64,000 nt of DNA from Heterodontus francisci (lineage: Eukaryota), in the NCBI RefSeq assembly GCF_036365525.1, contig NC_090416.1, positions 14,480,945 through 14,544,944 of the forward strand. Direction: 5' to 3'. Under the pieces are notes generated by a model that saw only the letters and a list, made by a program, of their open reading frames with translations, had not been told where the DNA came from and did not search any database. This document shows positions 1-64,000 of this stretch, one piece after another. The position numbers and the translations under genes were made by a program. Every line of letters starts with the position of its first letter. Position 1 is the stretch's first letter.

Positions 1-520
1 TGTTTCCTGTCACTCAACCAGCTTCATATCCATGCTGCTACTGTCCCTTTTATTCCATGGGCTCTAACTTTGCTGACAAGCCTGTTATGTGGCACTTCAT
101 CAAATGCCTTTTGGAACGACAACTTACATTTATATAGCACCTTTAACATAATTAAACATCCCAAGGTGCTTCACAGGAACATAAAACAAAATACAACACC
201 GAGCCACACAAGGAGACTGTTGATAACTTTGGATAACTCCACATAATCCTTAACATCCATCTGGACAGACCGAGGGATTTAACATTCCACCTGAAGGACC
301 GCACCTCCGACAGGGTAGCATTCTCTCAGTACTGCACTGGGAGGGGCAGCCGAGATTATGGGCTGTAACCCTGGAGTGGGGCTCGAGCCCGCGACCTCCT
401 GACTCAGACGAGAGAGAGAATACGACCCACCGAGCGCAACAAGGCTGCAGGGCGTCCGAGAAAAATTGAGATATTTAACTTGATTTGCCTCAAGGAGTCA
501 CAGAAAAGGCCGGTACTCAC

Positions 521-3500
521 ATAATGGGGCGAGAAGCGCCTATCGAATTCCCTCTGGGCCAGGATTCCACCCTGCCCTGGAGCACTTGTGTAACCCACCT
601 GCAGATAAAAGAGACACAAAGCTCATTGCAGGTAGTTAGCAGTCGCCCTCCTCCCTCCCCCAGCTCACAGCAACATGTTTAGAGTAAGCACGAGAGACTC
701 GATGGTGCAGGGTACGGAACAGACTTCAGTCAGCCTAACTCAGAATCACAGAATTGCTACAGCACAGAAGGCGACCCTTCGGCCCGTCCTGTCTGCACTG
801 GCTCTGTGAAGGAGTCATTTGCCTAGTGCCACTCCCCCCCACCCCCTCCCCGTAGCCCTGCACATTCTTCCTTTTCAGAGAACAATCCAATTCCCTCTTG
901 AATGCTTCCATTAAACCTGCCTCCACTACACTCCCAGGCAGTGCATTCCAAATCCTAACTCGCTGCGTGAAAATTTCTTTCTCATGTCATCGGTGTTTCT
1001 TTTGCCAATTACTTAAACCTGTGCCCTCTTCTTCGCAATCCTTTCACCACGGGGGAACAGCTTCCCCACCCCACCCCGCCCCATCTACCCTGTCCAGACC
1101 CCTCAAGATTTTGAATCAAATCTCCTCTCAACCATCTCCAAGTCCCAACTTCTCCAATCTATCCACGTAACTGAAGTTCCCTGGAATCGTTCTCATGATT
1201 CTTTTCTGCACCCTCTCTAATGCATTTAATTAACTGAGTTTAAATTCCCCAGCTGCCATGGAGCAGGGAGTGGTGGGGGGCAGGGATCTGAACTCATGTA
1301 CCTGGATTACTAGCCCTGTAACACTAACCATTACATTGCCACACCTCCTAGTCAACTAACTATATAGAGTGAGAGCAACTTTACGGCTTCTGATCTTCTG
1401 GGCTCTCTGAAGAACCAATGAAAAACCAGGCTCTTTTATGTTTTTCCCAGGTGTCAGACCTCACGACGTAGCTGTTCCCAAATCCTTTTGAAGGCAGTCC
1501 GTTCATGTCAACAGTTGTAGTTGTTGACTCCAAAGCTACTGTCCACAAATGAGAGATCCTGACAGAACAGTTCTTTAAAGAACAGGCTTTACTAACTGTT
1601 ATCTTGCGATACGATAGCTAATGGATCCCTCCACCTACTTTTGTTACGCTCGCCCCTAAAGTTGGACCTTAATCGCTCGTGGCTGACTTCAGTACTGTCT
1701 TAGTTCCTCACACAAGCACTTTTGTGTGTATAATACCTGGCACAAAGCATAAGACAAGCCAGGCTTTGCTCTCAAGACACTTTGAAGCCATGCTGTTGAT
1801 AATGGATCAGTTGCTTGACGATGTAAAGAAGTTTGATTATTTGCCCTCAACTCCCCAGGATGTCCAATCAATCCCACCCCCCCCCCCCACAACCAACCAA
1901 TCTACTCGATCATGAAAAACCCTCATGATCTTGAACACCTCTCCTTAACTTTCTTTGCTGCACAGACAACAATTCCAGCTTCTCTAATTTCACAGCGCTG
2001 GTATAATTCCAGTAAAATCTCCCGCGCGTCCTCTCCAAGGTCTTGACTGTCCCTCCCAAAGCGTGGTGCCCAGAACTGGACACCGTACTCCGGCTGACGC
2101 CTGCCCAGCGGTTCATAAAGTTTTAGCACAACTTCCAAACCCATTCGATCACTCACCACCACTTGACTCCCTTCCTGTGCGAGGTAGGAGATAGTGGCAG
2201 AGGTGAAGTTGAAATATCCGGCTTTCAGCGGTCGCAGCACCACCGTGTGGGTGACATTACTGGCACTGTGTAGAAAGTGAGTTAAGGAATCAGACACACA
2301 CACACACACACACAGTCCTAATTAAAAACTTTAAATATACTGGTTAGAAAACAGTTTCAATTTTCTCCTCTCATGCTGGGTCACTGTTGTAATGTCGGAA
2401 ACGCGGCAGCCAATTTGCGCACAGCAAGCTCCCACAAACAGCAATGTGATAATGACCCGCATCATCTGTTTTTAGTGATGTTGGTTGAGGGATAAATATT
2501 GGTCCCAGGACACCGGGGAGAACCTCTCTGCTCTTCCTCGAAATAGTGTCCGTGGGATCTTTTATGTCCACTTTAGAGGGCAGACGGGGTCTCGGTTTAT
2601 TGTTTTATCTGAAAGACTGCACCTCTGACTGTGCAGCAGTCCTTCAGTACTGCACCGGCGACTGTCAGCTTGGATTATCTGCTCAAAGTCACTGGAGTGA
2701 GACTCGAACCAACAGCCTACTTACTCAGAGGCGAGAGAGAGAGAGCTACCCAGATCGGACATCTGACTTGCAGGACACAAGCCAGTAGAACACCCAGAAC
2801 TACTCAATGAGATTATGGCTTCTGTGGCAGCCACAGTCCTGGGATTGAACCTGAAAGAGGTGGGATGGGTTTACAAGATGTATATTTACTAATGAAAGGA
2901 TACGGAGCGATCCGGTCCCATTTCACAGTCAACATTCCGGACACGATTCCGAAGTCCTCTGGTGGGAAGGAGTCATCGCTGAGCTCCACGTCTAGTGCAG
3001 CGCTAACAGGAACAGATACGACTGAGAAGTCAAGATAAACAGATGCAGAAGTCCGAAGCCGAACACACTTGCCCGCTAACCCCTCTAAAGTCCTTCAGCC
3101 AACCGTAACACCCAAACCCAAGCAGCGAGAGAAGAACTGCATTGCTGCAGCACCTTTCACATCATTGGGACGTCCCATGGTGCTTCACAGTGAAGTCCTT
3201 TCGAAATGCGGCCGATTTGCGCACAGCAAGATCCCACAATGTGATAATGACCAAATCATCTGTTTTTTTTAAGTGATGTTGGTTGAGAGATAAATATTGG
3301 CCCCAGGGCACCGGGGAAACACCCCCCAACTGCGCTTCTTCCAATAGCGGCCATAGGATCTTTTACATCCACCTGAGAAGGGCAGCTGGGGGGCCTCGGT
3401 TTAACATCTCACCTGAAAGCCGGCACCTCCGACAGTGCAGCACTCCCTCAGTACTGCCACTTGGAGTGTCGGCCTGGATTATGGGCTCAAGTCTCTGGAG

Positions 3501-3768
3501 TGGGGCTAGAACTCACAATCTTGTGACTCAGATTGGCAAGGCAGCTACCCACCGAGTCACGGCTGCCACGAGGCAACCTGCAGCATGGCAGGGTCATACA
3601 TGCATCCTACCTGGTACCGACGTTGTAGATGTTGTACTGCAGCGTCAGGTCCCGACCTTCCACCGCGTATTTATTCAACAGAGATTTGGAGGCCAAAAGC
3701 CTCGCTCCTTCATCACTGCTGACAGTGGCAAAGAGCACAACACACACACTGATCAGCAGCAATCTCAT
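521..3768 (-). CDS. SSR2: Translocon-associated protein beta (TRAP-beta); coding exons 3611-3768, 2904-3002, 2157-2265, 521-598; last coding exon lies left of the window
   Basis: Spliced translation [148 protein letters not shown] matches vertebrate SSR2. Splice sites and phases are all consistent. Confidence 0.97.
2266..2903 (-). other. U12-type (minor spliceosome) GT-AG intron in SSR2
   Basis: Donor GTATCCTTT (2903-2895); branch point TTCCTTAAC (2289-2281) about 14 nt from the acceptor AG; weak polypyrimidine tract. Confidence 0.9.
2378..2770 (-). mobile_element. Deu-domain SINE (SacSINE1-like)
   Basis: Same core as copies at about 120-420, 3135-3570, 9770-10200, 10945-11250, 21030-21230, 40400-40650, 43320-43670 and 51200-51470 (GCACAGCAAG.TCCCACAAACAGC, GTTGAGGGATAAATATTGG, GACAGTGCAGCACTCCCTCAGTACTG). 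Boundaries approximate. Confidence 0.8.
3135..3570 (-). mobile_element. Deu-domain SINE (SacSINE1-like)
   Basis: Shared core with 2378-2770. Confidence 0.8.
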
Positions 3769-4069
3769 CTGCGGAGGTAGGGGATTGGGGAACAAAAGAA
3801 AAATGAAGTTACATAAAGTCCACAGCTCAGAGACAGGCCATTCGGTCCAACTAAACTAGCACAGAATGGTTACAGCACAGGAGGCGCCATTCAGCCCATC
3901 AAGTCCGTGTCAGCTCTCTGCACGAGCAACTCGCCTCGTCCCACTTCCCCTGCCTTTTCCCCGTAGCCCTGCAAGTTTTTTTCCTCTTCAGATAATCTTT
4001 TGAAGGCCTCGACTGAATCTGCCCCCATGTCATGTTTGTGCTCCACACAAGCCTCCTTCCATCACCTCG

Positions 4070-4655
4070 CTGCGTTTGTATAGAGCCTGGGTGAGACCGC
4101 ACCTGGAATATTGTGTACAGTTTTGCTCTCCGTACCTAAGGAAGGATGTACGTGCCGTAGAGTGAGTGCAACGGAGGTTCACCAGACTAATCCCTGGGAT
4201 GGTGGGATTGTCCAATGAGGAGAGATTGAGGAGACTGGGGCCTGTATTCCCCAGAGTTTCGAAGAATGATCTCATTGAAACGTACAAAATTCTTTCAGGG
4301 GTCGACAGGGTTGATGCAGGAAGGATGTTTCCACTGGCTGGGGGGGGCGGTCTAGAACCAGGGGGACACAGTCTCAGTATAAGGGGCTGGCCATTTACAA
4401 TTGAGATGAGGAATGTCTTCACTCGAGAGAGTGGTGAATCTTTGGAATTCTCTACCCCAGAGGGCTGTGGAGGCTCAGTCATTGAGTATATTCAAGACAG
4501 TAATCGATAGATGTAAAGCTATTAAAGATACCAAGGGATATGGGAAGAGTGTGGGAAAATGGAGTTGCAGTCGATCAGCCACAATCTGGTTGAACGGTGG
4601 AGCAGACGCGAGGGGCCGAATGGCCTACTCCTGCTCCTATTTCCTATGTTTCTTT
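4070..4655 (+). mobile_element. CR1 LINE 3' fragment
   Basis: [30 protein letters not shown] and CR1 tail. Other decayed CR1 3' pieces at about 745-1225(-), 5150-5520(+), 5525-6090(-), 6950-7345(-), 19315-19660(+), 29400-29660(-), 35690-36250(+), 37670-37960(-), 47755-48680(-), 49480-50095(+). Confidence 0.85.
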
Positions 4656-6389
4656 GTACCTCCTCATCTAACCCCATCAACATAACCTTCTATTCTCCCC
4701 CCCCAACCCCCCCCCACCCCCCCGCATGCGCTTATCTTGCTTCCCCTAACATCTTTATAGCATCTGAACATATCGAAATATTTTTGGAGCGCAGTGACTA
4801 TTTAGCAATGAAACAGTTAAAGCAGTGACTGCTTCCTGCCACAACACACATCACAAGGAACAAACTTGCATGAATATAGTTTGTAGGAACAGCCCAGGTC
4901 TCCCATTTCCCATGCACATAACTTCCTTTGATTTTAAGTATGGGAGCACACACTAATATATTAATAGATACATTAGCACTAATAGAAACTGAATTATTTT
5001 CACAGTCACTTCATGCTAAATTGCCTATCCCCATTCTATCGGCCCATATTCACAGAATCCTACAGCACAGGAGGTGGTAATTCAGCCGATCGCACGTCTG
5101 AAGGCTCTTTGAAAGAACTAATTAATCCCAATCCTCTCCGCCAGAGCCCAGTTAGAGGTGTTCAAAATCACGAGGGGTCAGGACTGAGCAGATAGGGAGA
5201 AACTGTTCTGGTGGAAGGATCAAGAACCAGAGGGCACAGGTTTAAGATAACTGGGAAAAGCAGCAATAGCGACAGGCGGAAAAACGTATTGTACGCAGCG
5301 AGTGGTTAGGATCTGGAATACGCTGCCTGAGAGTGAGGTGGAAGCAGGTTCAATGAAGGCTTTCAAGAGGGAATTGGATTGTTATCTGAAAAGGAAGAAT
5401 GTGCAGGGCTACAGGGAGAAGGTGGGGGAGTGGCATTGGGTTAACTGCTCTTTCGGAGAGACAGCACAGACACAAAGAACGGAATGGCCTCCTTCTGTGC
5501 TATAACAATTCTGAGATTCTTTGAGCATTTATCCAATTTCTTTATGAAAGTTACTACTAAACATGCTTCCACCGCCTATTCAGGTGGCACATTTCAGATC
5601 GCAACAACTCACTGAGGGAAAAAAATGTTCTCCTCTTCCCCTCTGGTTCTTTTGCCAACTATCTTAAATCTATGCCCTCTAGACTGACCCACCACTACAA
5701 ACAGTTTCCCCTTATTTACTGTATCAAAACCCTTCCTCTATTAAATCTCCCCTTAACCTTCTCTACTCGGAGAGTAACCTCAGCTTCTCCAGTCTCTCCA
5801 CATTAACTGAAGTCTCTCATCCCGGGTACCATTCTAGTAAAATCACCTCCGCACCCTCTCCAAGGCCTTGACATCCTTCCTAAAAGGTGTGCAGAACTGG
5901 GGCACAATTACTCCAGTTGAGGGTGCACAGTGATTGATAAAAGGTACAGCACAACCTCCTTGCTTTTGTGGTCTATGGAGTGATCTATAAAGGCCAAGAT
6001 CCCATATGCTTTTACAAACTGCCCTACCACCTTCAAATATGTGTGAGAAATCCCCAGGCCTCTCTTGTTCTTGCACCCCCAATAGAATTTCTGCATTTGG
6101 TTCACACCGCCTCTCCCGTTCTTCCTTCCCAAATTGCCCCCTTATTGTCCCTGGAGAGCCACATCACGCCCTTCGACCCCTGACCCTTCACCCCCATTCT
6201 CCAGTGCCGACGTGTACGTCTTCTTGACATTCTCCCCCCTCGCAGGGGCCCGGTTAGTACAGGCAGCCCTGGGGAATCCCAGCCACCTTCTCCCCTGCCT
6301 CCAGTCGGAGAGACTCCATTAACATTAACGACAATCATCTGAAAGTGAATTAAACCGACAGCAGCTTTCTCCCCACTCCGCGTCCCTCA

Positions 6390-6850
6390 CTCACCCTGTC
6401 GAGCCGGAGGCAGCAGCGCATGCGCCAGGCTTGCCGTGCGTCGCGATCTGCGTGGTGACGTCGCTTGCTGACTGGAGGGCTGGGTTTGCTTTTTTTACTC
6501 CACAACAAAAATAAATCTCTCCCTCATACTTTCACAGAACGTGATCGCTTACCTGAAATACAGCACGGGAGGCAAAAAAAAAATTTATACAGGTCGCCGA
6601 ATGTACTTGGAGAGCGCAACCCGCGCCTCGGCGCATGCTCGGACGCGCAATGTTTTCTGGGAGATGGGGTTCGCCGCTGGGCTTGTCCCCGTGACGGGGC
6701 GCCGAAGGAGAAACTACATTTCCCGCAATGCATCGCGGTGCAAGGGGGGGGGGCTACGTCACGTGAGCCCTCGGACTACCAATAAGAAGGCTCCACGTCT
6801 CATCTGGGCTGGTGGGGGTCCGCCCCCCCTGTACGTCATCGTCTGGCGGG
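6390..6850. promoter_or_regulatory. CpG-rich SSR2 promoter and 5' non-coding exon(s) with NRF1, ZNF143 SBS, ERSE and CRE/UPRE-like motifs
   Basis: GCGCATGCGC 6416-6425; ACTACATTTCCCGCAATGCA 6713-6732; CCAAT-N9-CCACG 6779-6797; several TGACGT cores; candidate minus-strand donors at 6394 (GG|GTGAGT) and 6552 (CAG|GTAAGC). Confidence 0.8.
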
Positions 6851-8004
6851 TGGTTTGATTGACAGATGTGACAGACACATCATTTGCTGGAGCAGCATTG
6901 GTGGACAAGTCAGTATTGGCTGCCTGAGATGTATGCAAATTAGTCATTTATGGCACAGGAGGCCATTCGGCCCATCAGGTCCATGCTGGCTTCCTGTCGA
7001 GCAATCCAGTCAGTCCCATTCCCCCGCTGTATCCCCTAATAATGCCTGTCAAGTGACCATCCAATTTCCTTTTGAAATCTTTGTTCGTCTCCACTTCCAC
7101 CGCACTTGTGGGCAGCGATTTCCAGCTCATTACCACTCGCTGCATAACAAAAAGTTCTTCCTCACTCCCCACCCCCGCTGCATCTCTTGCCCAAAACCTT
7201 CAATCTGTGTCCCCGAGTCCTTGTACCATCAACTAATGGGAACAGCTCTGCTCTATATAAACCTGTCATAATCTTGTCCACCTCTATCAAATCTCCCCTC
7301 GATCTCCTCTGCTCCAGGGGGAACAGCCCCAGCTTCTCCAAACTACGGCCAGTCTCGTCTCTGCGAACGGCCGCAATGCGTCTTCATTTGGCTTGTGCAC
7401 CGGTTCATTGCGTGGCGCACGTGGGAAGCTGTGGGAAATATGAGGTAAACGGTTTCCCCACATTAAAGATCTTCCGTAACGGAGAGCTGTCCGGGCCCCC
7501 CCCCCACCCCCCCCCCCCCCCCCCCACGCCCCTGGGTAAGCAACACCTCAATTTTTCAAACCTTATCCTTATTTTCAAATCCCTCCACGGCCCTCGCACC
7601 CACCCCTCCCCTCGCTATCTCTGCAACCTTCCAAGATCTCTGCGCTCCTCCAAATTCTGGCCTCTTGCGCATCCCCCGATTTTCATCGCTCCACCATTGA
7701 TGGCCGTGCCTTCAGCTCTCTCTCTACTCTATCGAATCCTTCAACCGTTTTAAACGCCCCAAGTGCTTTCAGAGGCTGAGAGAAAGCTGCTACAGAAAAG
7801 CAGGTCCAGCCTCTTTCTCGGGGGGAGGTATACAATTCAGAATGGGAGCGATGTTTTGAGTTTCTTCTTAAATCCAGCACAGTCACGATGGACCGAAGGG
7901 CCTCCTTCTGTGCCGTATGATGCTATGAAATACGGTAAGACTCTGTCCTGCCTGTGCCAACAGTGCCTCAGGAGCAGAGATCACCAAGGCTACCAGTTCC
8001 CTGA

Positions 8005-8971
8005 GGAAGAGCAAAATACTGCAGATGCTGGAAATCCGAAATAAAAACAAAAAAGTGCTGGAAATACTCAGCAGGTCTGGCAGCATCTGTGGAGAGAGGA
8101 GCAGAGTTAATAAATGTGACGCTATCCACTTTGGTAGCAAAAACAGGAAGGCAGATTATTATCTGAACAGCTATAAACTGAGAGAGGGGGATATGCAGCG
8201 AGACCCGGGTGTTCTCGTACACCAGTCGCTGAAGGTAAGCATGTAGGTGCAACAGGCGGTAAAAAAGACAAATGGTTTGTTGGCCTTCATAGCGAGAGGA
8301 TTCGAGTACAGGAGCAGGGATGGCTTGCTGCAATTATACAGGGCCTTGGTGAGGCCACACCTGGAATATTGTGTGCAGTTTTGGTCTCCTTATCTGAGGA
8401 AGGATGTTCTTGCTATAGAGGGAGTGCAGCGAAGGTTTACCAGACTGATTCCTGGGATGGTGGGACTGACGTGTAAGGAGAGATTGAGTCGGTTAGGATT
8501 ATATTCACTGGAGTTCAGAAGAGTGAGGCGGGGGCGGGGGTGGGGGTGGGGATCTCATAGAAACCTATAAAGTTTTAACAGGACTTGACAGGGTAGATGC
8601 AGGAAGGATGTTCCCGATGGTGGGAGAGTCCAGAACCAGGGGTCATAGTCTAAGGATATGGGGTAAACCTTTCAGGATTGAGATGAGGAGAAATTACTTC
8701 ACCCAGAGAGTGGTGAGCCTGTGGAATTCACTACCACAGAAAGCAGTTGAGGCCAAAACATTGTATGTTTTCAAGAAGGAGTTAGATATAGCTCTTTGGT
8801 CTAAAGGGATCAAAGGGTATGGGGCGAAAGTGGGAACAGGTTACTGAGTTGGATGATCAGCCATGATCATAATGATTGGCGGAGCAGGATGACGGGCCGA
8901 ATGGCCTACTCCTGCTCCTATTTTCTATGTTTCTTTGTTACCGTTTCAGGTCAATGACCTTTCATCAGAAC
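8005..8971 (-). mobile_element. Penelope-derived short repeat with a minimal hammerhead motif, interrupted by a CR1 fragment
   Basis: 8005-8110 plus 8937-8971 rejoin across the CR1. The minus strand reads GTT-CTGATGA-A-AGGTC-ATT-GACCT-GAAA-CG, a hammerhead core with a 5-bp stem II. Confidence 0.55.
8111..8937 (+). mobile_element. CR1 LINE, 5'-truncated 3' fragment
   Basis: RT C-terminal motifs [19 protein letters not shown] and TRGHSL, FTQRVV..WNSLP; CR1 3' tail ending TTCTATGTTTCT; GTTAA/GTTAC flanks. Confidence 0.9.
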
Positions 8972-9159
8972 ACCACCATTTCAATCGTGAATTTTTCGTG
9001 TTTTAATTGCTGCCCCGGTGACGATCAAAAGTTTGGCTCTATTGTTCCTCCCTGCCCTTATCCCTTCCCTAAAAAAGAGCTGGCACAGGTGAGATGGGCT
9101 GAACAGCCTCTTGCACTGAACGATTGTATGATTCCTGAGAGAGTGAGTGTACTCGGAGT

Positions 9160-9216
9160 TCCTCCTGATGAGTGCAAGACGAACAGCTTCGACAACACGT
9201 CTCTATTTTCAGCAAT
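9160..9216 (+). ncRNA. Degenerate minimal type I hammerhead ribozyme motif (Penelope-type), copy 1
   Basis: CTGATGA-GT-GCAAG-AC-GAAC-AGCT-TC-GACAA; core GAAA mutated to GAAC. Confidence 0.5.
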
Positions 9217-9769
9217 GCTCAAAAGTTCTGTACGACTAAACGCCTATCTTTAATTTACGCAGGTTAATTTAAGTTACGCAGGTCCCCTGACCGTTTATTT
9301 TGTTCCTGCAGGAATGAAACAGTCTCTGCAGAGACTGCAGGGGTAAACTTGTTTTGTCGGGGGCAGAGGGGAGGCGGTGGTTAGGGTGGTGGGAACAGGG
9401 CAAAGAGGAATTTTCCGGCCACTTATGGGAACTGCGCCCACAGTAAGATGTCGGTTCTTTCGCTTCTGATACACATTGTCCTTTTTTTTAAAAATTCGTG
9501 TTCAAGGGGGGGCGGGGTGCCACGAAGTCGGTGATTTCCTGAACTACTTGAAGAAGGAATCGACAAACCCGCTAGTTATCACAGGAGAGAAAATGCGAGT
9601 GGAGAGGGGACTGTGAACAAGACAGGAGTACTGACATTGACACAGAACTGTACTAATACAAGGAAGTTGTAACCCAGCTATTAGGGTTGCTGCCTGATTA
9701 ACTGTAGCACTTCCGCACATACCTTCATTTTAATTAACCAAGATTAGCCGCAACTGATGAATGAATAAA

Positions 9770-10200
9770 AGACTTGCATTTCTATAGAGCCTTTCATGAC
9801 CTCAGGATGTCCCAGCCAATGAAGTACTTTTTTTGAAGTGTGGTCACTGTTGTAGTGTAGGCAACCCAGAAGCCAATTTGCGCACAGCATGATCCCACAA
9901 ACAGCAATGTGATACCGACCCAGATAATCCTGTTTCCGCGTAGTTGACTGAGGGATGAATATTGGCCCCAGAAATGGTGGTCGCGGGATCTTTTACGTCC
10001 GCCCATGAGGGCGGACGAGGCCTCGGTTTTATCGTCTCAATCTGAATACGGCACCTCTGACAGTGCGGCACTCCCTCAGTACTGCACCGGGAGTGTCAGC
10101 CTGAGATTTCCATTTGTGCTGCAGTCTCTTGGAGTGGGACGTGAACCCACCACACTCTGACTCGGTGGTGAGAGTGCTACCCAACTGCGCCAGGGCTGAC
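9770..10200 (-). mobile_element. Deu-domain SINE (SacSINE1-like)
   Basis: Near full-length copy with tRNA-like head near 10130-10200 and L2-like tail near 9770. Confidence 0.8.
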
Positions 10201-10672
10201 CAGCTTACAGCGATCGTTGAAATAAATGATCTCACGTAAAAGCTAAAACCGTATTTGAGCTGTCTTAATGGAAGACTTGCTTCCATCTCTGTCCTGATCC
10301 TACCTTGCCCCACCGTGCCCAGGATTTCCATCTCTCCCAAACCGCAGCCGAGTAAGTCAGGGAGATTTTACATCGCCACTTAGGCGAACACAGAAGTATT
10401 GTTTTTTAATGCAGTATTTCAGAGCAACTTGAGATGGAATTTACCTCTCGTCTCCCTCGCCTGCCACTTTTCCCCGCGACGTTTTGCTTCAATTTTGGTC
10501 CTAACACAATGCAAGTTTTAGTTGAACACTGGCAAGTCCCAACTAGTGTTATCCTCACTGCCTCATTTTGTACAGTTGTCTTGTTCCCTCAACTCTCCCC
10601 CTGCCCACCCACCCCACCCCCGCATGGATGAGAAACCTCGTCCTAATGGCCCAACAAAACACAGCACTAATT

Positions 10673-10730
10673 ATTGCTGAAAATAGAGACATATTGTCAA
10701 AGCTTTTCATCTTGCACTCATCAGGACAAA
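10673..10730 (-). ncRNA. Degenerate minimal type I hammerhead ribozyme motif (Penelope-type), copy 2
   Basis: Minus strand TTGTC-CTGATGA-GT-GCAAG-AT-GAAA-AGCT-TT-GACAA; stem I TTGTC/GACAA intact, palindromic AAGCTT stem III; shares about 20 nt of downstream sequence with copy 1. Confidence 0.6.
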
Positions 10731-11779
10731 CGCAAGAATACCAATGTAAGTAATTATTCCTACACAGGAAGCAATGCAACCCATCAGGATCAGGTTGAAA
10801 CCTTATCAAGATAGAAAGACATAGGTTTGGCTCCTGAATATTTCCAAAGGAATGGAATGTTGCCGAAGAGGTATAATACAAAATTGTCTATTCAATAAAT
10901 CGATTGAATCCTTCATTTTAGTCCTGTCTTTCTTGCCAATGTTCCTTGCATTTCTATAGCGCCTTTCACAACCTCAAGATGTTCCAAAGTGCTTTACGGC
11001 ATAGCCAAGTACTTTTTGAAGTTATTGTTGGAGTACAAAGAAAACCGAGGCTAATTTGCGCACAGCAAGCTCCAACAAATAGCAATGTGACAATGAGCCA
11101 GATCATCTTGATTAGTTGTTGGTTCAGGGATAAATATTGTCTCTGGGACCCTGACAAGGGGTGGGGGTGGTGAGAACTTTCCCTGCTCTTCAAATAGTGC
11201 CATGGGTTCTTTAATAACCACCTGAGGGGGCAAGACAGGGCTGAATTTACTGACTGGTCCCCAACTGTAGACTAATGGAGCTGGTGTGTGCCTTTTTATA
11301 AAGAGGTTAATGGATTTGAACTCGCAACCTTCCAACTCAGGAAATGAAAGACTTACATTTATAATAGAGACTTTCACATCCTCTGACACGCTTTACAGAA
11401 TATGAAGTGCTTTTATTGAGGTGCTGTATCACTTGTACTGTGGGGAAACGTGGCAGCCAGCTACAGCACAGCAAGATCCCACAAGCAAATGCAAGAAATG
11501 ACTGGATCTTCCTATTTTCAGCTGCCTACAGGTGAGAGTGCTGCTGGCACTGCATAATCGAGTTGCAAGGACAGTGATGGGGCCAAGAAGCTCTGGCAGA
11601 TTTTAATGCCTTTTCGAGTGTTGGGTAGTTAAGAGTCAACCACATTGCTGTGGGTCTGGAATCACATTGTTGGCCCAGACTGGCTAAGGCCAGCAGAATT
11701 CATTTTTGTTTTAAGTGGACCAAATGAATTTTTAAGAAAAATAGCAATTGGGTAGTTTCATTGTTCACTATTACCGATA

Positions 11780-12561
11780 GACGGGCAAGGTTGTCTCTCA
11801 ATGCAGAAGTCAACAAGCGCATGGGAAAGGCTTCCTCTGCTATGTCCAGACTGGCCAAGAGAGTGTGGGAAAATGGCGCACTGACACAGAACACAAAAGT
11901 CCGAGTGTATCAAGCCTGTGTCCTCAGTACCTTGCTCTACGGCAGCGAGGCCTGGACAACGTATGTCAGCCAAGAGCGACGTCTCAATTCATTTCATCTT
12001 CGCTGCCTCCGGAAAATACTTGGCATCAGGTGGCAGGACCGCATCTCCAACACAGAAGTCCTCGAGGCAGCCAACATCCCCAGCTTATACACACTACTGA
12101 GTCAGCGGCGCCTGAGATGGCTTGGCCATGTGAGCCGCATGGAAGATGGCAGGATCCCCAAGGACACATTGTACAGCGAGCTCGTCACTGGTACCAGACC
12201 CACCGGCCGTCCATGTCTCCACTTTAAAGACGTCTGTAAACGCGACATGAAGTCCTGTGACATTGATCACAAGTCGTGGGAGTCAGTTGCCAGCGATCGC
12301 CAGAGCTGGCAGGCAGCCATAAAGGCGGGGATAAAGTGTGGCGAGTCGAAGAGACTTAGCAGTTGGCAGGAAAAAAGACAGAAGCGCAAGGGGAGAGCCA
12401 ACTGTGTAACAGCCCCAACAACCAATTTTAACTGCAGCACCTGTGGAAGAATCTGTCACTCTAGAATTGGCCTTTATAGCCACTCCAGGCGCTGCTCCAC
12501 AAACCACTGACCACCTCCAGGCGCTTACCCATTGTCTCTCGAGACAAGGAGGCCAAAGAAG
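11780..12561 (+). mobile_element. RTE-clade LINE, 5'-truncated 3' fragment
   Basis: ORF 11761-12510 has VYQACVLSTLLYGSEAW, RLRWLGHVSRMEDGRIPK, GRP and a C-terminal C2H2 finger CSTCGRICHSRIGLYSH. GAA-type tail; probable TSD ATTACCGATA (11770-11779) / ATTACTGATA (12562-12571). Confidence 0.9.
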
Positions 12562-12704
12562 ATTACTGATACCAGCTTTTCATTCCAAATTCATTTATTT
12601 AATTAATTAATTCTCCCCCTCCCCCAACTGCGGTGGTGGGAAGTGAACTCTGGTCTCCAAGAGCAGTCCTGATTACTAATCCGGTGATAAATCCATTACG
12701 CCAC

Positions 12705-13046
12705 TGTTCATCCAATGAGTGACGACCTTGCTAATGAACTACAAATCCCAGAAGCCCTCGCAAGGAGAGGCTGCCGGGAAAAGGCCAATGGCCCCGCCCC
12801 TCCTGCTGCGCCCCAACGGTCCGCACGAGGCCGGCGCCGGCGCAACCCAGCGTGATGCAAGTCTGGGAGGGCGGGGCCCGTCCTCCCGGAGGCGAAGGTG
12901 ATTGGAGGAACGTGTGGGGATGACGTCTCACGCAAGGGGAGAGCGGAGTCCCGATTGGAGGACGGCAGCCGTCAATCACGGTCGCAGTGCCAGCAGGTTA
13001 GTGTTTGGCGGTGGCGAGGGTGCAGAAGCTTCTAGCAAGAGAAAAG
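12705..13046 (+). promoter_or_regulatory. CCT3 CpG-island promoter
   Basis: ZNF143 SBS ACTACAAATCCCAGAAGCC 12738-12756; several CCAAT/ATTGG boxes; GC boxes; CRE-like TGACGT; HSE-like AGAAG-CTTCT-AGCAA 13024-13038. Confidence 0.8.
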
Positions 13047-16000
13047 ATGCTGGGGCGGCAAGTGTTGGTGCTGAGTGAGTGTGGAGTTTATCATCATCTC
13101 TTCGCCGGCTTGTTTTTTCCCTGTGAGGTTTTTTTTGTTGTTGAATTAATCCTTGTTTTTTTTAATGAATCCCTTCCAGGTCAGAATGTGAAGCGGGAGT
13201 CGGGCCGCAAAGTCCAGCAGGGCAACATCAACGCGGCCAAGGTGAGGCCGCCCGCACTACTCGAGTTCCGAGGCTGCATCGTGGGCCTAGGCCTGGAGGG
13301 AAGGCTGTCTGAGGGTGTTAGAGTGGGACTCGGTGCCAATTGGGGGAATAACGGGACTCGGTGCCAATTGGGGGGATAAAGGGACTCGGTGCCAATTGGG
13401 GGGATAACGGGACTCGGTGCCAATTGGGGGGATAAAGGAACTCGGTGCCAATTGGGGGGATAACGGGACTCGGTGCCAATTGGGGGGATAACGGGACTCG
13501 GTGCCAATTGGGGGGATAAAGGGACTCGGTGCCAATTGGGGGGATAACGGGACTCGGTGCCAATTGGGGGGATAACGGGACTCGGTGCCAATTGGGGGGA
13601 TAACGGGACTCGGTGCCAATTGGGGGGATAAAGGGACTCGGTGCCAATTGGGGGGATAAAGGAACTCGGTGCCAATTGGGGGGATAACGGGACTCGGTGC
13701 CAATTGGGGGGATAACGGGACTCGGTGCCAATTGGGGGGATAACGGGACTCTGTGCCAATTGGGGGGATAAAGGGACTCGGTGCCAATTGGGGGGATAAC
13801 GGGACTCTGTGCCAATTGGGGGGATAAAGGAACTCGGTGCCAATTGGGGGGATAACGGGACTCTGTGCCAATTGGGGGGATAAAGGGACTCGGTGCCAAT
13901 TGGGGGGATAACGGGACTCGGTGCCAATTGGGGGGATAAAGGGACTCGGTGCCAATTGGGGGGATAACGGGACTCGGTGCCAATTGGGGGAATAAAGGAA
14001 CTCGGTGCCAATTGGGGGGATAAAGGAACTCGGTGCCAATTGGGGGGATAAAGGGACTCGGTGCCAATTGGGGGGATAACGGGACTCGGTGCCAATTGGG
14101 GGAATAAAGGAACTCGGTGCCAATTGGGGGGATAAAGGAACTCGGTGCCAATTGGGGGGATAAAGGGACTCGGTGCCAATTGGGGGGATAACGGGACTCG
14201 GTGCCAATTGGGGGGATAAAGGAACTCGGTGCCAATTGGGGGGATAACGGGACTCGGTGCCAATTGGGGGGATAAAGGAACTCGGTGCCAATTGGGGAGA
14301 TAAAGGAACTCGGTGCCAATTGGGGGGATAACGGGACTCGGTGCCAATTGGGGGGATAAAGGAACTCGGTGCCAATTGGGGGAATAAAGGGACTCGGTGC
14401 CAATTGGGGGGATAAAGGGACTCGGTGCCAATTGGGGGGATAACGGGACTCGGTGCCAATTGGGGGGATAACGGGACTCGGTGCCAATTGGGGGGATAAA
14501 GGGACTCGGTGCCAATTGGGGGGATAACGGGACTCGGTGCCAATTGGGGGAATAAAGGAACTCGGTGCCAATTGGGGGGATAAAGGAACTCGGTGCCAAT
14601 TGGGGGGATAAAGGGACTCGGTGCCAATTGGGGGGATAACGGGACTCGGTGCCAATTGGGGGGATAAAGGAACTCGGTGCCAATTGGGGGGATAACGGGA
14701 CTCGGTGCCAATTGGGGGGATAAAGGAACTCGGTGCCAATTGGGGAGATAAAGGAACTCGGTGCCAATTGGGGGGATAACGGGACTCGGTGCCAATTGGG
14801 GGGATAAAGGAACTCGGTGCCAATTGGGGGAATAAAGGGACTCGGTGCCAATTGGGGGGATAAAGGGACTCGGTGCCAATTGGGGAGATAAAGGAACTCG
14901 GTGCCAATTGGGGGGATAAAGGAACTCGGTGCCAATTGGGGGGATAACGGGACTCGGTGCCAATTGGGGGGATAAAGGGACTCGGTGCCAATTGGGGGAA
15001 TAAAGGAACTCGGTGCCAATTGGGGGGATAAAGGAACTCGGTGCCAATTGGGGGGATAAAGGGACTCGGTGCCAATTGGGGGGATAACGGGACTCGGTGC
15101 CAATTGGGGGGATAAAGGGACTCGGTGCCAATTGGGGAGATAAAGGAACTCGGTGCCAATTGGGGGGATAAAGGAACTCGGTGCCAATTGGGGGGATAAA
15201 GGGACTCGGTGCCAATTGGGGGGATAAAGGGACTCGGTGCCAATTGGGGAGATAAAGGAACTCGGTGCCAATTGGGGGGATAAAGGAACTCGGTGCCAAT
15301 TGGGGGGATAACGGGACTCGGTGCCAATTGGGGGGATAAAGGGACTCGGTGCCAATTGGGGAGATAAAGGAACTCGGTGCCAATTGGGGGGATAAAGGGA
15401 CTCGGTGCCAATTGGGGGGATAAAGGAACTCGGTGCCAATTGGGGAGATAAAGGAACTCGGTGCCAATTGGGGGGATAAAGGAACTCGGTGCCAATTGGG
15501 GGGATAAAGGGACTCGGTGCCAATTGGGGGGATAAAGGGACTCGGTGCCAATTGGGGAGATAAAGGAACTCGGTGCCAATTGGGGGGATAAAGGAACTCG
15601 GTGCCAATTGGGGGGATAACGGGACTCGGTGCCAATTGGGGAGATAAAGGAACTCGGTGCCAATTGGGGGGATAAAGGAACTCGGTGCCAATTGGGGAGA
15701 TAACGGGACTCGGTGCCAATTGGGGAGATAAAGGAACTCGGTGCCAATTGGGGAGATAACGGGACTCGGTGCCAATTGGGGAGATAAAGGAACTCGGTGC
15801 CAATTGGGGAGATAACGGGACTCGGTGCCAATTGGGGAGATAAAGGAACTCGGTGCCAATTGGGGGAATAAAGGAACTCGGTGCCAATTGGGGAGATAAC
15901 GGGACTCGGTGCCAATTGGGGAGATAAAGGAACTCGGTGCCAATTGGGGGAATAAAGGAACTCGGTGCCAATTGGGGGAATAAAGGAACTCGGTGCCAAT

Positions 16001-19000
16001 TGGGGGGATAATGGGACTCGGTGCCAATTGGGGGGATAAAGGGACTCGGTGCCAATTGGGGGGATAACGGGACTCGGTGCCAATTGGGGAGATAACGGGA
16101 CTCGGTGCCAATTGGGGAGATAACGGGACTCGGTGCCAATTGGGGAGATAACGGGACTCGGTGCCAATTGGGGGGATAAAGGAACTCGGTGCCAATTGGG
16201 GGAATAAAGGAACTCGGTGCCAGTTGGGGGGATAATGGGACTCGGTGCCAATTGGGGAGATAACGGGACTCGGTGCCAATTGGGGAGATAAAGGAACTCG
16301 GTGCCAATTGGGGGGATAAAGGAACTCGGTGCCAATTGGGGGAATAAAGGAACTCGGTGCCAGTTGGGGGGATAATGGGACTCGGTGCCAATTGGGGAGA
16401 TAACGGGACTCGGTGCCAATTGGGGAGATAAAGGAACTCGGTGCCAATTGGGGGGATAAAGGAACTCGGTGCCAATTGGGGAGATAAAGGAACTCGGTGC
16501 CAATTGGGGAGATAACGGGACTCGGTGCCAATTGGGGGGATAAAGGGACTCGGTGCCAGTTGGGGGGATAATGGGACTCGGTGCCAATTGGGGAGATAAC
16601 GGGACTCGGTGCCAATTGGGGAGATAAAGGGACTCGGTGCCAGTTGGGGGGATAATGGGACTCGGTGCCAATTGGGGGGATAACGGGACTCGGTGCCAAT
16701 TGGGGGGATAAAGGAACTCGGTGCCAATTGGGGGAATAAAGGGACTCGGTGCCAGTTGGGGGGATAATGGGACTCGGTGCCAATTGGGGGGATAAAGGGA
16801 CTCGGTGCCAATTGGGGGGCTAAAGGGACTCGGTGCCAGTTGGGGGGCTAAAGGGACTCGGTGCCAATTGGGGGGCTAAAGGGACTCGGTGCCAATTGGG
16901 GGGATAAAGGAACTCGGTGCCAATTGGGGGGGGATAAAGGAACTCGGTGCCAGTTGGGGGGATAAAGGAACTCGGTGCCAATTGGGGGGATAAAGGAACT
17001 CGGTGCCAATTGGGGGGATAGCGGGACTCGGTGCCAATTGGAGGGCTAAAGGGACTCAGTGCCAATTGGGGAGATAACGGGACTCGGTGCCAATTGGGGA
17101 GATAACGGGACTCGGTGCCAATTGGGGGGATAACGGGACTCGGTGCCAATTGGAGGGCTAAAGGGACTCGGTGCCAATTGGGGAGATAACGGGACTCGGT
17201 GCCAATTGGGGGGATAAAGGGACTCGGTGCCAATTGGGGGGATAAAGGGACTCGGTGCCAATTGGAGGGCTAAAGGGACTCTGTGCCAATTGGGGAGATA
17301 ACGGGACTCGGTGCCAATTGGGGGGATAAAGGGACTCGGTGCCAATTGGAGGGCTAAAGGGACTCGGTGCCAATTGGGGAGATAACGGGACTCGGTGCCA
17401 ATTGGGGGGATAAAGGGACTCGGTGCCAATTGGGGGGATAAAGGGACTCGGTGCCAATTGGAGGGCTAAAGGGACTCTGTGCCAATTGGGGGGATAACGG
17501 GACTCTGTGCCAATTGGGGGGATAACGGGACTCGGTGCCAATTGGGGGGATAACGGGACTCTGTGCCAATTGGGGGGATAAAGGGACTCGGTGCCAATTG
17601 GAGGGCTAAAGGGACTCGGTGCCAATTGGGGAGATAACGGGACTCGGTGCCAATTGGGGGGATAAAGGGACTCGGTGCCAATTGGGGGGATAAAGGGACT
17701 CGGTGCCAATTGGAGGGCTAAAGGGACTCTGTGCCAATTGGGGGGATAACGGGACTCTGTGCCAATTGGGGGGATAACGGGACTCGGTGCCAATTGGGGG
17801 GATAACGGGACTCTGTGCCAATTGGGGGGATAACGGGACTCTGTGCCAATTGGAGGGCTAAAGGGACTCGGTGCCGTTTGGGAGGTGAATAACGGGACTC
17901 GGTGCCGTTTGGGAGGTGAATAACGGGAGTCGGTGCCGTTTGGGAGGTGAATAACGGGACTCGGTGTTTGTGGGATAACGGGACTCGGTGCCGTTTGGGA
18001 GGTGAATAACGGGACTCGGTGCCGTTTGGGAGGTGAATAACGGGACTCGGTGCCGTTTGGGAGGTGAATAACGGGACTCGGTGCCGTTTGGTAGGTGAAT
18101 AACGGGACTCGGTGCCGTTTGGGAGCTGAATAACGGGACTCGGTGCCGTTTGGGAGGTGAATAACGGGACTCGGTGCCGTTTGGGAGATGAATAACGGGA
18201 CTCGGTGCCGTTTGGGAGGTGAATAACGGGACTCGGTGCCGTTTTGGAAGAGCACATCAGCTTTCGACATGACAGGGCTGCTTTGTGTGTGATTCCCCTG
18301 TCTTTGACTAGCCTGCGTCAAGGTTGACGCGTCATTAATGGCCAATTGGCAAAAGCCAACTAGTGGAGCTGAAGGTATACCCCAATAAAGCAGCTGTAAA
18401 AATATTCTTCAGTAGCTTTCCAGATCTGTGCTTATCCGCATTCTTTTGTGGTTGTATCTTTCAGACAATCGCGGATGTTATTCGCACATGCCTGGGCCCA
18501 AGAGCGATGATGAAGGTACAGGAAGTATTGGACTGGATTTGTGGGGTGTGGTGCAGCAAAGTACTGAACTGTAGGGACTTGAGTTTAAAGAAAATTAAGT
18601 CGGAGAAAGAGTGAAAGTTAGGCAGTGCTTAATCATCTAAGACCAGTGGAATTAGGACAGTAATTGAAACGCCTATAGTTTATCTCTGTTCTCTTAAGTG
18701 TGTGCGATATTGTAGAAAGTAACTTGTACACTGGACTGCTAAGGTTACAAGTTCCTTCCTTTCGCCTGCCATCTGCAAACTGGTTCAATTGGGTGAGTGT
18801 ATAAAATTGAAGCTAATGTGGTATCATTTACTCCCTAGATGTTGCTGGATCCCATGGGTGGCATCGTTATGACAAATGATGGCAATGCCATCCTGCGAGA
18901 GGTAGGTGGAATCTGTCTGTAATTTAACCCGTGTCAGCATTCGGTCCGGAGTTGGGTAGACTGCTGCTCACTAGACTCAAAAATACCAGACAAATTAATT

Positions 19001-22000
19001 TCCCTTGCTCTGTCTCCATCCCCCTCTCAAAATAGCATGGGGTAGGAATGTTCGGGGTAAGGCCACAGGCAGATCTTGAAGCCCGAGCAGCTATATTCCC
19101 CCTGTTTATAGTTCTCGTTTGCCGATTTCTCTCATTTGAGTTTATGACCGTGGAGATTTGGAAAGGACCGTTGTCTCATTGTTCGGTGCTAAATTGGAAT
19201 GTCAAAATGTGTTCATATCATCAGCTTGCACTGCCTGCAAATTAATGGGAACATTGATTTTAAACTGTATATCTGGCTCTGAAGCTCTGTTACATCAACC
19301 TGTGCAGTCCATGAAGGTAATTCAAAATCATGAAGGGTTTTGATAGAGTAAATAAGGAGAAACTATTTTCACTGGCAGGAGGGCCGTTAACATAATTGTC
19401 AAAAAAAGGTCAGGGAGGAGATGAGAATTTTTTTTTACGCAGTGAGTTGTTGTGATCTGGAACGAGCTGCCTGAAAGGGAGGTGGAAGCAGATTCAATAG
19501 TAACTTTCAAAAGGGGAATTGGATAAATACTTGAAGGGGAAAAATGTGCAGGGATATGGGGAAAAGAGCGGGAGGGGGGAGTGGGCCTTACTGGATAGCT
19601 CTTTCAAAGAGCTGGCACAGGCACGATGGGCCGAATGGCCTCATGTACATTACTGCAACGATTTATTATTAATCCTGATTGAGCAGCAACATTGAACATC
19701 TTCATAGCCTCTCTGCTCTGTGTACTGATTCTGACCTCCCAGTCACATATTCTATTGAATCTCCCAGATCCAGGTGCAGCACCCAGCAGCAAAATCCATG
19801 GTTGAGATCAGCCGTACCCAGGACGAAGAAGTTGGAGATGGGACCACCTCTGTCATCATCCTTGGTACGTATGGTTGCAGTTAATGCTCAAGGGGTTTTT
19901 GACCGACTAGACCCGGTCCTTAAATTGCACTAAACTGGGGCTGTGCCTGCCTTTGAGATTACCTCAGTAAAAGCTCAGGGAGGGATAGCAGAGGTTCCAC
20001 ATAGGTGCTGGTGCATTCCTGACCTGTGCCAAAACCACCTGATTTGCACATGGAAAGAGCCAATAGCAGCCCCGGTAGATCAGGATAGTGAACTCCCAGG
20101 TCCAGGCTGTATTATGGGATCTCAGCCAGGACACTGCTTTGCTATCCCAGATCACGTAGGAGCAGGGGAAAGCCAACCAGTCGCTATCAGTTGACCCTTG
20201 ACTAGGTGGTACAGGGTGGGTCAGCCTTACGTGCAATGCACCCCTGCCGTGAAATAGTCTACCCATACTCGCATATGTGGAAAATGGGTGAGATTGTGTT
20301 GAGCACAGCCAGCTGGCTGGGGGAACAATGATGTGCTTGGTGGCAGGATGTCAATTGTACCTCTACTGCGAGTTTCCTCCATGATTGGAACTACAGGGTG
20401 CTTGAGCCCTATATCATGGTACATGATATTTGAACATATTCCCTCCCTCAGTAAACTGATAACACTTAGCTGTACATCATTTTCAGAAATTCTTCCTTTA
20501 TTTGCTTGGTTGCGTTCAGGCTGTTTCAGTTGCAGCGTATCTCAAAACTGCTAAACTTCACCCTGCAGTCGTCCTCTGATATCAAAAGGCAGTGGCATTC
20601 TGATGGTTGATGCTTGTGAAGACTTGGTGCTGAACTGATCAAAAGCAGAAAGGTGAGAGCAGGTCTGCAGGCCCATCGATACTCACCCTATCCATAGACT
20701 GCGCAACCCTTTGTTCCCTACTAGAACTGCACTAGAGAGAGAGAGAGAGTCAGTGTAAGCAGGCGATTACATCAACTTAAGCCCTGGGTATTTGCAATTA
20801 ATTGAGAGGTAGGGGTGACTCTGTTTGGGTAAATCTTCAGACAACTTGGTTTTTTTTAGCTGGAGAGATGCTGTCAGTCGCCGAGCAGTACCTCGAGCAA
20901 CAGATGCACCCGTCTGTCATCATTAGCGCTTACCACCAGGCACTCGATGACATAATTACCACCCTTAAGGAGATCAGGTATGGAGCCTTTGGTTATTTTT
21001 CTCTCACCTGCTGTTGAAGTAAGACCAAACTTGCATTTCTGTTGCGCCTTACGTGACCTCAGGGCGACACAAAGCGCTTTACTGCCAGTGAATTGCGTTT
21101 TGAAGTGCAGTCAGTGTTGTGAGGGAAGATGCAGCAACCAGTTAACACGCGAGTTCTCGCAAACAGCAGTGAGATAAGTGAGTGGATAATCTGTTATAGT
21201 GATGGTTGAGGCACAAATATTGGCCAGGACTTGGGGTAAACTCCCCCATTCTTGCGGATCTTTTATATCAAACCGAATATGTTGGATTGCCTCGTTCCAG
21301 TGCACTGTGTTAATTATGTTTTGGAACCTTAAATGTTTTGACATTTGCGGCCTTATGAAAAATGTTTCCTGCCTGGTGCTTGAGGATGTGAATAATCTTC
21401 TATTCTGTGATGTTCACCAACTGTCAGAAAATCCCATCACCCGCAACGCTTTGCTCTTTTCTCCCCCACCCCCTTTTTGCAGTACTCCTGTCGATATCAA
21501 TGACCGTGAAATGATGCTGAAAATTATTAAAAGCGCCATCAACACGAAGGTGAACAACCTACAGATTGACCTAGCCTGTAATATCGCGCTCGACGCAGTG
21601 AAGACTGTGGAGCTTGAAGAAAACGGCCGCAAGGAGATTGACATTAAGAAGTACGCCAAGGTTGAGAAGGCAAGTGGTGTTGGGGGGTGGTGGGGTGCAT
21701 AATCTCCAGCATGGCTGGGCGCTTGCTGTTTGGGATTTCTCAGTCTGGTACTCTGCACGTATCCTTGCCACCATCACCATCCACCTCCCACCTGCCTTGT
21801 AATCTCTCAGTATCCAAGGCAACTACCTGCTAAGCAGTTGTGGAGGATTGAGTGAGAGACTCTCCATTTCATTCTGTCCTGCCACCCATCCCTCCTGAAA
21901 GCAAACTCCTGCGAGGCTCCAGTTTCACCAACCCTTTGGTGTTCTTCATGTGTGTATCAGCTGTAGGAATGCCATTGGAAAGAGACCTGCCTGCTGAGTC

Positions 22001-25000
22001 CAGGTTGCTCATGCACTTTCTGATGTGAGATGAGGTACAGCAGTCGAGAGTAAATATCTTGGCTGAAATACTTGATCGTGCTTCCTCCTCCCTTTCCCTA
22101 GCCTGGGATGCTGAGGTCATTTCTAACACCCCATCGGCCGCGATGTCTGGGATCAGCTATCTCAGCATAGATCAAGATTAAATCTGGGTATGCTGAGCGG
22201 GAATTAGAACATTAGAACGTTACAGCGCAGTACAGGCCCATCGGCCCTCGATGTTGCGCCGACCATCTGACCTACACTATTCCATTTTCATCCATATGTC
22301 TATCCAATGACCACTTAAATGCCCTTAAAGTTGGCGAGTCTACTACTGTTGCAGGCAGGGCGTTCCACGCCCCTACTACTCTCTGCGTAAAGAAACTACC
22401 TCTGACATCTGTCCTATATCTTTCACCCCTCAACTTGAAGCTATGTCCCCTCGTGTTTGCCATCACCATCCGAGGGAAAAGACTCTCACTATCCACCCTA
22501 TCTAACCCTCTGATTATCTTGTATGTCTCTATTAAGTCACCTCTCCTCCTTCTCTCTAACGAAAACAACCCCAAGTCCTTCAGCCTTTCCTCGTAAGACC
22601 TTCCTTCCATACCAGGCAACATCCTAGTAAATCTCCTCTGCACCCTTTCCAAAGCTTCCACATCCTTCCTATAATGCGGTGACCAGAACTGCACGCAATA
22701 CTCAAGGTGCGGCCTCACCAGAGTTTTGTACAGCTGCATCATGACCTTGTGGCTCCGAAACTCGATCCCCCTACTAATAAAAGCTAACACACCATATGCC
22801 TTCTTAACAGCCCTATTAACCTGGGTAGCAACTTTCAGGGATTTATGTACCTGGACACCAAGATCTCTCTGCTCATCTACACTACCAAGAATCTTCCCAT
22901 TAGCCCAGTACTCTGCATTGCTGTTACTCCTTCCAAAGTGAATCACCTCACACTTCTCCGCATTAAACTCCATTTGCCATCTCTCAGCCCAGCTCTGCAG
23001 CCTATCTATGTCCTTCTGTACCCTACAACACCCTTCGACACTATCCACAACTCCACCGACCTTTGTGTCATCCGCAAATTTACTAACCCACCCTTCTACA
23101 CCCTCATCCAGGTCATTTATAAAAATGACAAACAGCAGTGGCCCCAAAACAGAACCTTGCGGTACACCACTAGTAACTAAACTCCAGGATGAACATTTGC
23201 CATCAACCACTACCCTCTGTCTTCTTTCAGCTAGCCAATTTCTGATCCAAAGCTCTAAATCACCTTCAACCCCATACTTCCGTATTTTCTGCAATAGCCT
23301 ACCGTGGGGAACCTTATCAAACGCCTTACTGCAATCCATATACACCACATCCACGGCTTTACCCTCATCCACCTGTTTGGTCACCTTCTCGAAAAACTCA
23401 ATAAGGTTTGTGAGGCACGACCTACCTTTCACAAAACCGTGCTGACTATCGCAAATGAACTTATTCTTTTCAAGATGATTATAAATCCTATCTCTTATAA
23501 CCCTTTCCAACATTTTACCCACAACCGAAGTAAGGCTCACAGGTCTATAATTACCAGGGCTGTCTCTACTCCCCTTCTTGAACAAGGGGACAACATTTGC
23601 TATCCTCCAGTCCTCCGGCACAACTCCTGTCGACAATGACGACATAAAGATCAACAACAACGGCTCTGCAATCTCCTCCCTGGCTTCCCAGAGAATCCTA
23701 GGATAAATCCCATCTGGCCCAGGGGACTTATCTATTTTCACTCTTTCCAAAATTGATAACACCTCCTCCTTGTGAATCTCAATCCCATCTAGCCTAGTAG
23801 GCTGTATCTCAGTAATCTCCTCGGCAACATTTTCTTTCTCTACTGTAAATACTGACGAAAAATATTCATTTAACGCTTCCCCTATCTCCTCTGATTCCGC
23901 ACACAACTTCCCACTACTATCCTTGATTGGCCCTGTTCTAACTCTTATCATTCGTTTATTCCTGATATACCTATAGAAAGCCTTAGGGTTTTCTTTGATC
24001 CTATCCGCCAATGACTTCTCGTGTCCTCTCCTTGCTCTTCTTAGCCCTCCCTTTAGATCCTTCCTGGCTAGCTTGTAACTCTCAAGCGCCCTAACTGAGC
24101 CTTCACGTCTCATCCTAACATAAGCCGCCCTCTTCCTCTTGACAAGCGCTTCAACTTCTTGAGTAAACCACGGCTCCCTCGCTCGACAACTTCCTCCCTG
24201 CCTGACAGGTACATACTTATCAAGGACACGCATTAGCTGCTCCTTGAATAAGCTCCACATTTCGTTTGTGCCCATCCCCTGCAGTTTCCTTCCCCATCCT
24301 ACACATCCTAAATCTTGCCTAATCGCGTCATAATTTCCTTTCCCCCAGCTATAATTCTTGCCCTGCGGTATATACCTGTCCCTGCCCATCGCTAAGGTAA
24401 ACCTAACCGAATTGTGATCACTATCGCCAAAGTGCTCACCTACATCTAAATCTAACACCTGGCCGGGTTCATTACCCAGTACCAAATCCAATGTGGCATC
24501 GCCCCTGGTTGGCCTGTCCACATACTGTGTCAGAAAACCCTCCTGCACACACTGGACAAAAACAGACCCATCTAAAGTACTCGAACTATAGTATTTCCAG
24601 TCAATATTTGGAAAGTTAAAGTCCCCCATAACCACTACCCTGTTACACTCGCTCCTGTCGAGAATCATCTTTGCTATCCTTTTCTCTACATCTCTGGAAC
24701 TATTCGGAGGTCTATAGAAAACTCCCAACAGGGTGACCTCTCCTCTCCTGTTTCTAACCTCGGCCCATACTACCTCAGTAGACGAGTCCTCAAACGTCCT
24801 TTCTGCCGCTGTAATACTTTCCTTGATTAACAATGCCACACCCCCCCCTCTTTTACCCTCTTCTCTGTTCTTACTGAAACATCTAAATCCCGGAACCTGC
24901 AACATCCATTCCTGCCCCTGCTCTACGCATGTCTCTGAAATGGCCACAACATCAGGATCCCAGGTACCAACCCATGCTGCAAGCTCACCCACCTTATTCC

Positions 25001-28000
25001 GGATGCTCCTGGCGTTGAAGTAGACACACTTTAAACCAAGTTCTTGCTTGCCAGTGCCCTCTTGCATCCCTGTAACCTTATCCCCTACCTCACTACTCTC
25101 AACAGCCTGTACACTGGAACTACAATTTAGGTTCCCATTCCCCTGCTGATTTAGTTTAAACCCCCCCGAAGAGCACTAACAAATCTCCCCCCAAGGATAT
25201 TGGTACCCCTCTGGTTCAGGTGAAGACCATCCTGTTTGTAGAGGTCCCACCTACCCCAGAAAGAGCCCCAATTATCCAGGAAACCAAAACCCTCCCTCCT
25301 ACACCATCCCTGCAGCCACGTGTTCAACTCCTCTCTCTCCCTGTTCCTCTCTTCGCTAGCACGTGGCACGGGCAACAACCCAGAGATAACAACTCTGGTC
25401 GTTCTCGCTCTAAGCTTCCACCCTAGCTCCCTGAATTTCTGCCTTAAATCCCCATCTCTCTTCCTACCTATGTCGTTGGTGCCTATGTGGACCACGACTT
25501 GGGGGTGCTCCCCCTCCCCCTTAAGGATCCCAAAAACACGATCAGAGACATCACGTACCCTGGCACCTGGGAGGCAACACACCAACCGTGAGTCTCTCTC
25601 GTTCCCACAGAACCTCCTATCTGTTCCCCTAACTATGGAGTCCCCAATGACTAATGCTCTGCTCCTCTTCCCTTTTCCCTTCTGAGCAACAGGGACAGAC
25701 TCTGTGCCAGAGACCTGCACCCCATTGCTTACCCCTGGTAAGTCGTTCCCCCCCCCAACAGTATCCAAAACGGTATACCTGTTGTTGAGGGAAACGGCCA
25801 CAGGGGATCCCTGCACTGCCTGCTGGTTCCCTTTCCTTCCCCTGACGGTAACCCATCTACCTACTTCTTTTACCTGAGGTGTGACTGCCTCCCTATAACT
25901 CCTGTCAATAATCCCCTCCGCCTCCCGAATGATCCGAAGTTCATCCAGCTCCAGTTCCCTAACGCGGTCTGCGAGGAGCTGGCGTTGGGTGCACTTCCCG
26001 CAGATGCAGTCAGCAGGGACAGTCTTGGCGACCCCTACCTCCCACATTCTGCAGGAGGAACATACAACTGCCTTTACCTCCATTCCCACTATTCTAGATT
26101 CCCAACAAATCTACTGAAAAACCAAACCAAAAAAAAAAGTCAAAACTTGTTCGCTTAGCAATCCGACGGACTGAACTTTTTAAATAAAAAGCTTACCTTA
26201 TCAACACACCAGAGTCCTTTTTTTTTGGTTAGAGGAGGAGGGTGGGTGGGAGACACTACACGTGTAGTGTCTCTGGTACTGCCACTGCCCAAATAAATAG
26301 TTTTCCCTTACCCAGCAGTCCCCTAGTCCTCCAGAACAAAAGGGGATTAACTTGTAACTTACTGAAATTGACCGCTCAGCTGTAAGTCCGCTCCGCACCT
26401 CGTTCTGTCAAAGCTGCTCCTCGCAAAAAAAAAAAGCCACTTATCCACTGGCTCTCCAGCTAGCAGTCTACAGATGTTGCTGTGGTGATTTGGAGGGAGC
26501 CATTCCTTCGTGATTCCGCCCCAAGGGAAAGTGGGGTTGGTGGTGGCACAAACTGGGTGCATTCTGATTAACCCTCCCTGACCTTTGCTGCGGGTTACTG
26601 TTCCACAAGTCATTCGTCACGTGAGTTTCGAGAATGGGTTTCTATAGTGTATTTAACCATGGGTTCTGTTACAGCAAAGCTTGGGTCTATCCTCATCTGG
26701 GATCCAATCGTCCTGTCCAGTTGGTGACACTGATTAATGGGGTTCCCGTCTGGGTTTTCCTCTTGCCAGAGGTACTAAGATTGGTTTTGACACCTACACC
26801 ATCACTTGGATTGAGATTAACTAACTGCACAGATCATAAATGGAACTTGAATCTTTCTGATCTTTATGGCTCAGTTCCTTGCTGTGTAATGGGATGGGGG
26901 GGGTGTTAATGAAAATATAGATCTCATTGCATTGTAATGCTTCAAATGAAGCAACACTTTGCTCTCTTACTGGTCTTGGGGGAAACTGCTAACTGGTCGT
27001 GTTAACCTCTCTGAAAATTCATGTGTTTACTGCACGGATCAGGATTCCAGAGTGGAAGTAGTTTGTTCACAGAGGCGATGTAACCAGCTTTTCTTTGTTG
27101 ACAGATTCCCGGTGGTTTCATTCACGACTCCAGTGTGCTGCGCGGAGTGATGTTGAACAAGGATGTCACCCACCCGCGGATGCGCAGGCATATCAAGAAC
27201 CCCCGCATCATGCTGCTGGACTGCTCGTTGGAATACAAGAAAGGAGAGAGCCAGGTACAAGGTTTACATTTTCACCTGCTGCAGTTCAGTGATTTCCCTC
27301 TTCCTGAGTGCTCGCTAGGGGGAAATACATTTCAGAGTGAGTATTAACACCACAGTGTCAGTCAATAAGGTGAAGTCAGGGCAGGAAATACAGCAAACAG
27401 AGTCCATGTTACAGCAAGCTGAACGCATGAGAAACTAGAGTCTCGCCATTAAAAGCAGGATTATTTCTCCAGCGAAATGCAGTGAGCGGAGGTCGTTACA
27501 GAATACAAATTTTGAGCGTAACATCAATCTCAGTCATTTACTGTCGGGGGAATTACTTAGCCATCGCCAGTTTGTTCTGGTGATCCGTGTTTCCTGTCCC
27601 TCCACCCACTCCATCTCTTTGGAAGATTCTGTCCGATGCTGAGGCAGATGTCCCTCGGGTACCTTCTGCAAGTGGCATTTTGTCATCTGTGAACTCAGAC
27701 AATGGGTGTTATTGGCCGGTTATTCACTCGGGGCATCGCCAGTGAGCCTGATTCTGACCTGGGAGTGGGGTCACGAAATAGTAATCGGCGGCCCTGTCTG
27801 ATAGTTTCTATCCCTTACCACTGCAGTCAGATAAGATGGAGATAGGTGGTTGTTTGATAGCATTTTCTAATATGTATAGCTCAGTGTGTTAACTCACTGA
27901 ACTATTGGAGAACTGTGTTGGTGAACGAATCAACTTCGGCGATAACCTGTTATAAAGCGAGTATCTCCCAGTGACGTGGTGTGTCTGGTATTTTTAATCA

Positions 28001-31000
28001 TAAAACATCAGTTTGGGATAATTAATCATCATTTTTGCCTGCCCTCTTAATAATCAGCCTGTGTGTTCCAGACTGATATTGAGATCACTCGTGAGGAGGA
28101 CTTCACCCGCATCCTGCAGATGGAGGAAGATTATATTCAGCAGATCTGTGAGGATATTATCCGCCTCAAGCCAGACCTCCTTTTCACTGAGAAGGGTATC
28201 TCAGGTACTGTGCACACTGCTGAAAGGGGATCTATTGGATTCAAATAGATTGCTAAATTGAGGCCCTCTGCAGAATATCAGTCCCAGAGTCTTCCTTGAA
28301 CCATTTTAATGGACTGGCTTGACCTAAAGTCTCACATGAAGCAAGATGCAATGTAATAGCGAATGCCTTGAAATGTGGCGTGGAGCCCTCGTGTAAGAAT
28401 CAAACCCAAACTTTCTGTCCCAGCGCTACCAACTGAGCCAAGCTCCTGTGACGGGTTCCTCAGTGTGTCTTCAAATTGCTTCACGGAGGCATTGAGTATT
28501 AAAGCCCAGAACCATTTCCACCCTTCCTGGCTTGCTTTGTGTCTGTCTTGTGTGCTTCTCTTGGCTCTGGTGTCATTAGCCCCAGTTTCAGAATGGGTGG
28601 ATAGCAATATCATAGCTGTCTCGTCGCAGTAAGTCCAGAGGGTTTTGGTGGTGTTGGGCTGGATGCTTCATGGCAGGGGCAGCCAGTAAGATCATTTCCT
28701 TTTTAGCACAGCTACATTTTGATCTGTAACTCTCAATTGCTGCTCTCTTTCAGATGAAAATGCTTCCAGTTAGTCCAGCTTGTATTTACAAATCCTGGCG
28801 TGCCGTCAGTGTCCTGAGTTTTGCACTCCCAAATGTACTGGCATCAACCAATCTTGTTCAGATGGCGGAAGACACCTGCTTCACCATGTTCTTGATCTGC
28901 CATCACAATGAGAGCCAGTGCCTCCATGCTTATGCTGAAGTCATGAACACAATATGAGCCTGATAAGCTATGGGCTCTGTATTGAAATTATTAATCATTA
29001 ATAATTATTAATCAAAGTCTTTCAAAGCCAAAATGCTGATTCTGGGCTCTGGGCAGGTTGGCTGGCATGTATTTGGAGAATAGAATTATTTCAGGGCATG
29101 CCAGTGTAACTTAATATGTGTCCTCCTCTTCCCCCTCAGACCTGGCCCTTCATTACCTCATGAAGGCAAATATTTCTGCTATCCGTCGCATCAGAAAGAG
29201 TGACAGCAACCGAATTGCCAGGTACGGGGTGACCTTCCTTCAATTGTTAAAAGTGGGTGGGAGGCTCTTGATAGATAGAGCTTTGCAATGAATCATGTGT
29301 GGAATGGTGTTCCTGGAATTTACCAGTCCTGTTTGGCATACACGTTTGAAATGTGAAAGTTTTAATGATTTTCACTTGGTTTTATGACCTTGCCAGCATT
29401 TCTGCTCCACACAAGCACCTCCCACCCTACTTCATCTCACCCTATCAGCATAACCTTCTATTCCTTTCTGCCTCCTATAGCTTCACCTTAAATGCATCTG
29501 TTGTTTACCTCAACCACTTCCTGTGGTAGCAAGTTCCACATTCTCACCACACTCTGGGTAAAGACGTTCCTCCTGAATTCCCATTGGATCTATCAGTGAC
29601 TATCTTGTAATGATAGCCCCTAGTTCTGGGGTCTCCCACAAGTGGAAACATCTCTATGTCTACAAGTGCTGTTTGTTTTTGCAGGGCATGTGGTGCTCGC
29701 ATTGCTAGCCGGACAGACGAGCTGCGTGAGGACGATATTGGCACTGGTGCTGGGCTGTTTGAGATCAAGAAGATTGGCGATGAATATTTTGCTTTCATCA
29801 CTGAATGCAAAGATCCCAAAGCTTGCACCATTCTCCTGCGTGGAGCGAGCAAAGAGATACTGGCGGTAAGCAGGGCAGTGGATCAACGCTCTTTCCAGGT
29901 GTATGCTGGATTTGCGCGCTATCTGAGAGGTGTTTAAAATTCTAACAGGTAAGATAGAAACAGGCTGTTTCCAGTGAGGGGTATAGATACAAGATTAACG
30001 TTTGAAGATTTAGGACAGAGGGGAAAAGAATCTTTTTGCACAGAGTTGCAAGGTTGTGGACTAGAACTGGAGTTAGTGATTGAAGCAATAATAGATGAAT
30101 AGGTAGTTGAAGGGAAACAGGTTGGGCACGAGGGATTAGGGCTACTGCTTGTGTGGATGATAAACACACAACACTGACTGTGCCCAAAGTCCTGTTTCCA
30201 CGTAATATTTGTTGAGCTGTCAGAGTTTGGGACTGTCTGGTCCAGGATAAACACTCCAATTCCTGAGGAGAACTTAAAAGACTCCAGCCGTCCAAGGACT
30301 GATCTTCCTGCCAGTCACAGAAACAAGGCCATCACTACTGGGATGGAGGACTTAGGATGATGAGCTGGGAGGAACCAGATGATCTCACAGGGCTGAATGA
30401 GGTGTCGAGGCCGTGGAAGGATTTGGAAATAAGGCTGAGAATGTAAAACTCCAGAAGTCAATGTACTACTTATTATAGTTCTGTGTGTGGTTTCAGTGTT
30501 TGGTTTGTGTTTCAGGAGGTGGAGCGTAACTTGCAGGATGCCATGCAGGTGACTCGTAACATACTGCTGGAGCCACACTTGGTGCCTGGTGGCGGAGCAG
30601 TGGAAATGGCCATAGCGCACGCCCTGACTGAAAAATCCAAGACCATGACTGGAGTGGAGCAGTGGCCATACCGTGCAGTGGCAAATGCCCTCGAGGTCAT
30701 CCCCAGGACACTAATCCAGAACTGTGGAGCAAGCACCATCCGTTTGCTCACCTCCCTTCGGGTAAGGTGTTTCCTTCGACACAGGCGACTGGAATAGTGT
30801 CCCGGCCCATCCGTGATAATATACTTTCCTGACAGCCTAGTGGGTGCTGGTGTAGTACCAGCCAGGCAGGTCCAGAAGTTCCAGGTTCAGTTACTAGTCT
30901 CTGCTGCATGCTGCTCATAGGCGGTGTTTCGATGGGCCTTGGGACCCCTGGGCATGGAGGCTAAATCAGTGAGGGTTCCCGCTCATGATTACTTCTAGGG

Positions 31001-34000
31001 TCGAAATCCATCCCTTTCCCTGGCCACTGTCCTATGTTAAACTAGACTGTTCACAGATTCGCCGTCTTGTTTGACCCTCAAGCTGAGCTTCTGACCCACT
31101 CATAAAAGACAGCCTACTTCCATCTCTGTAACATGGCCCATCTCCACCTCTGCACTCAGCCCATCTGCTGCTGAAACCCTCATCTGTGTGTTTATTACCT
31201 CTTGACCTGCAGGATTAATATGGAGCTGAAGGGGAAGCTGTGGTAACAGGTCCCATTAGTGCACCAGTGACTGTACTGTAGAGCCGACAAGCTCAGGTAC
31301 CACATTGGAGTTTGTCTCTGGGGCATTAACTCAGTTCCAGTTTTGCATCACCAGAGATGCCCGCCTGGTGCCAGTTCTGCTCCAGAAATGCTTACTTCAA
31401 TGAAGTATGCATGCTGGAAAGTAATGGTTTTTCGTTCTGCCCTGTTTTTCAAAACCTTTCACAATTCTAAACAGTTAACATTAGTGGCTAAACATACTTC
31501 TACAGGATTGGACGTAGAGTTTCTGCACCAATGCAGGTATTTCCCATCTTCCCTTCCCTGCCTTTTCCTGGTCTCCATACTATATGGGAAGCCCCTTCCA
31601 ATTTGACTATGTCTAGAATGACTCTCTCTTGCTCTGAGGCTGTTGTACCTGCGTGATCTAAACAGCAACCTGCATGTCCTCTCCACAGGCAAAACACACA
31701 CAGGAGGGCTGCCAGACCTGGGGAGTCAATGGAGAGACTGGAGCATTGGCAGACATGAAGGAACTCGGGATCTGGGAGCCTCTGACTGTCAAATCACAGA
31801 CTTTCAAAACATCAGTCGAGGTGAGTCTCACCAGAGAGCCTAGCACAACTGAGCGGGCGAGGGTAACAGTTACGATTTCTGGAATGAAAAGGTGCAGGTT
31901 TGTAGTGGCCCTTCCCACAACTATTCAATTACAATGTAAGTAATTCATTGACCGATCTTCATCACTCCACCATTGGCGGCCGTACCTCCAGCTGCCTGGG
32001 CTCTAAGTTCTGGAATTCCTTCCCTAGACCTCTCCGCCTCTCTCTCCTTTTAAGATGCTCCTTAAAACTGACCTCTGACTAAGCTTTTGGTCACCTGTCC
32101 TCAATATCTGCTTTTGTGGCTGTGTCAGATTGAGTCTGATAAAGCTCCTGTGAAGCGCTTGGGAACATTTGGACATTTTACTATATTAAAGGAGCTATAT
32201 AAATTCAAGTTGATGAGACACCGATATTTTGCCACGAGCTGTTTACCAGAATGGATATGTCTGCAACAGTTATTTTGGTATTTTCTTTATTTTGAAAGCA
32301 AAGGTTGGAAATTTTTTTTGCTAGCTGTAAATGTGGATATAATTGTTCACTGCAGCAAGAATGTGTGTTGCAAACAGTACTTGTTCGTAACATTGTTGGT
32401 GGGTGAGGGGGGGGGGTCTCAAGATTTTGGCTCCAGGGATGTCCCAACTAGCACCCATGAAACCCAGATAACTCCATCTCATTTACTTCACTCTGGTTTG
32501 TCCAGTTTAAATTTCACAGGCCCAGTGGTGTGCAAAGGGCTTATTTTAGCCCTCATCTTATTGGCGGGTAAATTGGAGCACTAAGACCTGTTAGTATCGG
32601 CAATTTGAAATATGATTAATAGGATCATGGATTTAAATAGTGTATGCAACAACTTGCATTTATATAGCACCTTTTATTGTCGTAAAATGTCCCAAGGCAC
32701 TTCACAGGAGCGTTATCAGACAAAAACTGACACTGAGCCACGTAAGATATTAGGGACAGGTGACCAAAAGCTTGGTCAGAGGTCAGTTTTAAGGAGCATC
32801 TTAAAGACGGAGAGGTTTCAGGAGGGAATTCCAGAGCTTAGGACCCAAGCAGCTGAAGGCATAGCTGCCAATGATGGGGCGATGGAAATCGGGAGATACT
32901 CGAGGCCAGAATTGGAGGAGCACAGAGATCTTGGAGAGTTGGCGGGCTGGAAGAGGGTTAGAGAGATGAGGGGGGGGGGGGGGGGGTGGGGGTGCAAGGT
33001 GGGGCAGTGAAGGGAATTTAAAACTAGGGTGGTAATTTTAAAGTTGACTTGATGCTGGACCGGGAGTCAATGTTAGTCAATGAGAACAGGGGGACAATGA
33101 GTGAATGGGACTTGTTACAAGTTAGGAAATGGGCAGCAGAGTTTTGGTTGCCCTCCAGTTTAAAGCGGGTAGAACATGGGAGGCCAACCATGAGTGTGTT
33201 AAATAGTCGAGTCTAGAGGTCACAAAGGCATGGAAGCCATGCTGTGTCCTAAGTGGCTCTCAAAGACAAACAGGGCGGCGCAGTGGTTAGCACCGCAGCC
33301 TCACAGCTCCAGCGACCCGGGTTCAATTCTGGGTACTGCCTGTGTGGAGTTTGCAAGTTCTCCCTGTGTCTGCGTGGGTTTTCTCCGGGTGCTCCGGCTT
33401 CCTCCCACAATCCAAAAGACTTGCAGGTTGGTAGGTAAATTGGCCATTATAAATTGTCCCTAGTATAGGTAGGTGGTAGGGAAATATAGGGACAGGTGGG
33501 GATGTGGTAGGAATATGGGATTAGTGTAGGAGTAGTATAAATGGGTGGTTGATGGTCGGCACAGACTCGGTGGGCCGAAGGGCCTGTTTCAGTGCTGTAT
33601 CTCTAAACTAAACTAAATTCATCCACTCGGCTGGAAGACCTGATCCTTCTGCTGAGGATCTTACTTACCTCATGCATGCCATTCAATCAAAGGCTTTTAA
33701 CTGAGGATAGATTAATGTGTGGTAGAATGTTGAGAGATCAGGTGGAAAACAACAGAGACGTAACTGGACCACAGCCAACAATATCTGGGAGTTCAGGGAA
33801 TGCTTCCACATGTATGCCATGTTTCATTTCGAGCAGAATGTATACCTCGTCTCAGACATTGCCTTGTGCCTGTTCAAATCTGACCCAGTGCAGCTGCTGT
33901 GTGATTGCAGCCTTGGGAAAGCCAGCCTCCCCTTCTGTGGCAATGTGTAACCGAGGAGTAGGAAGATGCCAAATTCAGCCCTCCAAACTGTGCCACATAA

Positions 34001-34422
34001 TCTAACCTCAGTCACAGCAGCATTAGAGTTGCAACAATTGGTTTGTGACCTGGGCTTTGTCAGGGACAGGATTCATGCCACCTGCTCACTAAACAGTAAA
34101 TCCACTGGGCAGTCTGATTGCCAGATGAGGACAGGATCTGGCTGGGATGTCCTGTTCTTGAACAGGCTGGCAGCACTTGCTATTCAGCCTCACGGGGTTG
34201 GGGGTTGATTGCTTCCTGTGGGATTGTATCCCACCACTATTCAGGAGTCTTGAAGGCCCCTTGCCCAGTGTGTAAGTGCAGCCTGTTGTGTGCGGATCAT
34301 TCTCACGTGCATTGTTTCCTCAGACCGCCATCTTGCTCCTGCGCATTGACGACATAGTGTCCGGTCACAAAAGCAAGAAGGACGACAGTCACGGAGGTGA
34401 TGGGGATGCGTCATACAATTAA
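13047..34422 (+). CDS. CCT3: T-complex protein 1 subunit gamma, 542 aa; exons 13047-13074, 13180-13241, 18465-18515, 18839-18901, 19768-19864, 20860-20977, 21483-21669, 27105-27254, 28072-28204, 29140-29221, 29685-29865, 30516-30761, 31689-31820, 34324-34422
   Basis: 14 exons sum to 1629 nt with consistent phases. Motifs [49 protein letters not shown] and [11 protein letters not shown] are present. AATAAA at 34675-34680. Confidence 0.98.
13325..18240 (+). repeat. 28-bp minisatellite (about 160 units) grading into about 12 units of a 31-bp variant, in CCT3 intron 2
   Basis: Unit GGGACTCGGTGCCAATTGGGGGGATAAC and variants to about 17862, then GGGACTCGGTGCCGTTTGGGAGGTGAATAAC. Confidence 0.99.
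22272..25067 (-). CDS. CR1 ORF2: AP endonuclease plus reverse transcriptase
   Basis: NARS, GDFN, SDH (endonuclease); [29 protein letters not shown] (RT); 931 aa uninterrupted. Confidence 0.95.
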   Translation of the reverse strand: MQEGTGKQELGLKCVYFNARSIRNKVGELAAWVGTWDPDVVAISETCVEQGQEWMLQVPGFRCFSKNREEGKRGGGVALLIKESITAAERTFEDSSTEVVWAEVRNRRGEVTLLGVFYRPPNSSRDVEKRIAKMILDRSECNRVVVMGDFNFPNIDWKYYSSSTLDGSVFVQCVQEGFLTQYVDRPTRGDATLDLVLGNEPGQVLDLDVGEHFGDSDHNSVRFTLAMGRDRYIPQGKNYSWGKGNYDAIRQDLGCVGWGRKLQGMGTNEMWSLFKEQLMRVLDKYVPVRQGGSCRAREPWFTQEVEALVKRKRAAYVRMRREGSVRALESYKLARKDLKGGLRRARRGHEKSLADRIKENPKAFYRYIRNKRMIRVRTGPIKDSSGKLCAESEEIGEALNEYFSSVFTVEKENVAEEITEIQPTRLDGIEIHKEEVLSILERVKIDKSPGPDGIYPRILWEAREEIAEPLLLIFMSSLSTGVVPEDWRIANVVPLFKKGSRDSPGNYRPVSLTSVVGKMLERVIRDRIYNHLEKNKFICDSQHGFVKGRSCLTNLIEFFEKVTKQVDEGKAVDVVYMDCSKAFDKVPHGRLLQKIRKYGVEGDLELWIRNWLAERRQRVVVDGKCSSWSLVTSGVPQGSVLGPLLFVIFINDLDEGVEGWVSKFADDTKVGGVVDSVEGCCRVQKDIDRLQSWAERWQMEFNAEKCEVIHFGRSNSNAEYWANGKILGSVDEQRDLGVQVHKSLKVATQVNRAVKKAYGVLAFISRGIEFRSHKVMMQLYKTLVRPHLEYCVQFWSPHYRKDVEALERVQRRFTRMLPGMEGRSYEERLKDLGLFSLERRRRGDLIETYKIIRGLDRVDSESLFPRMVMANTRGHSFKLRGERYRTDVRGSFFTQRVVGAWNALPATVVDSPTLRAFKWSLDRHMDENGIV
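25151..26089 (-). CDS. CR1 ORF1: zinc finger/leucine zipper plus SGNH (GDSL) esterase
   Basis: CSSC..CGKC, short zipper, GDSIVRG, HIGTND and DGLHLN esterase blocks. Confidence 0.92.
   Translation of the reverse strand: MGMEVKAVVCSSCRMWEVGVAKTVPADCICGKCTQRQLLADRVRELELDELRIIREAEGIIDRSYREAVTPQVKEVGRWVTVRGRKGNQQAVQGSPVAVSLNNRYTVLDTVGGGNDLPGVSNGVQVSGTESVPVAQKGKGKRSRALVIGDSIVRGTDRRFCGNERDSRLVCCLPGARVRDVSDRVFGILKGEGEHPQVVVHIGTNDIGRKRDGDLRQKFRELGWKLRARTTRVVISGLLPVPRASEERNREREELNTWLQGWCRREGFGFLDNWGSFWGRWDLYKQDGLHLNQRGTNILGGRFVSALRGGLN
33272..33617 (+). mobile_element. HE1-like V-SINE (tRNA-derived head, CR1/HER1-type tail)
   Basis: tRNA-like head with CAGTGGTTAG and GGTTCAATTC boxes; V-domain TGTGTGGAGTTTGCA..TCTCCCTGTGTCTGCGTGGGTTT; (TAAAC)n tail. 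Confidence 0.9.
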
Positions 34423-36896
34423 AACGTGGGATGGAATAGAATGCAGCACAGCACCAGGAAGGACCAGGATACACAACCGCCCTCAATGCTGTTAGCACTC
34501 GGGTCAGGGCCCCCCACAATGTCAATATTTATTAAAGGAGGGAAATGTTCGACTCAATTGGTGAGGGGAGCAAATACAATTACGGATGTTTGGATGTTTC
34601 CGTGGCTGTTTTGGATGTTTCCATGGCTGACTGAGCACCGAGTAACTTTCATTTAGTTTTGAGTGTCAGCATTCAATAAAGATTACTCCGATTAGAACAT
34701 TGCTTGTTTCTCTTTCTTTAACGCTCTCGTGCACTCGCTGTCTGTCTGGCACTCTCTTGAAGGATTTCTGGGATGGCGATATCAGTTGAGGGCAGGCTTG
34801 GTTGGTAAGCAGCAAACAGCTGCCAACTTGAAGAGTGGGAATTTGTCACCTCTCTTGCATGGCAGGCCAATACGTACTTAACATTGTGTGAAAATGTGTC
34901 AGTTGGCGAAGGGGGAAGAGGAGGAGAGTTGGAACAACTAGTGCAAGTCACCAACTTAAATGCAGTGAAGAGATGGCCGACTCCCTCTAATTTTACACGG
35001 TAGAACAAGAGCCCCATCACAGGATGCTAAGTACAATAATTTACTGTTATGGCAAAGCAGGTAATGGTGTATGAGTAACAACGAGCACAATACTTAATCT
35101 ATTTTGAGAGAGCTGCAGACTGTCATCAGAGTACTAAAGCAGGTCATTCAGGCTGTCTCAATCTCCTCGAGCCACCTTGTCTAATCCCACTCTCCTGGTT
35201 ACTACCCATACCACTTAAATGTGTATTGTTTACCCCTCTCTATGGGGCCGTGTAGTTCCCATTTGCAAGTATGGGTTTTGCTTCAACGAGGGTTTGTAGC
35301 TGAGAATTCCATGTTGTAACTCCTGCTGTGCAATGTTCTTTCGCTAACTGCTGAAGGCATGGGTGTCGATGGAGTGAAGGGTGTGTTCTGTTATCTCGTA
35401 CCTAAAACCTCGCATCTGGAATCATCAAAGCTCCACGTAAAACCTCCCTGATCCCTTAACTGAACGAGCCCCCAAATATGTATTTCTATGAACATGTTGG
35501 CTGAACTCAACCCACTGCCGTGGTTTGCTTTGATTGAAAAGAACCTGGAAATTTCTGAAATTCGTCAAAAGTCTGAACCAGAAAGGCAGGTTAACTTTTT
35601 GAATAGAGTAATGGATCCCATGCAAAACACAATGGGTTAATAAAGGACCATTATATATATATATATTTTAAAAAGTACTGGGGCCAAATGTCTTGAGGGA
35701 TAGAACTAAATAAAGTTATTTTAAACTTGTGTAGAGCCTTGGTTAGCCTGCATTTGGAGTACTGTACAAAGTTCTAGTATTAACAATTATAAAGGGGATA
35801 TGGAGGCAGAGGAGAAGGTGTAGAAAAGATTTACAAGGATGAACTGTTGGCTCTCTAGAAAAGAGAAGGCTGAGGGGTGACCTGATAGAGGTCTTGAAGA
35901 TTGCGAAAAGGTTTGGCAGGATCAAGATGTTTTCACATGCAGACGAGAGCAGAACAAGGGGCCATAAATATAAGATGATCACTAATAAATCCAATAAGGC
36001 ATACAGGGGAAACTTCTTTACCCAGACAGTGGTGAGAACGTGGGAGTTGCTACCACAGGGACTGGTTGATGCAAATAGCAGCAATGCATTTAAGGGGAAG
36101 TTATATAAACGCGAGGGAGAAAGGAATAGAATGATATGCTGATGGGTTGAGATGCAGTAGGGTGGGAAGAGGCTTGTGTGGTGCATAAATACTAGCATAG
36201 ACCAGAGGGGACTGAAGGGCCTATTTCTGTGCTGTACATTCAATGTAATAAGCCCAGAGACAGCACTGCAGTCCAGAATCTTTTCTCTTTACAGTTTGTG
36301 GCCATTCTTCCCCTGTGACTCTTGAAAAGATGTGCCTGAGGGCTATTTGACTGTAGAGGGCATCACAGCTGAACCTGCTACCCCCTTCACCAGACACAAT
36401 AGCAGCTGTCTGTCAGTGATCTGGGCCTTCCTTATTCAGGGAAAAAGTGACTAATTGTAGACCCTCCGATCACTGAGATTGGCTAACCCAGGTCATGGTG
36501 ATAATAATGGTGATCTGAGTGTGTGTTTACTACCAGTGAGCCATATGGGAAGTGCAATTCAAGCATTTTATCTAAATATGTAACATATAAAATATCTTAC
36601 AGCTGCATTCACTTACGGTCAACCTTTCCTAATGTAAATCCCTCTGTCCGTATTCACAATGAGAAGTGCATGCTAGTGTGGGTGAGCAGTTTAAAGCACT
36701 GGATTACGACTCTAGTCTTTGCTGTCGCTGCCAGAATTTGAGCTGGGGTTTCTCTTTCAGTCAAAGCCTTCAAAACAGAACTGGGTAATTATCTGAAGAG
36801 AAAAAATTTGCAGGGCTATGGGGAAAAAGTTGGGGGAGTGGGACTAAGCGAGATGCTTTTGCAGAGAGCTAGCATAGACACGATGGGGCCACAGCA

Positions 36897-37220
36897 AGGG
36901 CGGCGCAGTGGCCTCACAGCTCCAGCGACCCGGGTTCAATTCTGGGTACTGCCTGTGTGGAGTTTGCGAGTTCTCCCTGTGTCTGCGTGGGTTTCATCCC
37001 ACATGCCAAAAGACTTGCAGGTTGGTAGGTAAATTGGCCATTATAAATTGCCCCTAGTATAGGTAGGTGATAGGGAAATATAGGGACAGGTGGGGATGTG
37101 GTAGGAATATGGGATTAGTGTAGGATTAGTATAAATGGGTGGTTGATGGTCGGCACAGACTCGGTGGGCCGAAAGGCCTGTTTCAATGCTGTATCTCTAA
37201 ACTAAACAAACTAAACTAAA
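36897..37220 (+). mobile_element. HE1-like V-SINE, second copy, nested in a CR1 3' end
   Basis: Nearly identical to 33272-33617 apart from two short deletions; flanks rejoin a CR1 tail (CACGATGGGGCC...TGGCCTCCTGTGCTGTAA). Confidence 0.9.
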
Positions 37221-38059
37221 TGGCCTCCTGTGCTGTAATCATTGTATGCCAAGGCCCTGGAAGAGGGTACAGATTAAATTTATCAGGGATTGAGGGGCTC
37301 TAGTGATATGGAGAGATTGGAAGAGCTGGGATAGGCCTCTTCACAGCAAGGAATGCACTACCTGAATGGGCAGTGTAATCAGATTCCGTAGTTAAAGAGG
37401 ATTAATTTGTAGGTTAATGGGGTAAAAGCTGGGGTGTGGGACTAAATTGGACAGCTCTCTCACAGGTGCGACGGGCCGAATAGCCTTCTCCTATGCTGTA
37501 AGATTCTATTCTAAGGATCTGCAAACGAATCACCCTTTTGAAATATCAACGTAAAAACTGAAATTGGGATTGAATTAAATTGCCCCCTCCAATCCTTGCT
37601 TCGTTTGGTGCAAAGCCGCAGGAGACTGACTAACTAAAAGGGATTGCATCAAAAACAAACCAACAGATCATAAAACATGGGAGCAGGAGGAGGCCATTCA
37701 GCCCCTCGAGACTGCTGCACCATTCAATGAAGGTCATGGCCTCAACTCCAATCCCCATACCCCTCCATTCCCTTAGAGCCCAGAAATCTATCGATCTCAG
37801 CCTTGAGTGGTAGAGAATTCCAAAACCTCTGAGTGAAGAAATTCCTCCTCATCTCAGTCTGAAGTGCCCGTATTCTGAGACTGGGACCCTGGGTTGTAGA
37901 CTCTCCAGCCGGTGGGGAACAGCCTCTCAGCATCTTCGCCTGTCAAGCCCTTTCAGAATACTAATAGGTAGCAATGAGTTTCCTTTAAGAGGGCCTGCGC
38001 CTTTAAGAGCGTGGCTGGAGTCAGCTGTTCGGGTCAGGTGATGTGCCAGTGTAACAGAC

Positions 38060-41000
38060 ATGACTGCGGCTGTTACACTGTTGCTGTGTTCTACTTGGTT
38101 TGTTACATTGCATCCGGAATTGGCGCAGGGAGCTGATTCCTACCGCAGACAGGTAAAGGTGGGGCTTTCGCAGGAGGGCAGAGAGTCTTAAAATGTCCCC
38201 AACAGGGAGGGTTTAAATCCGATTTAAGGAGGTGGAGCAGTGCTTCCGCCGCACATGATGTTGGAAGAATGCAAATTAGAGAGAGGGGGTGAGATGCTGG
38301 GGGAGGGGGGCGGATGGAGGAGAACGAAAGAGATAATGAGTTTATTTCACAGCAGCCCTGTATCTTGGCCCTTGTCAGATTTCTATCTAGCCGGCTGCAC
38401 TCACTGTGCCCCCGCGCTCTGAAAGAAAGGCTGCAAATTGGACCCCTCTTGTGGCTTTGTTAAAGGGACCATTATGGAAATGTTGCCCCCAAAAGGTAGA
38501 ATCAAAGCGTGGTTGCAGCACAGAAGGAGGCCGTTTGGCCCGTTGAGCTCCCTGCTAGCTCTCTGCAAGAGCAATTTAGCTAGTCTCTACTCCCCTGTGT
38601 TTTCCCTGTAGCTCTACTCATTCTGTGTCTTTCCCCTAGTTTCGTCGCCAGGACTGTGCTGATCTCTCGGTGCAACAGAAGGATGGGCCTCAGTATCTCT
38701 AGGATAATGCCTTGCGGAGCAAATTAGCTGGTGTTCCTGCTCCTAGCTGGCGTTTTATGATGGGAATTACTCCTGTGGATGGGTTAAGGATAGAACTGGG
38801 CTTGGTTTTAATGGGACCGGCCGCCAACAATCACAAGTTGTGATGTGCGTACAGAATGGCTATTCCGCCATGGGGGGAGGGAAGAGAGGAATATGTTTGT
38901 CACTTGATGGTGGGGAGGGAGGATGAATTCTGATTGGAAGGTGTTGCACCCAATTTTTTTTATTTCTTTTCCTGGGGTGTGGGCATCGCTGGCCAGGCCA
39001 GCATTTATTGCCCATCCCTAATTGCCCCTGGAGAAGGTGGTGGTGAGCTGCCTTCTTGAATCGCTGCAGTCCATGTGGGGTAGGTACACCCACAGTGCTG
39101 TTAGGGAGGGAGTTTCAGGATTTTGACCCAGCGACAGTGAAGGAACGGCCGATGTAGTTCCAAGTCAGGATGGTGTGTGACTTGGAGGGGAACTTGCAGG
39201 TGGTGGTGTTCCCATGCGTCTGCTGCCCTTGTCCTTCTAGTGGGTAGAGGTCGCGGGTTTGGAAGGGGCCTTGGTGCGTTGCTGCAGTGCATCTTGTAGA
39301 TGGTACACACTGCTGCCACTGTGCGTTGGTGGTGGAGGGAGTGAATGTTTGTAGATGGGGTGCCAATCAAGCGGGCTGCTTTGTCCTGGATGGTGCCGAG
39401 CTTCTTGAGTGTTGTTGGAGCTGTACCCATCCAGGCAAGTGGAGAGTATTCCATCACACTCCTGACTTGTGCCTTGTAGATGGTGGACAGGCTTTGGGGA
39501 GTCAGGAGGTGAGTTACTCACCACAGAATTCCCAGCCTCTGACCTGCTCTTGTAACCACGGTATTTATATGGCTACTCCAGTTCAGTTTCTGGTCAATGG
39601 TAACCCCCAGGGGATTGATGGACTGCAGAATTATTTTTTAAATCTGAGTCCCACTGAGCTTGCTGGTTCTTGGTGGAGCAGTACTGCAGTATACTTTAAG
39701 ATCAGAGGTTGACTCTCCCCAACCCTGGCTGTGCCGTAATCACCCTGGCTGGAGAACACAATGCTGGTGGGATGTCTAGTGGACTACTGCAGTGCTGCAT
39801 CCAAATTGCTGAGGCCTGTTACAGTGTTGTATCTTTCCGTGTTTATATATCTCCGCTGAGTTGACGTAATGAAGTTTGAAATGAGGAAGTCTGAGTAGAG
39901 GAATAAGCCGAATGCTGAATCGGTGACTTGGCAGATGAGATCATTTTGGAACATATTAACTGCCCAGGCTCTCTATCCCCGGCCCCTGTGCTCTGTTTCA
40001 GTTCCACATTTGACCTCGAGTTGTTAAATCAGTGGATGCAGTGCGGCTGACAATTGTGTGTGTGTGTCTCTCTCTCTCTCTCAGGTTTCCTTTGAGTTTA
40101 ATCCTGGAAGGAATACCTCCGATAATGACCCCTCTCCCGTCGTTCCGAATGTGCTCCACGTGCGGGCGGTCGGCCGCAACGACACCATCCACTACCTGTG
40201 GAGCACGCTGGGGGCCCCGACCGTCCTGCTGGTCTACACCAGCAGCCCCCGCAGCTCGCTGCACGTCAACTGGACCCAGCTGGAGCTGAGGGACCCGTCG
40301 GGCGCCGTGCGAATCGAACCCGCCAAGGCGATCGTCTACTCCACTGCCGTTATCTTCTCAAAGGTGAGTGGGGGGAGGATGAGGGAGCCTCGTGCCGCTG
40401 TTGTGACGTAGGGAGCGCAGCCGCCGATTTCCGCACAGCAAGATCCCACAAACAGCACCGCGCCGATGACCAGATCTGATTTTGTTAGTGCTGTTTGGCT
40501 GAGGGATTAACGTCAGGACACGGGGGTGGGGGGAGGGCTCTTGCTTTCCTTCGAAATGGTGATCTCTTGCACCCACCTGAGAAGGGCAGACGGGGCCTTG
40601 GTTTAACCGATTGCCCCTCCACCAGTGCGGCACCCCCTTGGCACTGCCCTGAAGCGATATCAAGTGATACGCGAGTAGCAATGACTAGAAACTCTTGATA
40701 GCACCTTTTTTTTTAAAAACCCAATAACTTGACTGGTTTGAGTTCAAAGGTTACTGGGGCTATGGTCACTATGCCTATCTGTAGTTCTCGTATTAAGAGG
40801 TTCCACTGAGTAGAACGCCTCGTTTACCCAGTCTATCTGAGGACATACACACAGGCACAGCACAATGCAGAGGCCCCTTTATTTCTCATCATATCTACAA
40901 TGTAGCAGTTTGTTCAGTTATCGAGGAAATCTTGACCAACCTTTTCAAAACTCTTACCACACACTCTGTGGAAAATGGAAACCAACTTTACCTTATCGAT

Positions 41001-44000
41001 CGAGACAGATTTCAGACTGTTTGTATGTGAGGCAACTGGAGCCCAGTAAATCGTTGACCTGACCTGAGGGAATTATTGCTACACTCTCCGCATCTTTCCC
41101 AGCCCAAGTGCGCATTCTTTATGCGGGGAATTCAACCCTGGCGGGCCTCGCACCCCTCCCTATCTCTGTCACCTCCTCCAGCCCCGACACCCCTCCCTAT
41201 CTCTGTCACCTCCTCCAGCCCCTACACCCCTCCCTATCTCTGTCACCTCCTCCAGCCCCTACAACCCTCCGAGATCTTTGCCCATCCCCCCCAGTTCCCA
41301 TCGCTCCACCATTGGCGGCCGTGCCTTCAGCTGCCTGGGGGCCCTAAGCTCTGGAATTCCCTCCCTAAACCTCTCCCTCCCCCTCTCTTCCTTTAAGACG
41401 CTCCTTAAAACCGACCTCTTTGACCGAGCTTTTGGTCGCCTGTCCCTGATATCTTCTGACGTGGCTCGGGGTTAAATTTTTGTCTGATTGCGTTCCCATG
41501 ATGCATTGTTGTTTTTGTACTCTGTTCAAGGCGCTATATAAATGCAAGTTTTTTTTTCCGTCTGCAGTCCCGCCTCTGAGCAGAGTGGGAGGGTCACTGA
41601 TCGGCGAACAGGAGTCTTGTCTGTTACGTTCCCTGTTTTTGTTTTTCCCCCCTTCTCCACCCCCCCCCCCCCCCCCCCAACAAAACCCAATGGCACTGAG
41701 GCCAATTAGTATCCCCCTGAGAGGCAGAGACGTGTGACCTGCTGGCGACTGCAGTCCAGCTGCAATCTGTGTGATCAGTGCAGGCTGGAACACGAGCAGG
41801 CCATTCAGCCCATCTAGCCACTGAGGATCTTTGACTGGGAAAGGGACGTGGCCCAGATGAGAGGGGTGGGTTATGTTCAGCACATGGAGAAATGTCTTTT
41901 TAAAGAAACGTTTTCTTCTGCCCTGTCAGGTGTTCGAATACAATGATGTGAATGACACAGCCGACCTCTCTCGGACACCGGCCAGCAGCTTCTACCCGAC
42001 CTATTGGCTGGAGGACTTCACCTGGGACGACGTCAACGCCACCCTGAACCGGAGCCGGCTGACCGCCCAGCTCCGGGGCCGCAATGCCACCGGCCAGCTA
42101 TTTGGCAACGGCAGCATCACATTCCGGGTATGTGTGTTGAGGGAGGGGTTTGTTTCCGTAGAAACTGAGCAGCTCCCCTGCTGGCTCTGTTGGCTGACGG
42201 TTGCCCGCTGGCTGGCTGGGATCCGGCAGTAAAGCCCCAGCATCCCAGGCACGAGGCTGAATCTGTGATGCCCCCGCATGCCGAATAGTTATGTCCCAGG
42301 CTCTAATGAATGGGACAGAAGAGGTTACACTGTATCTAACCCCGTGCTGTACCTGTCCTGGGAGTGTTTGATGGGGGACAGTGTAGAGGGAGCTTTACTC
42401 TGTATCTAACCCCGTGCTGTACCTGTCCTGGGAGTGTTTGATGGGGACAGTGTAGAGGGAGCTTTACTCTGTATCTAACCCCCATGCTGTACCTGTCCTG
42501 GGAGTGTTTGATGGGGGACAGTGTAGAGGGAGCTTTACTCTGTATCTAACCCCCGTGCTGTACCTGTCCTGGGAGTGTTTGATGTGGGACAGTGTAGAGG
42601 GAGCTTTACTCTGTATCTAACCCCCGTGCTGTACCTGTCCTGGGAGTGTTTGATGTGGGCAGTGTAGAGGGAGCTTTACTCTGTATCTAACCCCCGTGCT
42701 GTACCTGTCCTGGGAGTGTTTGATGGGGACAGTGTAGAGGGAGCTTTACTCTGTATCTAACCCCCGTGCTGTACCTGTCCTGGGAGTGTTTGATAAAAGC
42801 AGTTGTTTTTTGTTGTTTCTGGAGCCCATGGTAACTGACTCGTGATTCCTGTTCCCCGTTTTGAATTCTTTTAGATCGCAGCTTTCGAAGACTCCGGCCG
42901 CGATTCTTTCCTGCCTCACCTCCTGCACACCGCCAACAGCTCGAAGCTGGAGTTTGTAATCGATGGGGTGGAGCCTCGAGGGAACCAGTCCCGCTTTGCC
43001 CTCGAGCTGATTGTGCTGGAGGCGGAGGGGGTGCAGCGAGAGCTGAGGGTGTGCCACACCATTGACGATGAATACACTCCCAGCATCTTCCAGGTACCCG
43101 ATCGGCCAAGGGCTCCTGCCCTTTGCCCAGTGCAGGTTAAGCGCAAGGTCGCGTGTAGTTGTGATGCCGTCTGTGGCAGAATAGCACCCCCCCCCCCGCC
43201 ACTGAGTCTCCTCAAGTACGCCTTGGGAATCGGAGCACTCGATCTGTGACTGTCCGTGCCTCCCGAGTGCAAAATGGGAAGTCAGTCTAAAGTAGCAAAG
43301 CAATGAGAGGATTTTTTTTTTTCATTTCTATAGCGCCTGTCACAATCTCAGGCTGGCCCATGGCGCTTTGCAGCCAATGAGGCACAGTCACTGTCCTAAT
43401 GCAGGAAACCTGGCAGCCATTCTGAGCACAGCAAGCTCCCGCAAACAGAAGTCAAAATGACCGCATCATCTGTTTTAGTGCTGGTGGTTGAGGGTCAAAT
43501 ATTGTCCTGGACTGTCCCTGCTCTTCGAGACAGTAGCTGTGGGATCCTTTACACCCAGAGGGCAGACGGGGCCCTAGTTTAGTGTCACATGTGAAAGACG
43601 GCGCCTCCGACAGTGCAGCACTCCCTCAGTACTGGCACTGGGAGTGTCGGCCTGGATCTTTTTGCTGATGCCACTGGAGTAGGGTTACCGAGAGCTGCAC
43701 GCTGAAGCACGGCTGATACTTTGATAAGGGGCATGTTTGTATGGCATTGATGGATTGACGAACTCTGAACTTTGCCCCCCCTCCAATCAGATGGACAAGC
43801 TGGTGGCGAAGGTGCGTAACGAGAGCGGGGTCACGAGCTTTCTGCAGTGGAAACCGGTCGCCTACAGCTCCCCGCAGGCAGCCCGGACCAACTCCGTGGC
43901 GACCCAGCACTACGGCCCCAGGCTAGGCCGCAACCAGAGCCTACCGGCCTCCAGCATCGCCTACGCCTTCTTCGGGCCTGTCCTGCACGGGGGATCCCGC

Positions 44001-45001
44001 GTCACAGCGATGAACATCTCCTTTGGGAGCCCCGAAGGGGAGCCCTACGACACCAGCAGATACATCAGCTGGTGAGTACTGGAGAGGGATGGGGGTGGAC
44101 TCAGGTGCTGGGGGTGGGGGGGTGCTTGAGTAACGCAAGGCCTGAGGCCTAGAAGGGAGGAGGCATCATCCTGAGGTCAAACAAGAAGGAAATGGAAGGC
44201 GAGGGGCAATTGGGAAGTGGCGGGTTGATTAAATACCGTGTTTGAAGGAGGAATTGATCCCAGTTTGGAGGGAGGATGGCTGAGGAGATGGACCTGGTGC
44301 GATAATCCTGTATTTGAATGCTGGGACGAGGGATGGTGTGTCAGGGTGGAGATTGGAAGTAACTGGAGAGGGAAAATTGAGAGGATGGAGGTGAGAAAGC
44401 TGTCTGTGTCTGTGCAGAGGGACTCTGGGGGGAATTAAACTTCACCCTACCCTGAACCTGCCTGACATTGACTAACACAGCATTAGTCTGGTGTCTCTCT
44501 CTGTGTCTCTCTCCCCCCGCTACTCCCCCCTCTCTCTTTGCCCCCCCCTTCTCTCTCCCTTCCCTCCCTCCCCCTTCCCTCCCTCCCCCCCCCTTCCCTC
44601 CCTCCCCCTCTTTCTCTCTCTGCTTCCCCCTCCTCCCTTTTTGTCTGACTCCTTTTTTCCCCTCTGGTATATGTGTCCCCTCTCTCTGTTCTCCAGAGAG
44701 TGGGAGCACCCCCCCCCGGGGAGACTAAAGGAGAGGCAGCAGCTGCAAATGTGAGTCAGTCAGATCTGACGTGATCGTGTGAGCGGGGGGTTCCATATTT
44801 AACCTTTACCCTTCCTCTCCACCCTGCAGGTCAGCCCTGATTGGATACGGAGAGGCACCAGAGGATGGTTTCTCTGGGATGGTCATAGCCATTATGGCTG
44901 TGGGACTGGGTCTACCTGTCCTCCTGTTGCTGCTTGGAGGAATTACAGTCAGCATCATTCACAGGAGGCGAAGGTCCTCCAACTACCAGTCAGTCAACTA
45001 A
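38060..45001 (+). CDS. GLMP: Glycosylated lysosomal membrane protein (NCU-G1/C1orf85), 413 aa; exons 38060-38152, 40085-40363, 41930-42127, 42875-43093, 43791-44071, 44830-45001
   Basis: Signal peptide; LHVRAVGRNDTIHYLWSTLGAP, PHLLHTANSS, IDDEYTPSIFQ, FLQWKPVAYS; C-terminal TM helix and NYQSVN lysosomal YxxPhi tail; many NxS/T sites; phases consistent. Confidence 0.96.
38965..39610 (-). mobile_element. CR1/L2-group LINE 3' fragment
   Basis: YKAQVRSVMEYSPLAW..IQDKAARLIG..SLHHQRTVAA RT C-terminal motif; a second copy lies on + at about 63665-64000. Confidence 0.8.
41140..41550 (+). mobile_element. L2-type LINE 3' fragment with a short internal tandem duplication
   Basis: CCACCATTGGCGGCCGTGCCTTCAGCTG..CTGGAATTCCCTCCC..CTTAAAACCGACCTCTTTGAC..GCGCTATATAAATGCAAG. 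Related copies at about 7530-7720, 31955-32210, 32645-33240(-), 49115-49445(-), 50890-51195, 62290-62630. Confidence 0.8.
42326..42794 (+). repeat. About 70-bp minisatellite (about 6.5 units) in GLMP intron 3
   Basis: Unit TGTATCTAACCCCGTGCTGTACCTGTCCTGGGAGTGTTTGATGGGGACAGTGTAGAGGGAGCTTTACTC recurs every 69-71 bp. Confidence 0.97.
43320..43670 (-). mobile_element. Deu-domain SINE (SacSINE1-like)
   Basis: Shared core with the other copies. Confidence 0.75.
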
Positions 45002-45205
45002 GCAACTCGAGGGAACTGACCGATAAAACGCACTTTAATGCTGGAGAATTTCCATTTCAGTGTGATATCTCCTGCTGTTCAGAACCGTGGTCGTCGTTTC
45101 AACAGTGGTTTTCCGGTACATTCTGGGGTCTGGGGCGTTGGCACTGAAATTTTACGACATTTAAAATGTAATTTTTTTTTTTCTTCCCAACAGTCTTCTC
45201 CCTTG

Positions 45206-45340
45206 AGGGACAGTGTAGAGGGAGCTTTACTCTGTATCTAACCCCGTACTGTATCTGCCCTGGGAGTGTTTGATGGGGGACAATGTAGAGGGAGCTTTAC
45301 TCTGTATCTAACCCCCGTGCTGTACCTGTCCTGGGAATGT
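45206..45340 (+). repeat. Two units of the same about 70-bp repeat, downstream of the GLMP stop
   Basis: GGGACAGTGTAGAGGGAGCTTTACTCTGTATCTAACCCCG occurs twice. Confidence 0.9.
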
Positions 45341-46794
45341 TCCCAAGGATGGGCAGCTCAACCGAGAAGCTGATGAGTTTGTCTATTAAAATCTGTTACA
45401 TTTTGTCTGGGTGAGGTTGAGTTTTTAACCTTTACCCAGTCGGGGGATGCAAATACTGAAACTGTCGAGTTGGGTTCAGGTTAATTGACCCTGGGCGTGT
45501 AAAATCCGATTGCATGTTCTTGGGTTCTACAGAACAGAATGGTGACTAAGTGGAACAGTGTGCCAAAAACAACCGGGTCAAAATTACGTGGTTTTTAATC
45601 AAACTGTTTCAAGCAGCTGAATAGTTTGTACACTTGCTGTTATCTCATTAAATTAACTTTTCAGATTAGGCCGTCATTTGTGTTTGTACAGCCACACGCT
45701 ATCTCGGAAGCACATTTACAGAAAACTGTGACAGCCAGTTGGCGCACAGCAAGATCCCACACCAATGAGCAGACCTTTTTTTTCTCCCCCTCGATGTTGT
45801 CTCTCCCTCTCTTTTCCCCCCCCCCCCCCCGGCATGGATTCTCACTCAGCTGTCGGCCTTCCCCGCTGGGGCTGCTACCGCTTGTGGTTATGGCCCACGG
45901 AGTGAGGGCTTCCATGGATGAATAGCCTCCCCCGCCCGGGCTCGAACACAAATGGGACTCTGTCGACAAGGCAGTCAGTTCGCTTCACAGACAACACATC
46001 ACATCGTCGAACGCTTCAACAAACGTGCACTACATCGAAAATACTTTACACAAATGTGGCTTACCCGAATGCTAAAACATTTTTGCATTTCTCTTCTAAG
46101 CTAAGGTTGCAACTTGAAATCTGGACGAGGCTGATGCACAGGAACCTGTGACTGGGTGGGGTGTTGCCATGAGGCCTTGTTGGTCAGGCTCTTGCTAGGG
46201 CAAAGTTCCTGGGGCTGCTGCAACTGGCCTTAGCTCCTTCCTGAGGGGTAGGCCGGGTTTGCGCTGCCAATCGCTGTTTTGGGGTGGGACTGGATGGAGC
46301 CAGGAGTAGCTGTGAGGCCCCCCTTAGTCCAACAGCCTGCCAACCCCTGCCTGTGAAGAATGGGGTCGGGGGCTGCCCGGAGCTGATGCCTGACCCCGTC
46401 CAAAGACTGGGGACGCTCGCCCCCATTTTGTTCCCCTTGTGACTGGGAGCCAGCACCGACCAGGCCTTAAATCCAGAACCTTCCCTCTGAGGAAATAATT
46501 ATTTGCATTAAAAAAAACCTTTAAACTCAGATTTCACAGGGGAGGACTGAGTTCAACTTTGGGGACTTTTCTGTTAATAACTTGCCCTGTTGACTAGAAG
46601 GTTAAAGGTCATACTCCCATTGAGGAGCAGTGGGCCTACTTGGTGGTTTTTACTTAACTCTGGACCCCCCCCTGCCAACCAACCCCAATCTATGACCCAG
46701 GATAACCTGGAGTTGGCCAGAAGCCTTTGGCCTACAACTCCCACTCCAATTTTCCTTAAACTTTAGCGGGGGGGAGGGGCGCTACCAACTTGTG

Positions 46795-47025
46795 TAGGCC
46801 GCCTGGATTGCCGTGGCAACCATCCCGTTGCGGCTTGTGCGTGAGTACAACCGCGGGGAGCAAGCGGAGTTTCTGGGCAAAATCTATAAATTAAAACAAG
46901 CAAAGTAGCGAGGTCGGAAGAGCGAAGCTTGACCTCGTTGCTGCGGTTCAGATCCTTACTGACGTAGGCCCGACTTGCTTATCAAGCTCTTTCTCGGAGT
47001 TGGATAAAGCAAACATGGCCGCCCA
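46795..47025. promoter_or_regulatory. CpG-rich promoter-like patch with RFX X-box, CRE half site and YY1-like motif
   Basis: ATTGCCGTGGCAAC 46807-46820; TGACGTA 46960-46966; AACATGGCCGCC about 47012-47023. Confidence 0.45.
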
Positions 47026-47314
47026 GTGCAGAGTAAATACAAATTGTTTGGGGTCCCACAAATATATATATTTACACAGTAAAGGAGCAACATAGCAACT
47101 GTTAGATGCAAAAAGGAAAATGACCGAGGAAGGTCCGGTGGTGTTGCCCGCTGCTGTCGCAGATGGTGTTGGTCTGTTTGGGACATCCATTGAGAACGGT
47201 TGCATGATCGGCATTGCTGAAAGTGAACTCGTGTGGGACGTGGATGCTGACAACACAAAAGTCCACTCCGGGTGCGGGGCTTGGGGACTTGTCACCCCTG
47301 TGCTTCCTGTCGGG

Positions 47315-50300
47315 TTAAGAATGAGCACGCTCTCCTGTCTCGGGATCGACCTCCATATCTGCAGAAGGGAAGGAAGGAGAGCCCATGTTAGAGAGAGAGA
47401 GAGAGAGCCTGTGTTTAGAGGGCGCCCTCCATGACTACCGAAGTACTTTGCGGCCAAGCCCCCTGATGTAGGGGACGCGGCGATTTGCGCACAGCAAGCT
47501 CCCGCGAGGGACCCCGAGCATCCGCACCATCTCGACCTCAGCTGGCCCAGGCAGGGCAGAAGTTTCGGAAGCTCCGCTTCCGGCGGGATAGCAGCGTAGA
47601 ACGCTCCCACGGGAAGCCGCGGAGCTCGGTCGCGAATCCGCCACGATCCCACTGAATAGCACGACAGGCCCGAGGGGGCTGAATTGGCCGTCTCCTGTCC
47701 CCCTATCTTCCGAAAATCCAGACCGGTGTTGCCCTGTCGGCTCCCTGCGTCTTACATACATAGATTCAGAACGTGAAATAGGAGCAAGAGGCCCCTCGGG
47801 CCTGCTCTGCCCTTTATTACAATCCAGCCGGATTGTCTCGCGTTATCCACAGATCCCTGAGAGACCAACAACCTCTCGGTATCTACCCTGTCAAATCCCC
47901 TCATAATTTGATACATTTCAATGTGATCATCTCTCATTCTACTCAATCTCTCCTCGGACACCCCAGGAATCAATCTAGTGAACATTCATTGCACCCCCCC
48001 TCTAAGGCAAGCATGTCCTTCCTTAGAGACAGAGACTAAAACTTTGCACAGTTCCCTAGGTGTGGTCTCACCAAAACCCTGTATAAATGCAGCAAGCCAT
48101 CCTTCCTCTTGTACTCTGACTCCATCACCATAAAGACCAACACGCCATTTGACTTCATTATTGCAGGGTGGCTGTGCTTCTTGTACAAGGGCACCCTAAT
48201 CCCTCCGAACGCCAATATTTAATACTTACCATTTAAAAAAAAAATTCTGCTTTTCTAGTCTTCCGACCAAACTGAATAACCTCTCACTTCCCCATGTTAT
48301 CTGCCACCTGTCCCCAATTACAGCACAGAAACAGACCATTCGGCCCATCTGCTCCGTGCTGGTGTTTCCGCGCCACACGAGCCTCCTCCCACCCCCTCTT
48401 CATCCCACCCTATCCCCATATCCTTCTTTTCCGTTCTCCCTCGTGTTTATCCAGCTTCCCTCTTAAATGTATCTCTGCTATTCCCCTCAACCACTCCCTG
48501 TGGTAGCGAGTTCCACATTCTCACCATTCTCGAGGGAAAGAATTCCTGAATTCCCCATTGGATTTATTAGTGACTGTCTTATATTGATGGCCCCCCCCTA
48601 GTTCTGGTCTCCCCCCACCACCACCACCCACCCCCCCCCCCCCCCCCCCCCAACAAGTGGAAAAATTCTCTCTCTCTACCCAGGGGTCACTCACCCATGC
48701 TCCAGATGCTTGGTTCTCTGTTCAGCTCCACCTGGACCTGGCAAAGTGGGAACGCCGGGGGCTGTGGGCCCTGTGCCAAGGTCTGAATCGAAGCTTGGCC
48801 CAAACTGTGGGCAGGACCGGTGCCCAGATGGTTAAACATGCTCCTCTCGTGCGGCGGCAGATTCCCAGAGACCGTGTTGAACGAGCGCCAGTGGTCAGGA
48901 AAACGCTCCGGGGGTTCCACCGGCACATCTGGGAAATCGGGAGAGAAGCAAGGATTCAGCGATCAGAAGAAAACCCAACAATGCTTCAACCTGATTTCCA
49001 TTTGCAATTGGTAATGGAAATTTGCTATGTAAACTTGTCACGCTGTGATTACACCCTCCTGCCAGGAGTGGCGCTGTGACGTGTCCATTATAGTGAGCTT
49101 GCCATTACAATAACATCAACTTGCATTTATATAGCACATTTAATGGAATAAAACGTCCCCAGGCACTTCACAAGAGTAAATAAAGTGTGATAGTGAGGCC
49201 CGAAGCAGAGGAAGGCAGGGATCTCAGAGGGTTGTAGAGGCTCGACGAGGTGACCGAGGTGGAGAGGGAGGGATGAGGAGGGCATGGAGAGATTTGAACA
49301 GGAGGATGCGAATTGAAAAAAAAAAATCGAGGCACGGCCAGAACGGGAGCCAATGTGTTTGTGAGCACAGGGGTAGACGGGCGAACAGAAATTGGTTTGG
49401 GGGAGTTGGGAGGGCGGGAGGAGGAGTTTTGGATGAGCTTAAGTTCAATGTGACAAATAGAAATGTTGACATAGGCACTTGTGGTAGAGAAGGCAGATGG
49501 AATGCTTTCCTTTATTGGCCGAGGTATAGAATACAAAAGGAGGGATGTGATGCTGGAACTGTGTAAAACGCTGGTTAGGTCACAGCTGGTGTATTGTGTA
49601 CAGTTCTGGTCACATTACAGGAAGGACAGAATTGCCCTGGAGAGAGTACAGAGGAGATTTACAGGAATGTTACCAGGGCTTGAAAGTTGCAGTTATGAGG
49701 AAAGATTGGATCGGCGAGAGTTGTTTTCCTTAGAACAGAGGAGGCTGAGGGGTGACTCAAAAGAGGTGTCCAAAATTATGAGGGGTCTAAGAGCAGACAG
49801 GAAGGACCTGTTTCCCCTATCGGAGAGGTCAGTTACCAGGAGACACAGATTTAAGGTGATTGGTAGAAGGATTAGAGGGGACATGAGGAAAACTTTTTCA
49901 CGCGGTGTGTGTCTGGAATTCACTGCCAGGAGCGGTGGTGGAGACAAAAAACCTCAAATCTTTTAAAAGGCACCCGTTCATGCGGCTGAAGTGCTGTAAA
50001 GTGCAGGGTAATGGACCAGATGCTGGGTGGGATTAGTTTGGGCGGATAGTTTAATCGGCCGGCACGGATACGATGGGCTGAATGGCCTCCATCAACATCT
50101 CCACATTGTTTGGAAGACAGAAGGAATATTTCGGGGCAGGTCCTGCTCAATGAGAAAAGCAGGCTTGGTCAATTTTACCGCACCTTCCTTGTTTGTAATT
50201 GTTTCCGTGTAGCAATTTCCCCTCCCAGGAGTGTTTCAAAACAAACTTTCAAAAAGTTTGTTTGTTGCAACAAAAAGTTTTTTCAAAGTTTTTTTTCCCC

Positions 50301-50535
50301 CCCCTCTGTCACCAGACTGTGAAGCCTCCACAAAAGGGGAGTGTTAACTGCCCTTAACAGGTCTTTTGGCGTTCAGTGCAATTATTTGGAAGGAATTAAG
50401 ACAACTTTTGCAGAACCTACTGTAGGTGTTGTTCCCCCGGAGCTTCCTGGCCAGTTTGCGGAGCGGGCAATGCTGGAAAGCCAGGCGGAAGATGCACTGC
50501 TTCCTTCGGTCCTGCATCCTCTCCGACGCTGCCAT
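47315..50535 (-). CDS. Putative uncharacterised 130-aa protein; exons 50421-50535, 48695-48928, 47315-47358
   Basis: Three non-repeat islands with canonical GT/AG sites, polypyrimidine tracts and matching phase-1 junctions; CpG-rich upstream region; AU-rich 3' region. Protein not recognised. Confidence 0.6.
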
Positions 50536-51754
50536 TCTCGCCCGTCCACGCTCACCCTCCTCTTCGGGAGGGGTAGCGGAGTCACTGGCTTCTCCAGCCC
50601 TTCGGAGGCGGAGACCGCCTTAAAGGCGCAGGGCACCGCTCAGCGAGGGAGGGAGGGAGCAATTGAGCCGACAGAAAATGCACCCTCTTCTCTCCCCTCC
50701 CCCCGCCCCACAAACACTTTTTTTTCCCCCTTTCTGCTTTTCATCCTGCCCATTTCTATTTGCTTTCAATCCAGTGACGTATTTCACAAATGGTCTACCC
50801 CTGTCTTTTCTCTTGTCGGTTCACCCCCATCGAGCCACCTCAATCCCTTTTAATCACTCCTTACCCCAACTAATATTGAGGTCCTCGCCTCTCCACCTCC
50901 CTATCTCTGTCACCCTCCCTCCAGACCCTACGACCCTCTGCCCTCCTCCAATTCCGGCCTCTTGCCCATCCCCCCCGATTCCCATCCATTGGCGGCCGGG
51001 CCTCCAGTTGCCTGGGAGCTCTGGAATTCCCTCCCTAAACCTCTCCGCCTCTCTCTCTCCTCCTTTAAAAAGCTCCTTAAAACCGACCTCTTTGCCGTGG
51101 TTTGGGTCGCCCGTCCCCTAATATCTCCTCATGTGGCTCGGGATCCAATGTTGTCTGATTTATGCTGCAGTGAAGCACCCTGCTATATAAATGTTGCACT
51201 GTCAGAGGTGCCGTCTTCTGATTGTTACGTCTGCCCCCTCGCAGGTGTGTGTAAAAGATCCCACGGCCACTATTGGAAGAGGAGTGGTGGGGGGGGGGGG
51301 GCAGAAGTTCTCCCTGGTGTCCTGAGACCAATATTTATCCCTCAACCCTACATCAGTAAAGAAAAGTTGATCCTGGTCATTATCACATCGCTGTTTGTGG
51401 GATCTTGCTGTGTGAAAATTGCCTGCCGCGTCTCCCACATGCCCTGAGGTCATGAGAGGGTCCGTGGAAAATAAATACTTTCTCTCCGTCCGAAACAATG
51501 TCAAAAATGGACCTGGTGAAATGCCATCCTGGTTTTTATTAACGTCCCAGTTTCTCATTTCTCAGAAGGTCCTCATTTCCTGATGAGCTGTGAGTGAAGT
51601 GAAACAGCCTTTTTGTTTTCTGAAATATTCAGTTTAGAGAGAATGATTTCAAGAGATGCTAAAGTAGCGAAATTTCCAACTCCGTTCTTCAATTCTCACT
51701 CGAACACGGTGAATAGGTTCACATTCAAAATTATAAGGCAGAAGTCTTACTCTG

Positions 51755-53695
51755 GAAATTCGAGCCCACAAACCAGGCCAACACTCCCAGTGCCAGTACT
51801 GAGGGAGTGTCGCACTGTCGGAGGGTCAGTACTGAGGGAGTGCTGCACTGTCAGAGGGTCAGTACTGAGGGAGTGCCGCACTGTCAGGGGGTCAGTACTG
51901 AGGGAGCGCCGCACTGTCGGTGGGTCAGTACTGAGGGAGTGTCGCACTGTCAGAGGGTCAGTACTGAGGGAGTGCCGCACTGTCGGAGGGTCAGTACTGA
52001 GGGAGTGCTGCACTGTCGGAGGGTCAGTACTGAGGGAGCGCTGCACTGTCGGAGGGTCAGTACTGAGGGAGTGCCGCACTGTCGGAGGGTCAATATTGAG
52101 GGAGCACCGCACTGTCAGAGGGTCAGTACTGAGGGAATGCCGCACTGTCGGAGGGTCAATATTGAGGGAGCACCGCACTGTCAGAGGGTCAGTACTGAGG
52201 GAGTGCCGCACTGTCGGAGGGTCAGTACTGAGGGAGCGCCGTACTGTCAGAGGGTCAGTACAGAGGGAGTGCCGCACTGTCAGAGGGTCAGTACAGAGGG
52301 AGTGCCGCACTGTCGGTGGGTCAGTACTGAGGGAGTGCCGCACTGTCAGAGGGTCAGTACTGAGGGAGTGCCGCACTGTCGGAGGGTCAGTACTGAGGGA
52401 GTGCCGCACTGTCGGAGGGTCAGTACTGAGGGAGCGCCGTACTGTCAGAGGGTCAGTACAGAGGGAGTGCCGCACTGTCAGAGGGTCAGTACAGAGGGAG
52501 TGCCGCACTGTCGGTGGGTCAGTACTGAGGGAGTGCTGCACTGTCAGAGTGTCAGTACTGAGGGAGTGCTGCACTGTCGGAGTGTCAGTACTGAGGGAGT
52601 GCTGCACTATCGTAGTGTCAGTACTGAGGGAGTGCTGCACTGTCGGAGGGTCAGTATTCAGCGAGCTCTGCACTGTCTGAGTGTCAGTACTGAGGGAGTG
52701 CTGCACTGTCGGAGGGTCAGTACTGAGGGAGTGCTGCACTGTTGGAGGGTCAGTAATGAGGGAGCGCCACACTGTCGGAGGGTCAGTCCTGAGGGAGTGC
52801 TGCACTGTTGGAGGGTCATTAATGAGGGAGCGCCGCACTGTCGGAGGGTCAGTGCAGAGGGAGCGCCGCACTGTCAGAGGGTCAGTACTGAGGGAGTGCC
52901 GCACTGTCGGAGGGTCAGTACAGAGGGAGCGCCGCACTGTCAGAGGGTCAGTACTGAGGGAGTGCCGCACTGTCGGAGGGTCAGTACTGAGGGCGCGCCG
53001 CACTGTCGGAGGGTCAGTACTGAGGGAGTGCCGCACTGTTGGAGGGTCACTGCAGAGGGAGCGCCGCACTGTCAGAGGGTCAGTACTGAGGGAGTGCCGC
53101 ACTGTCAGAGGGTCAGTACTGAGGGAGTGCTGCACTGTTGGAGGGTCAGTACTGTGAGTGTGCTGCACTGTCGGAGGGTCAGTATTCAGCGAGCACTGCA
53201 CTGTCTGAGTGTCAGTACTGAGGGAGTGCCGCACTGTCGGAGGGTCAGTACTGAGGGAGTGCCGCACTGTTGGAGGGTCAGTAATGAGGGAGCGCCACAG
53301 TGTCGGAGGGTCAGCACTGAGGGAGTGCTGCACTGTTGGAGGGTCAGTAATGAGGGAGCGCTGCACTGTCGGAGGGTCAGTACTGAGTGAGTGCCGCACC
53401 GTCGGAGGTGCTTTCTTTCGGATGAGACGCCTCATCTGCCCCTCTCAGGTGGATGTAAAAGATCCCATGGCCGCGATTGGAAGAACAGCGGGGGTGGGAG
53501 GGGGGTGGTGAGTTCACCCTGGGTCCAATATTTGTCCCTCAACCAACATCACTGTACAGACGATCTGTGTCGTAATCACAACGCTGTTTGTGGGATCTTG
53601 CTGTGCACCAATTGGCTGCCACGCTTCCTACATTGAAGCAGTGACTCCACTCGGGGCGACCTCAGGTGGCGAAAGGCGCTATAGAAATGCAAGTT
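51755..53695 (+). mobile_element. Deu-domain SINE (SacSINE1-like) with an internal 33-bp tandem expansion
   Basis: SINE sequence precedes the array and resumes in register at 53401 (GTCGGAGGTG..TCTTTCGGATGAGACG..GGATGTAAAAGATCCCATGG) through to the L2-like tail GCGCTATAGAAATGCAAG. Confidence 0.85.
51794..53408 (+). repeat. 33-bp minisatellite (about 49 units)
   Basis: Unit GTACTGAGGGAGTGCCGCACTGTCGGAGGGTCA with point variants. Confidence 0.98.
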
Positions 53696-53977
53696 AGTTA
53701 TTATCTGGCAACCTCCTCTTGAGGGACGCTGAATGAACACAAGATCTCACATTGCAGTTTGTTTTATTGACACCTTCACCTCCTTTGGCCTGAAGCGTGT
53801 TGCCAGGGAGCTACCAAGAGAATATATAAAAATGAATCGAGCACCCAGTGGAAACAGAACGTAGGGGGCAGAAAAAGCCTTTAAAAATATATCAGTAATT
53901 TCACTGTACAATAGTCCTAAAGTGGGCTGGTTGTCAGTCACCGTGGTAACAAGCGTCCGTTCTCTGAGGATTCTCCA

Positions 53978-56900
53978 TCAGCCCCAGAACCTCTGGCGTG
54001 GGCCTGAGGCCTTCTCCTGTCCTTCTGTCTCGCTGGCTGAGGTGGCAAACATCTTATCGGGAGCCAGGATGAACATGTAGCAGAGGTTGCAGACAAGTAG
54101 GCCGAGGACGGGGAAGAAGGTTAGGCCGTAACCGAAACCTCGGAAAGTGCTGCTGATGGCGAAGGTCAGCCAGTAAATCAACCTGGGGATGACGGAGAGT
54201 AAAGAGGGTTCCATTAATCCACACTCCACAACAGTGACCACATGTTCCCCTTCACTGACGTTGACTCATTCAGCCCTGTTCCATTCCACTTCTCTGGGAA
54301 TTTTGTAGCGATAGACTCATAGAAAGTTTATGGCACAGAAAGAGGCCACTTGGCCCATCGCGTCTGTGCCGGCCGGGGAAAAAAAAAAGGAGCCACCCGG
54401 CCTAATCCCACTGGATACCAGGAATGTCAGTGCTGGGAAAGGAAGATTCCCATTATCCTGTGAAACACTCCCAGCATCGGTTAGATACAGAGTAAATCTC
54501 CCTCCACACTGTCCCCATCAAACACTCCCAGGACAGGTACAGCACTGGGATTGGCCGGTCAATTTGGAGCACTTCCTGCCTGCAATCAGGGGGAGAGCTG
54601 CACCTGTGCTGCAGCAACTGCAGAGTGGAGAGTGGAATAACTGCAAAGAGGTGACTGTTACATGGAGACAGCTGCATTTACTGAGGAACTGTTGCACTTT
54701 TTCAAGGATTAAGAAGACCTGCAAGTCATTTTGGAGAGGTGGATGTTGGAGCACCAGAGAACTGTTGGTTGTTTGGACTGTTGGGGGAGGGAGGAGGCAC
54801 CGGAAGATCCAGGGGTGGGGCTGCCAAATTCTATAGGGAGCCCTTGTATTTGGTCTTGTGTTTATCTGCCATCCTGCACAAAAGGGGCTCCCTCCCCACC
54901 CCCAACTGTGTGGCTCGGGACAGCTGGAGCTGCCCGGCTGAAGACTAGCTTTATACAACAACAGAAAAGGGAGAGAACCGGGCGGCTCTAGCCGACCCGG
55001 GCGAAGAGCCCTCCCCTAACTGGAAGATTGAATTGTAGACTCTGCAGGAAGGTGCTCCAACCACCAAGTGAACTGCAACATCCTCGCAGCTGTTCTCTCT
55101 CTTCCATCACTTGGCCACCTATCCTCTCCTCTCCTTGTCCTTTTCAACCCTATCCTCCTCTACTCCCATCCCCACCTCCCCCATCATATTGTTTGTGTTA
55201 AAGAAAACTGTCGTGTGCTTTGTTTCTTGGGGGTGGGCGTAGCTCTGCGACCCCATGGCAAGCCCCTCTTCGCCGGTGGCGGGGCCTTCCCGTTTATATG
55301 CTGCTGCGGCTGCTGCAGCTGCACCTGTTGCCCCGTCACCGTTTGCTTTATTAACATCAAAGCATGGAGTCAAGAGCTACGTCCACCCGAACATGACTAT
55401 CGAGGCATGTGTGAAAGCAATGGCCGAGGTTGTCAGCCCTTCGGCCATTGTTGCAGCCTCTAAAATGTACGGGAAGGCAGTGTTATTTCTGAGGACCGAG
55501 CGGGCGGTGTCCCTGGCTCTGAGCAAGGGGCTCACCGTGGGCGGGACCTTTCTGCCAGTGGACCCCCTGGAGGCCACTGCGCAAAGGCTCATTCTATCCA
55601 ATGTCCCGCCCTTCATTCCTGGTGAGCTCCTCCTTCCCCACCTGCACCATTTGGGGGAGGTAAAGACGGGACTCACCCCAGTCCCGCTCGGTCTTCGGGA
55701 GAACAGCCTCCGACACGTGTACTCCTTCCGCCGCCAGTTATTCATGCAGCTGGCGCGGGAGGAGGTGACAGAGGGCCACTTTAATGTAGAATTCCAGGGG
55801 ACGGCCTACCGCGTCTTCTGGACCTTGGACGGGGTGCGGTGCCATGTCTGTAAGGGGGTGGGGCATGTTCGTAAGAACTGCCCCAACCTCCCGGCTGCCA
55901 ACTCCAACTCGGCGTCCCAGGGTGGCGACGCTGCACCTCCTCCCACCCCCCCTACACCACCACCAGATACCATTCAGTCGGTACCGGTTTTCACGGCCTC
56001 CGGCAGGGAGGGGGGTGACCATCCAAGTGGAAGGAAGGCGCGGAGGAGAAATAAACATCGAGAGGCGCGTCCCCTGGACACCGTGACACTACCCGAGTCT
56101 GAGCTCAGCACAAAGCCCGATCTCGGGAAGTCAACTTGCCCCAGGGCTGGGCTCAGGCCCAGGGTGAATAAAAAAAAGGAGAGTGTGGAGGTGGAGGCCT
56201 CTGATGACATGGAGGTCTCTGAGCCTCTGCGCCCTGGTGGGAAAAAGAGGTGAAGGCACCCCTCCACAGAGGTAATGAGGGGCCCTGAGGCGCAGGGCCC
56301 ATCTGTTGGAGGGGAGCTGTCTCCTGTCTCGGGTCCCCAGGTTTCCCCTACCGCTACCACCAAGGCTACAAAGTCCGGGCAGGAGCTCCCTATTCCTCAG
56401 GATGGAGGGGAGGGGAAGGCCCCGGTACATGAGGCCCCTCCTGAAGGAGTAAGTGGGGCCCTGCTTGTGGTGGGGGAGCCTGGGGACTCCGCCCATTCTG
56501 CCACTGCTACTGGGTCGGGTGCCCTGAGTGAAGGGGAGGGTGAGGCCCCAGAGGGTCGGCCCTCCCAGCCGGAGTCCACCGCCAACCAGGAGACACCCGA
56601 CCCAGTTATAACTGAGAATGCTGCCCCATCTGCTGGGCCTGTGGATGCTGACGGAGCGGGAGATGGCCTCCTCTCTCCGCCTCCAGTCTCGGCTCCGGCT
56701 GGTTTTCCGGAGTCGGGAACTTCTGTCTCCCCTGGACCACTCATTGGCCTGGGGACGGAGGTGGAGCGGGGTCCTGAACCGCTGGTGCCTACAGGCTCCA
56801 GTTTCACAATAGAACCCAGAGAGGACTCCTCCGCCATCGATCCTGGGGGTGGGATCGTGACGGAGGCGGGACCAGCTGGCGCGGCCGGGACGTCCGCCCC

Positions 56901-59900
56901 ACAGTGTGTAGTGGGCGTGTCGGCCGCTGGCGGTGACGACCCGGAGGAGGATGGGGATTCAGTGCGGGGCACGGAGGGTGATCTTGATTCCATCGCCAGT
57001 GAGGTGGTGGAGTCCCTCGTGCCTCCCACTGAATCTCCTCTCAACTCCGGGATTTCCTCGCGGTTTGCAGGGGCTGCCGCAATAAAGTTCAGCTGGCCCT
57101 CGACCGCTGGTCAAATCTGGCGCTGATCATCCAGTCCGTCCGTGCCGCCCTTAAGATAGCGGGCAAGCGCGCGGGCGTGAAACTGGTTGAGAGGCACCGT
57201 TTTAATGTGTTCCTCAATGGGTTGCTGGGGGAGTGGAGGGCCAGGTGCACTTCCACTCCCTCCTCACAGTGAGGTGTTGGTGACGGGTTTTAAGTACCTT
57301 TGACATGAAGATAACCATAGCCAGCCTCAACATCAACGGCAGCAGAGGGGCTCACCGCAGATTTCACAATCTCTCAGTCCTTAGGGAAGGGAGATACGCG
57401 GTGAGCTTTCTGCAGGAAACCCACACCGTTCCGGGAGACGAAGCTACCTGGCTCCTGGAGTGGCAGGGTGGGGTCTACATGAGTCACCTCACCCCTATTT
57501 CTAGTGGGGTGGCAATCTTGTTGGCCCCGACTTTTCAGCCGGAGATCTTGGGGGTCAAGGAGCTAGTGCCGGGCCGCTTGCTCCACCTCGCCGTTCGCCT
57601 GGGTAGCGTGCCGCTCCACTTTGTGAACGTGTACGCGCCCAGGCCCGGCGCGTTGCAAGCGCGCTTCTTTGAAGAAGTGTCCGCTCTCTTGAGCTCCATC
57701 GATAGCGGCGAGTGCATCATCCTCGGGGGGGATTTTAACTGCATCCTCGAGGTGGGGGATCGCTCCGGTCCCCAGCGCGGCCAAGCGTCGGTGGAGAAGT
57801 TGAGGGGACTGATCAGCTCCCTTAACTTGGTGGACGTCTGGCGGAATCTCCATCCCGACTCCAGCGCCTTCACGTGGAGGTCTGGAGGAGGAGGGTCGCG
57901 AATCGACCGCCTCTACATTTCGCAGGCGTACGCCTCCCGCGTCTCGGCAGCCTCCATGCGGCTGGTGCCGTGCTCGGACCACCGCCTGGTGTGGGCGGAG
58001 TTTACTCCGCTCCGCACGCGAGCGGGGTCCGCGTACTGGCACTTTAACAACCGGCTGCTGGAGGACGAGCGATTTCGGGACTCGTTCTGTCGATTCTGGG
58101 CCGACTGGAGAAGGAAGCAGGGGGGCTTCCCCTCCTTGAGGCTATGGTGGGATGTGGGCAAGACTCACATCCGCGTCTTCTGTCAGGAGTACGCGAAGGG
58201 GTCGACCAAGAGGCGGGAAACCGAGATCGGGCGCCTTGAGAGGGAGGTGCTCGACTTGGAGTCCCGCCTCGGTCATGCCGTCGTGGACCCGGCCCTGTGG
58301 CAGGCGTACAAAGAGAAGAAGGGCGCGCTGAGGGACCTGCAGCTCATAGGGTTCCTCAGCGCGTACGTGAGGTCGCGTATCCAGATCCTGGAAGATTTGG
58401 ACTGCGCCTCACCCTTCTTCTACTCGCTGGAAAAATGGCGGGGGGTCCGTAAGCAGCTCGTCGAGCTGCTGGCCGACGATGGATCCTCCACCACGGATCC
58501 GGAGGGAATGGGCCTCCTGGTCCGTAATTATTACAGTGCGTTGTTCTCTCCGGATCCGTCCAGCGAGGATGCGCGCAGAGTTTTGTGGGAGGACCTGCCG
58601 CAGGTCAGCCCGGTGGGCGCCGAAGGATTGTAGGCTCCGCTCACGTTGGCGGAGCTGACTGGCGCCCTCCACCAGCTCTCGAGGGGCAAATCCCCAGGGC
58701 TGGATGGGTTGACCGTGGAGTTCCTCAGGGCGTTCTGGGACGTCCTGGGGGACGATTACGCGCGGGTCCTGGGGGAAAGCCTGGCGACCGGGGAGATGCC
58801 CCTCTCGTGGCGCAGGGCGGTCATCGTCCTGCTGCCGAAGAGGGGCGATCTCCGCCTGCTTAAAAACTGGCGTCCGGTCTCCCTCCTCAGCACGGATTAT
58901 AAGATCTTTGCCCGGGCTATGTCTACTCGCCTGGGCTCCGTGCTGGCCCACATGATCCACCCCGACCAGTCCTACACGGTCCCGGGCCGGTCCATCCAGG
59001 ACAACATCCACCTGGTCCGGGACCTGATCCATCTTTCCCAGAGGACTGGTCAGTCGGTCGCCTTTCTCTCCCTCGATCAGGAGAAGGCGTTCGACAGGGT
59101 GGATCACGATTACCTTTTCGGGACTCTGCGCGCTTTCGGACTCGGGCCGCATTTTGTGGCCCAGGTCCGACTTTTATACGCCGCCGCAGAGTGTCTAGTC
59201 AAAGTTAACGGGTCCTTGACGGCGCCCCTTCGATTTGGGAGAGGAGTGCGTCAGGGATGCCCCATGTCCGGCCAATTGTATACCATCTGCGTGGAGCCCT
59301 TCCTGTGCCTGCTTCGCAGGAGGTTGACGGGATTGGCTCTGCGCGAGCCGGCCATGCGGGTCGTCCTCACGGCTTACGCCGACGACGTGCTCCTCGCAAT
59401 CACAGATCCCGTTGACTTGCGGAGGATGCGCGTCTGCCAGCAGACCTTTTCTGCCGCGTCCTCCGCGAGGATCAATTGGGAGAAATGTTCCGGACTCCTG
59501 GTTGGTCCGTGGCGGGTGGACTCCCTGCCGGAGGAGATGACACCTTTTGCGTGGAGCACCACGCACCTCCTCTATCTGGGAGTCCACCTTAGCCCCGCTG
59601 AGGAAGCCTGGCCGGCAAACTGGCAGGAGTTGGAGGCGAAAGTCACCGCTCGGCTGGGGCACTGGACAGGACTGCTCCGAGTGCTTTCCTACAGGGGCCG
59701 AGCGCTGGTCATAAACCAACTGGTGGCCTCCATGTTGTGGTCCCGGTTGGTCACTTTGGCCCCGCCCCCTGTATTTGCCACCAAGATCCAGAAGAAACTC
59801 GTCGATTTCTTCTGGGGCAAGAGGAAACACTGGGTCTCTGCCGCGGTCCTGAGTCTCCCGATCGAGGAGGGCGGTCAGTCGCTGGTGTGCGTCCGCACCC

Positions 59901-62900
59901 AGGCTGCGACTCTCCGCCTTCGGACCCTGCAGAGATACCTGTACGTCGAGCGTCCTCCCAGATGGTGTGCGCTGGCGACGTATTTTTTCCGCCAGTGTCA
60001 CTGCCTTCAAGACGACACGCAGCTCCCGGTGGAGTCCGTTAGCCGCGCCTCTCTGAGGGAGTTGCCTGTCTTTTACCGGGATCTTTTCCGAGTCTGGAAC
60101 ATGGTCGCCTCCAGTCAGGGCGCTCCCCCGCCGGCGGAGGTGAGCGCCTCGGCTGTCAAGGCGGCCGACTCCGGGGACGGTCCGGCGGGCGGAGGAGTAG
60201 CCGAAACCCCCGGGACGCCCCTCACTGCGGGTGGCGAGGGGGCTCGGGAGTGCGGAGCGATCCCGGCCAAGCTGACTCCCGCTCGGCCGGAACTGCTCAT
60301 CGGACCCAGGCCCCGAAACCCTCCTCGGGAGCCGGTCCCGCACAACCCGAGCCGCCTCTCGGAAATGCCCTCCGTGCCATTCCAATCGGCGCGGAGGGGT
60401 TTACTGTACGGGCTGCTCCTGCACACTCTCCACTTCCTCGCCCTCGTCAGCCGGCCGGACACACCCTGGCGGTCCGCGTTGCCATCTGGCGGCGAGGGGA
60501 AACCCCGATGGAGGTCTCTCTACGCGGGGGTCTTCCCCCTTTACATCGGGGACCTGGGGTGGAGGGTGCTGCACAGAGCAGTCCCGTGCAATAGGCTTTT
60601 AAGTAGGTTCACGGACTCCCAGACCAGCTGTACTTTCTGCGGCCTGGACGAGTCCGTGTTCCACATTTATATGGAGTGTGCGAGGTTGCAGCCCCTCTTT
60701 GAGTATCTGAAGGGGCTGCTCCTCAAATTCTGGCTGCACTTCAGTCCCACGCTCCTGATCTTTGGGCACCCGGTGCGGAGGGGCTCGGGCCGGGAGGAGG
60801 ATCTCCTCGTCGGTCTGCTCCTGGGCCTGGCCAAGGTGGCAATTCACAGGTCCAGGTTGCGGGCCGTCGGGGGGTCCGTCCTCCCCGATTGCCTGCCCCT
60901 CTTCCGCGGTTACGTTCGCGCCCGGGTGTCCCTGGAAAAGGAGCATGCGGTGTCAGCCGGTACGCTTGAGGCCTTCCGCGACCGGTGGGCACCGCCGGGA
61001 CTGGAGTGCATTGTCGACGCCGAGAATGGCATTTTAATTTGAGTTTTTTGTTTATTTATCTGGTTTTAATAAAGTTATTTTAAAACTGTAACTATGTACA
61101 TAAAGGGGGCCTGAGGAATAAAGGCCCCCTCAAGATAAAAAAAACGGGGGTTAGATACAGAGTAAAGCTCCCTCTACACTGTCCCCATCAAACACTCCCA
61201 GGACGGACTGCAGAGAGGAGGACAGAAGGCATTAAAGGGACATCACCAAGGATGACTCACCTCGCAAGGGCGAAGAAGGCAGTGAGGAGCGGAAGAAGCT
61301 TCAGTACCTCCTGAGGGATGTATGTGGAGAGCACGATGAGGTTGATGAGGAAGAGGACAAAGAGGTGGACGGAGTCGGTTACAAAACGCAGGTGGATCTC
61401 CACCTCCTCCTTGCGGGGCGCGAAGGGCTCGAGGGAGGCAGAGCAGCACCTGGCCAAACCGTAGACGATGATACCTGCCAAAGTGGGGAAAGACAAGTGA
61501 CGCGGGTGAAATTACCAAAGGCGCCATGTTAACTGAGCTCGGGCACGAACCGGGGAAGCTCAATCCGAAGTCGCAAAACGTGCTGGCACGGGTCGGCTTT
61601 CCATTCACTCAGTCTCCGGATGCTGGCGAGGCTGGCATTTGTCGCCCTTCCCTAATTGCCCCTTGCGAAGGTGGCGGTGAGCTGCCCCCCCCCCCCCCCC
61701 CACCCCCCTTGAGTCACTGCAGGCCAAGTGGTGTCGGTGCACCCGCAGCGCTGGTAGGGAGGGAGTTCCAGCCTCGCCGGTTTGTTAACTAAAAGAACTG
61801 GATGTTGGTCTGGGTCTGGAGTCACGTATAGGCCCAGACCCGGGTAAGGACAAGCCGGTTTCCTTCCCTAAAGGGGCATTCAGGAACAGCTTTCGCTGAA
61901 ACCCTCAAGAGTCAGTTAGGTTGTGTGGGACTGCAAGTCGCATGTCGGAGGTGGTCGTATTTTTCCCGGCACTCTAGCCATTTCCGACTCTCCAGCGACA
62001 GGATCGCAACGCGTGATCTCCCAATTCCGCCTGCCCCTCCCCGCACCCCCCATCCCAACCCCCCACCCCCAACAACCCAGGGTTCCTGTAACCAGTGTCT
62101 CCCACCCGAGCTCATTCTTTGCCCCATCACTGTGCAGTGCCTCACCTCCCATCGTCTCCCCTTCCTCTTACTCCCGACCGCACGCTGCCCGCCCCTCACC
62201 AAGTACTCCCGTTTAGATCTGCTCAGTGTCACCCTATCAATGCGCCAGAGATCCGCCGGCTAGGACAAAATGGGGCACCGAGGGAGAACGCCGCGCCCCC
62301 TCTTGATGTTACCCTCGCCTCCTTGCTCGCACTGCGTCCCGTTCCGCTGTCACCCCCTCACACTTGCTGACCGACACTGGCTCCCGGTCCGGCAACCCCT
62401 CGATTCTCGAATTTTCAACCTCGTTTTCATGGCCCTCGCCCACCCCCTCCCTATCTCTGTCACCTCCTCCAGCCCCCTACAACCCTCCGAGATCTCTGCA
62501 CTCCTCCAATTCCAGCCTCTTGCACATCCCCCCCCCGATTCCCATCGCTCCACCATTGGCGGCCGTGCCTTCAGCTGCCTGGGGGGCCCTAAACTCTGGA
62601 ATTCTCTCCCGAAAACTCTCCACCTCTCTATTGGGCGTTTGTCCTACAGATTGAGCCTTGGTTCATTCATAGTCCCACTTCCAGCACCAATCTCCCGCAT
62701 CCCCCCCCCGCAAACTTATCTCACACCAGAAGGGGTTGTCTTACCCATTATGATGGGGACGGTTGCAAAGACACTGCATCGGAGGGTGTAAATCATCCGG
62801 ACGGTGAGGTCGGGCATCAGGGGCACGTCGAAGGGCAGGAAGACATAGGCCCCATACAGGAAGCAGGGATAGATGATTAGTGCAGCTGCCATTGCTGCCG

Positions 62901-63567
62901 TGGCCTTCAGATTGGGCCGGGTGCAGCTGGCACAACACGGGCGCTTCTGCCCGCGTGCCTCCCCATTCGACTCTGGCCACTCGGCATCCGGCAGGGCGTA
63001 GCTCCTGGGGGCCAGCCAGTCGCCTTGGCTACGGCAGTGGGCCGCCAGAAAGGGTTGGCGATCGAGGTCGCTGCCGTTCCCCACTGGCTTCTCGGCGTCC
63101 AGCCACAGCCCCTCCTCCCTCGTGCCATCCTCTGACGGCGTGGCACAGCGGGGACCCACCACGCGCACCGTGGGATTGAAGACGGTGGGCACCGTGCCCG
63201 CTGGCCCGCCCTCCTCCTCAGGCCCCGGGTTGTCGGCTGCGCGGTCCCCGCCGGGGCTGCAGGTTTCCGGTTCGCCCGCCGCGTGGGCCTGGGCGCCGGA
63301 GGCCTCCGTGCCCTCTGTCTGGCTCGTCTGCGCGGAGGAGTCCGCAAAGGTCGCCATCTCCATGCCGTTTTCTCCGGCAACCGAGGGCTGGTTGCTATCG
63401 GGGTATTTCAGCGTGGCGGAGGTGTGAAGCAAAGGGGTATCGCCTGACTCTGAGGATCCTGAGCTCCGCGGACTGTCTAGGTCTTCCTGCTGCTCGGGCG
63501 CAGTCTCCGAAACCTCTTCCTCGTGAGGAATCAGCTTGTCCTGAACCATGGGCAGGAACCCAGACAT
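53978..63567 (-). CDS. TMEM79: Transmembrane protein 79 (mattrin), 413 aa from ATG 63567; coding exons 62745-63567, 61261-61474, 53978-54182
   Basis: [108 protein letters not shown]..FWG*. Acceptor before 63579; the upstream exon is outside the window. Confidence 0.95.
54463..54545 (-). repeat. About 70-bp repeat, left flank of the Tx1 insertion
   Basis: GGTTAGATACAGAGTAAATCTCCCTCCACACTGTCCCCATCAAACACTCCCAGGACAGGTACAGCAC is the reverse complement of the 42326-42794 unit. Confidence 0.92.
55255..57272 (+). pseudogene. Tx1 ORF1 (RRM-like region plus CCHC knuckle), disrupted
   Basis: IVAASKMYGKAVLFL, LSNVPPFI, SFRRQLFM, CHVCKGVGHVRKNC. In-frame TGA at 56251-56253; apparent frameshift near 57040 before the helical C-terminus LRDFL..ALDRWSNLALIIQSV..SQ* (stop 57270-57272). 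Confidence 0.85.
57305..61042 (+). pseudogene. Tx1 ORF2 (AP endonuclease, RT, C-terminal zinc finger) with one in-frame stop
   Basis: SLNING, LQETH, GGDFN, SRIDR, SDH; KSPGLDG, NWRPVSL, DQEKAFD, GVRQGCP, YADD; CTFC..ESVFH..C. Single TAG at 58631-58633. Confidence 0.93.
61145..61204 (-). repeat. About 70-bp repeat, right flank of the Tx1 insertion
   Basis: CGGGGGTTAGATACAGAGTAAAGCTCCCTCTACACTGTCCCCATCAAACACTCCCAGGAC continues the unit in register. Confidence 0.92.
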
Positions 63568-64000
63568 TTCGAGCAGCTCCTGTAATGACAAGCACATCAG
63601 ATTTACAGTACAGAAACAGGCCATTCGGCCCAACCAGTCCATGCCAGTGTTCATGCTCCACACAAGTGGGTCAGAGGGTGGAAATTCTGCAGTGAGTAAC
63701 TCACCTCCTGACTCCCCAAAGCCTGTCCACCATCTACAAGGCACAAGTCAGGAGTGTGATGGAATACTCTCCACTTGCCTGGATGGGTGCAGCTCCAACA
63801 ACACTCAAGAAGCTCAACACCATCCAGGACAAAGCAGCCCACTTGATCATCACCCCATTCACTAACATTCACTCCCTCCACCACCGACGCACAGTGGCAG
63901 CAGTGTGTACCATCCACAAGATGCACTGCAGCAACTCACCAAGGCCCCTTCGACAGCATCTTCCAAACCCGTGACCTCTACCAACTAGACGGACAAGAGC

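Follow-up and report, generated by a model that had tools for sequence, protein, structure and literature searches.

Between the gene for GLMP and the last exon of a presumed TMEM79-like gene, the shark Heterodontus francisci carries a small three-exon gene with no name, and the question raised by this locus is what its 130-residue product does. The window analysed is a stretch of 64,000 nucleotides (assembly GCF_036365525.1, contig NC_090416.1, positions 14,480,945 to 14,544,944). The product ends in a DPETGE motif of the type bound by KEAP1. The KEAP1-NRF2 pair is the main oxidative-stress switch of vertebrates, and most proteins known to compete in it have several domains and other functions.

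Gene structure and transcripts

Three coding exons of 115, 234 and 44 nt make up a 393-nt frame of 130 codons on the minus strand, with GT-AG sites and polypyrimidine tracts at both introns (Table 1). The earlier note had proposed these exons, their in-frame splicing and the 130-residue product, all of which were reproduced by re-translation; its placing of an uncharacterised spliced gene between GLMP and a TMEM79-like exon is likewise supported, GLMP being recognised by its NCU-G1 exons and the gene itself matching no named family. The RefSeq model P0004 of Cetorhinus is collinear with the three exons and gapless at both junctions (identity 90% for residues 1-39, 64% for 40-116 and 83% for 111-128). 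Repeats, counted as sequences found elsewhere in a 203-kb sample, cover 0% of the exons and UTRs. The exons are thus unique, as had been claimed, and the introns are more exactly described as about half repeats than as mostly LINE debris. No paralogue was found in the genome at E<0.1 with P0004 as the query, a single-sequence search that weak paralogues could escape, and the gene is single copy.

Table 1. Features of the locus and its neighbours (positions in the window)
Feature	Position	Strand	Remarks
GLMP (Pfam NCU-G1 exons)	40028..44998	+	neighbour, convergent with the gene
3' UTR, at least ~1.5 kb	45830..47314	-	from contigs; converges on GLMP 3' end
Exon 3, coding part	47315..47358	-	frame ends four residues past DPETGE
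DPETGE, residues 121-126	47330..47347	-	KEAP1-binding-type DxETGE motif; beta-hairpin predicted
Intron 2	47359..48694	-	phase 1; 50% repeat; LINE ORF2 fragments near 48000-48310
Coding exon 2	48695..48928	-	conserved Trp52, then variable, predicted-disordered linker without lysine
Intron 1	48929..50420	-	phase 1; 46% repeat; LINE ORF2 fragment at 49481-49897
Coding exon 1	50421..50535	-	basic block with invariant Arg10 and Cys14 (RR-x-x-C..R..P..R..Y); short predicted helix 15-21
Presumed 5' UTR, minimum extent	50536..50580	-	from 394 unplaced letters of one contig record
Upstream 13-mer	50619..50631	-	shared with the GLMP upstream region; likely general core-promoter element
Last exon of presumed TMEM79-like gene	53751..54184	-	neighbour; no Pfam match

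Transcript-like contigs from three runs of a single sample (organism A), with 0 other letters, stop at 47358, the exon 3 acceptor, and a contig from one run of a second study (organism B) stops at 47359. Contigs extend across the 3' UTR over 45829-47358, 45845-47358 and 46034-47358. Beyond the acceptor the four contigs carry 33, 394, 308 and 314 extra letters, which would be exon 2 and exon 1, 394 being 234 + 160. The RNA nature of the runs was guessed (five such guesses, four of which aligned), and one run so guessed carries GLMP exons joined on a single record. The gene is real, spliced and protein-coding.

An unnamed family of jawed vertebrates

Relatives occur in sharks, bichir, eels, other teleosts, coelacanth, caecilian, newts and frogs, and the family tree broadly follows the species. 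All are uncharacterised; their source labels are "uncharacterised" or "hypothetical", except for one "involucrin-like". The gene is a single-copy, three-exon member of an unnamed family of jawed vertebrates, already modelled in many fish and amphibians ("uncharacterized LOC", "hypothetical") and neither shark-specific nor unannotated. LOC144677062 (Cetorhinus), chiPu_0018006 (Chiloscyllium), LOC106706090 (Latimeria) and LOC108700400 (Xenopus laevis) belong to the same family and are likely orthologues, all without name or function. Among the family hits there were no named amniote members and no zebrafish records. In the main texts of the open-access literature no paper was found for 12 gene or protein identifiers of the family, the strings DPETGER, VDPETGE and IDPETGE led to three bacterial papers, and none of the titles listed in further searches dealt with the family.

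There are two conserved blocks, a basic N-terminus with a cysteine, in which R10 and C14 are invariant (32/32 alignment rows), and the C-terminal [VI]DPETGE. The linker between them can hardly be aligned (mean column identity 21%), and in a 73-residue teleost form, P0036, both blocks remain while most of the linker is gone. The earlier note had described a basic N-terminus and an acidic DMEVD tail; the basic block stands, and what is informative in the tail is the DPETGE that follows rather than DMEVD. The N-terminus is basic and amphipathic and could be a mitochondrial presequence, but it contains 1-4 acidic residues in all nine proteins checked and its hydrophobic moment ranges from 0.47 to 0.86.

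Domain and structure searches gave no assignment. Pfam had no family above cut-off for the exons or for 32 members (best E 0.04, sub-threshold), and the family profile matched 0 PDB sequences at E<=10. ESM Atlas queries with P0004 and P0039 returned no usable feature match, structure matches from a model of pLDDT 0.27 being ignored, and no relative turned up when metagenomes were scanned with the family alignment.

The C-terminal motif

DPETGE is present in 38 of the 39 proteins compared, a set that includes isoforms, fragments and close kin, and to which the third search contributed with a profile that contained the motif. It is preceded by V or I in 38/38, followed by R in 37/38, and lies exactly four residues from the C-terminal end in 33/38; the sole protein without it is P0013, a predicted model whose C-terminus differs. 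The motif is not merely a product of the search, because the first distant relatives (coelacanth and two frogs) were found through the N-terminus as their best stretch. For a protein of the same size and composition the chance of a strict DxETGE is ~5e-5 and of a loose form ~4e-3, the motif having been chosen post hoc. AlphaFold2 predicts the Cetorhinus protein to be disordered (mean pLDDT 58.7, pTM 0.16) except for the tail, where a strand bridge joins 120 and 127 and pLDDT is 85 for residues 121-128.

D-P-x-T-G is a turn of a generic kind, and 601 metagenome stretches encode DPETGERA, none of them a relative. The motif-coding pattern also occurs in the genome at G000:C12:38579299, in a 79-codon frame; this locus was set aside, since chance alone would give ~0.7 such matches and the frame has no start codon.

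The KEAP1 pocket and known ligands

The same genome encodes KEAP1 (83.04-83.06 Mb of contig C8), which matches human KEAP1 at E 1e-147 and keeps 14/14 pocket residues (Y334, S363, R380, N382, N414, R415, R483, S508, Y525, Q530, S555, Y572, F577 and S602), taken from the pocket list in PMC10087726 and read by eye from alignments with human numbering that assumes a 7-residue tag offset. A second KEAP1-like gene lies on contig C36. The KEAP1 copies of this genome are split by introns, as are the three best of 27 metagenome loci.

DxETGE is described as binding KEAP1 in a beta-hairpin via its two glutamates, and Pro at x as giving the largest affinity gain among natural residues (PMC8660007; PMC10087726). 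DPETGE is also the core of a KEAP1 ligand selected by phage display (PMC8660007), and the reported IC50 of Ac-DPETGEL-OH is 0.115 uM, vs 5.39 uM and 34.4 uM for the 7-mers of NRF2 and p62, respectively (PMC8660007; PMC10087726; structure PDB 6FMQ). Ac-DPETGEL and LDPETGELL (PDB 6FMQ) share the six-residue core with the family, and the preceding hydrophobic residue is V/I here and L there; unlike these engineered peptides, the family protein is a natural gene product with Arg-Ala after the core in place of Leu.

The features expected of an ETGE protein bound by the KEAP1 Kelch domain are thus found together: a DxETGE motif, predicted disorder with a predicted hairpin, and a KEAP1 gene in the genome whose pocket is intact. 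It is probable, judging from sequence and predicted structure, that the predicted-disordered product binds KEAP1 via its C-terminal DPETGE. Against such binding, the cited potent peptides all carry a hydrophobic L, F or Y after ETGE where the family has Arg, and removal of Phe83 is reported to inactivate the NRF2 7-mer (PMC10087726). Nor is an ETGE proof of binding: DPP9 has one and is described as binding via ESGE (PMC11816071), and Nrf1 has such motifs with, according to one paper, no reported KEAP1 interaction. KEAP1 binding alone leaves the conserved Arg-Ala, an upstream M-[DE]-x-D and the fixed distance to the C-terminus unexplained.

Competitor or substrate

The likeness to the Neh2 region of NRF2 (NFE2L2) lies in a DxETGE hexamer within a disordered region, its hairpin being predicted here and solved for NRF2. 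The family protein differs in Pro at x, Arg instead of Phe after the motif, and the C-terminal position of the motif; it also lacks a DLG motif, a lysine-rich helix flanked by two motifs, and a bZIP or any other Pfam domain. With p62/SQSTM1 (DPSTGE), which competes with NRF2, it shares D-P-x-T-G-E including the Pro, and has no sequence family link and none of the PB1, ZZ, LIR and UBA domains. Phosphorylation tightens the binding of p62 to KEAP1; in the family motif Glu replaces the Ser, so phosphorylation would be unneeded. The Pro of the DPETGE ligand was itself taken from p62 and is described as stabilising the turn (PMC8660007), and known ETGE proteins are reported to compete with NRF2 (PMC11816071). 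Two further KEAP1 partners listed in PMC11816071 resemble the family protein, prothymosin alpha (ENGE) in being described as intrinsically disordered and PGAM5 (ESGE) in joining an N-terminus for targeting to a single KEAP1 motif; no homology to either was found, and they have other main jobs, whereas in the family little is conserved apart from the two short blocks.

On balance, we favour by a modest degree a small KEAP1-binding competitor, or decoy, that would displace and stabilise NRF2 and so raise antioxidant gene expression, the DPETGE hairpin docking in the Kelch pocket and the docked tail displacing NRF2. The basic, cysteine-bearing N-terminal block may set location (nucleus or membrane) or stability and so be the input relayed to KEAP1, with the linker a mere spacer. 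These are the most speculative parts of the scheme.

The same motif would also suit a substrate or tether of KEAP1, which CUL3-KEAP1 keeps scarce or which anchors KEAP1 to a compartment in the manner of PGAM5, the N-terminal block being an effector freed by oxidative stress and thus a second output beside NRF2. PGAM5 is a precedent, being reportedly ubiquitinated by KEAP1 via one ESGE and tethering KEAP1-NRF2 to mitochondria; the N-terminal block, moreover, is as conserved as the tail and holds the lysines. A competitor is preferred over a substrate because the family alignment has no conserved DLG-like column as a second site, and because exons 2 and 3 of the Heterodontus gene encode no lysine, which is likewise absent after residue 40 in 5/8 proteins checked; the protein does not look like an NRF2-type two-site substrate on these grounds. 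Neither Pfam nor AlphaFold2 points to a folded effector domain, and we regard a substrate or tether as a tentative alternative, unlikely overall.

The likeness to ETGE might instead be incidental, the tail being a C-terminal degron or the ligand of another propeller protein, and the product a short-lived regulator acting via its N-terminus. The motif's position four residues from the end would suit this, DPETG is a common turn, and 17 of the 38 motif-bearing proteins have an R-x-x-G end of the APPBP2 type (PMC7458402). An APPBP2-type R-x(2-4)-G is not found at the C-terminus of the Heterodontus protein, which has no Gly after the Arg; the terminal Gly is also absent in both other sharks and all frogs, whereas DPETGE is invariant. 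C-degrons as described in PMC7458402 depend on one or two residues, whereas here six are invariant. This reading is improbable.

It is highly improbable that the gene is TSACC in diverged form or any other gene that already has a name. TSACC presumably lies in the same human neighbourhood, no TSACC match rises above cut-off in this genome, and a zebrafish clone-style name could exist given the lack of zebrafish hits. The faint TSACC similarity suggested in the earlier note found no support: TSACC (SSTK-IP, PF15836) resembles the product in length, but its HMM matches 0/32 members at E<=0.1 and not this locus, the compared stretch sits in the unconserved linker, and the source labels of the members, one "involucrin-like" apart, name no known gene. 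That the exons are chance or non-coding sequence, as the guessed nature of the runs and the presumed continuation of the contigs into exons 2 and 1 might allow, is a negligible possibility beside the conservation of the protein from sharks to ray-finned fish, coelacanth and amphibians, a tree in broad agreement with the species, a collinear RefSeq model and contigs ending at the exon 3 acceptor.

Implications

If the competitor reading is true, a small gene would have been kept mainly for its ETGE tail as a purpose-built regulator of the KEAP1-NRF2 switch, with the same core that phage display later selected as a tighter KEAP1 ligand, and findings on NRF2 in fish and frogs would then carry over to mammals differently. 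Keap1a, the second KEAP1 gene, is reported lost in amniotes (PMC6155405), and the apparent absence of the family from amniotes gives a way into the question of why two KEAP1 genes persist in fish and amphibians. A larger and distinctly doubtful version would have an ancient, dedicated endogenous NRF2 activator built as a relay of two modules, in which the basic cysteine block senses stress or location and the naturally optimised DPETGE tail sits in KEAP1. Sharks, bony fish and amphibians would have retained this activator, and amniotes would have lost it, or let it degenerate, along with Keap1a. Even with an inert motif there is an unnamed conserved vertebrate gene family, and gene models already exist in Xenopus and fish.

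Regulatory sequences

The Pumilio element TGTAAATA noted earlier downstream of the gene (47076-47069) does lie in the 3' UTR; one site in 1.5 kb is weak evidence, because the window holds 5 such sites on both strands. Feedback on the gene through an ARE was considered and dropped: a lone TGACnnnGC core at 50584-50576 is one of 89 in the window, many of them in a tandem repeat, the extended ARE pattern has 0 matches between 47000 and 53800, and the ARE content of the promoter is not above chance. The CpG-rich upstream motif, claimed to occur also before GLMP, is present in both places. We read this 13-mer as TATA-like; it is likely a general promoter element, not specific to this gene, because it has 72 copies in the genome vs 2 for a reversed control.

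Gene and family

The three exons proposed in the earlier note were reproduced (115 + 234 + 44 = 393 nt; GT-AG introns, both phase 1), and their sum translates to the same 130 residues. The gene is single copy in this genome. Its exons, as had been claimed, and also its UTRs are unique; "mostly LINE debris" overstated the intron content, since repeats found again in a 203-kb genome sample account for 46% of intron 1 and 50% of intron 2, with LINE ORF2 fragments in both.

Exon 2 led to the first relative, RefSeq model LOC144677062 of the basking shark, whose isoforms have 123 and 128 aa; the 128-aa form is collinear with all three exons with zero gap at the junctions. A bamboo-shark protein was the next relative, and an index-free search added coelacanth, Pelobates and Xenopus laevis, with the best stretches N-terminal. 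Of 8000 candidates scored in a profile search, 37 proteins reached E<=10 and 30 of these also E<=0.001. They belong to frogs, newts, a caecilian, a bichir, four eels and five other named teleosts, together with ten unnamed Logan proteins; their labels are uncharacterised or hypothetical, except one 'involucrin-like'. The tree (31 rows; 8 of 39 proteins omitted: two isoforms, four fragments, one short and one extended form) broadly matches species relationships. The gene is a real, conserved vertebrate gene, unnamed and uncharacterised as first described, but not unrecognised in the sense of unmodelled, models being already present in many genomes.

No Pfam family was matched by exons or members, no PDB relative was found, and the ESM Atlas gave no usable matches. 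In the open-access literature, no paper named 12 of the family's identifiers, and none described such a gene. Identity with TSACC, to which a faint similarity had been suggested, was rejected: neither the gene nor family members match it, and TSACC (PF15836) is above cut-off nowhere in the whole genome (best E 2.97).

The profile search, which needs shared words, gave no named member from amniotes, jawless fish or invertebrates. Logan protein P0025 is tetrapod-like; its N-terminal block is degenerate, and Trp replaces Arg after the C-terminal DPETGE. Its branch is long and falls among tetrapods but with neither frogs nor newts. Given this branch and the shared-word requirement, the absence from amniotes is only apparent evidence of loss; if P0025 is amniote, it would show the family decaying there.

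Conserved blocks

The alignment (32 rows; 7 of 39 omitted as isoforms or fragments) has two conserved blocks, N-terminal and C-terminal, joined by a hardly alignable linker of ~30 to 150 residues. The first, mostly exon 1, keeps R10 and C14 in all 32 rows, R33 in 31, R17, P24 and Y38 in 30 and R11 in 29, with ten or eleven basic residues within the first 36; W52, after this block, is kept in 31. We infer that it may be a localisation signal, a membrane anchor or a cysteine-based stability switch.

DPETGE (residues 121-126) occurs in 38 of the 39 family proteins, kin and isoforms included; it is missing from one predicted Xenopus tropicalis protein, which has a different C-terminus. The preceding residue is V or I in all 38, R follows in 37, and in 33 the motif stops four residues short of the C-terminus. 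AlphaFold2 on the alignment predicted the chain to be disordered (mean pLDDT 58.7, pTM 0.16) and to contain a short helix over residues 15-21; a strand bridge 120-127 closes the single confident part, 121-128 (pLDDT 85).

DPETGE as a candidate KEAP1 ligand

NRF2 binds KEAP1 with high affinity through DxETGE, which docks as a beta-hairpin, one glutamate contacting R415/R483/S508 and the other S363/R380/N382; among natural residues at x, Pro gives the largest affinity gain (PMC10087726). A phage-display-selected core is identical to DPETGE: Ac-DPETGEL-OH has an IC50 of 0.115 uM (NRF2 7-mer, 5.39 uM; p62 7-mer, 34.4 uM), and LDPETGELL has a Kd of 4.65 nM (PMC8660007; PMC10087726). Chance expectation in proteins of the same size and composition is ~5e-5 for strict DxETGE and 4e-3 for a loose form, the motif having been noticed after the fact; its place is nevertheless that of the most conserved block. 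The product probably binds KEAP1.

Potent KEAP1 peptides carry Leu, Phe or Tyr after the motif, whereas the product has Arg, and loss of Phe83 abolishes activity of the NRF2 7-mer (PMC10087726). A protein may also leave its ETGE unused: DPP9 binds through another motif (PMC11816071), and Nrf1 is stated to have the motifs with no reported KEAP1 interaction (PMC11721785).

NRF2 competitors with ETGE-type motifs include p62, PALB2, DPP3, MCM3, PGAM5 and prothymosin alpha (PMC11816071). The DPETGE tail would likewise occupy KEAP1 in competition with NRF2, and such a decoy role is slightly favoured. A competitor is preferred to a substrate because a second DLG-type site is lacking and because the product, like 5 of 8 relatives checked, carries no lysine beyond residue 40; a KEAP1 substrate or tether is less likely. 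The tail could instead form part of a C-degron of the type in PMC7458402, which would fit its fixed distance to the C-terminus and the R-x-x-G end of 17 of 38 relatives, but the terminal Gly is absent from the product, other sharks and frogs. DPETG is, besides, a generic turn: 601 unrelated metagenome stretches encode DPETGERA.

A second genomic V-D-P-E-T-G-E-R lies just after a possible CAG acceptor; it is consistent with chance, though it may instead mark an exon from a different ETGE protein.

In support of binding, the partner is present: a Kelch scan located KEAP1 (E 1e-147 to human KEAP1; 14 of 14 checked pocket residues kept). A second KEAP1-like gene, with Phe at the positions matching Y525 and Y572, we read as Keap1a; it keeps the S602-matching Ser, in contrast to Keap1a of frogs and fish, where S602 is described as not conserved (PMC6155405). 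Fish, coelacanth and frog have two KEAP1 genes, the second being lost in amniotes (PMC6155405). This range equals that of the named family members, and we hypothesise a link.

Transcript, promoter and neighbours

Five sequencing runs, none recorded as RNA, contain 5-20% of locus words. Transcript evidence comes from contigs of four: X1, X2 and X3 share a sample, and X5 is from a different organism and study. They behave as spliced RNA, in that an X2 record joins GLMP 44829-45233 and 43788-44070 at adjacent positions. Contigs stop at the first base of exon 3 in X1, X2 and X3 (zero other letters) and at 47359 in X5, with 33, 394, 308 and 314 letters beyond it, respectively. By arithmetic, the 394 letters have the summed length of exon 2 and a 160-base exon 1; the transcript would then begin near 50580, ~40 bases downstream of the 13-mer. 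Exon 3 contigs extend to ~45830, so that the 3' UTR measures 1.5 kb or more.

The 13-mer is shared with GLMP, as the earlier note had it. Because it has 72 copies genome-wide against 2 for the reversed control, it is read as a general enriched motif, likely a core-promoter element in this genome. An ARE-like core near the inferred start is not above chance frequency.

At the exon 1/2 junction, isoforms differ by five residues in Cetorhinus (P0003/P0004) and likewise in Pelobates (P0007/P0009). In the short teleost form P0036, most of the linker is missing. Alternative splicing beside the conserved Tyr is possibly conserved across species.

The 3' UTRs of GLMP and of the gene appear abutting or overlapping, on contigs without strand; the polyadenylation-type signals found are ATTAAA-type only. 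The tandem arrays produce long spurious open frames. One of the two near-complete LINE-type retrotransposons has an SGNH/GDSL-esterase ORF1 and an endonuclease-RT ORF2, and the other has endonuclease, RT and zinc-binding parts.

Positions of features in the window, or in the Heterodontus francisci genome (G000) where so prefixed
Feature	Position	Strand	Remark
Exon 1	50535-50421	-
Exon 2	48928-48695	-
Exon 3	47358-47315	-
Upstream 13-mer	50619-50631; 37995-38007		second before GLMP
ARE-like TGACnnnGC	50576-50584	-
Apparent 3' UTR abutment or overlap	45233-46840
X5 contig	45307-46840		single
X1-X3 contigs	45312-45756; 45829 onward		tiled
ATTAAA-type signals	45385, 45647, 46507, 46890	+
ATTAAA-type signal	45599-45594	-
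GLMP	40028-44998	+	four NCU-G1 matches
Cpn60/CCT-type exon	near 21190-21699		sub-threshold
Neighbour's last exon	53751-54184		transcribed; presumably TMEM79
Tandem array	13325-18240		28-bp unit, ~175 copies
Tandem array	51794-53408		33-bp unit, ~49 copies
LINE-type element	22275-26110	-
LINE-type element	55243-61039	+
KEAP1	G000:C8:83040000-83064500		L040, L041
KEAP1-like gene	G000:C36:4030000-4062500		L042, L043
Second V-D-P-E-T-G-E-R	G000:C12:38579299		L044:1492-1728

What the first reader, a model, noticed from the sequence alone, without database searches (positions are those of the whole stretch)
54463..61204. Tx1 retrotransposon inserted in register into the about 70-bp minisatellite: candidate new target-specific family
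Seen: the left flank ends ...CCCAGGACAGGTACAGCAC (54545); after the A-tail the sequence resumes CGGGGGTTAGATACAGAG (61145). Removing the element restores the satellite junction GGTACAGCAC-GGGGGTTAGATAC with only a 1-2 nt overlap and no ordinary TSD. Known: many Tx1-clade elements are sequence-specific for multicopy targets (Tx1L in Tx1D, Keno in U2 snRNA, Dewa in tRNA arrays, Mutsu in 5S, Kibi/Koshi in microsatellites). Inference: this family's AP endonuclease targets a dispersed shark minisatellite. Only about three visible lesions separate it from an intact element, so it could be resurrected as a site-specific integrator. One insertion cannot prove specificity.
Basis: partly seen in the sequence, partly recalled or inferred. 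Interest (0 to 1): 0.8.

Follow-up and report, generated by a model that had tools for sequence, protein, structure and literature searches.

The report
Retrotransposon that seeds its own target
A young jumping gene inserts almost always at one position of a 70-base repeated DNA unit, and sometimes carries copies of that unit to empty places in the genome, so it spreads its own landing site.

Summary
Confirmed and extended. The 6.6-kb element (54546-61144) is a Tx1-clade LINE, closest to Xenopus Tx1L (RT 63%). Genome-wide, 370 of 467 exact element heads follow the repeat's left half in register and 28 more follow an A-run; chance is about 1e-5 per insertion. Of 81 copies sampled by position, 31 of 31 full-length copies sit at the target, but 23 of 43 scorable truncated copies are off target.

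Two corrections. The family does make ordinary 11-17 nt duplications; in full-length copies these are probably hidden, because the element's head resembles the target and is itself re-targeted. Repair is beside the point: 3 of 31 full-length copies have both frames open.

New here: transcripts read into the repeat and carry it to empty sites. Of 6 arrays inside the two largest chromosomes, 6 end in an A-run and 5 show target duplications; one has no element sequence.

Satellite-targeting Tx1 families are already mentioned in print, and Repbase/Dfam could not be checked. The scan noted a Tx1 with a different target in another genome. The host group was not tested.

The parts
54463..54545 (+). 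Left part of the 70-bp minisatellite array, ending at the insertion point
54545..54555 (+). Element head; resembles the right half of the target and is itself used as an insertion site
   Evidence: head spectrum in 31 copies; truncated copies whose duplication is made of head bases, L191, L194, L206
54546..55254 (+). 5' UTR; one of several 5' types found on a near-identical ORF2
   Evidence: 8 single-linkage clusters among 32 copies, 5 with four or more members
55255..57272 (+). ORF1 region, broken by a stop at 56251-56253 and a 13-nt gap near 57043; the end coordinate is inferred from the length of open copies
   Evidence: 46-47% identity to turtle and sturgeon proteins; no Pfam hit
55840..55881 (+). 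CCHC zinc-knuckle motif in ORF1
   Evidence: read from the translation; not a Pfam hit
57305..58024 (+). AP-type endonuclease domain, frame open, catalytic motifs present
   Evidence: PF03372 E 3.9e-17; motifs; PDB L1-EN relatives
57872..57898 (+). Endonuclease beta-hairpin loop, 7 residues and glycine-rich (Tx1L has 11)
   Evidence: same length in all 27 readable of 32 copies; aligns without a gap to the LR1 chimera 2v0s
58631..58633 (+). Premature stop in ORF2 of this copy
58835..59590 (+). Reverse transcriptase domain
   Evidence: PF00078 E 2.4e-38; 63% to Tx1L ORF2 over 439 aa
60509..60682 (+). C-terminal zinc-binding region of ORF2 (ORF2 ends at 61042)
   Evidence: PF13966 E 2.5e-4, below the curated cutoff
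61043..61144 (+). 3' UTR and 8-nt A-run
61145..61204 (+). Right part of the 70-bp minisatellite, resuming in register
42325..42794 (-). Uninterrupted 6.7-unit array of the same minisatellite; no A-run at its ends
45205..45340 (-). Two-unit array of the same minisatellite (ends approximate)

Best explanation
A young Tx1-clade non-LTR retrotransposon family that inserts by target-primed reverse transcription at one register (GCA^CGGGG) of a dispersed 70-bp minisatellite. SHOWN: the site preference; the duplication lengths; re-use of both new junctions as targets, which builds stacks of copies; and carriage of the repeat to empty sites between two A-runs inside a target duplication. INFERRED: (1) the AP endonuclease nicks the bottom strand at this site and cuts the top strand about 13 nt further on; (2) in full-length insertions the end of the cDNA pairs with that overhang, because the element's first 10 bases resemble it, so the duplication is absorbed; (3) at off-target sites that pairing is missing and only truncated copies result; (4) a weak 3' end lets transcripts run into the downstream repeat, which is then copied along (3' transduction) and plants new target units.
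For: 370 of 467 exact heads follow CAGYAC and 28 follow an A-run. In the first 30 heads by position, 27 follow the repeat and 3 an A-run. Chance is about 9e-6 genome-wide and 2.6e-4 at window density. Of 81 tails sampled by position: 31 full-length, all at the target; 20 truncated on target, each with its own breakpoint; 23 off target; 7 unclear. Fisher p 1e-7 for full-length versus truncated. Flanks beyond the arrays are unrelated: 8 of 703 pairs share short stretches. Off-target duplications are 11-17 nt, mode 13, with A before the cut in 18 of 21 and G at +3 in 11 of 21 (one of the 21 is spurious). Heads with the target's G at +2 make up 17 of 28 behind A-runs against 79 of 370 behind the repeat, p 2e-5. 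Repeat pieces between A-runs occur in 8 of 23 off-target copies by script and 11 by eye; 2 carry whole target junctions. Of 6 interior arrays on C1/C2, 6 end in an A-run, 5 start with the element's tail and 5 show duplications; L213 carries about 8 units and L214 about 4 units with no element. RT identity between copies has a median of 97.8%.
Against: No biochemistry: the cut positions and the role of the endonuclease are inferred from junctions. 23 of 81 copies are off target, and their sites resemble the target only weakly. 18 of 39 non-target junctions examined gave no duplication by script. The G/T state at +2 of the head is linked to an internal variant (10 of 79 versus 34 of 80, p 3e-5), so it is partly inherited and does not prove pairing at each insertion. 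The missing full-length off-target copies could reflect selection against long insertions. Arrays in the chromosome-end zones, which are the great majority, mostly lack any sign of seeding (left edge without tail or A-run in 9 of 10 controls). No seeded array was shown to have been re-targeted; the candidate L223 has no duplication.
Confidence: 0.85

Rival explanations
1. Targeting comes mainly from the read-through RNA or from ORF1/chromatin tethering: repeat sequence at the RNA's 3' end pairs with the nicked target, as reported for R1Bm, while the endonuclease itself is fairly relaxed.
For: Read-through into the repeat is frequent. The off-target motif is weak. The hairpin loop is short and glycine-rich, and a glycine loop nearly inactivated L1-EN (PMC1950540, passages). 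R1Bm needs downstream target sequence (PMC7265360, passage).
Against: An A-run of variable length lies between element and repeat at on-target junctions, so priming starts in poly(A). Copies that carry repeat pieces often land off target. Heads with the target's G are over-represented behind A-runs.
Confidence: 0.2
2. Random insertion followed by selection: copies survive only in repeat-rich chromosome-end zones.
For: Element and repeat both cluster at the ends of large chromosomes and on small ones. Off-target copies exist in interiors, and all 23 are short (124-1158 bp, apart from one mis-chained length).
Against: Selection cannot give one register and one strand of a 70-bp unit; local chance is 2.6e-4 against 79% or more observed.
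Confidence: 0.02
3. Hitchhiking: one old insertion was amplified together with the repeat by segmental duplication or by a larger mobile unit, or the repeat is simply part of the element.
For: A few sampled loci are duplicates of each other (L017/018/019/022, L052/053, L056/057, L176/177, L186/187).
Against: 20 truncated copies with different 5' breakpoints sit at the same register. Outer flanks are unrelated. A-run length varies. About 13,315 exact junctions lack any element. Several 5' types share the site.
Confidence: 0.02
4. Strong form: the element family created the whole dispersed distribution of the repeat; the A-runs and duplications of old seedings have since eroded.
For: All 6 interior arrays on C1/C2 look retrotransposed. 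8 of 10 control arrays carry an insertion or an A-run junction.
Against: End-zone arrays start and stop at random phase without A-runs. The repeat is near-identical in five coded organisms, so it may predate this young family.
Confidence: 0.15

Closest known systems
Tx1L of Xenopus laevis (YTX2_XENLA, P0009)
   Same: Two ORFs with AP endonuclease and RT; 48% identity over the N-terminal 439 aa and 51% over the C-terminal piece; same 100/100 clade; site-specific for a non-genic repeat (PMC4494074, PMC1950540 passages).
   Different: The target is a 70-bp tandem minisatellite, not the Tx1D transposon. The hairpin loop has 7 residues instead of 11. Specificity is leaky for truncated copies. I saw no report of target seeding for Tx1L in the passages read.
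Crocodilian Tx1-Mar, Tx1-9_AMi, and the unnamed satellite-targeting ('Sat') Tx1 families of Kojima 2015 Fig. 3 (PMC4494074)
   Same: Tx1 families with fixed positions inside host repeats; tandem insertions separated by a duplication; truncated copies used to exclude hitchhiking.
   Different: Different targets. Preference there is 13-90% (SINEU figures), against 79% or more for heads here. I saw only the legend, so I do not know which families are 'Sat' or what their satellites are.
Kibi, Koshi (microsatellites), Keno (U2 snRNA)
   Same: Tx1-clade families specific for multicopy sequence (PMC4494074 introduction).
   Different: The target unit here is 70 bp and complex. Teleost proteins fall outside the Tx1L clade in my tree, but none could be assigned to these family names by a call.
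3' transduction by L1, R1Bm and R7Ag
   Same: Read-through transcripts carry downstream DNA into new insertions (PMC7265360 discussion passage).
   Different: Here the carried DNA is the target itself, up to about 8 whole units, placed at previously empty sites in a natural genome.

Membership tests
Tx1 clade of non-LTR retrotransposons | RT phylogeny groups with Tx1L | tested here: met
   100/100 clade of 5 rows with YTX2_XENLA among 19 rows; no L1 outgroup, midpoint root
Tx1 clade of non-LTR retrotransposons | ORF2 with N-terminal AP endonuclease, RT and C-terminal zinc region | tested here: met
   the zinc-region hit is below its curated cutoff
Tx1 clade of non-LTR retrotransposons | ORF1 with CCHC knuckle, related to other Tx1 ORF1 | tested here: inconclusive
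   CCHC motif read; 2 unnamed vertebrate relatives only; Tx1L ORF1 was not retrieved; no Pfam hit
Tx1 clade of non-LTR retrotransposons | Poly(A) 3' end, 5' truncation and target duplications (marks of target-primed reverse transcription) | tested here: met
Target-specific Tx1 family (Kojima 2015 criterion) | One sequence type in more than 20% of flanks | tested here: met
   370 of 467 heads; 51 of 81 tails clear, up to 58 of 81
Target-specific Tx1 family (Kojima 2015 criterion) | Independent, 5'-truncated copies at the same site | tested here: met
   20 of 43 scorable truncated copies
Target-specific Tx1 family (Kojima 2015 criterion) | Endonuclease nicks the target selectively | not testable with these tools
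   needs a nicking assay
Tx1L family itself | Insertion in Tx1D, 11-residue hairpin loop | tested here: not met
   the target is the minisatellite; the loop has 7 residues
A family already in Repbase or Dfam | Sequence match to a deposited consensus | not testable with these tools
   neither library is offered

The most novel reading that the evidence does not exclude
Element and minisatellite form a self-propagating pair. The element plants arrays of its own target, these are later re-targeted and expand, and much of the repeat's dispersed distribution in these species began as such seedings. That would be a site-specific retrotransposon that builds its own niche instead of borrowing a host gene array.
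Probability: 0.25. Interest if true: 0.78.

Novelty: new variant of a known kind. Interest (0 to 1): 0.56.

Why it matters
It adds a young, well-sampled AP-endonuclease family with single-base targeting of a complex 70-bp unit. Hundreds of on-target and off-target junctions give a natural specificity profile for an endonuclease whose recognition loop is unusually short and glycine-rich. It also shows, in a natural genome, a target-specific element moving whole copies of its target to empty sites, a direct route by which a tandem repeat can be dispersed. As a gene-insertion tool it looks less attractive than first suggested, because about a quarter of sampled copies are off target.

Tried and rejected
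Rfam on the 70-bp array: 0 matches at E up to 1, so no RNA-gene origin was found. Pfam on ORF1: none. Eight paper searches showed no paper on this family, this repeat or target seeding by a Tx1; the library lacks most subscription papers, and Kojima and Fujiwara 2004 was seen only as a citation. Supplements and the figure of PMC4494074 could not be seen and may name satellite-targeting families. Public runs: the repeat, its empty junction and ORF2 relatives are in X1, X3, X6 and X9, but the 5' UTR is barely covered, so element-repeat junctions in those organisms are unresolved; one of them may be the window's own species. The C13 stack (L223, L243, L244) was fetched to test re-targeting of a seeded array: A-runs at both ends, no duplication, undecided. 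The Fisher test and the 'satellite carried' flag used preliminary counts and a too-strict pattern; they are superseded. The on-target duplication counts misread L159, L191 and L200, so I give a range read by eye. One search mislabelled L151, L162, L181 and L116; these were reclassified by hand. Three of four look-ups of earlier findings, by sequence and by place, gave nothing.
Full report
Observation. The window holds a 6.6-kb element at 54546-61144 between two halves of a 70-bp repeat. The left flank ends GGTACAGCAC at 54545; after an 8-A run the repeat resumes at 61145. The same unit forms arrays at 42325-42794 and near 45205-45340; 11 units lie in the window and none in 100 shuffles. ORF1 starts at 55255 and has a CCHC motif. 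ORF2 (57305-61042) carries an AP endonuclease and an RT. This copy is broken at three places: stops at 56251-56253 and 58631-58633, and a 13-nt gap near 57043 seen against 4 of 4 natural copies.

Identity. The best named relative of the RT region is Xenopus Tx1L ORF2 (63% over 439 aa). In a tree of 19 RT regions the element falls in a 100/100 clade with Tx1L, two turtle proteins and one unnamed protein (no outgroup). The host genome G000 has 6.0 Gb.

Target preference. The 30 best-scoring 3' ends (including this copy) are followed by the repeat in 22 cases, by a variant of it in 4 near-duplicate loci, and by another element's head in 4. The 30 best 5' ends follow the repeat in 27 cases and an A-run in 3. 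Exact counts over the whole genome avoid score bias: 467 heads of this 5' type, 370 directly after CAGYAC and 28 after an A-run. In the first 30 of the 467 by position, 27 follow the repeat and 3 an A-run. The repeat has 13,315 exact uninterrupted junctions, about 35,000 by extrapolation or 0.04% of the genome. A random insertion would hit this register with probability about 9e-6, or 2.6e-4 at the window's density.

Position-ordered sample. After hand correction of four mislabelled rows the tally is: 31 full-length copies, all at the target (23 after the repeat, 8 after an A-run in a stack); 20 truncated copies on target; 23 truncated copies off target; 7 unclear. The difference between full-length and truncated copies has p 1e-7. 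Truncated on-target copies have different breakpoints, and outer flanks are unrelated (8 of 703 pairs share short stretches), which excludes hitchhiking. A few loci are segmental duplicates and count twice. By their coordinates, 21 of the 23 off-target copies lie outside the chromosome-end zones where the repeat clusters.

Junctions. Off-target insertions show ordinary duplications of 11-17 nt, mode 13, found by script in 21 of 39 non-target junctions; one is spurious and lengths may be overextended by 1-2 nt. A precedes the cut in 18 of 21 and G stands at +3 in 11 of 21, a weak echo of GCA^CGGGG. On-target truncated copies keep 0 to about 16 nt of the target's right half on their left side (read by eye). 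Full-length copies show only 1-2 nt, but their heads (commonest CTGGGATTGG in 15 of 31) resemble the target's right half. I infer that the cDNA end pairs with the target overhang and absorbs the duplication. The head works as a target: L191, L194 and L206 are truncated copies whose duplications consist of head bases. Heads with the target's G at +2 make up 17 of 28 behind A-runs and 79 of 370 behind the repeat. That G is also linked to an internal variant, so it is partly inherited and does not prove pairing at each event.

Target seeding. Off-target copies often carry a piece of the repeat between two A-runs: 8 of 23 by script, 11 by eye, 2 with whole junctions. L114 carries four units inside a 14-nt duplication. 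As a test not selected for the element, I took all six arrays that one search lists in the interiors of C1 and C2. All six end in an A-run (one 30 nt beyond the repeat), five start with the element's tail, and five show a duplication; the sixth has its 5' end out of view. L213 carries about eight units. L214 is about four units plus an A-run inside a 14-nt duplication, with no element sequence. Further cases, selected on an A-run and so not a fair sample, are L130, L131, L225, L226, L228 and L229. Against generalising: of 10 control arrays from chromosome-end zones, 9 have no tail or A-run at the left edge, though 8 carry an insertion or an A-run junction inside. The one interior array (L223) is a stack with A-runs at both ends and no duplication. 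Seeding is therefore shown; re-targeting of a seeded array is not.

Age and structure. RT segments of 29 copies are 97.8% identical at the median. Of 31 full-length copies, 13 have ORF1 open, 6 have ORF2 open and 3 have both. The 5' UTR and the start of ORF1 come in several types (8 clusters among 32 copies) on an ORF2 that is mostly 97-99% identical, and all types keep the target-like head. The endonuclease hairpin loop has 7 residues, mostly glycine, in all 27 readable copies; relatives have 11-12. It matches the length of the R1Bm loop in the LR1 chimera, the best PDB hit. Repanas 2007 (PMC1950540, passages only) found short and glycine loops nearly inactive in L1-EN, so recognition here may use other surfaces (inference).

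Other organisms. The repeat is held at 0.80-0.92 of words by runs of five coded organisms. Four runs laid on the element show the empty junction and ORF2 relatives, but not element-repeat junctions.

Comparison with print. Kojima 2015 (PMC4494074; passages plus sections 15 and 16; figure and supplements not seen) lists Tx1 targets as Tx1D, U2, microsatellites, Mariner, Harbinger and LTR elements, and its Fig. 3 legend includes satellites. The SART1Bm paper (PMC7265360, passages) notes 3' transduction for L1, R1Bm and R7Ag. PMC8455134 (one passage) says only that whale shark and Callorhinchus have Tx1-like repeats. PMC3747384 and PMC9659126 (passages) added nothing specific. Eight searches showed no paper on this family or on a Tx1 seeding its target. 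Repbase and Dfam were not available, so prior annotation is possible.

Verdict. A real, strongly target-preferring Tx1 family. The kind is known. The complex minisatellite target, the target-like head, the short loop and the demonstrated seeding of target arrays make it a new variant. Interest 0.56.

Noticed in passing
window 13325-18240: A 28-bp tandem array of about 174 copies with strong G skew, ending in a 31-bp variant at 17975-18248.
   Followed up: no
window 51794-53408: A 33-bp tandem array of about 49 copies; similar units appear next to some element loci (L002, L008, L170, L204). From recall it resembles part of a fish SINE; not tested.
   Followed up: no
L017, L018, L019, L022: Four near-identical loci where the element's tail is followed by a diverged variant of the repeat, suggesting tolerance of mismatches or a duplicated old insertion.
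   Followed up: partly
L102:1315-1357: About 40 extra bases between the duplicated target and a truncated copy; from recall they resemble the reverse of a 5S rRNA 5' end; not tested.
   Followed up: no
L144, L207, L223: Short pieces of an element head followed by an A-run, consistent with transcripts that read from one copy into the next.
   Followed up: partly
L121, L148, L174, L234: Unrelated sequence plus an A-run inserted at the target register, possibly other RNAs mobilised in trans.
   Followed up: no
3' UTR of many copies: The 3' UTR contains a roughly 46-bp unit with an inverted repeat, present in one to several copies; poly(A) starts at different points in it.
   Followed up: no
G000 chromosome ends and small chromosomes: The repeat and the full-length elements cluster within about 20 Mb of chromosome ends, often at only one end.
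   Followed up: partly
L007, L191, L005, L226: Copies with 5' inversions, as known for L1 twin priming.
   Followed up: no
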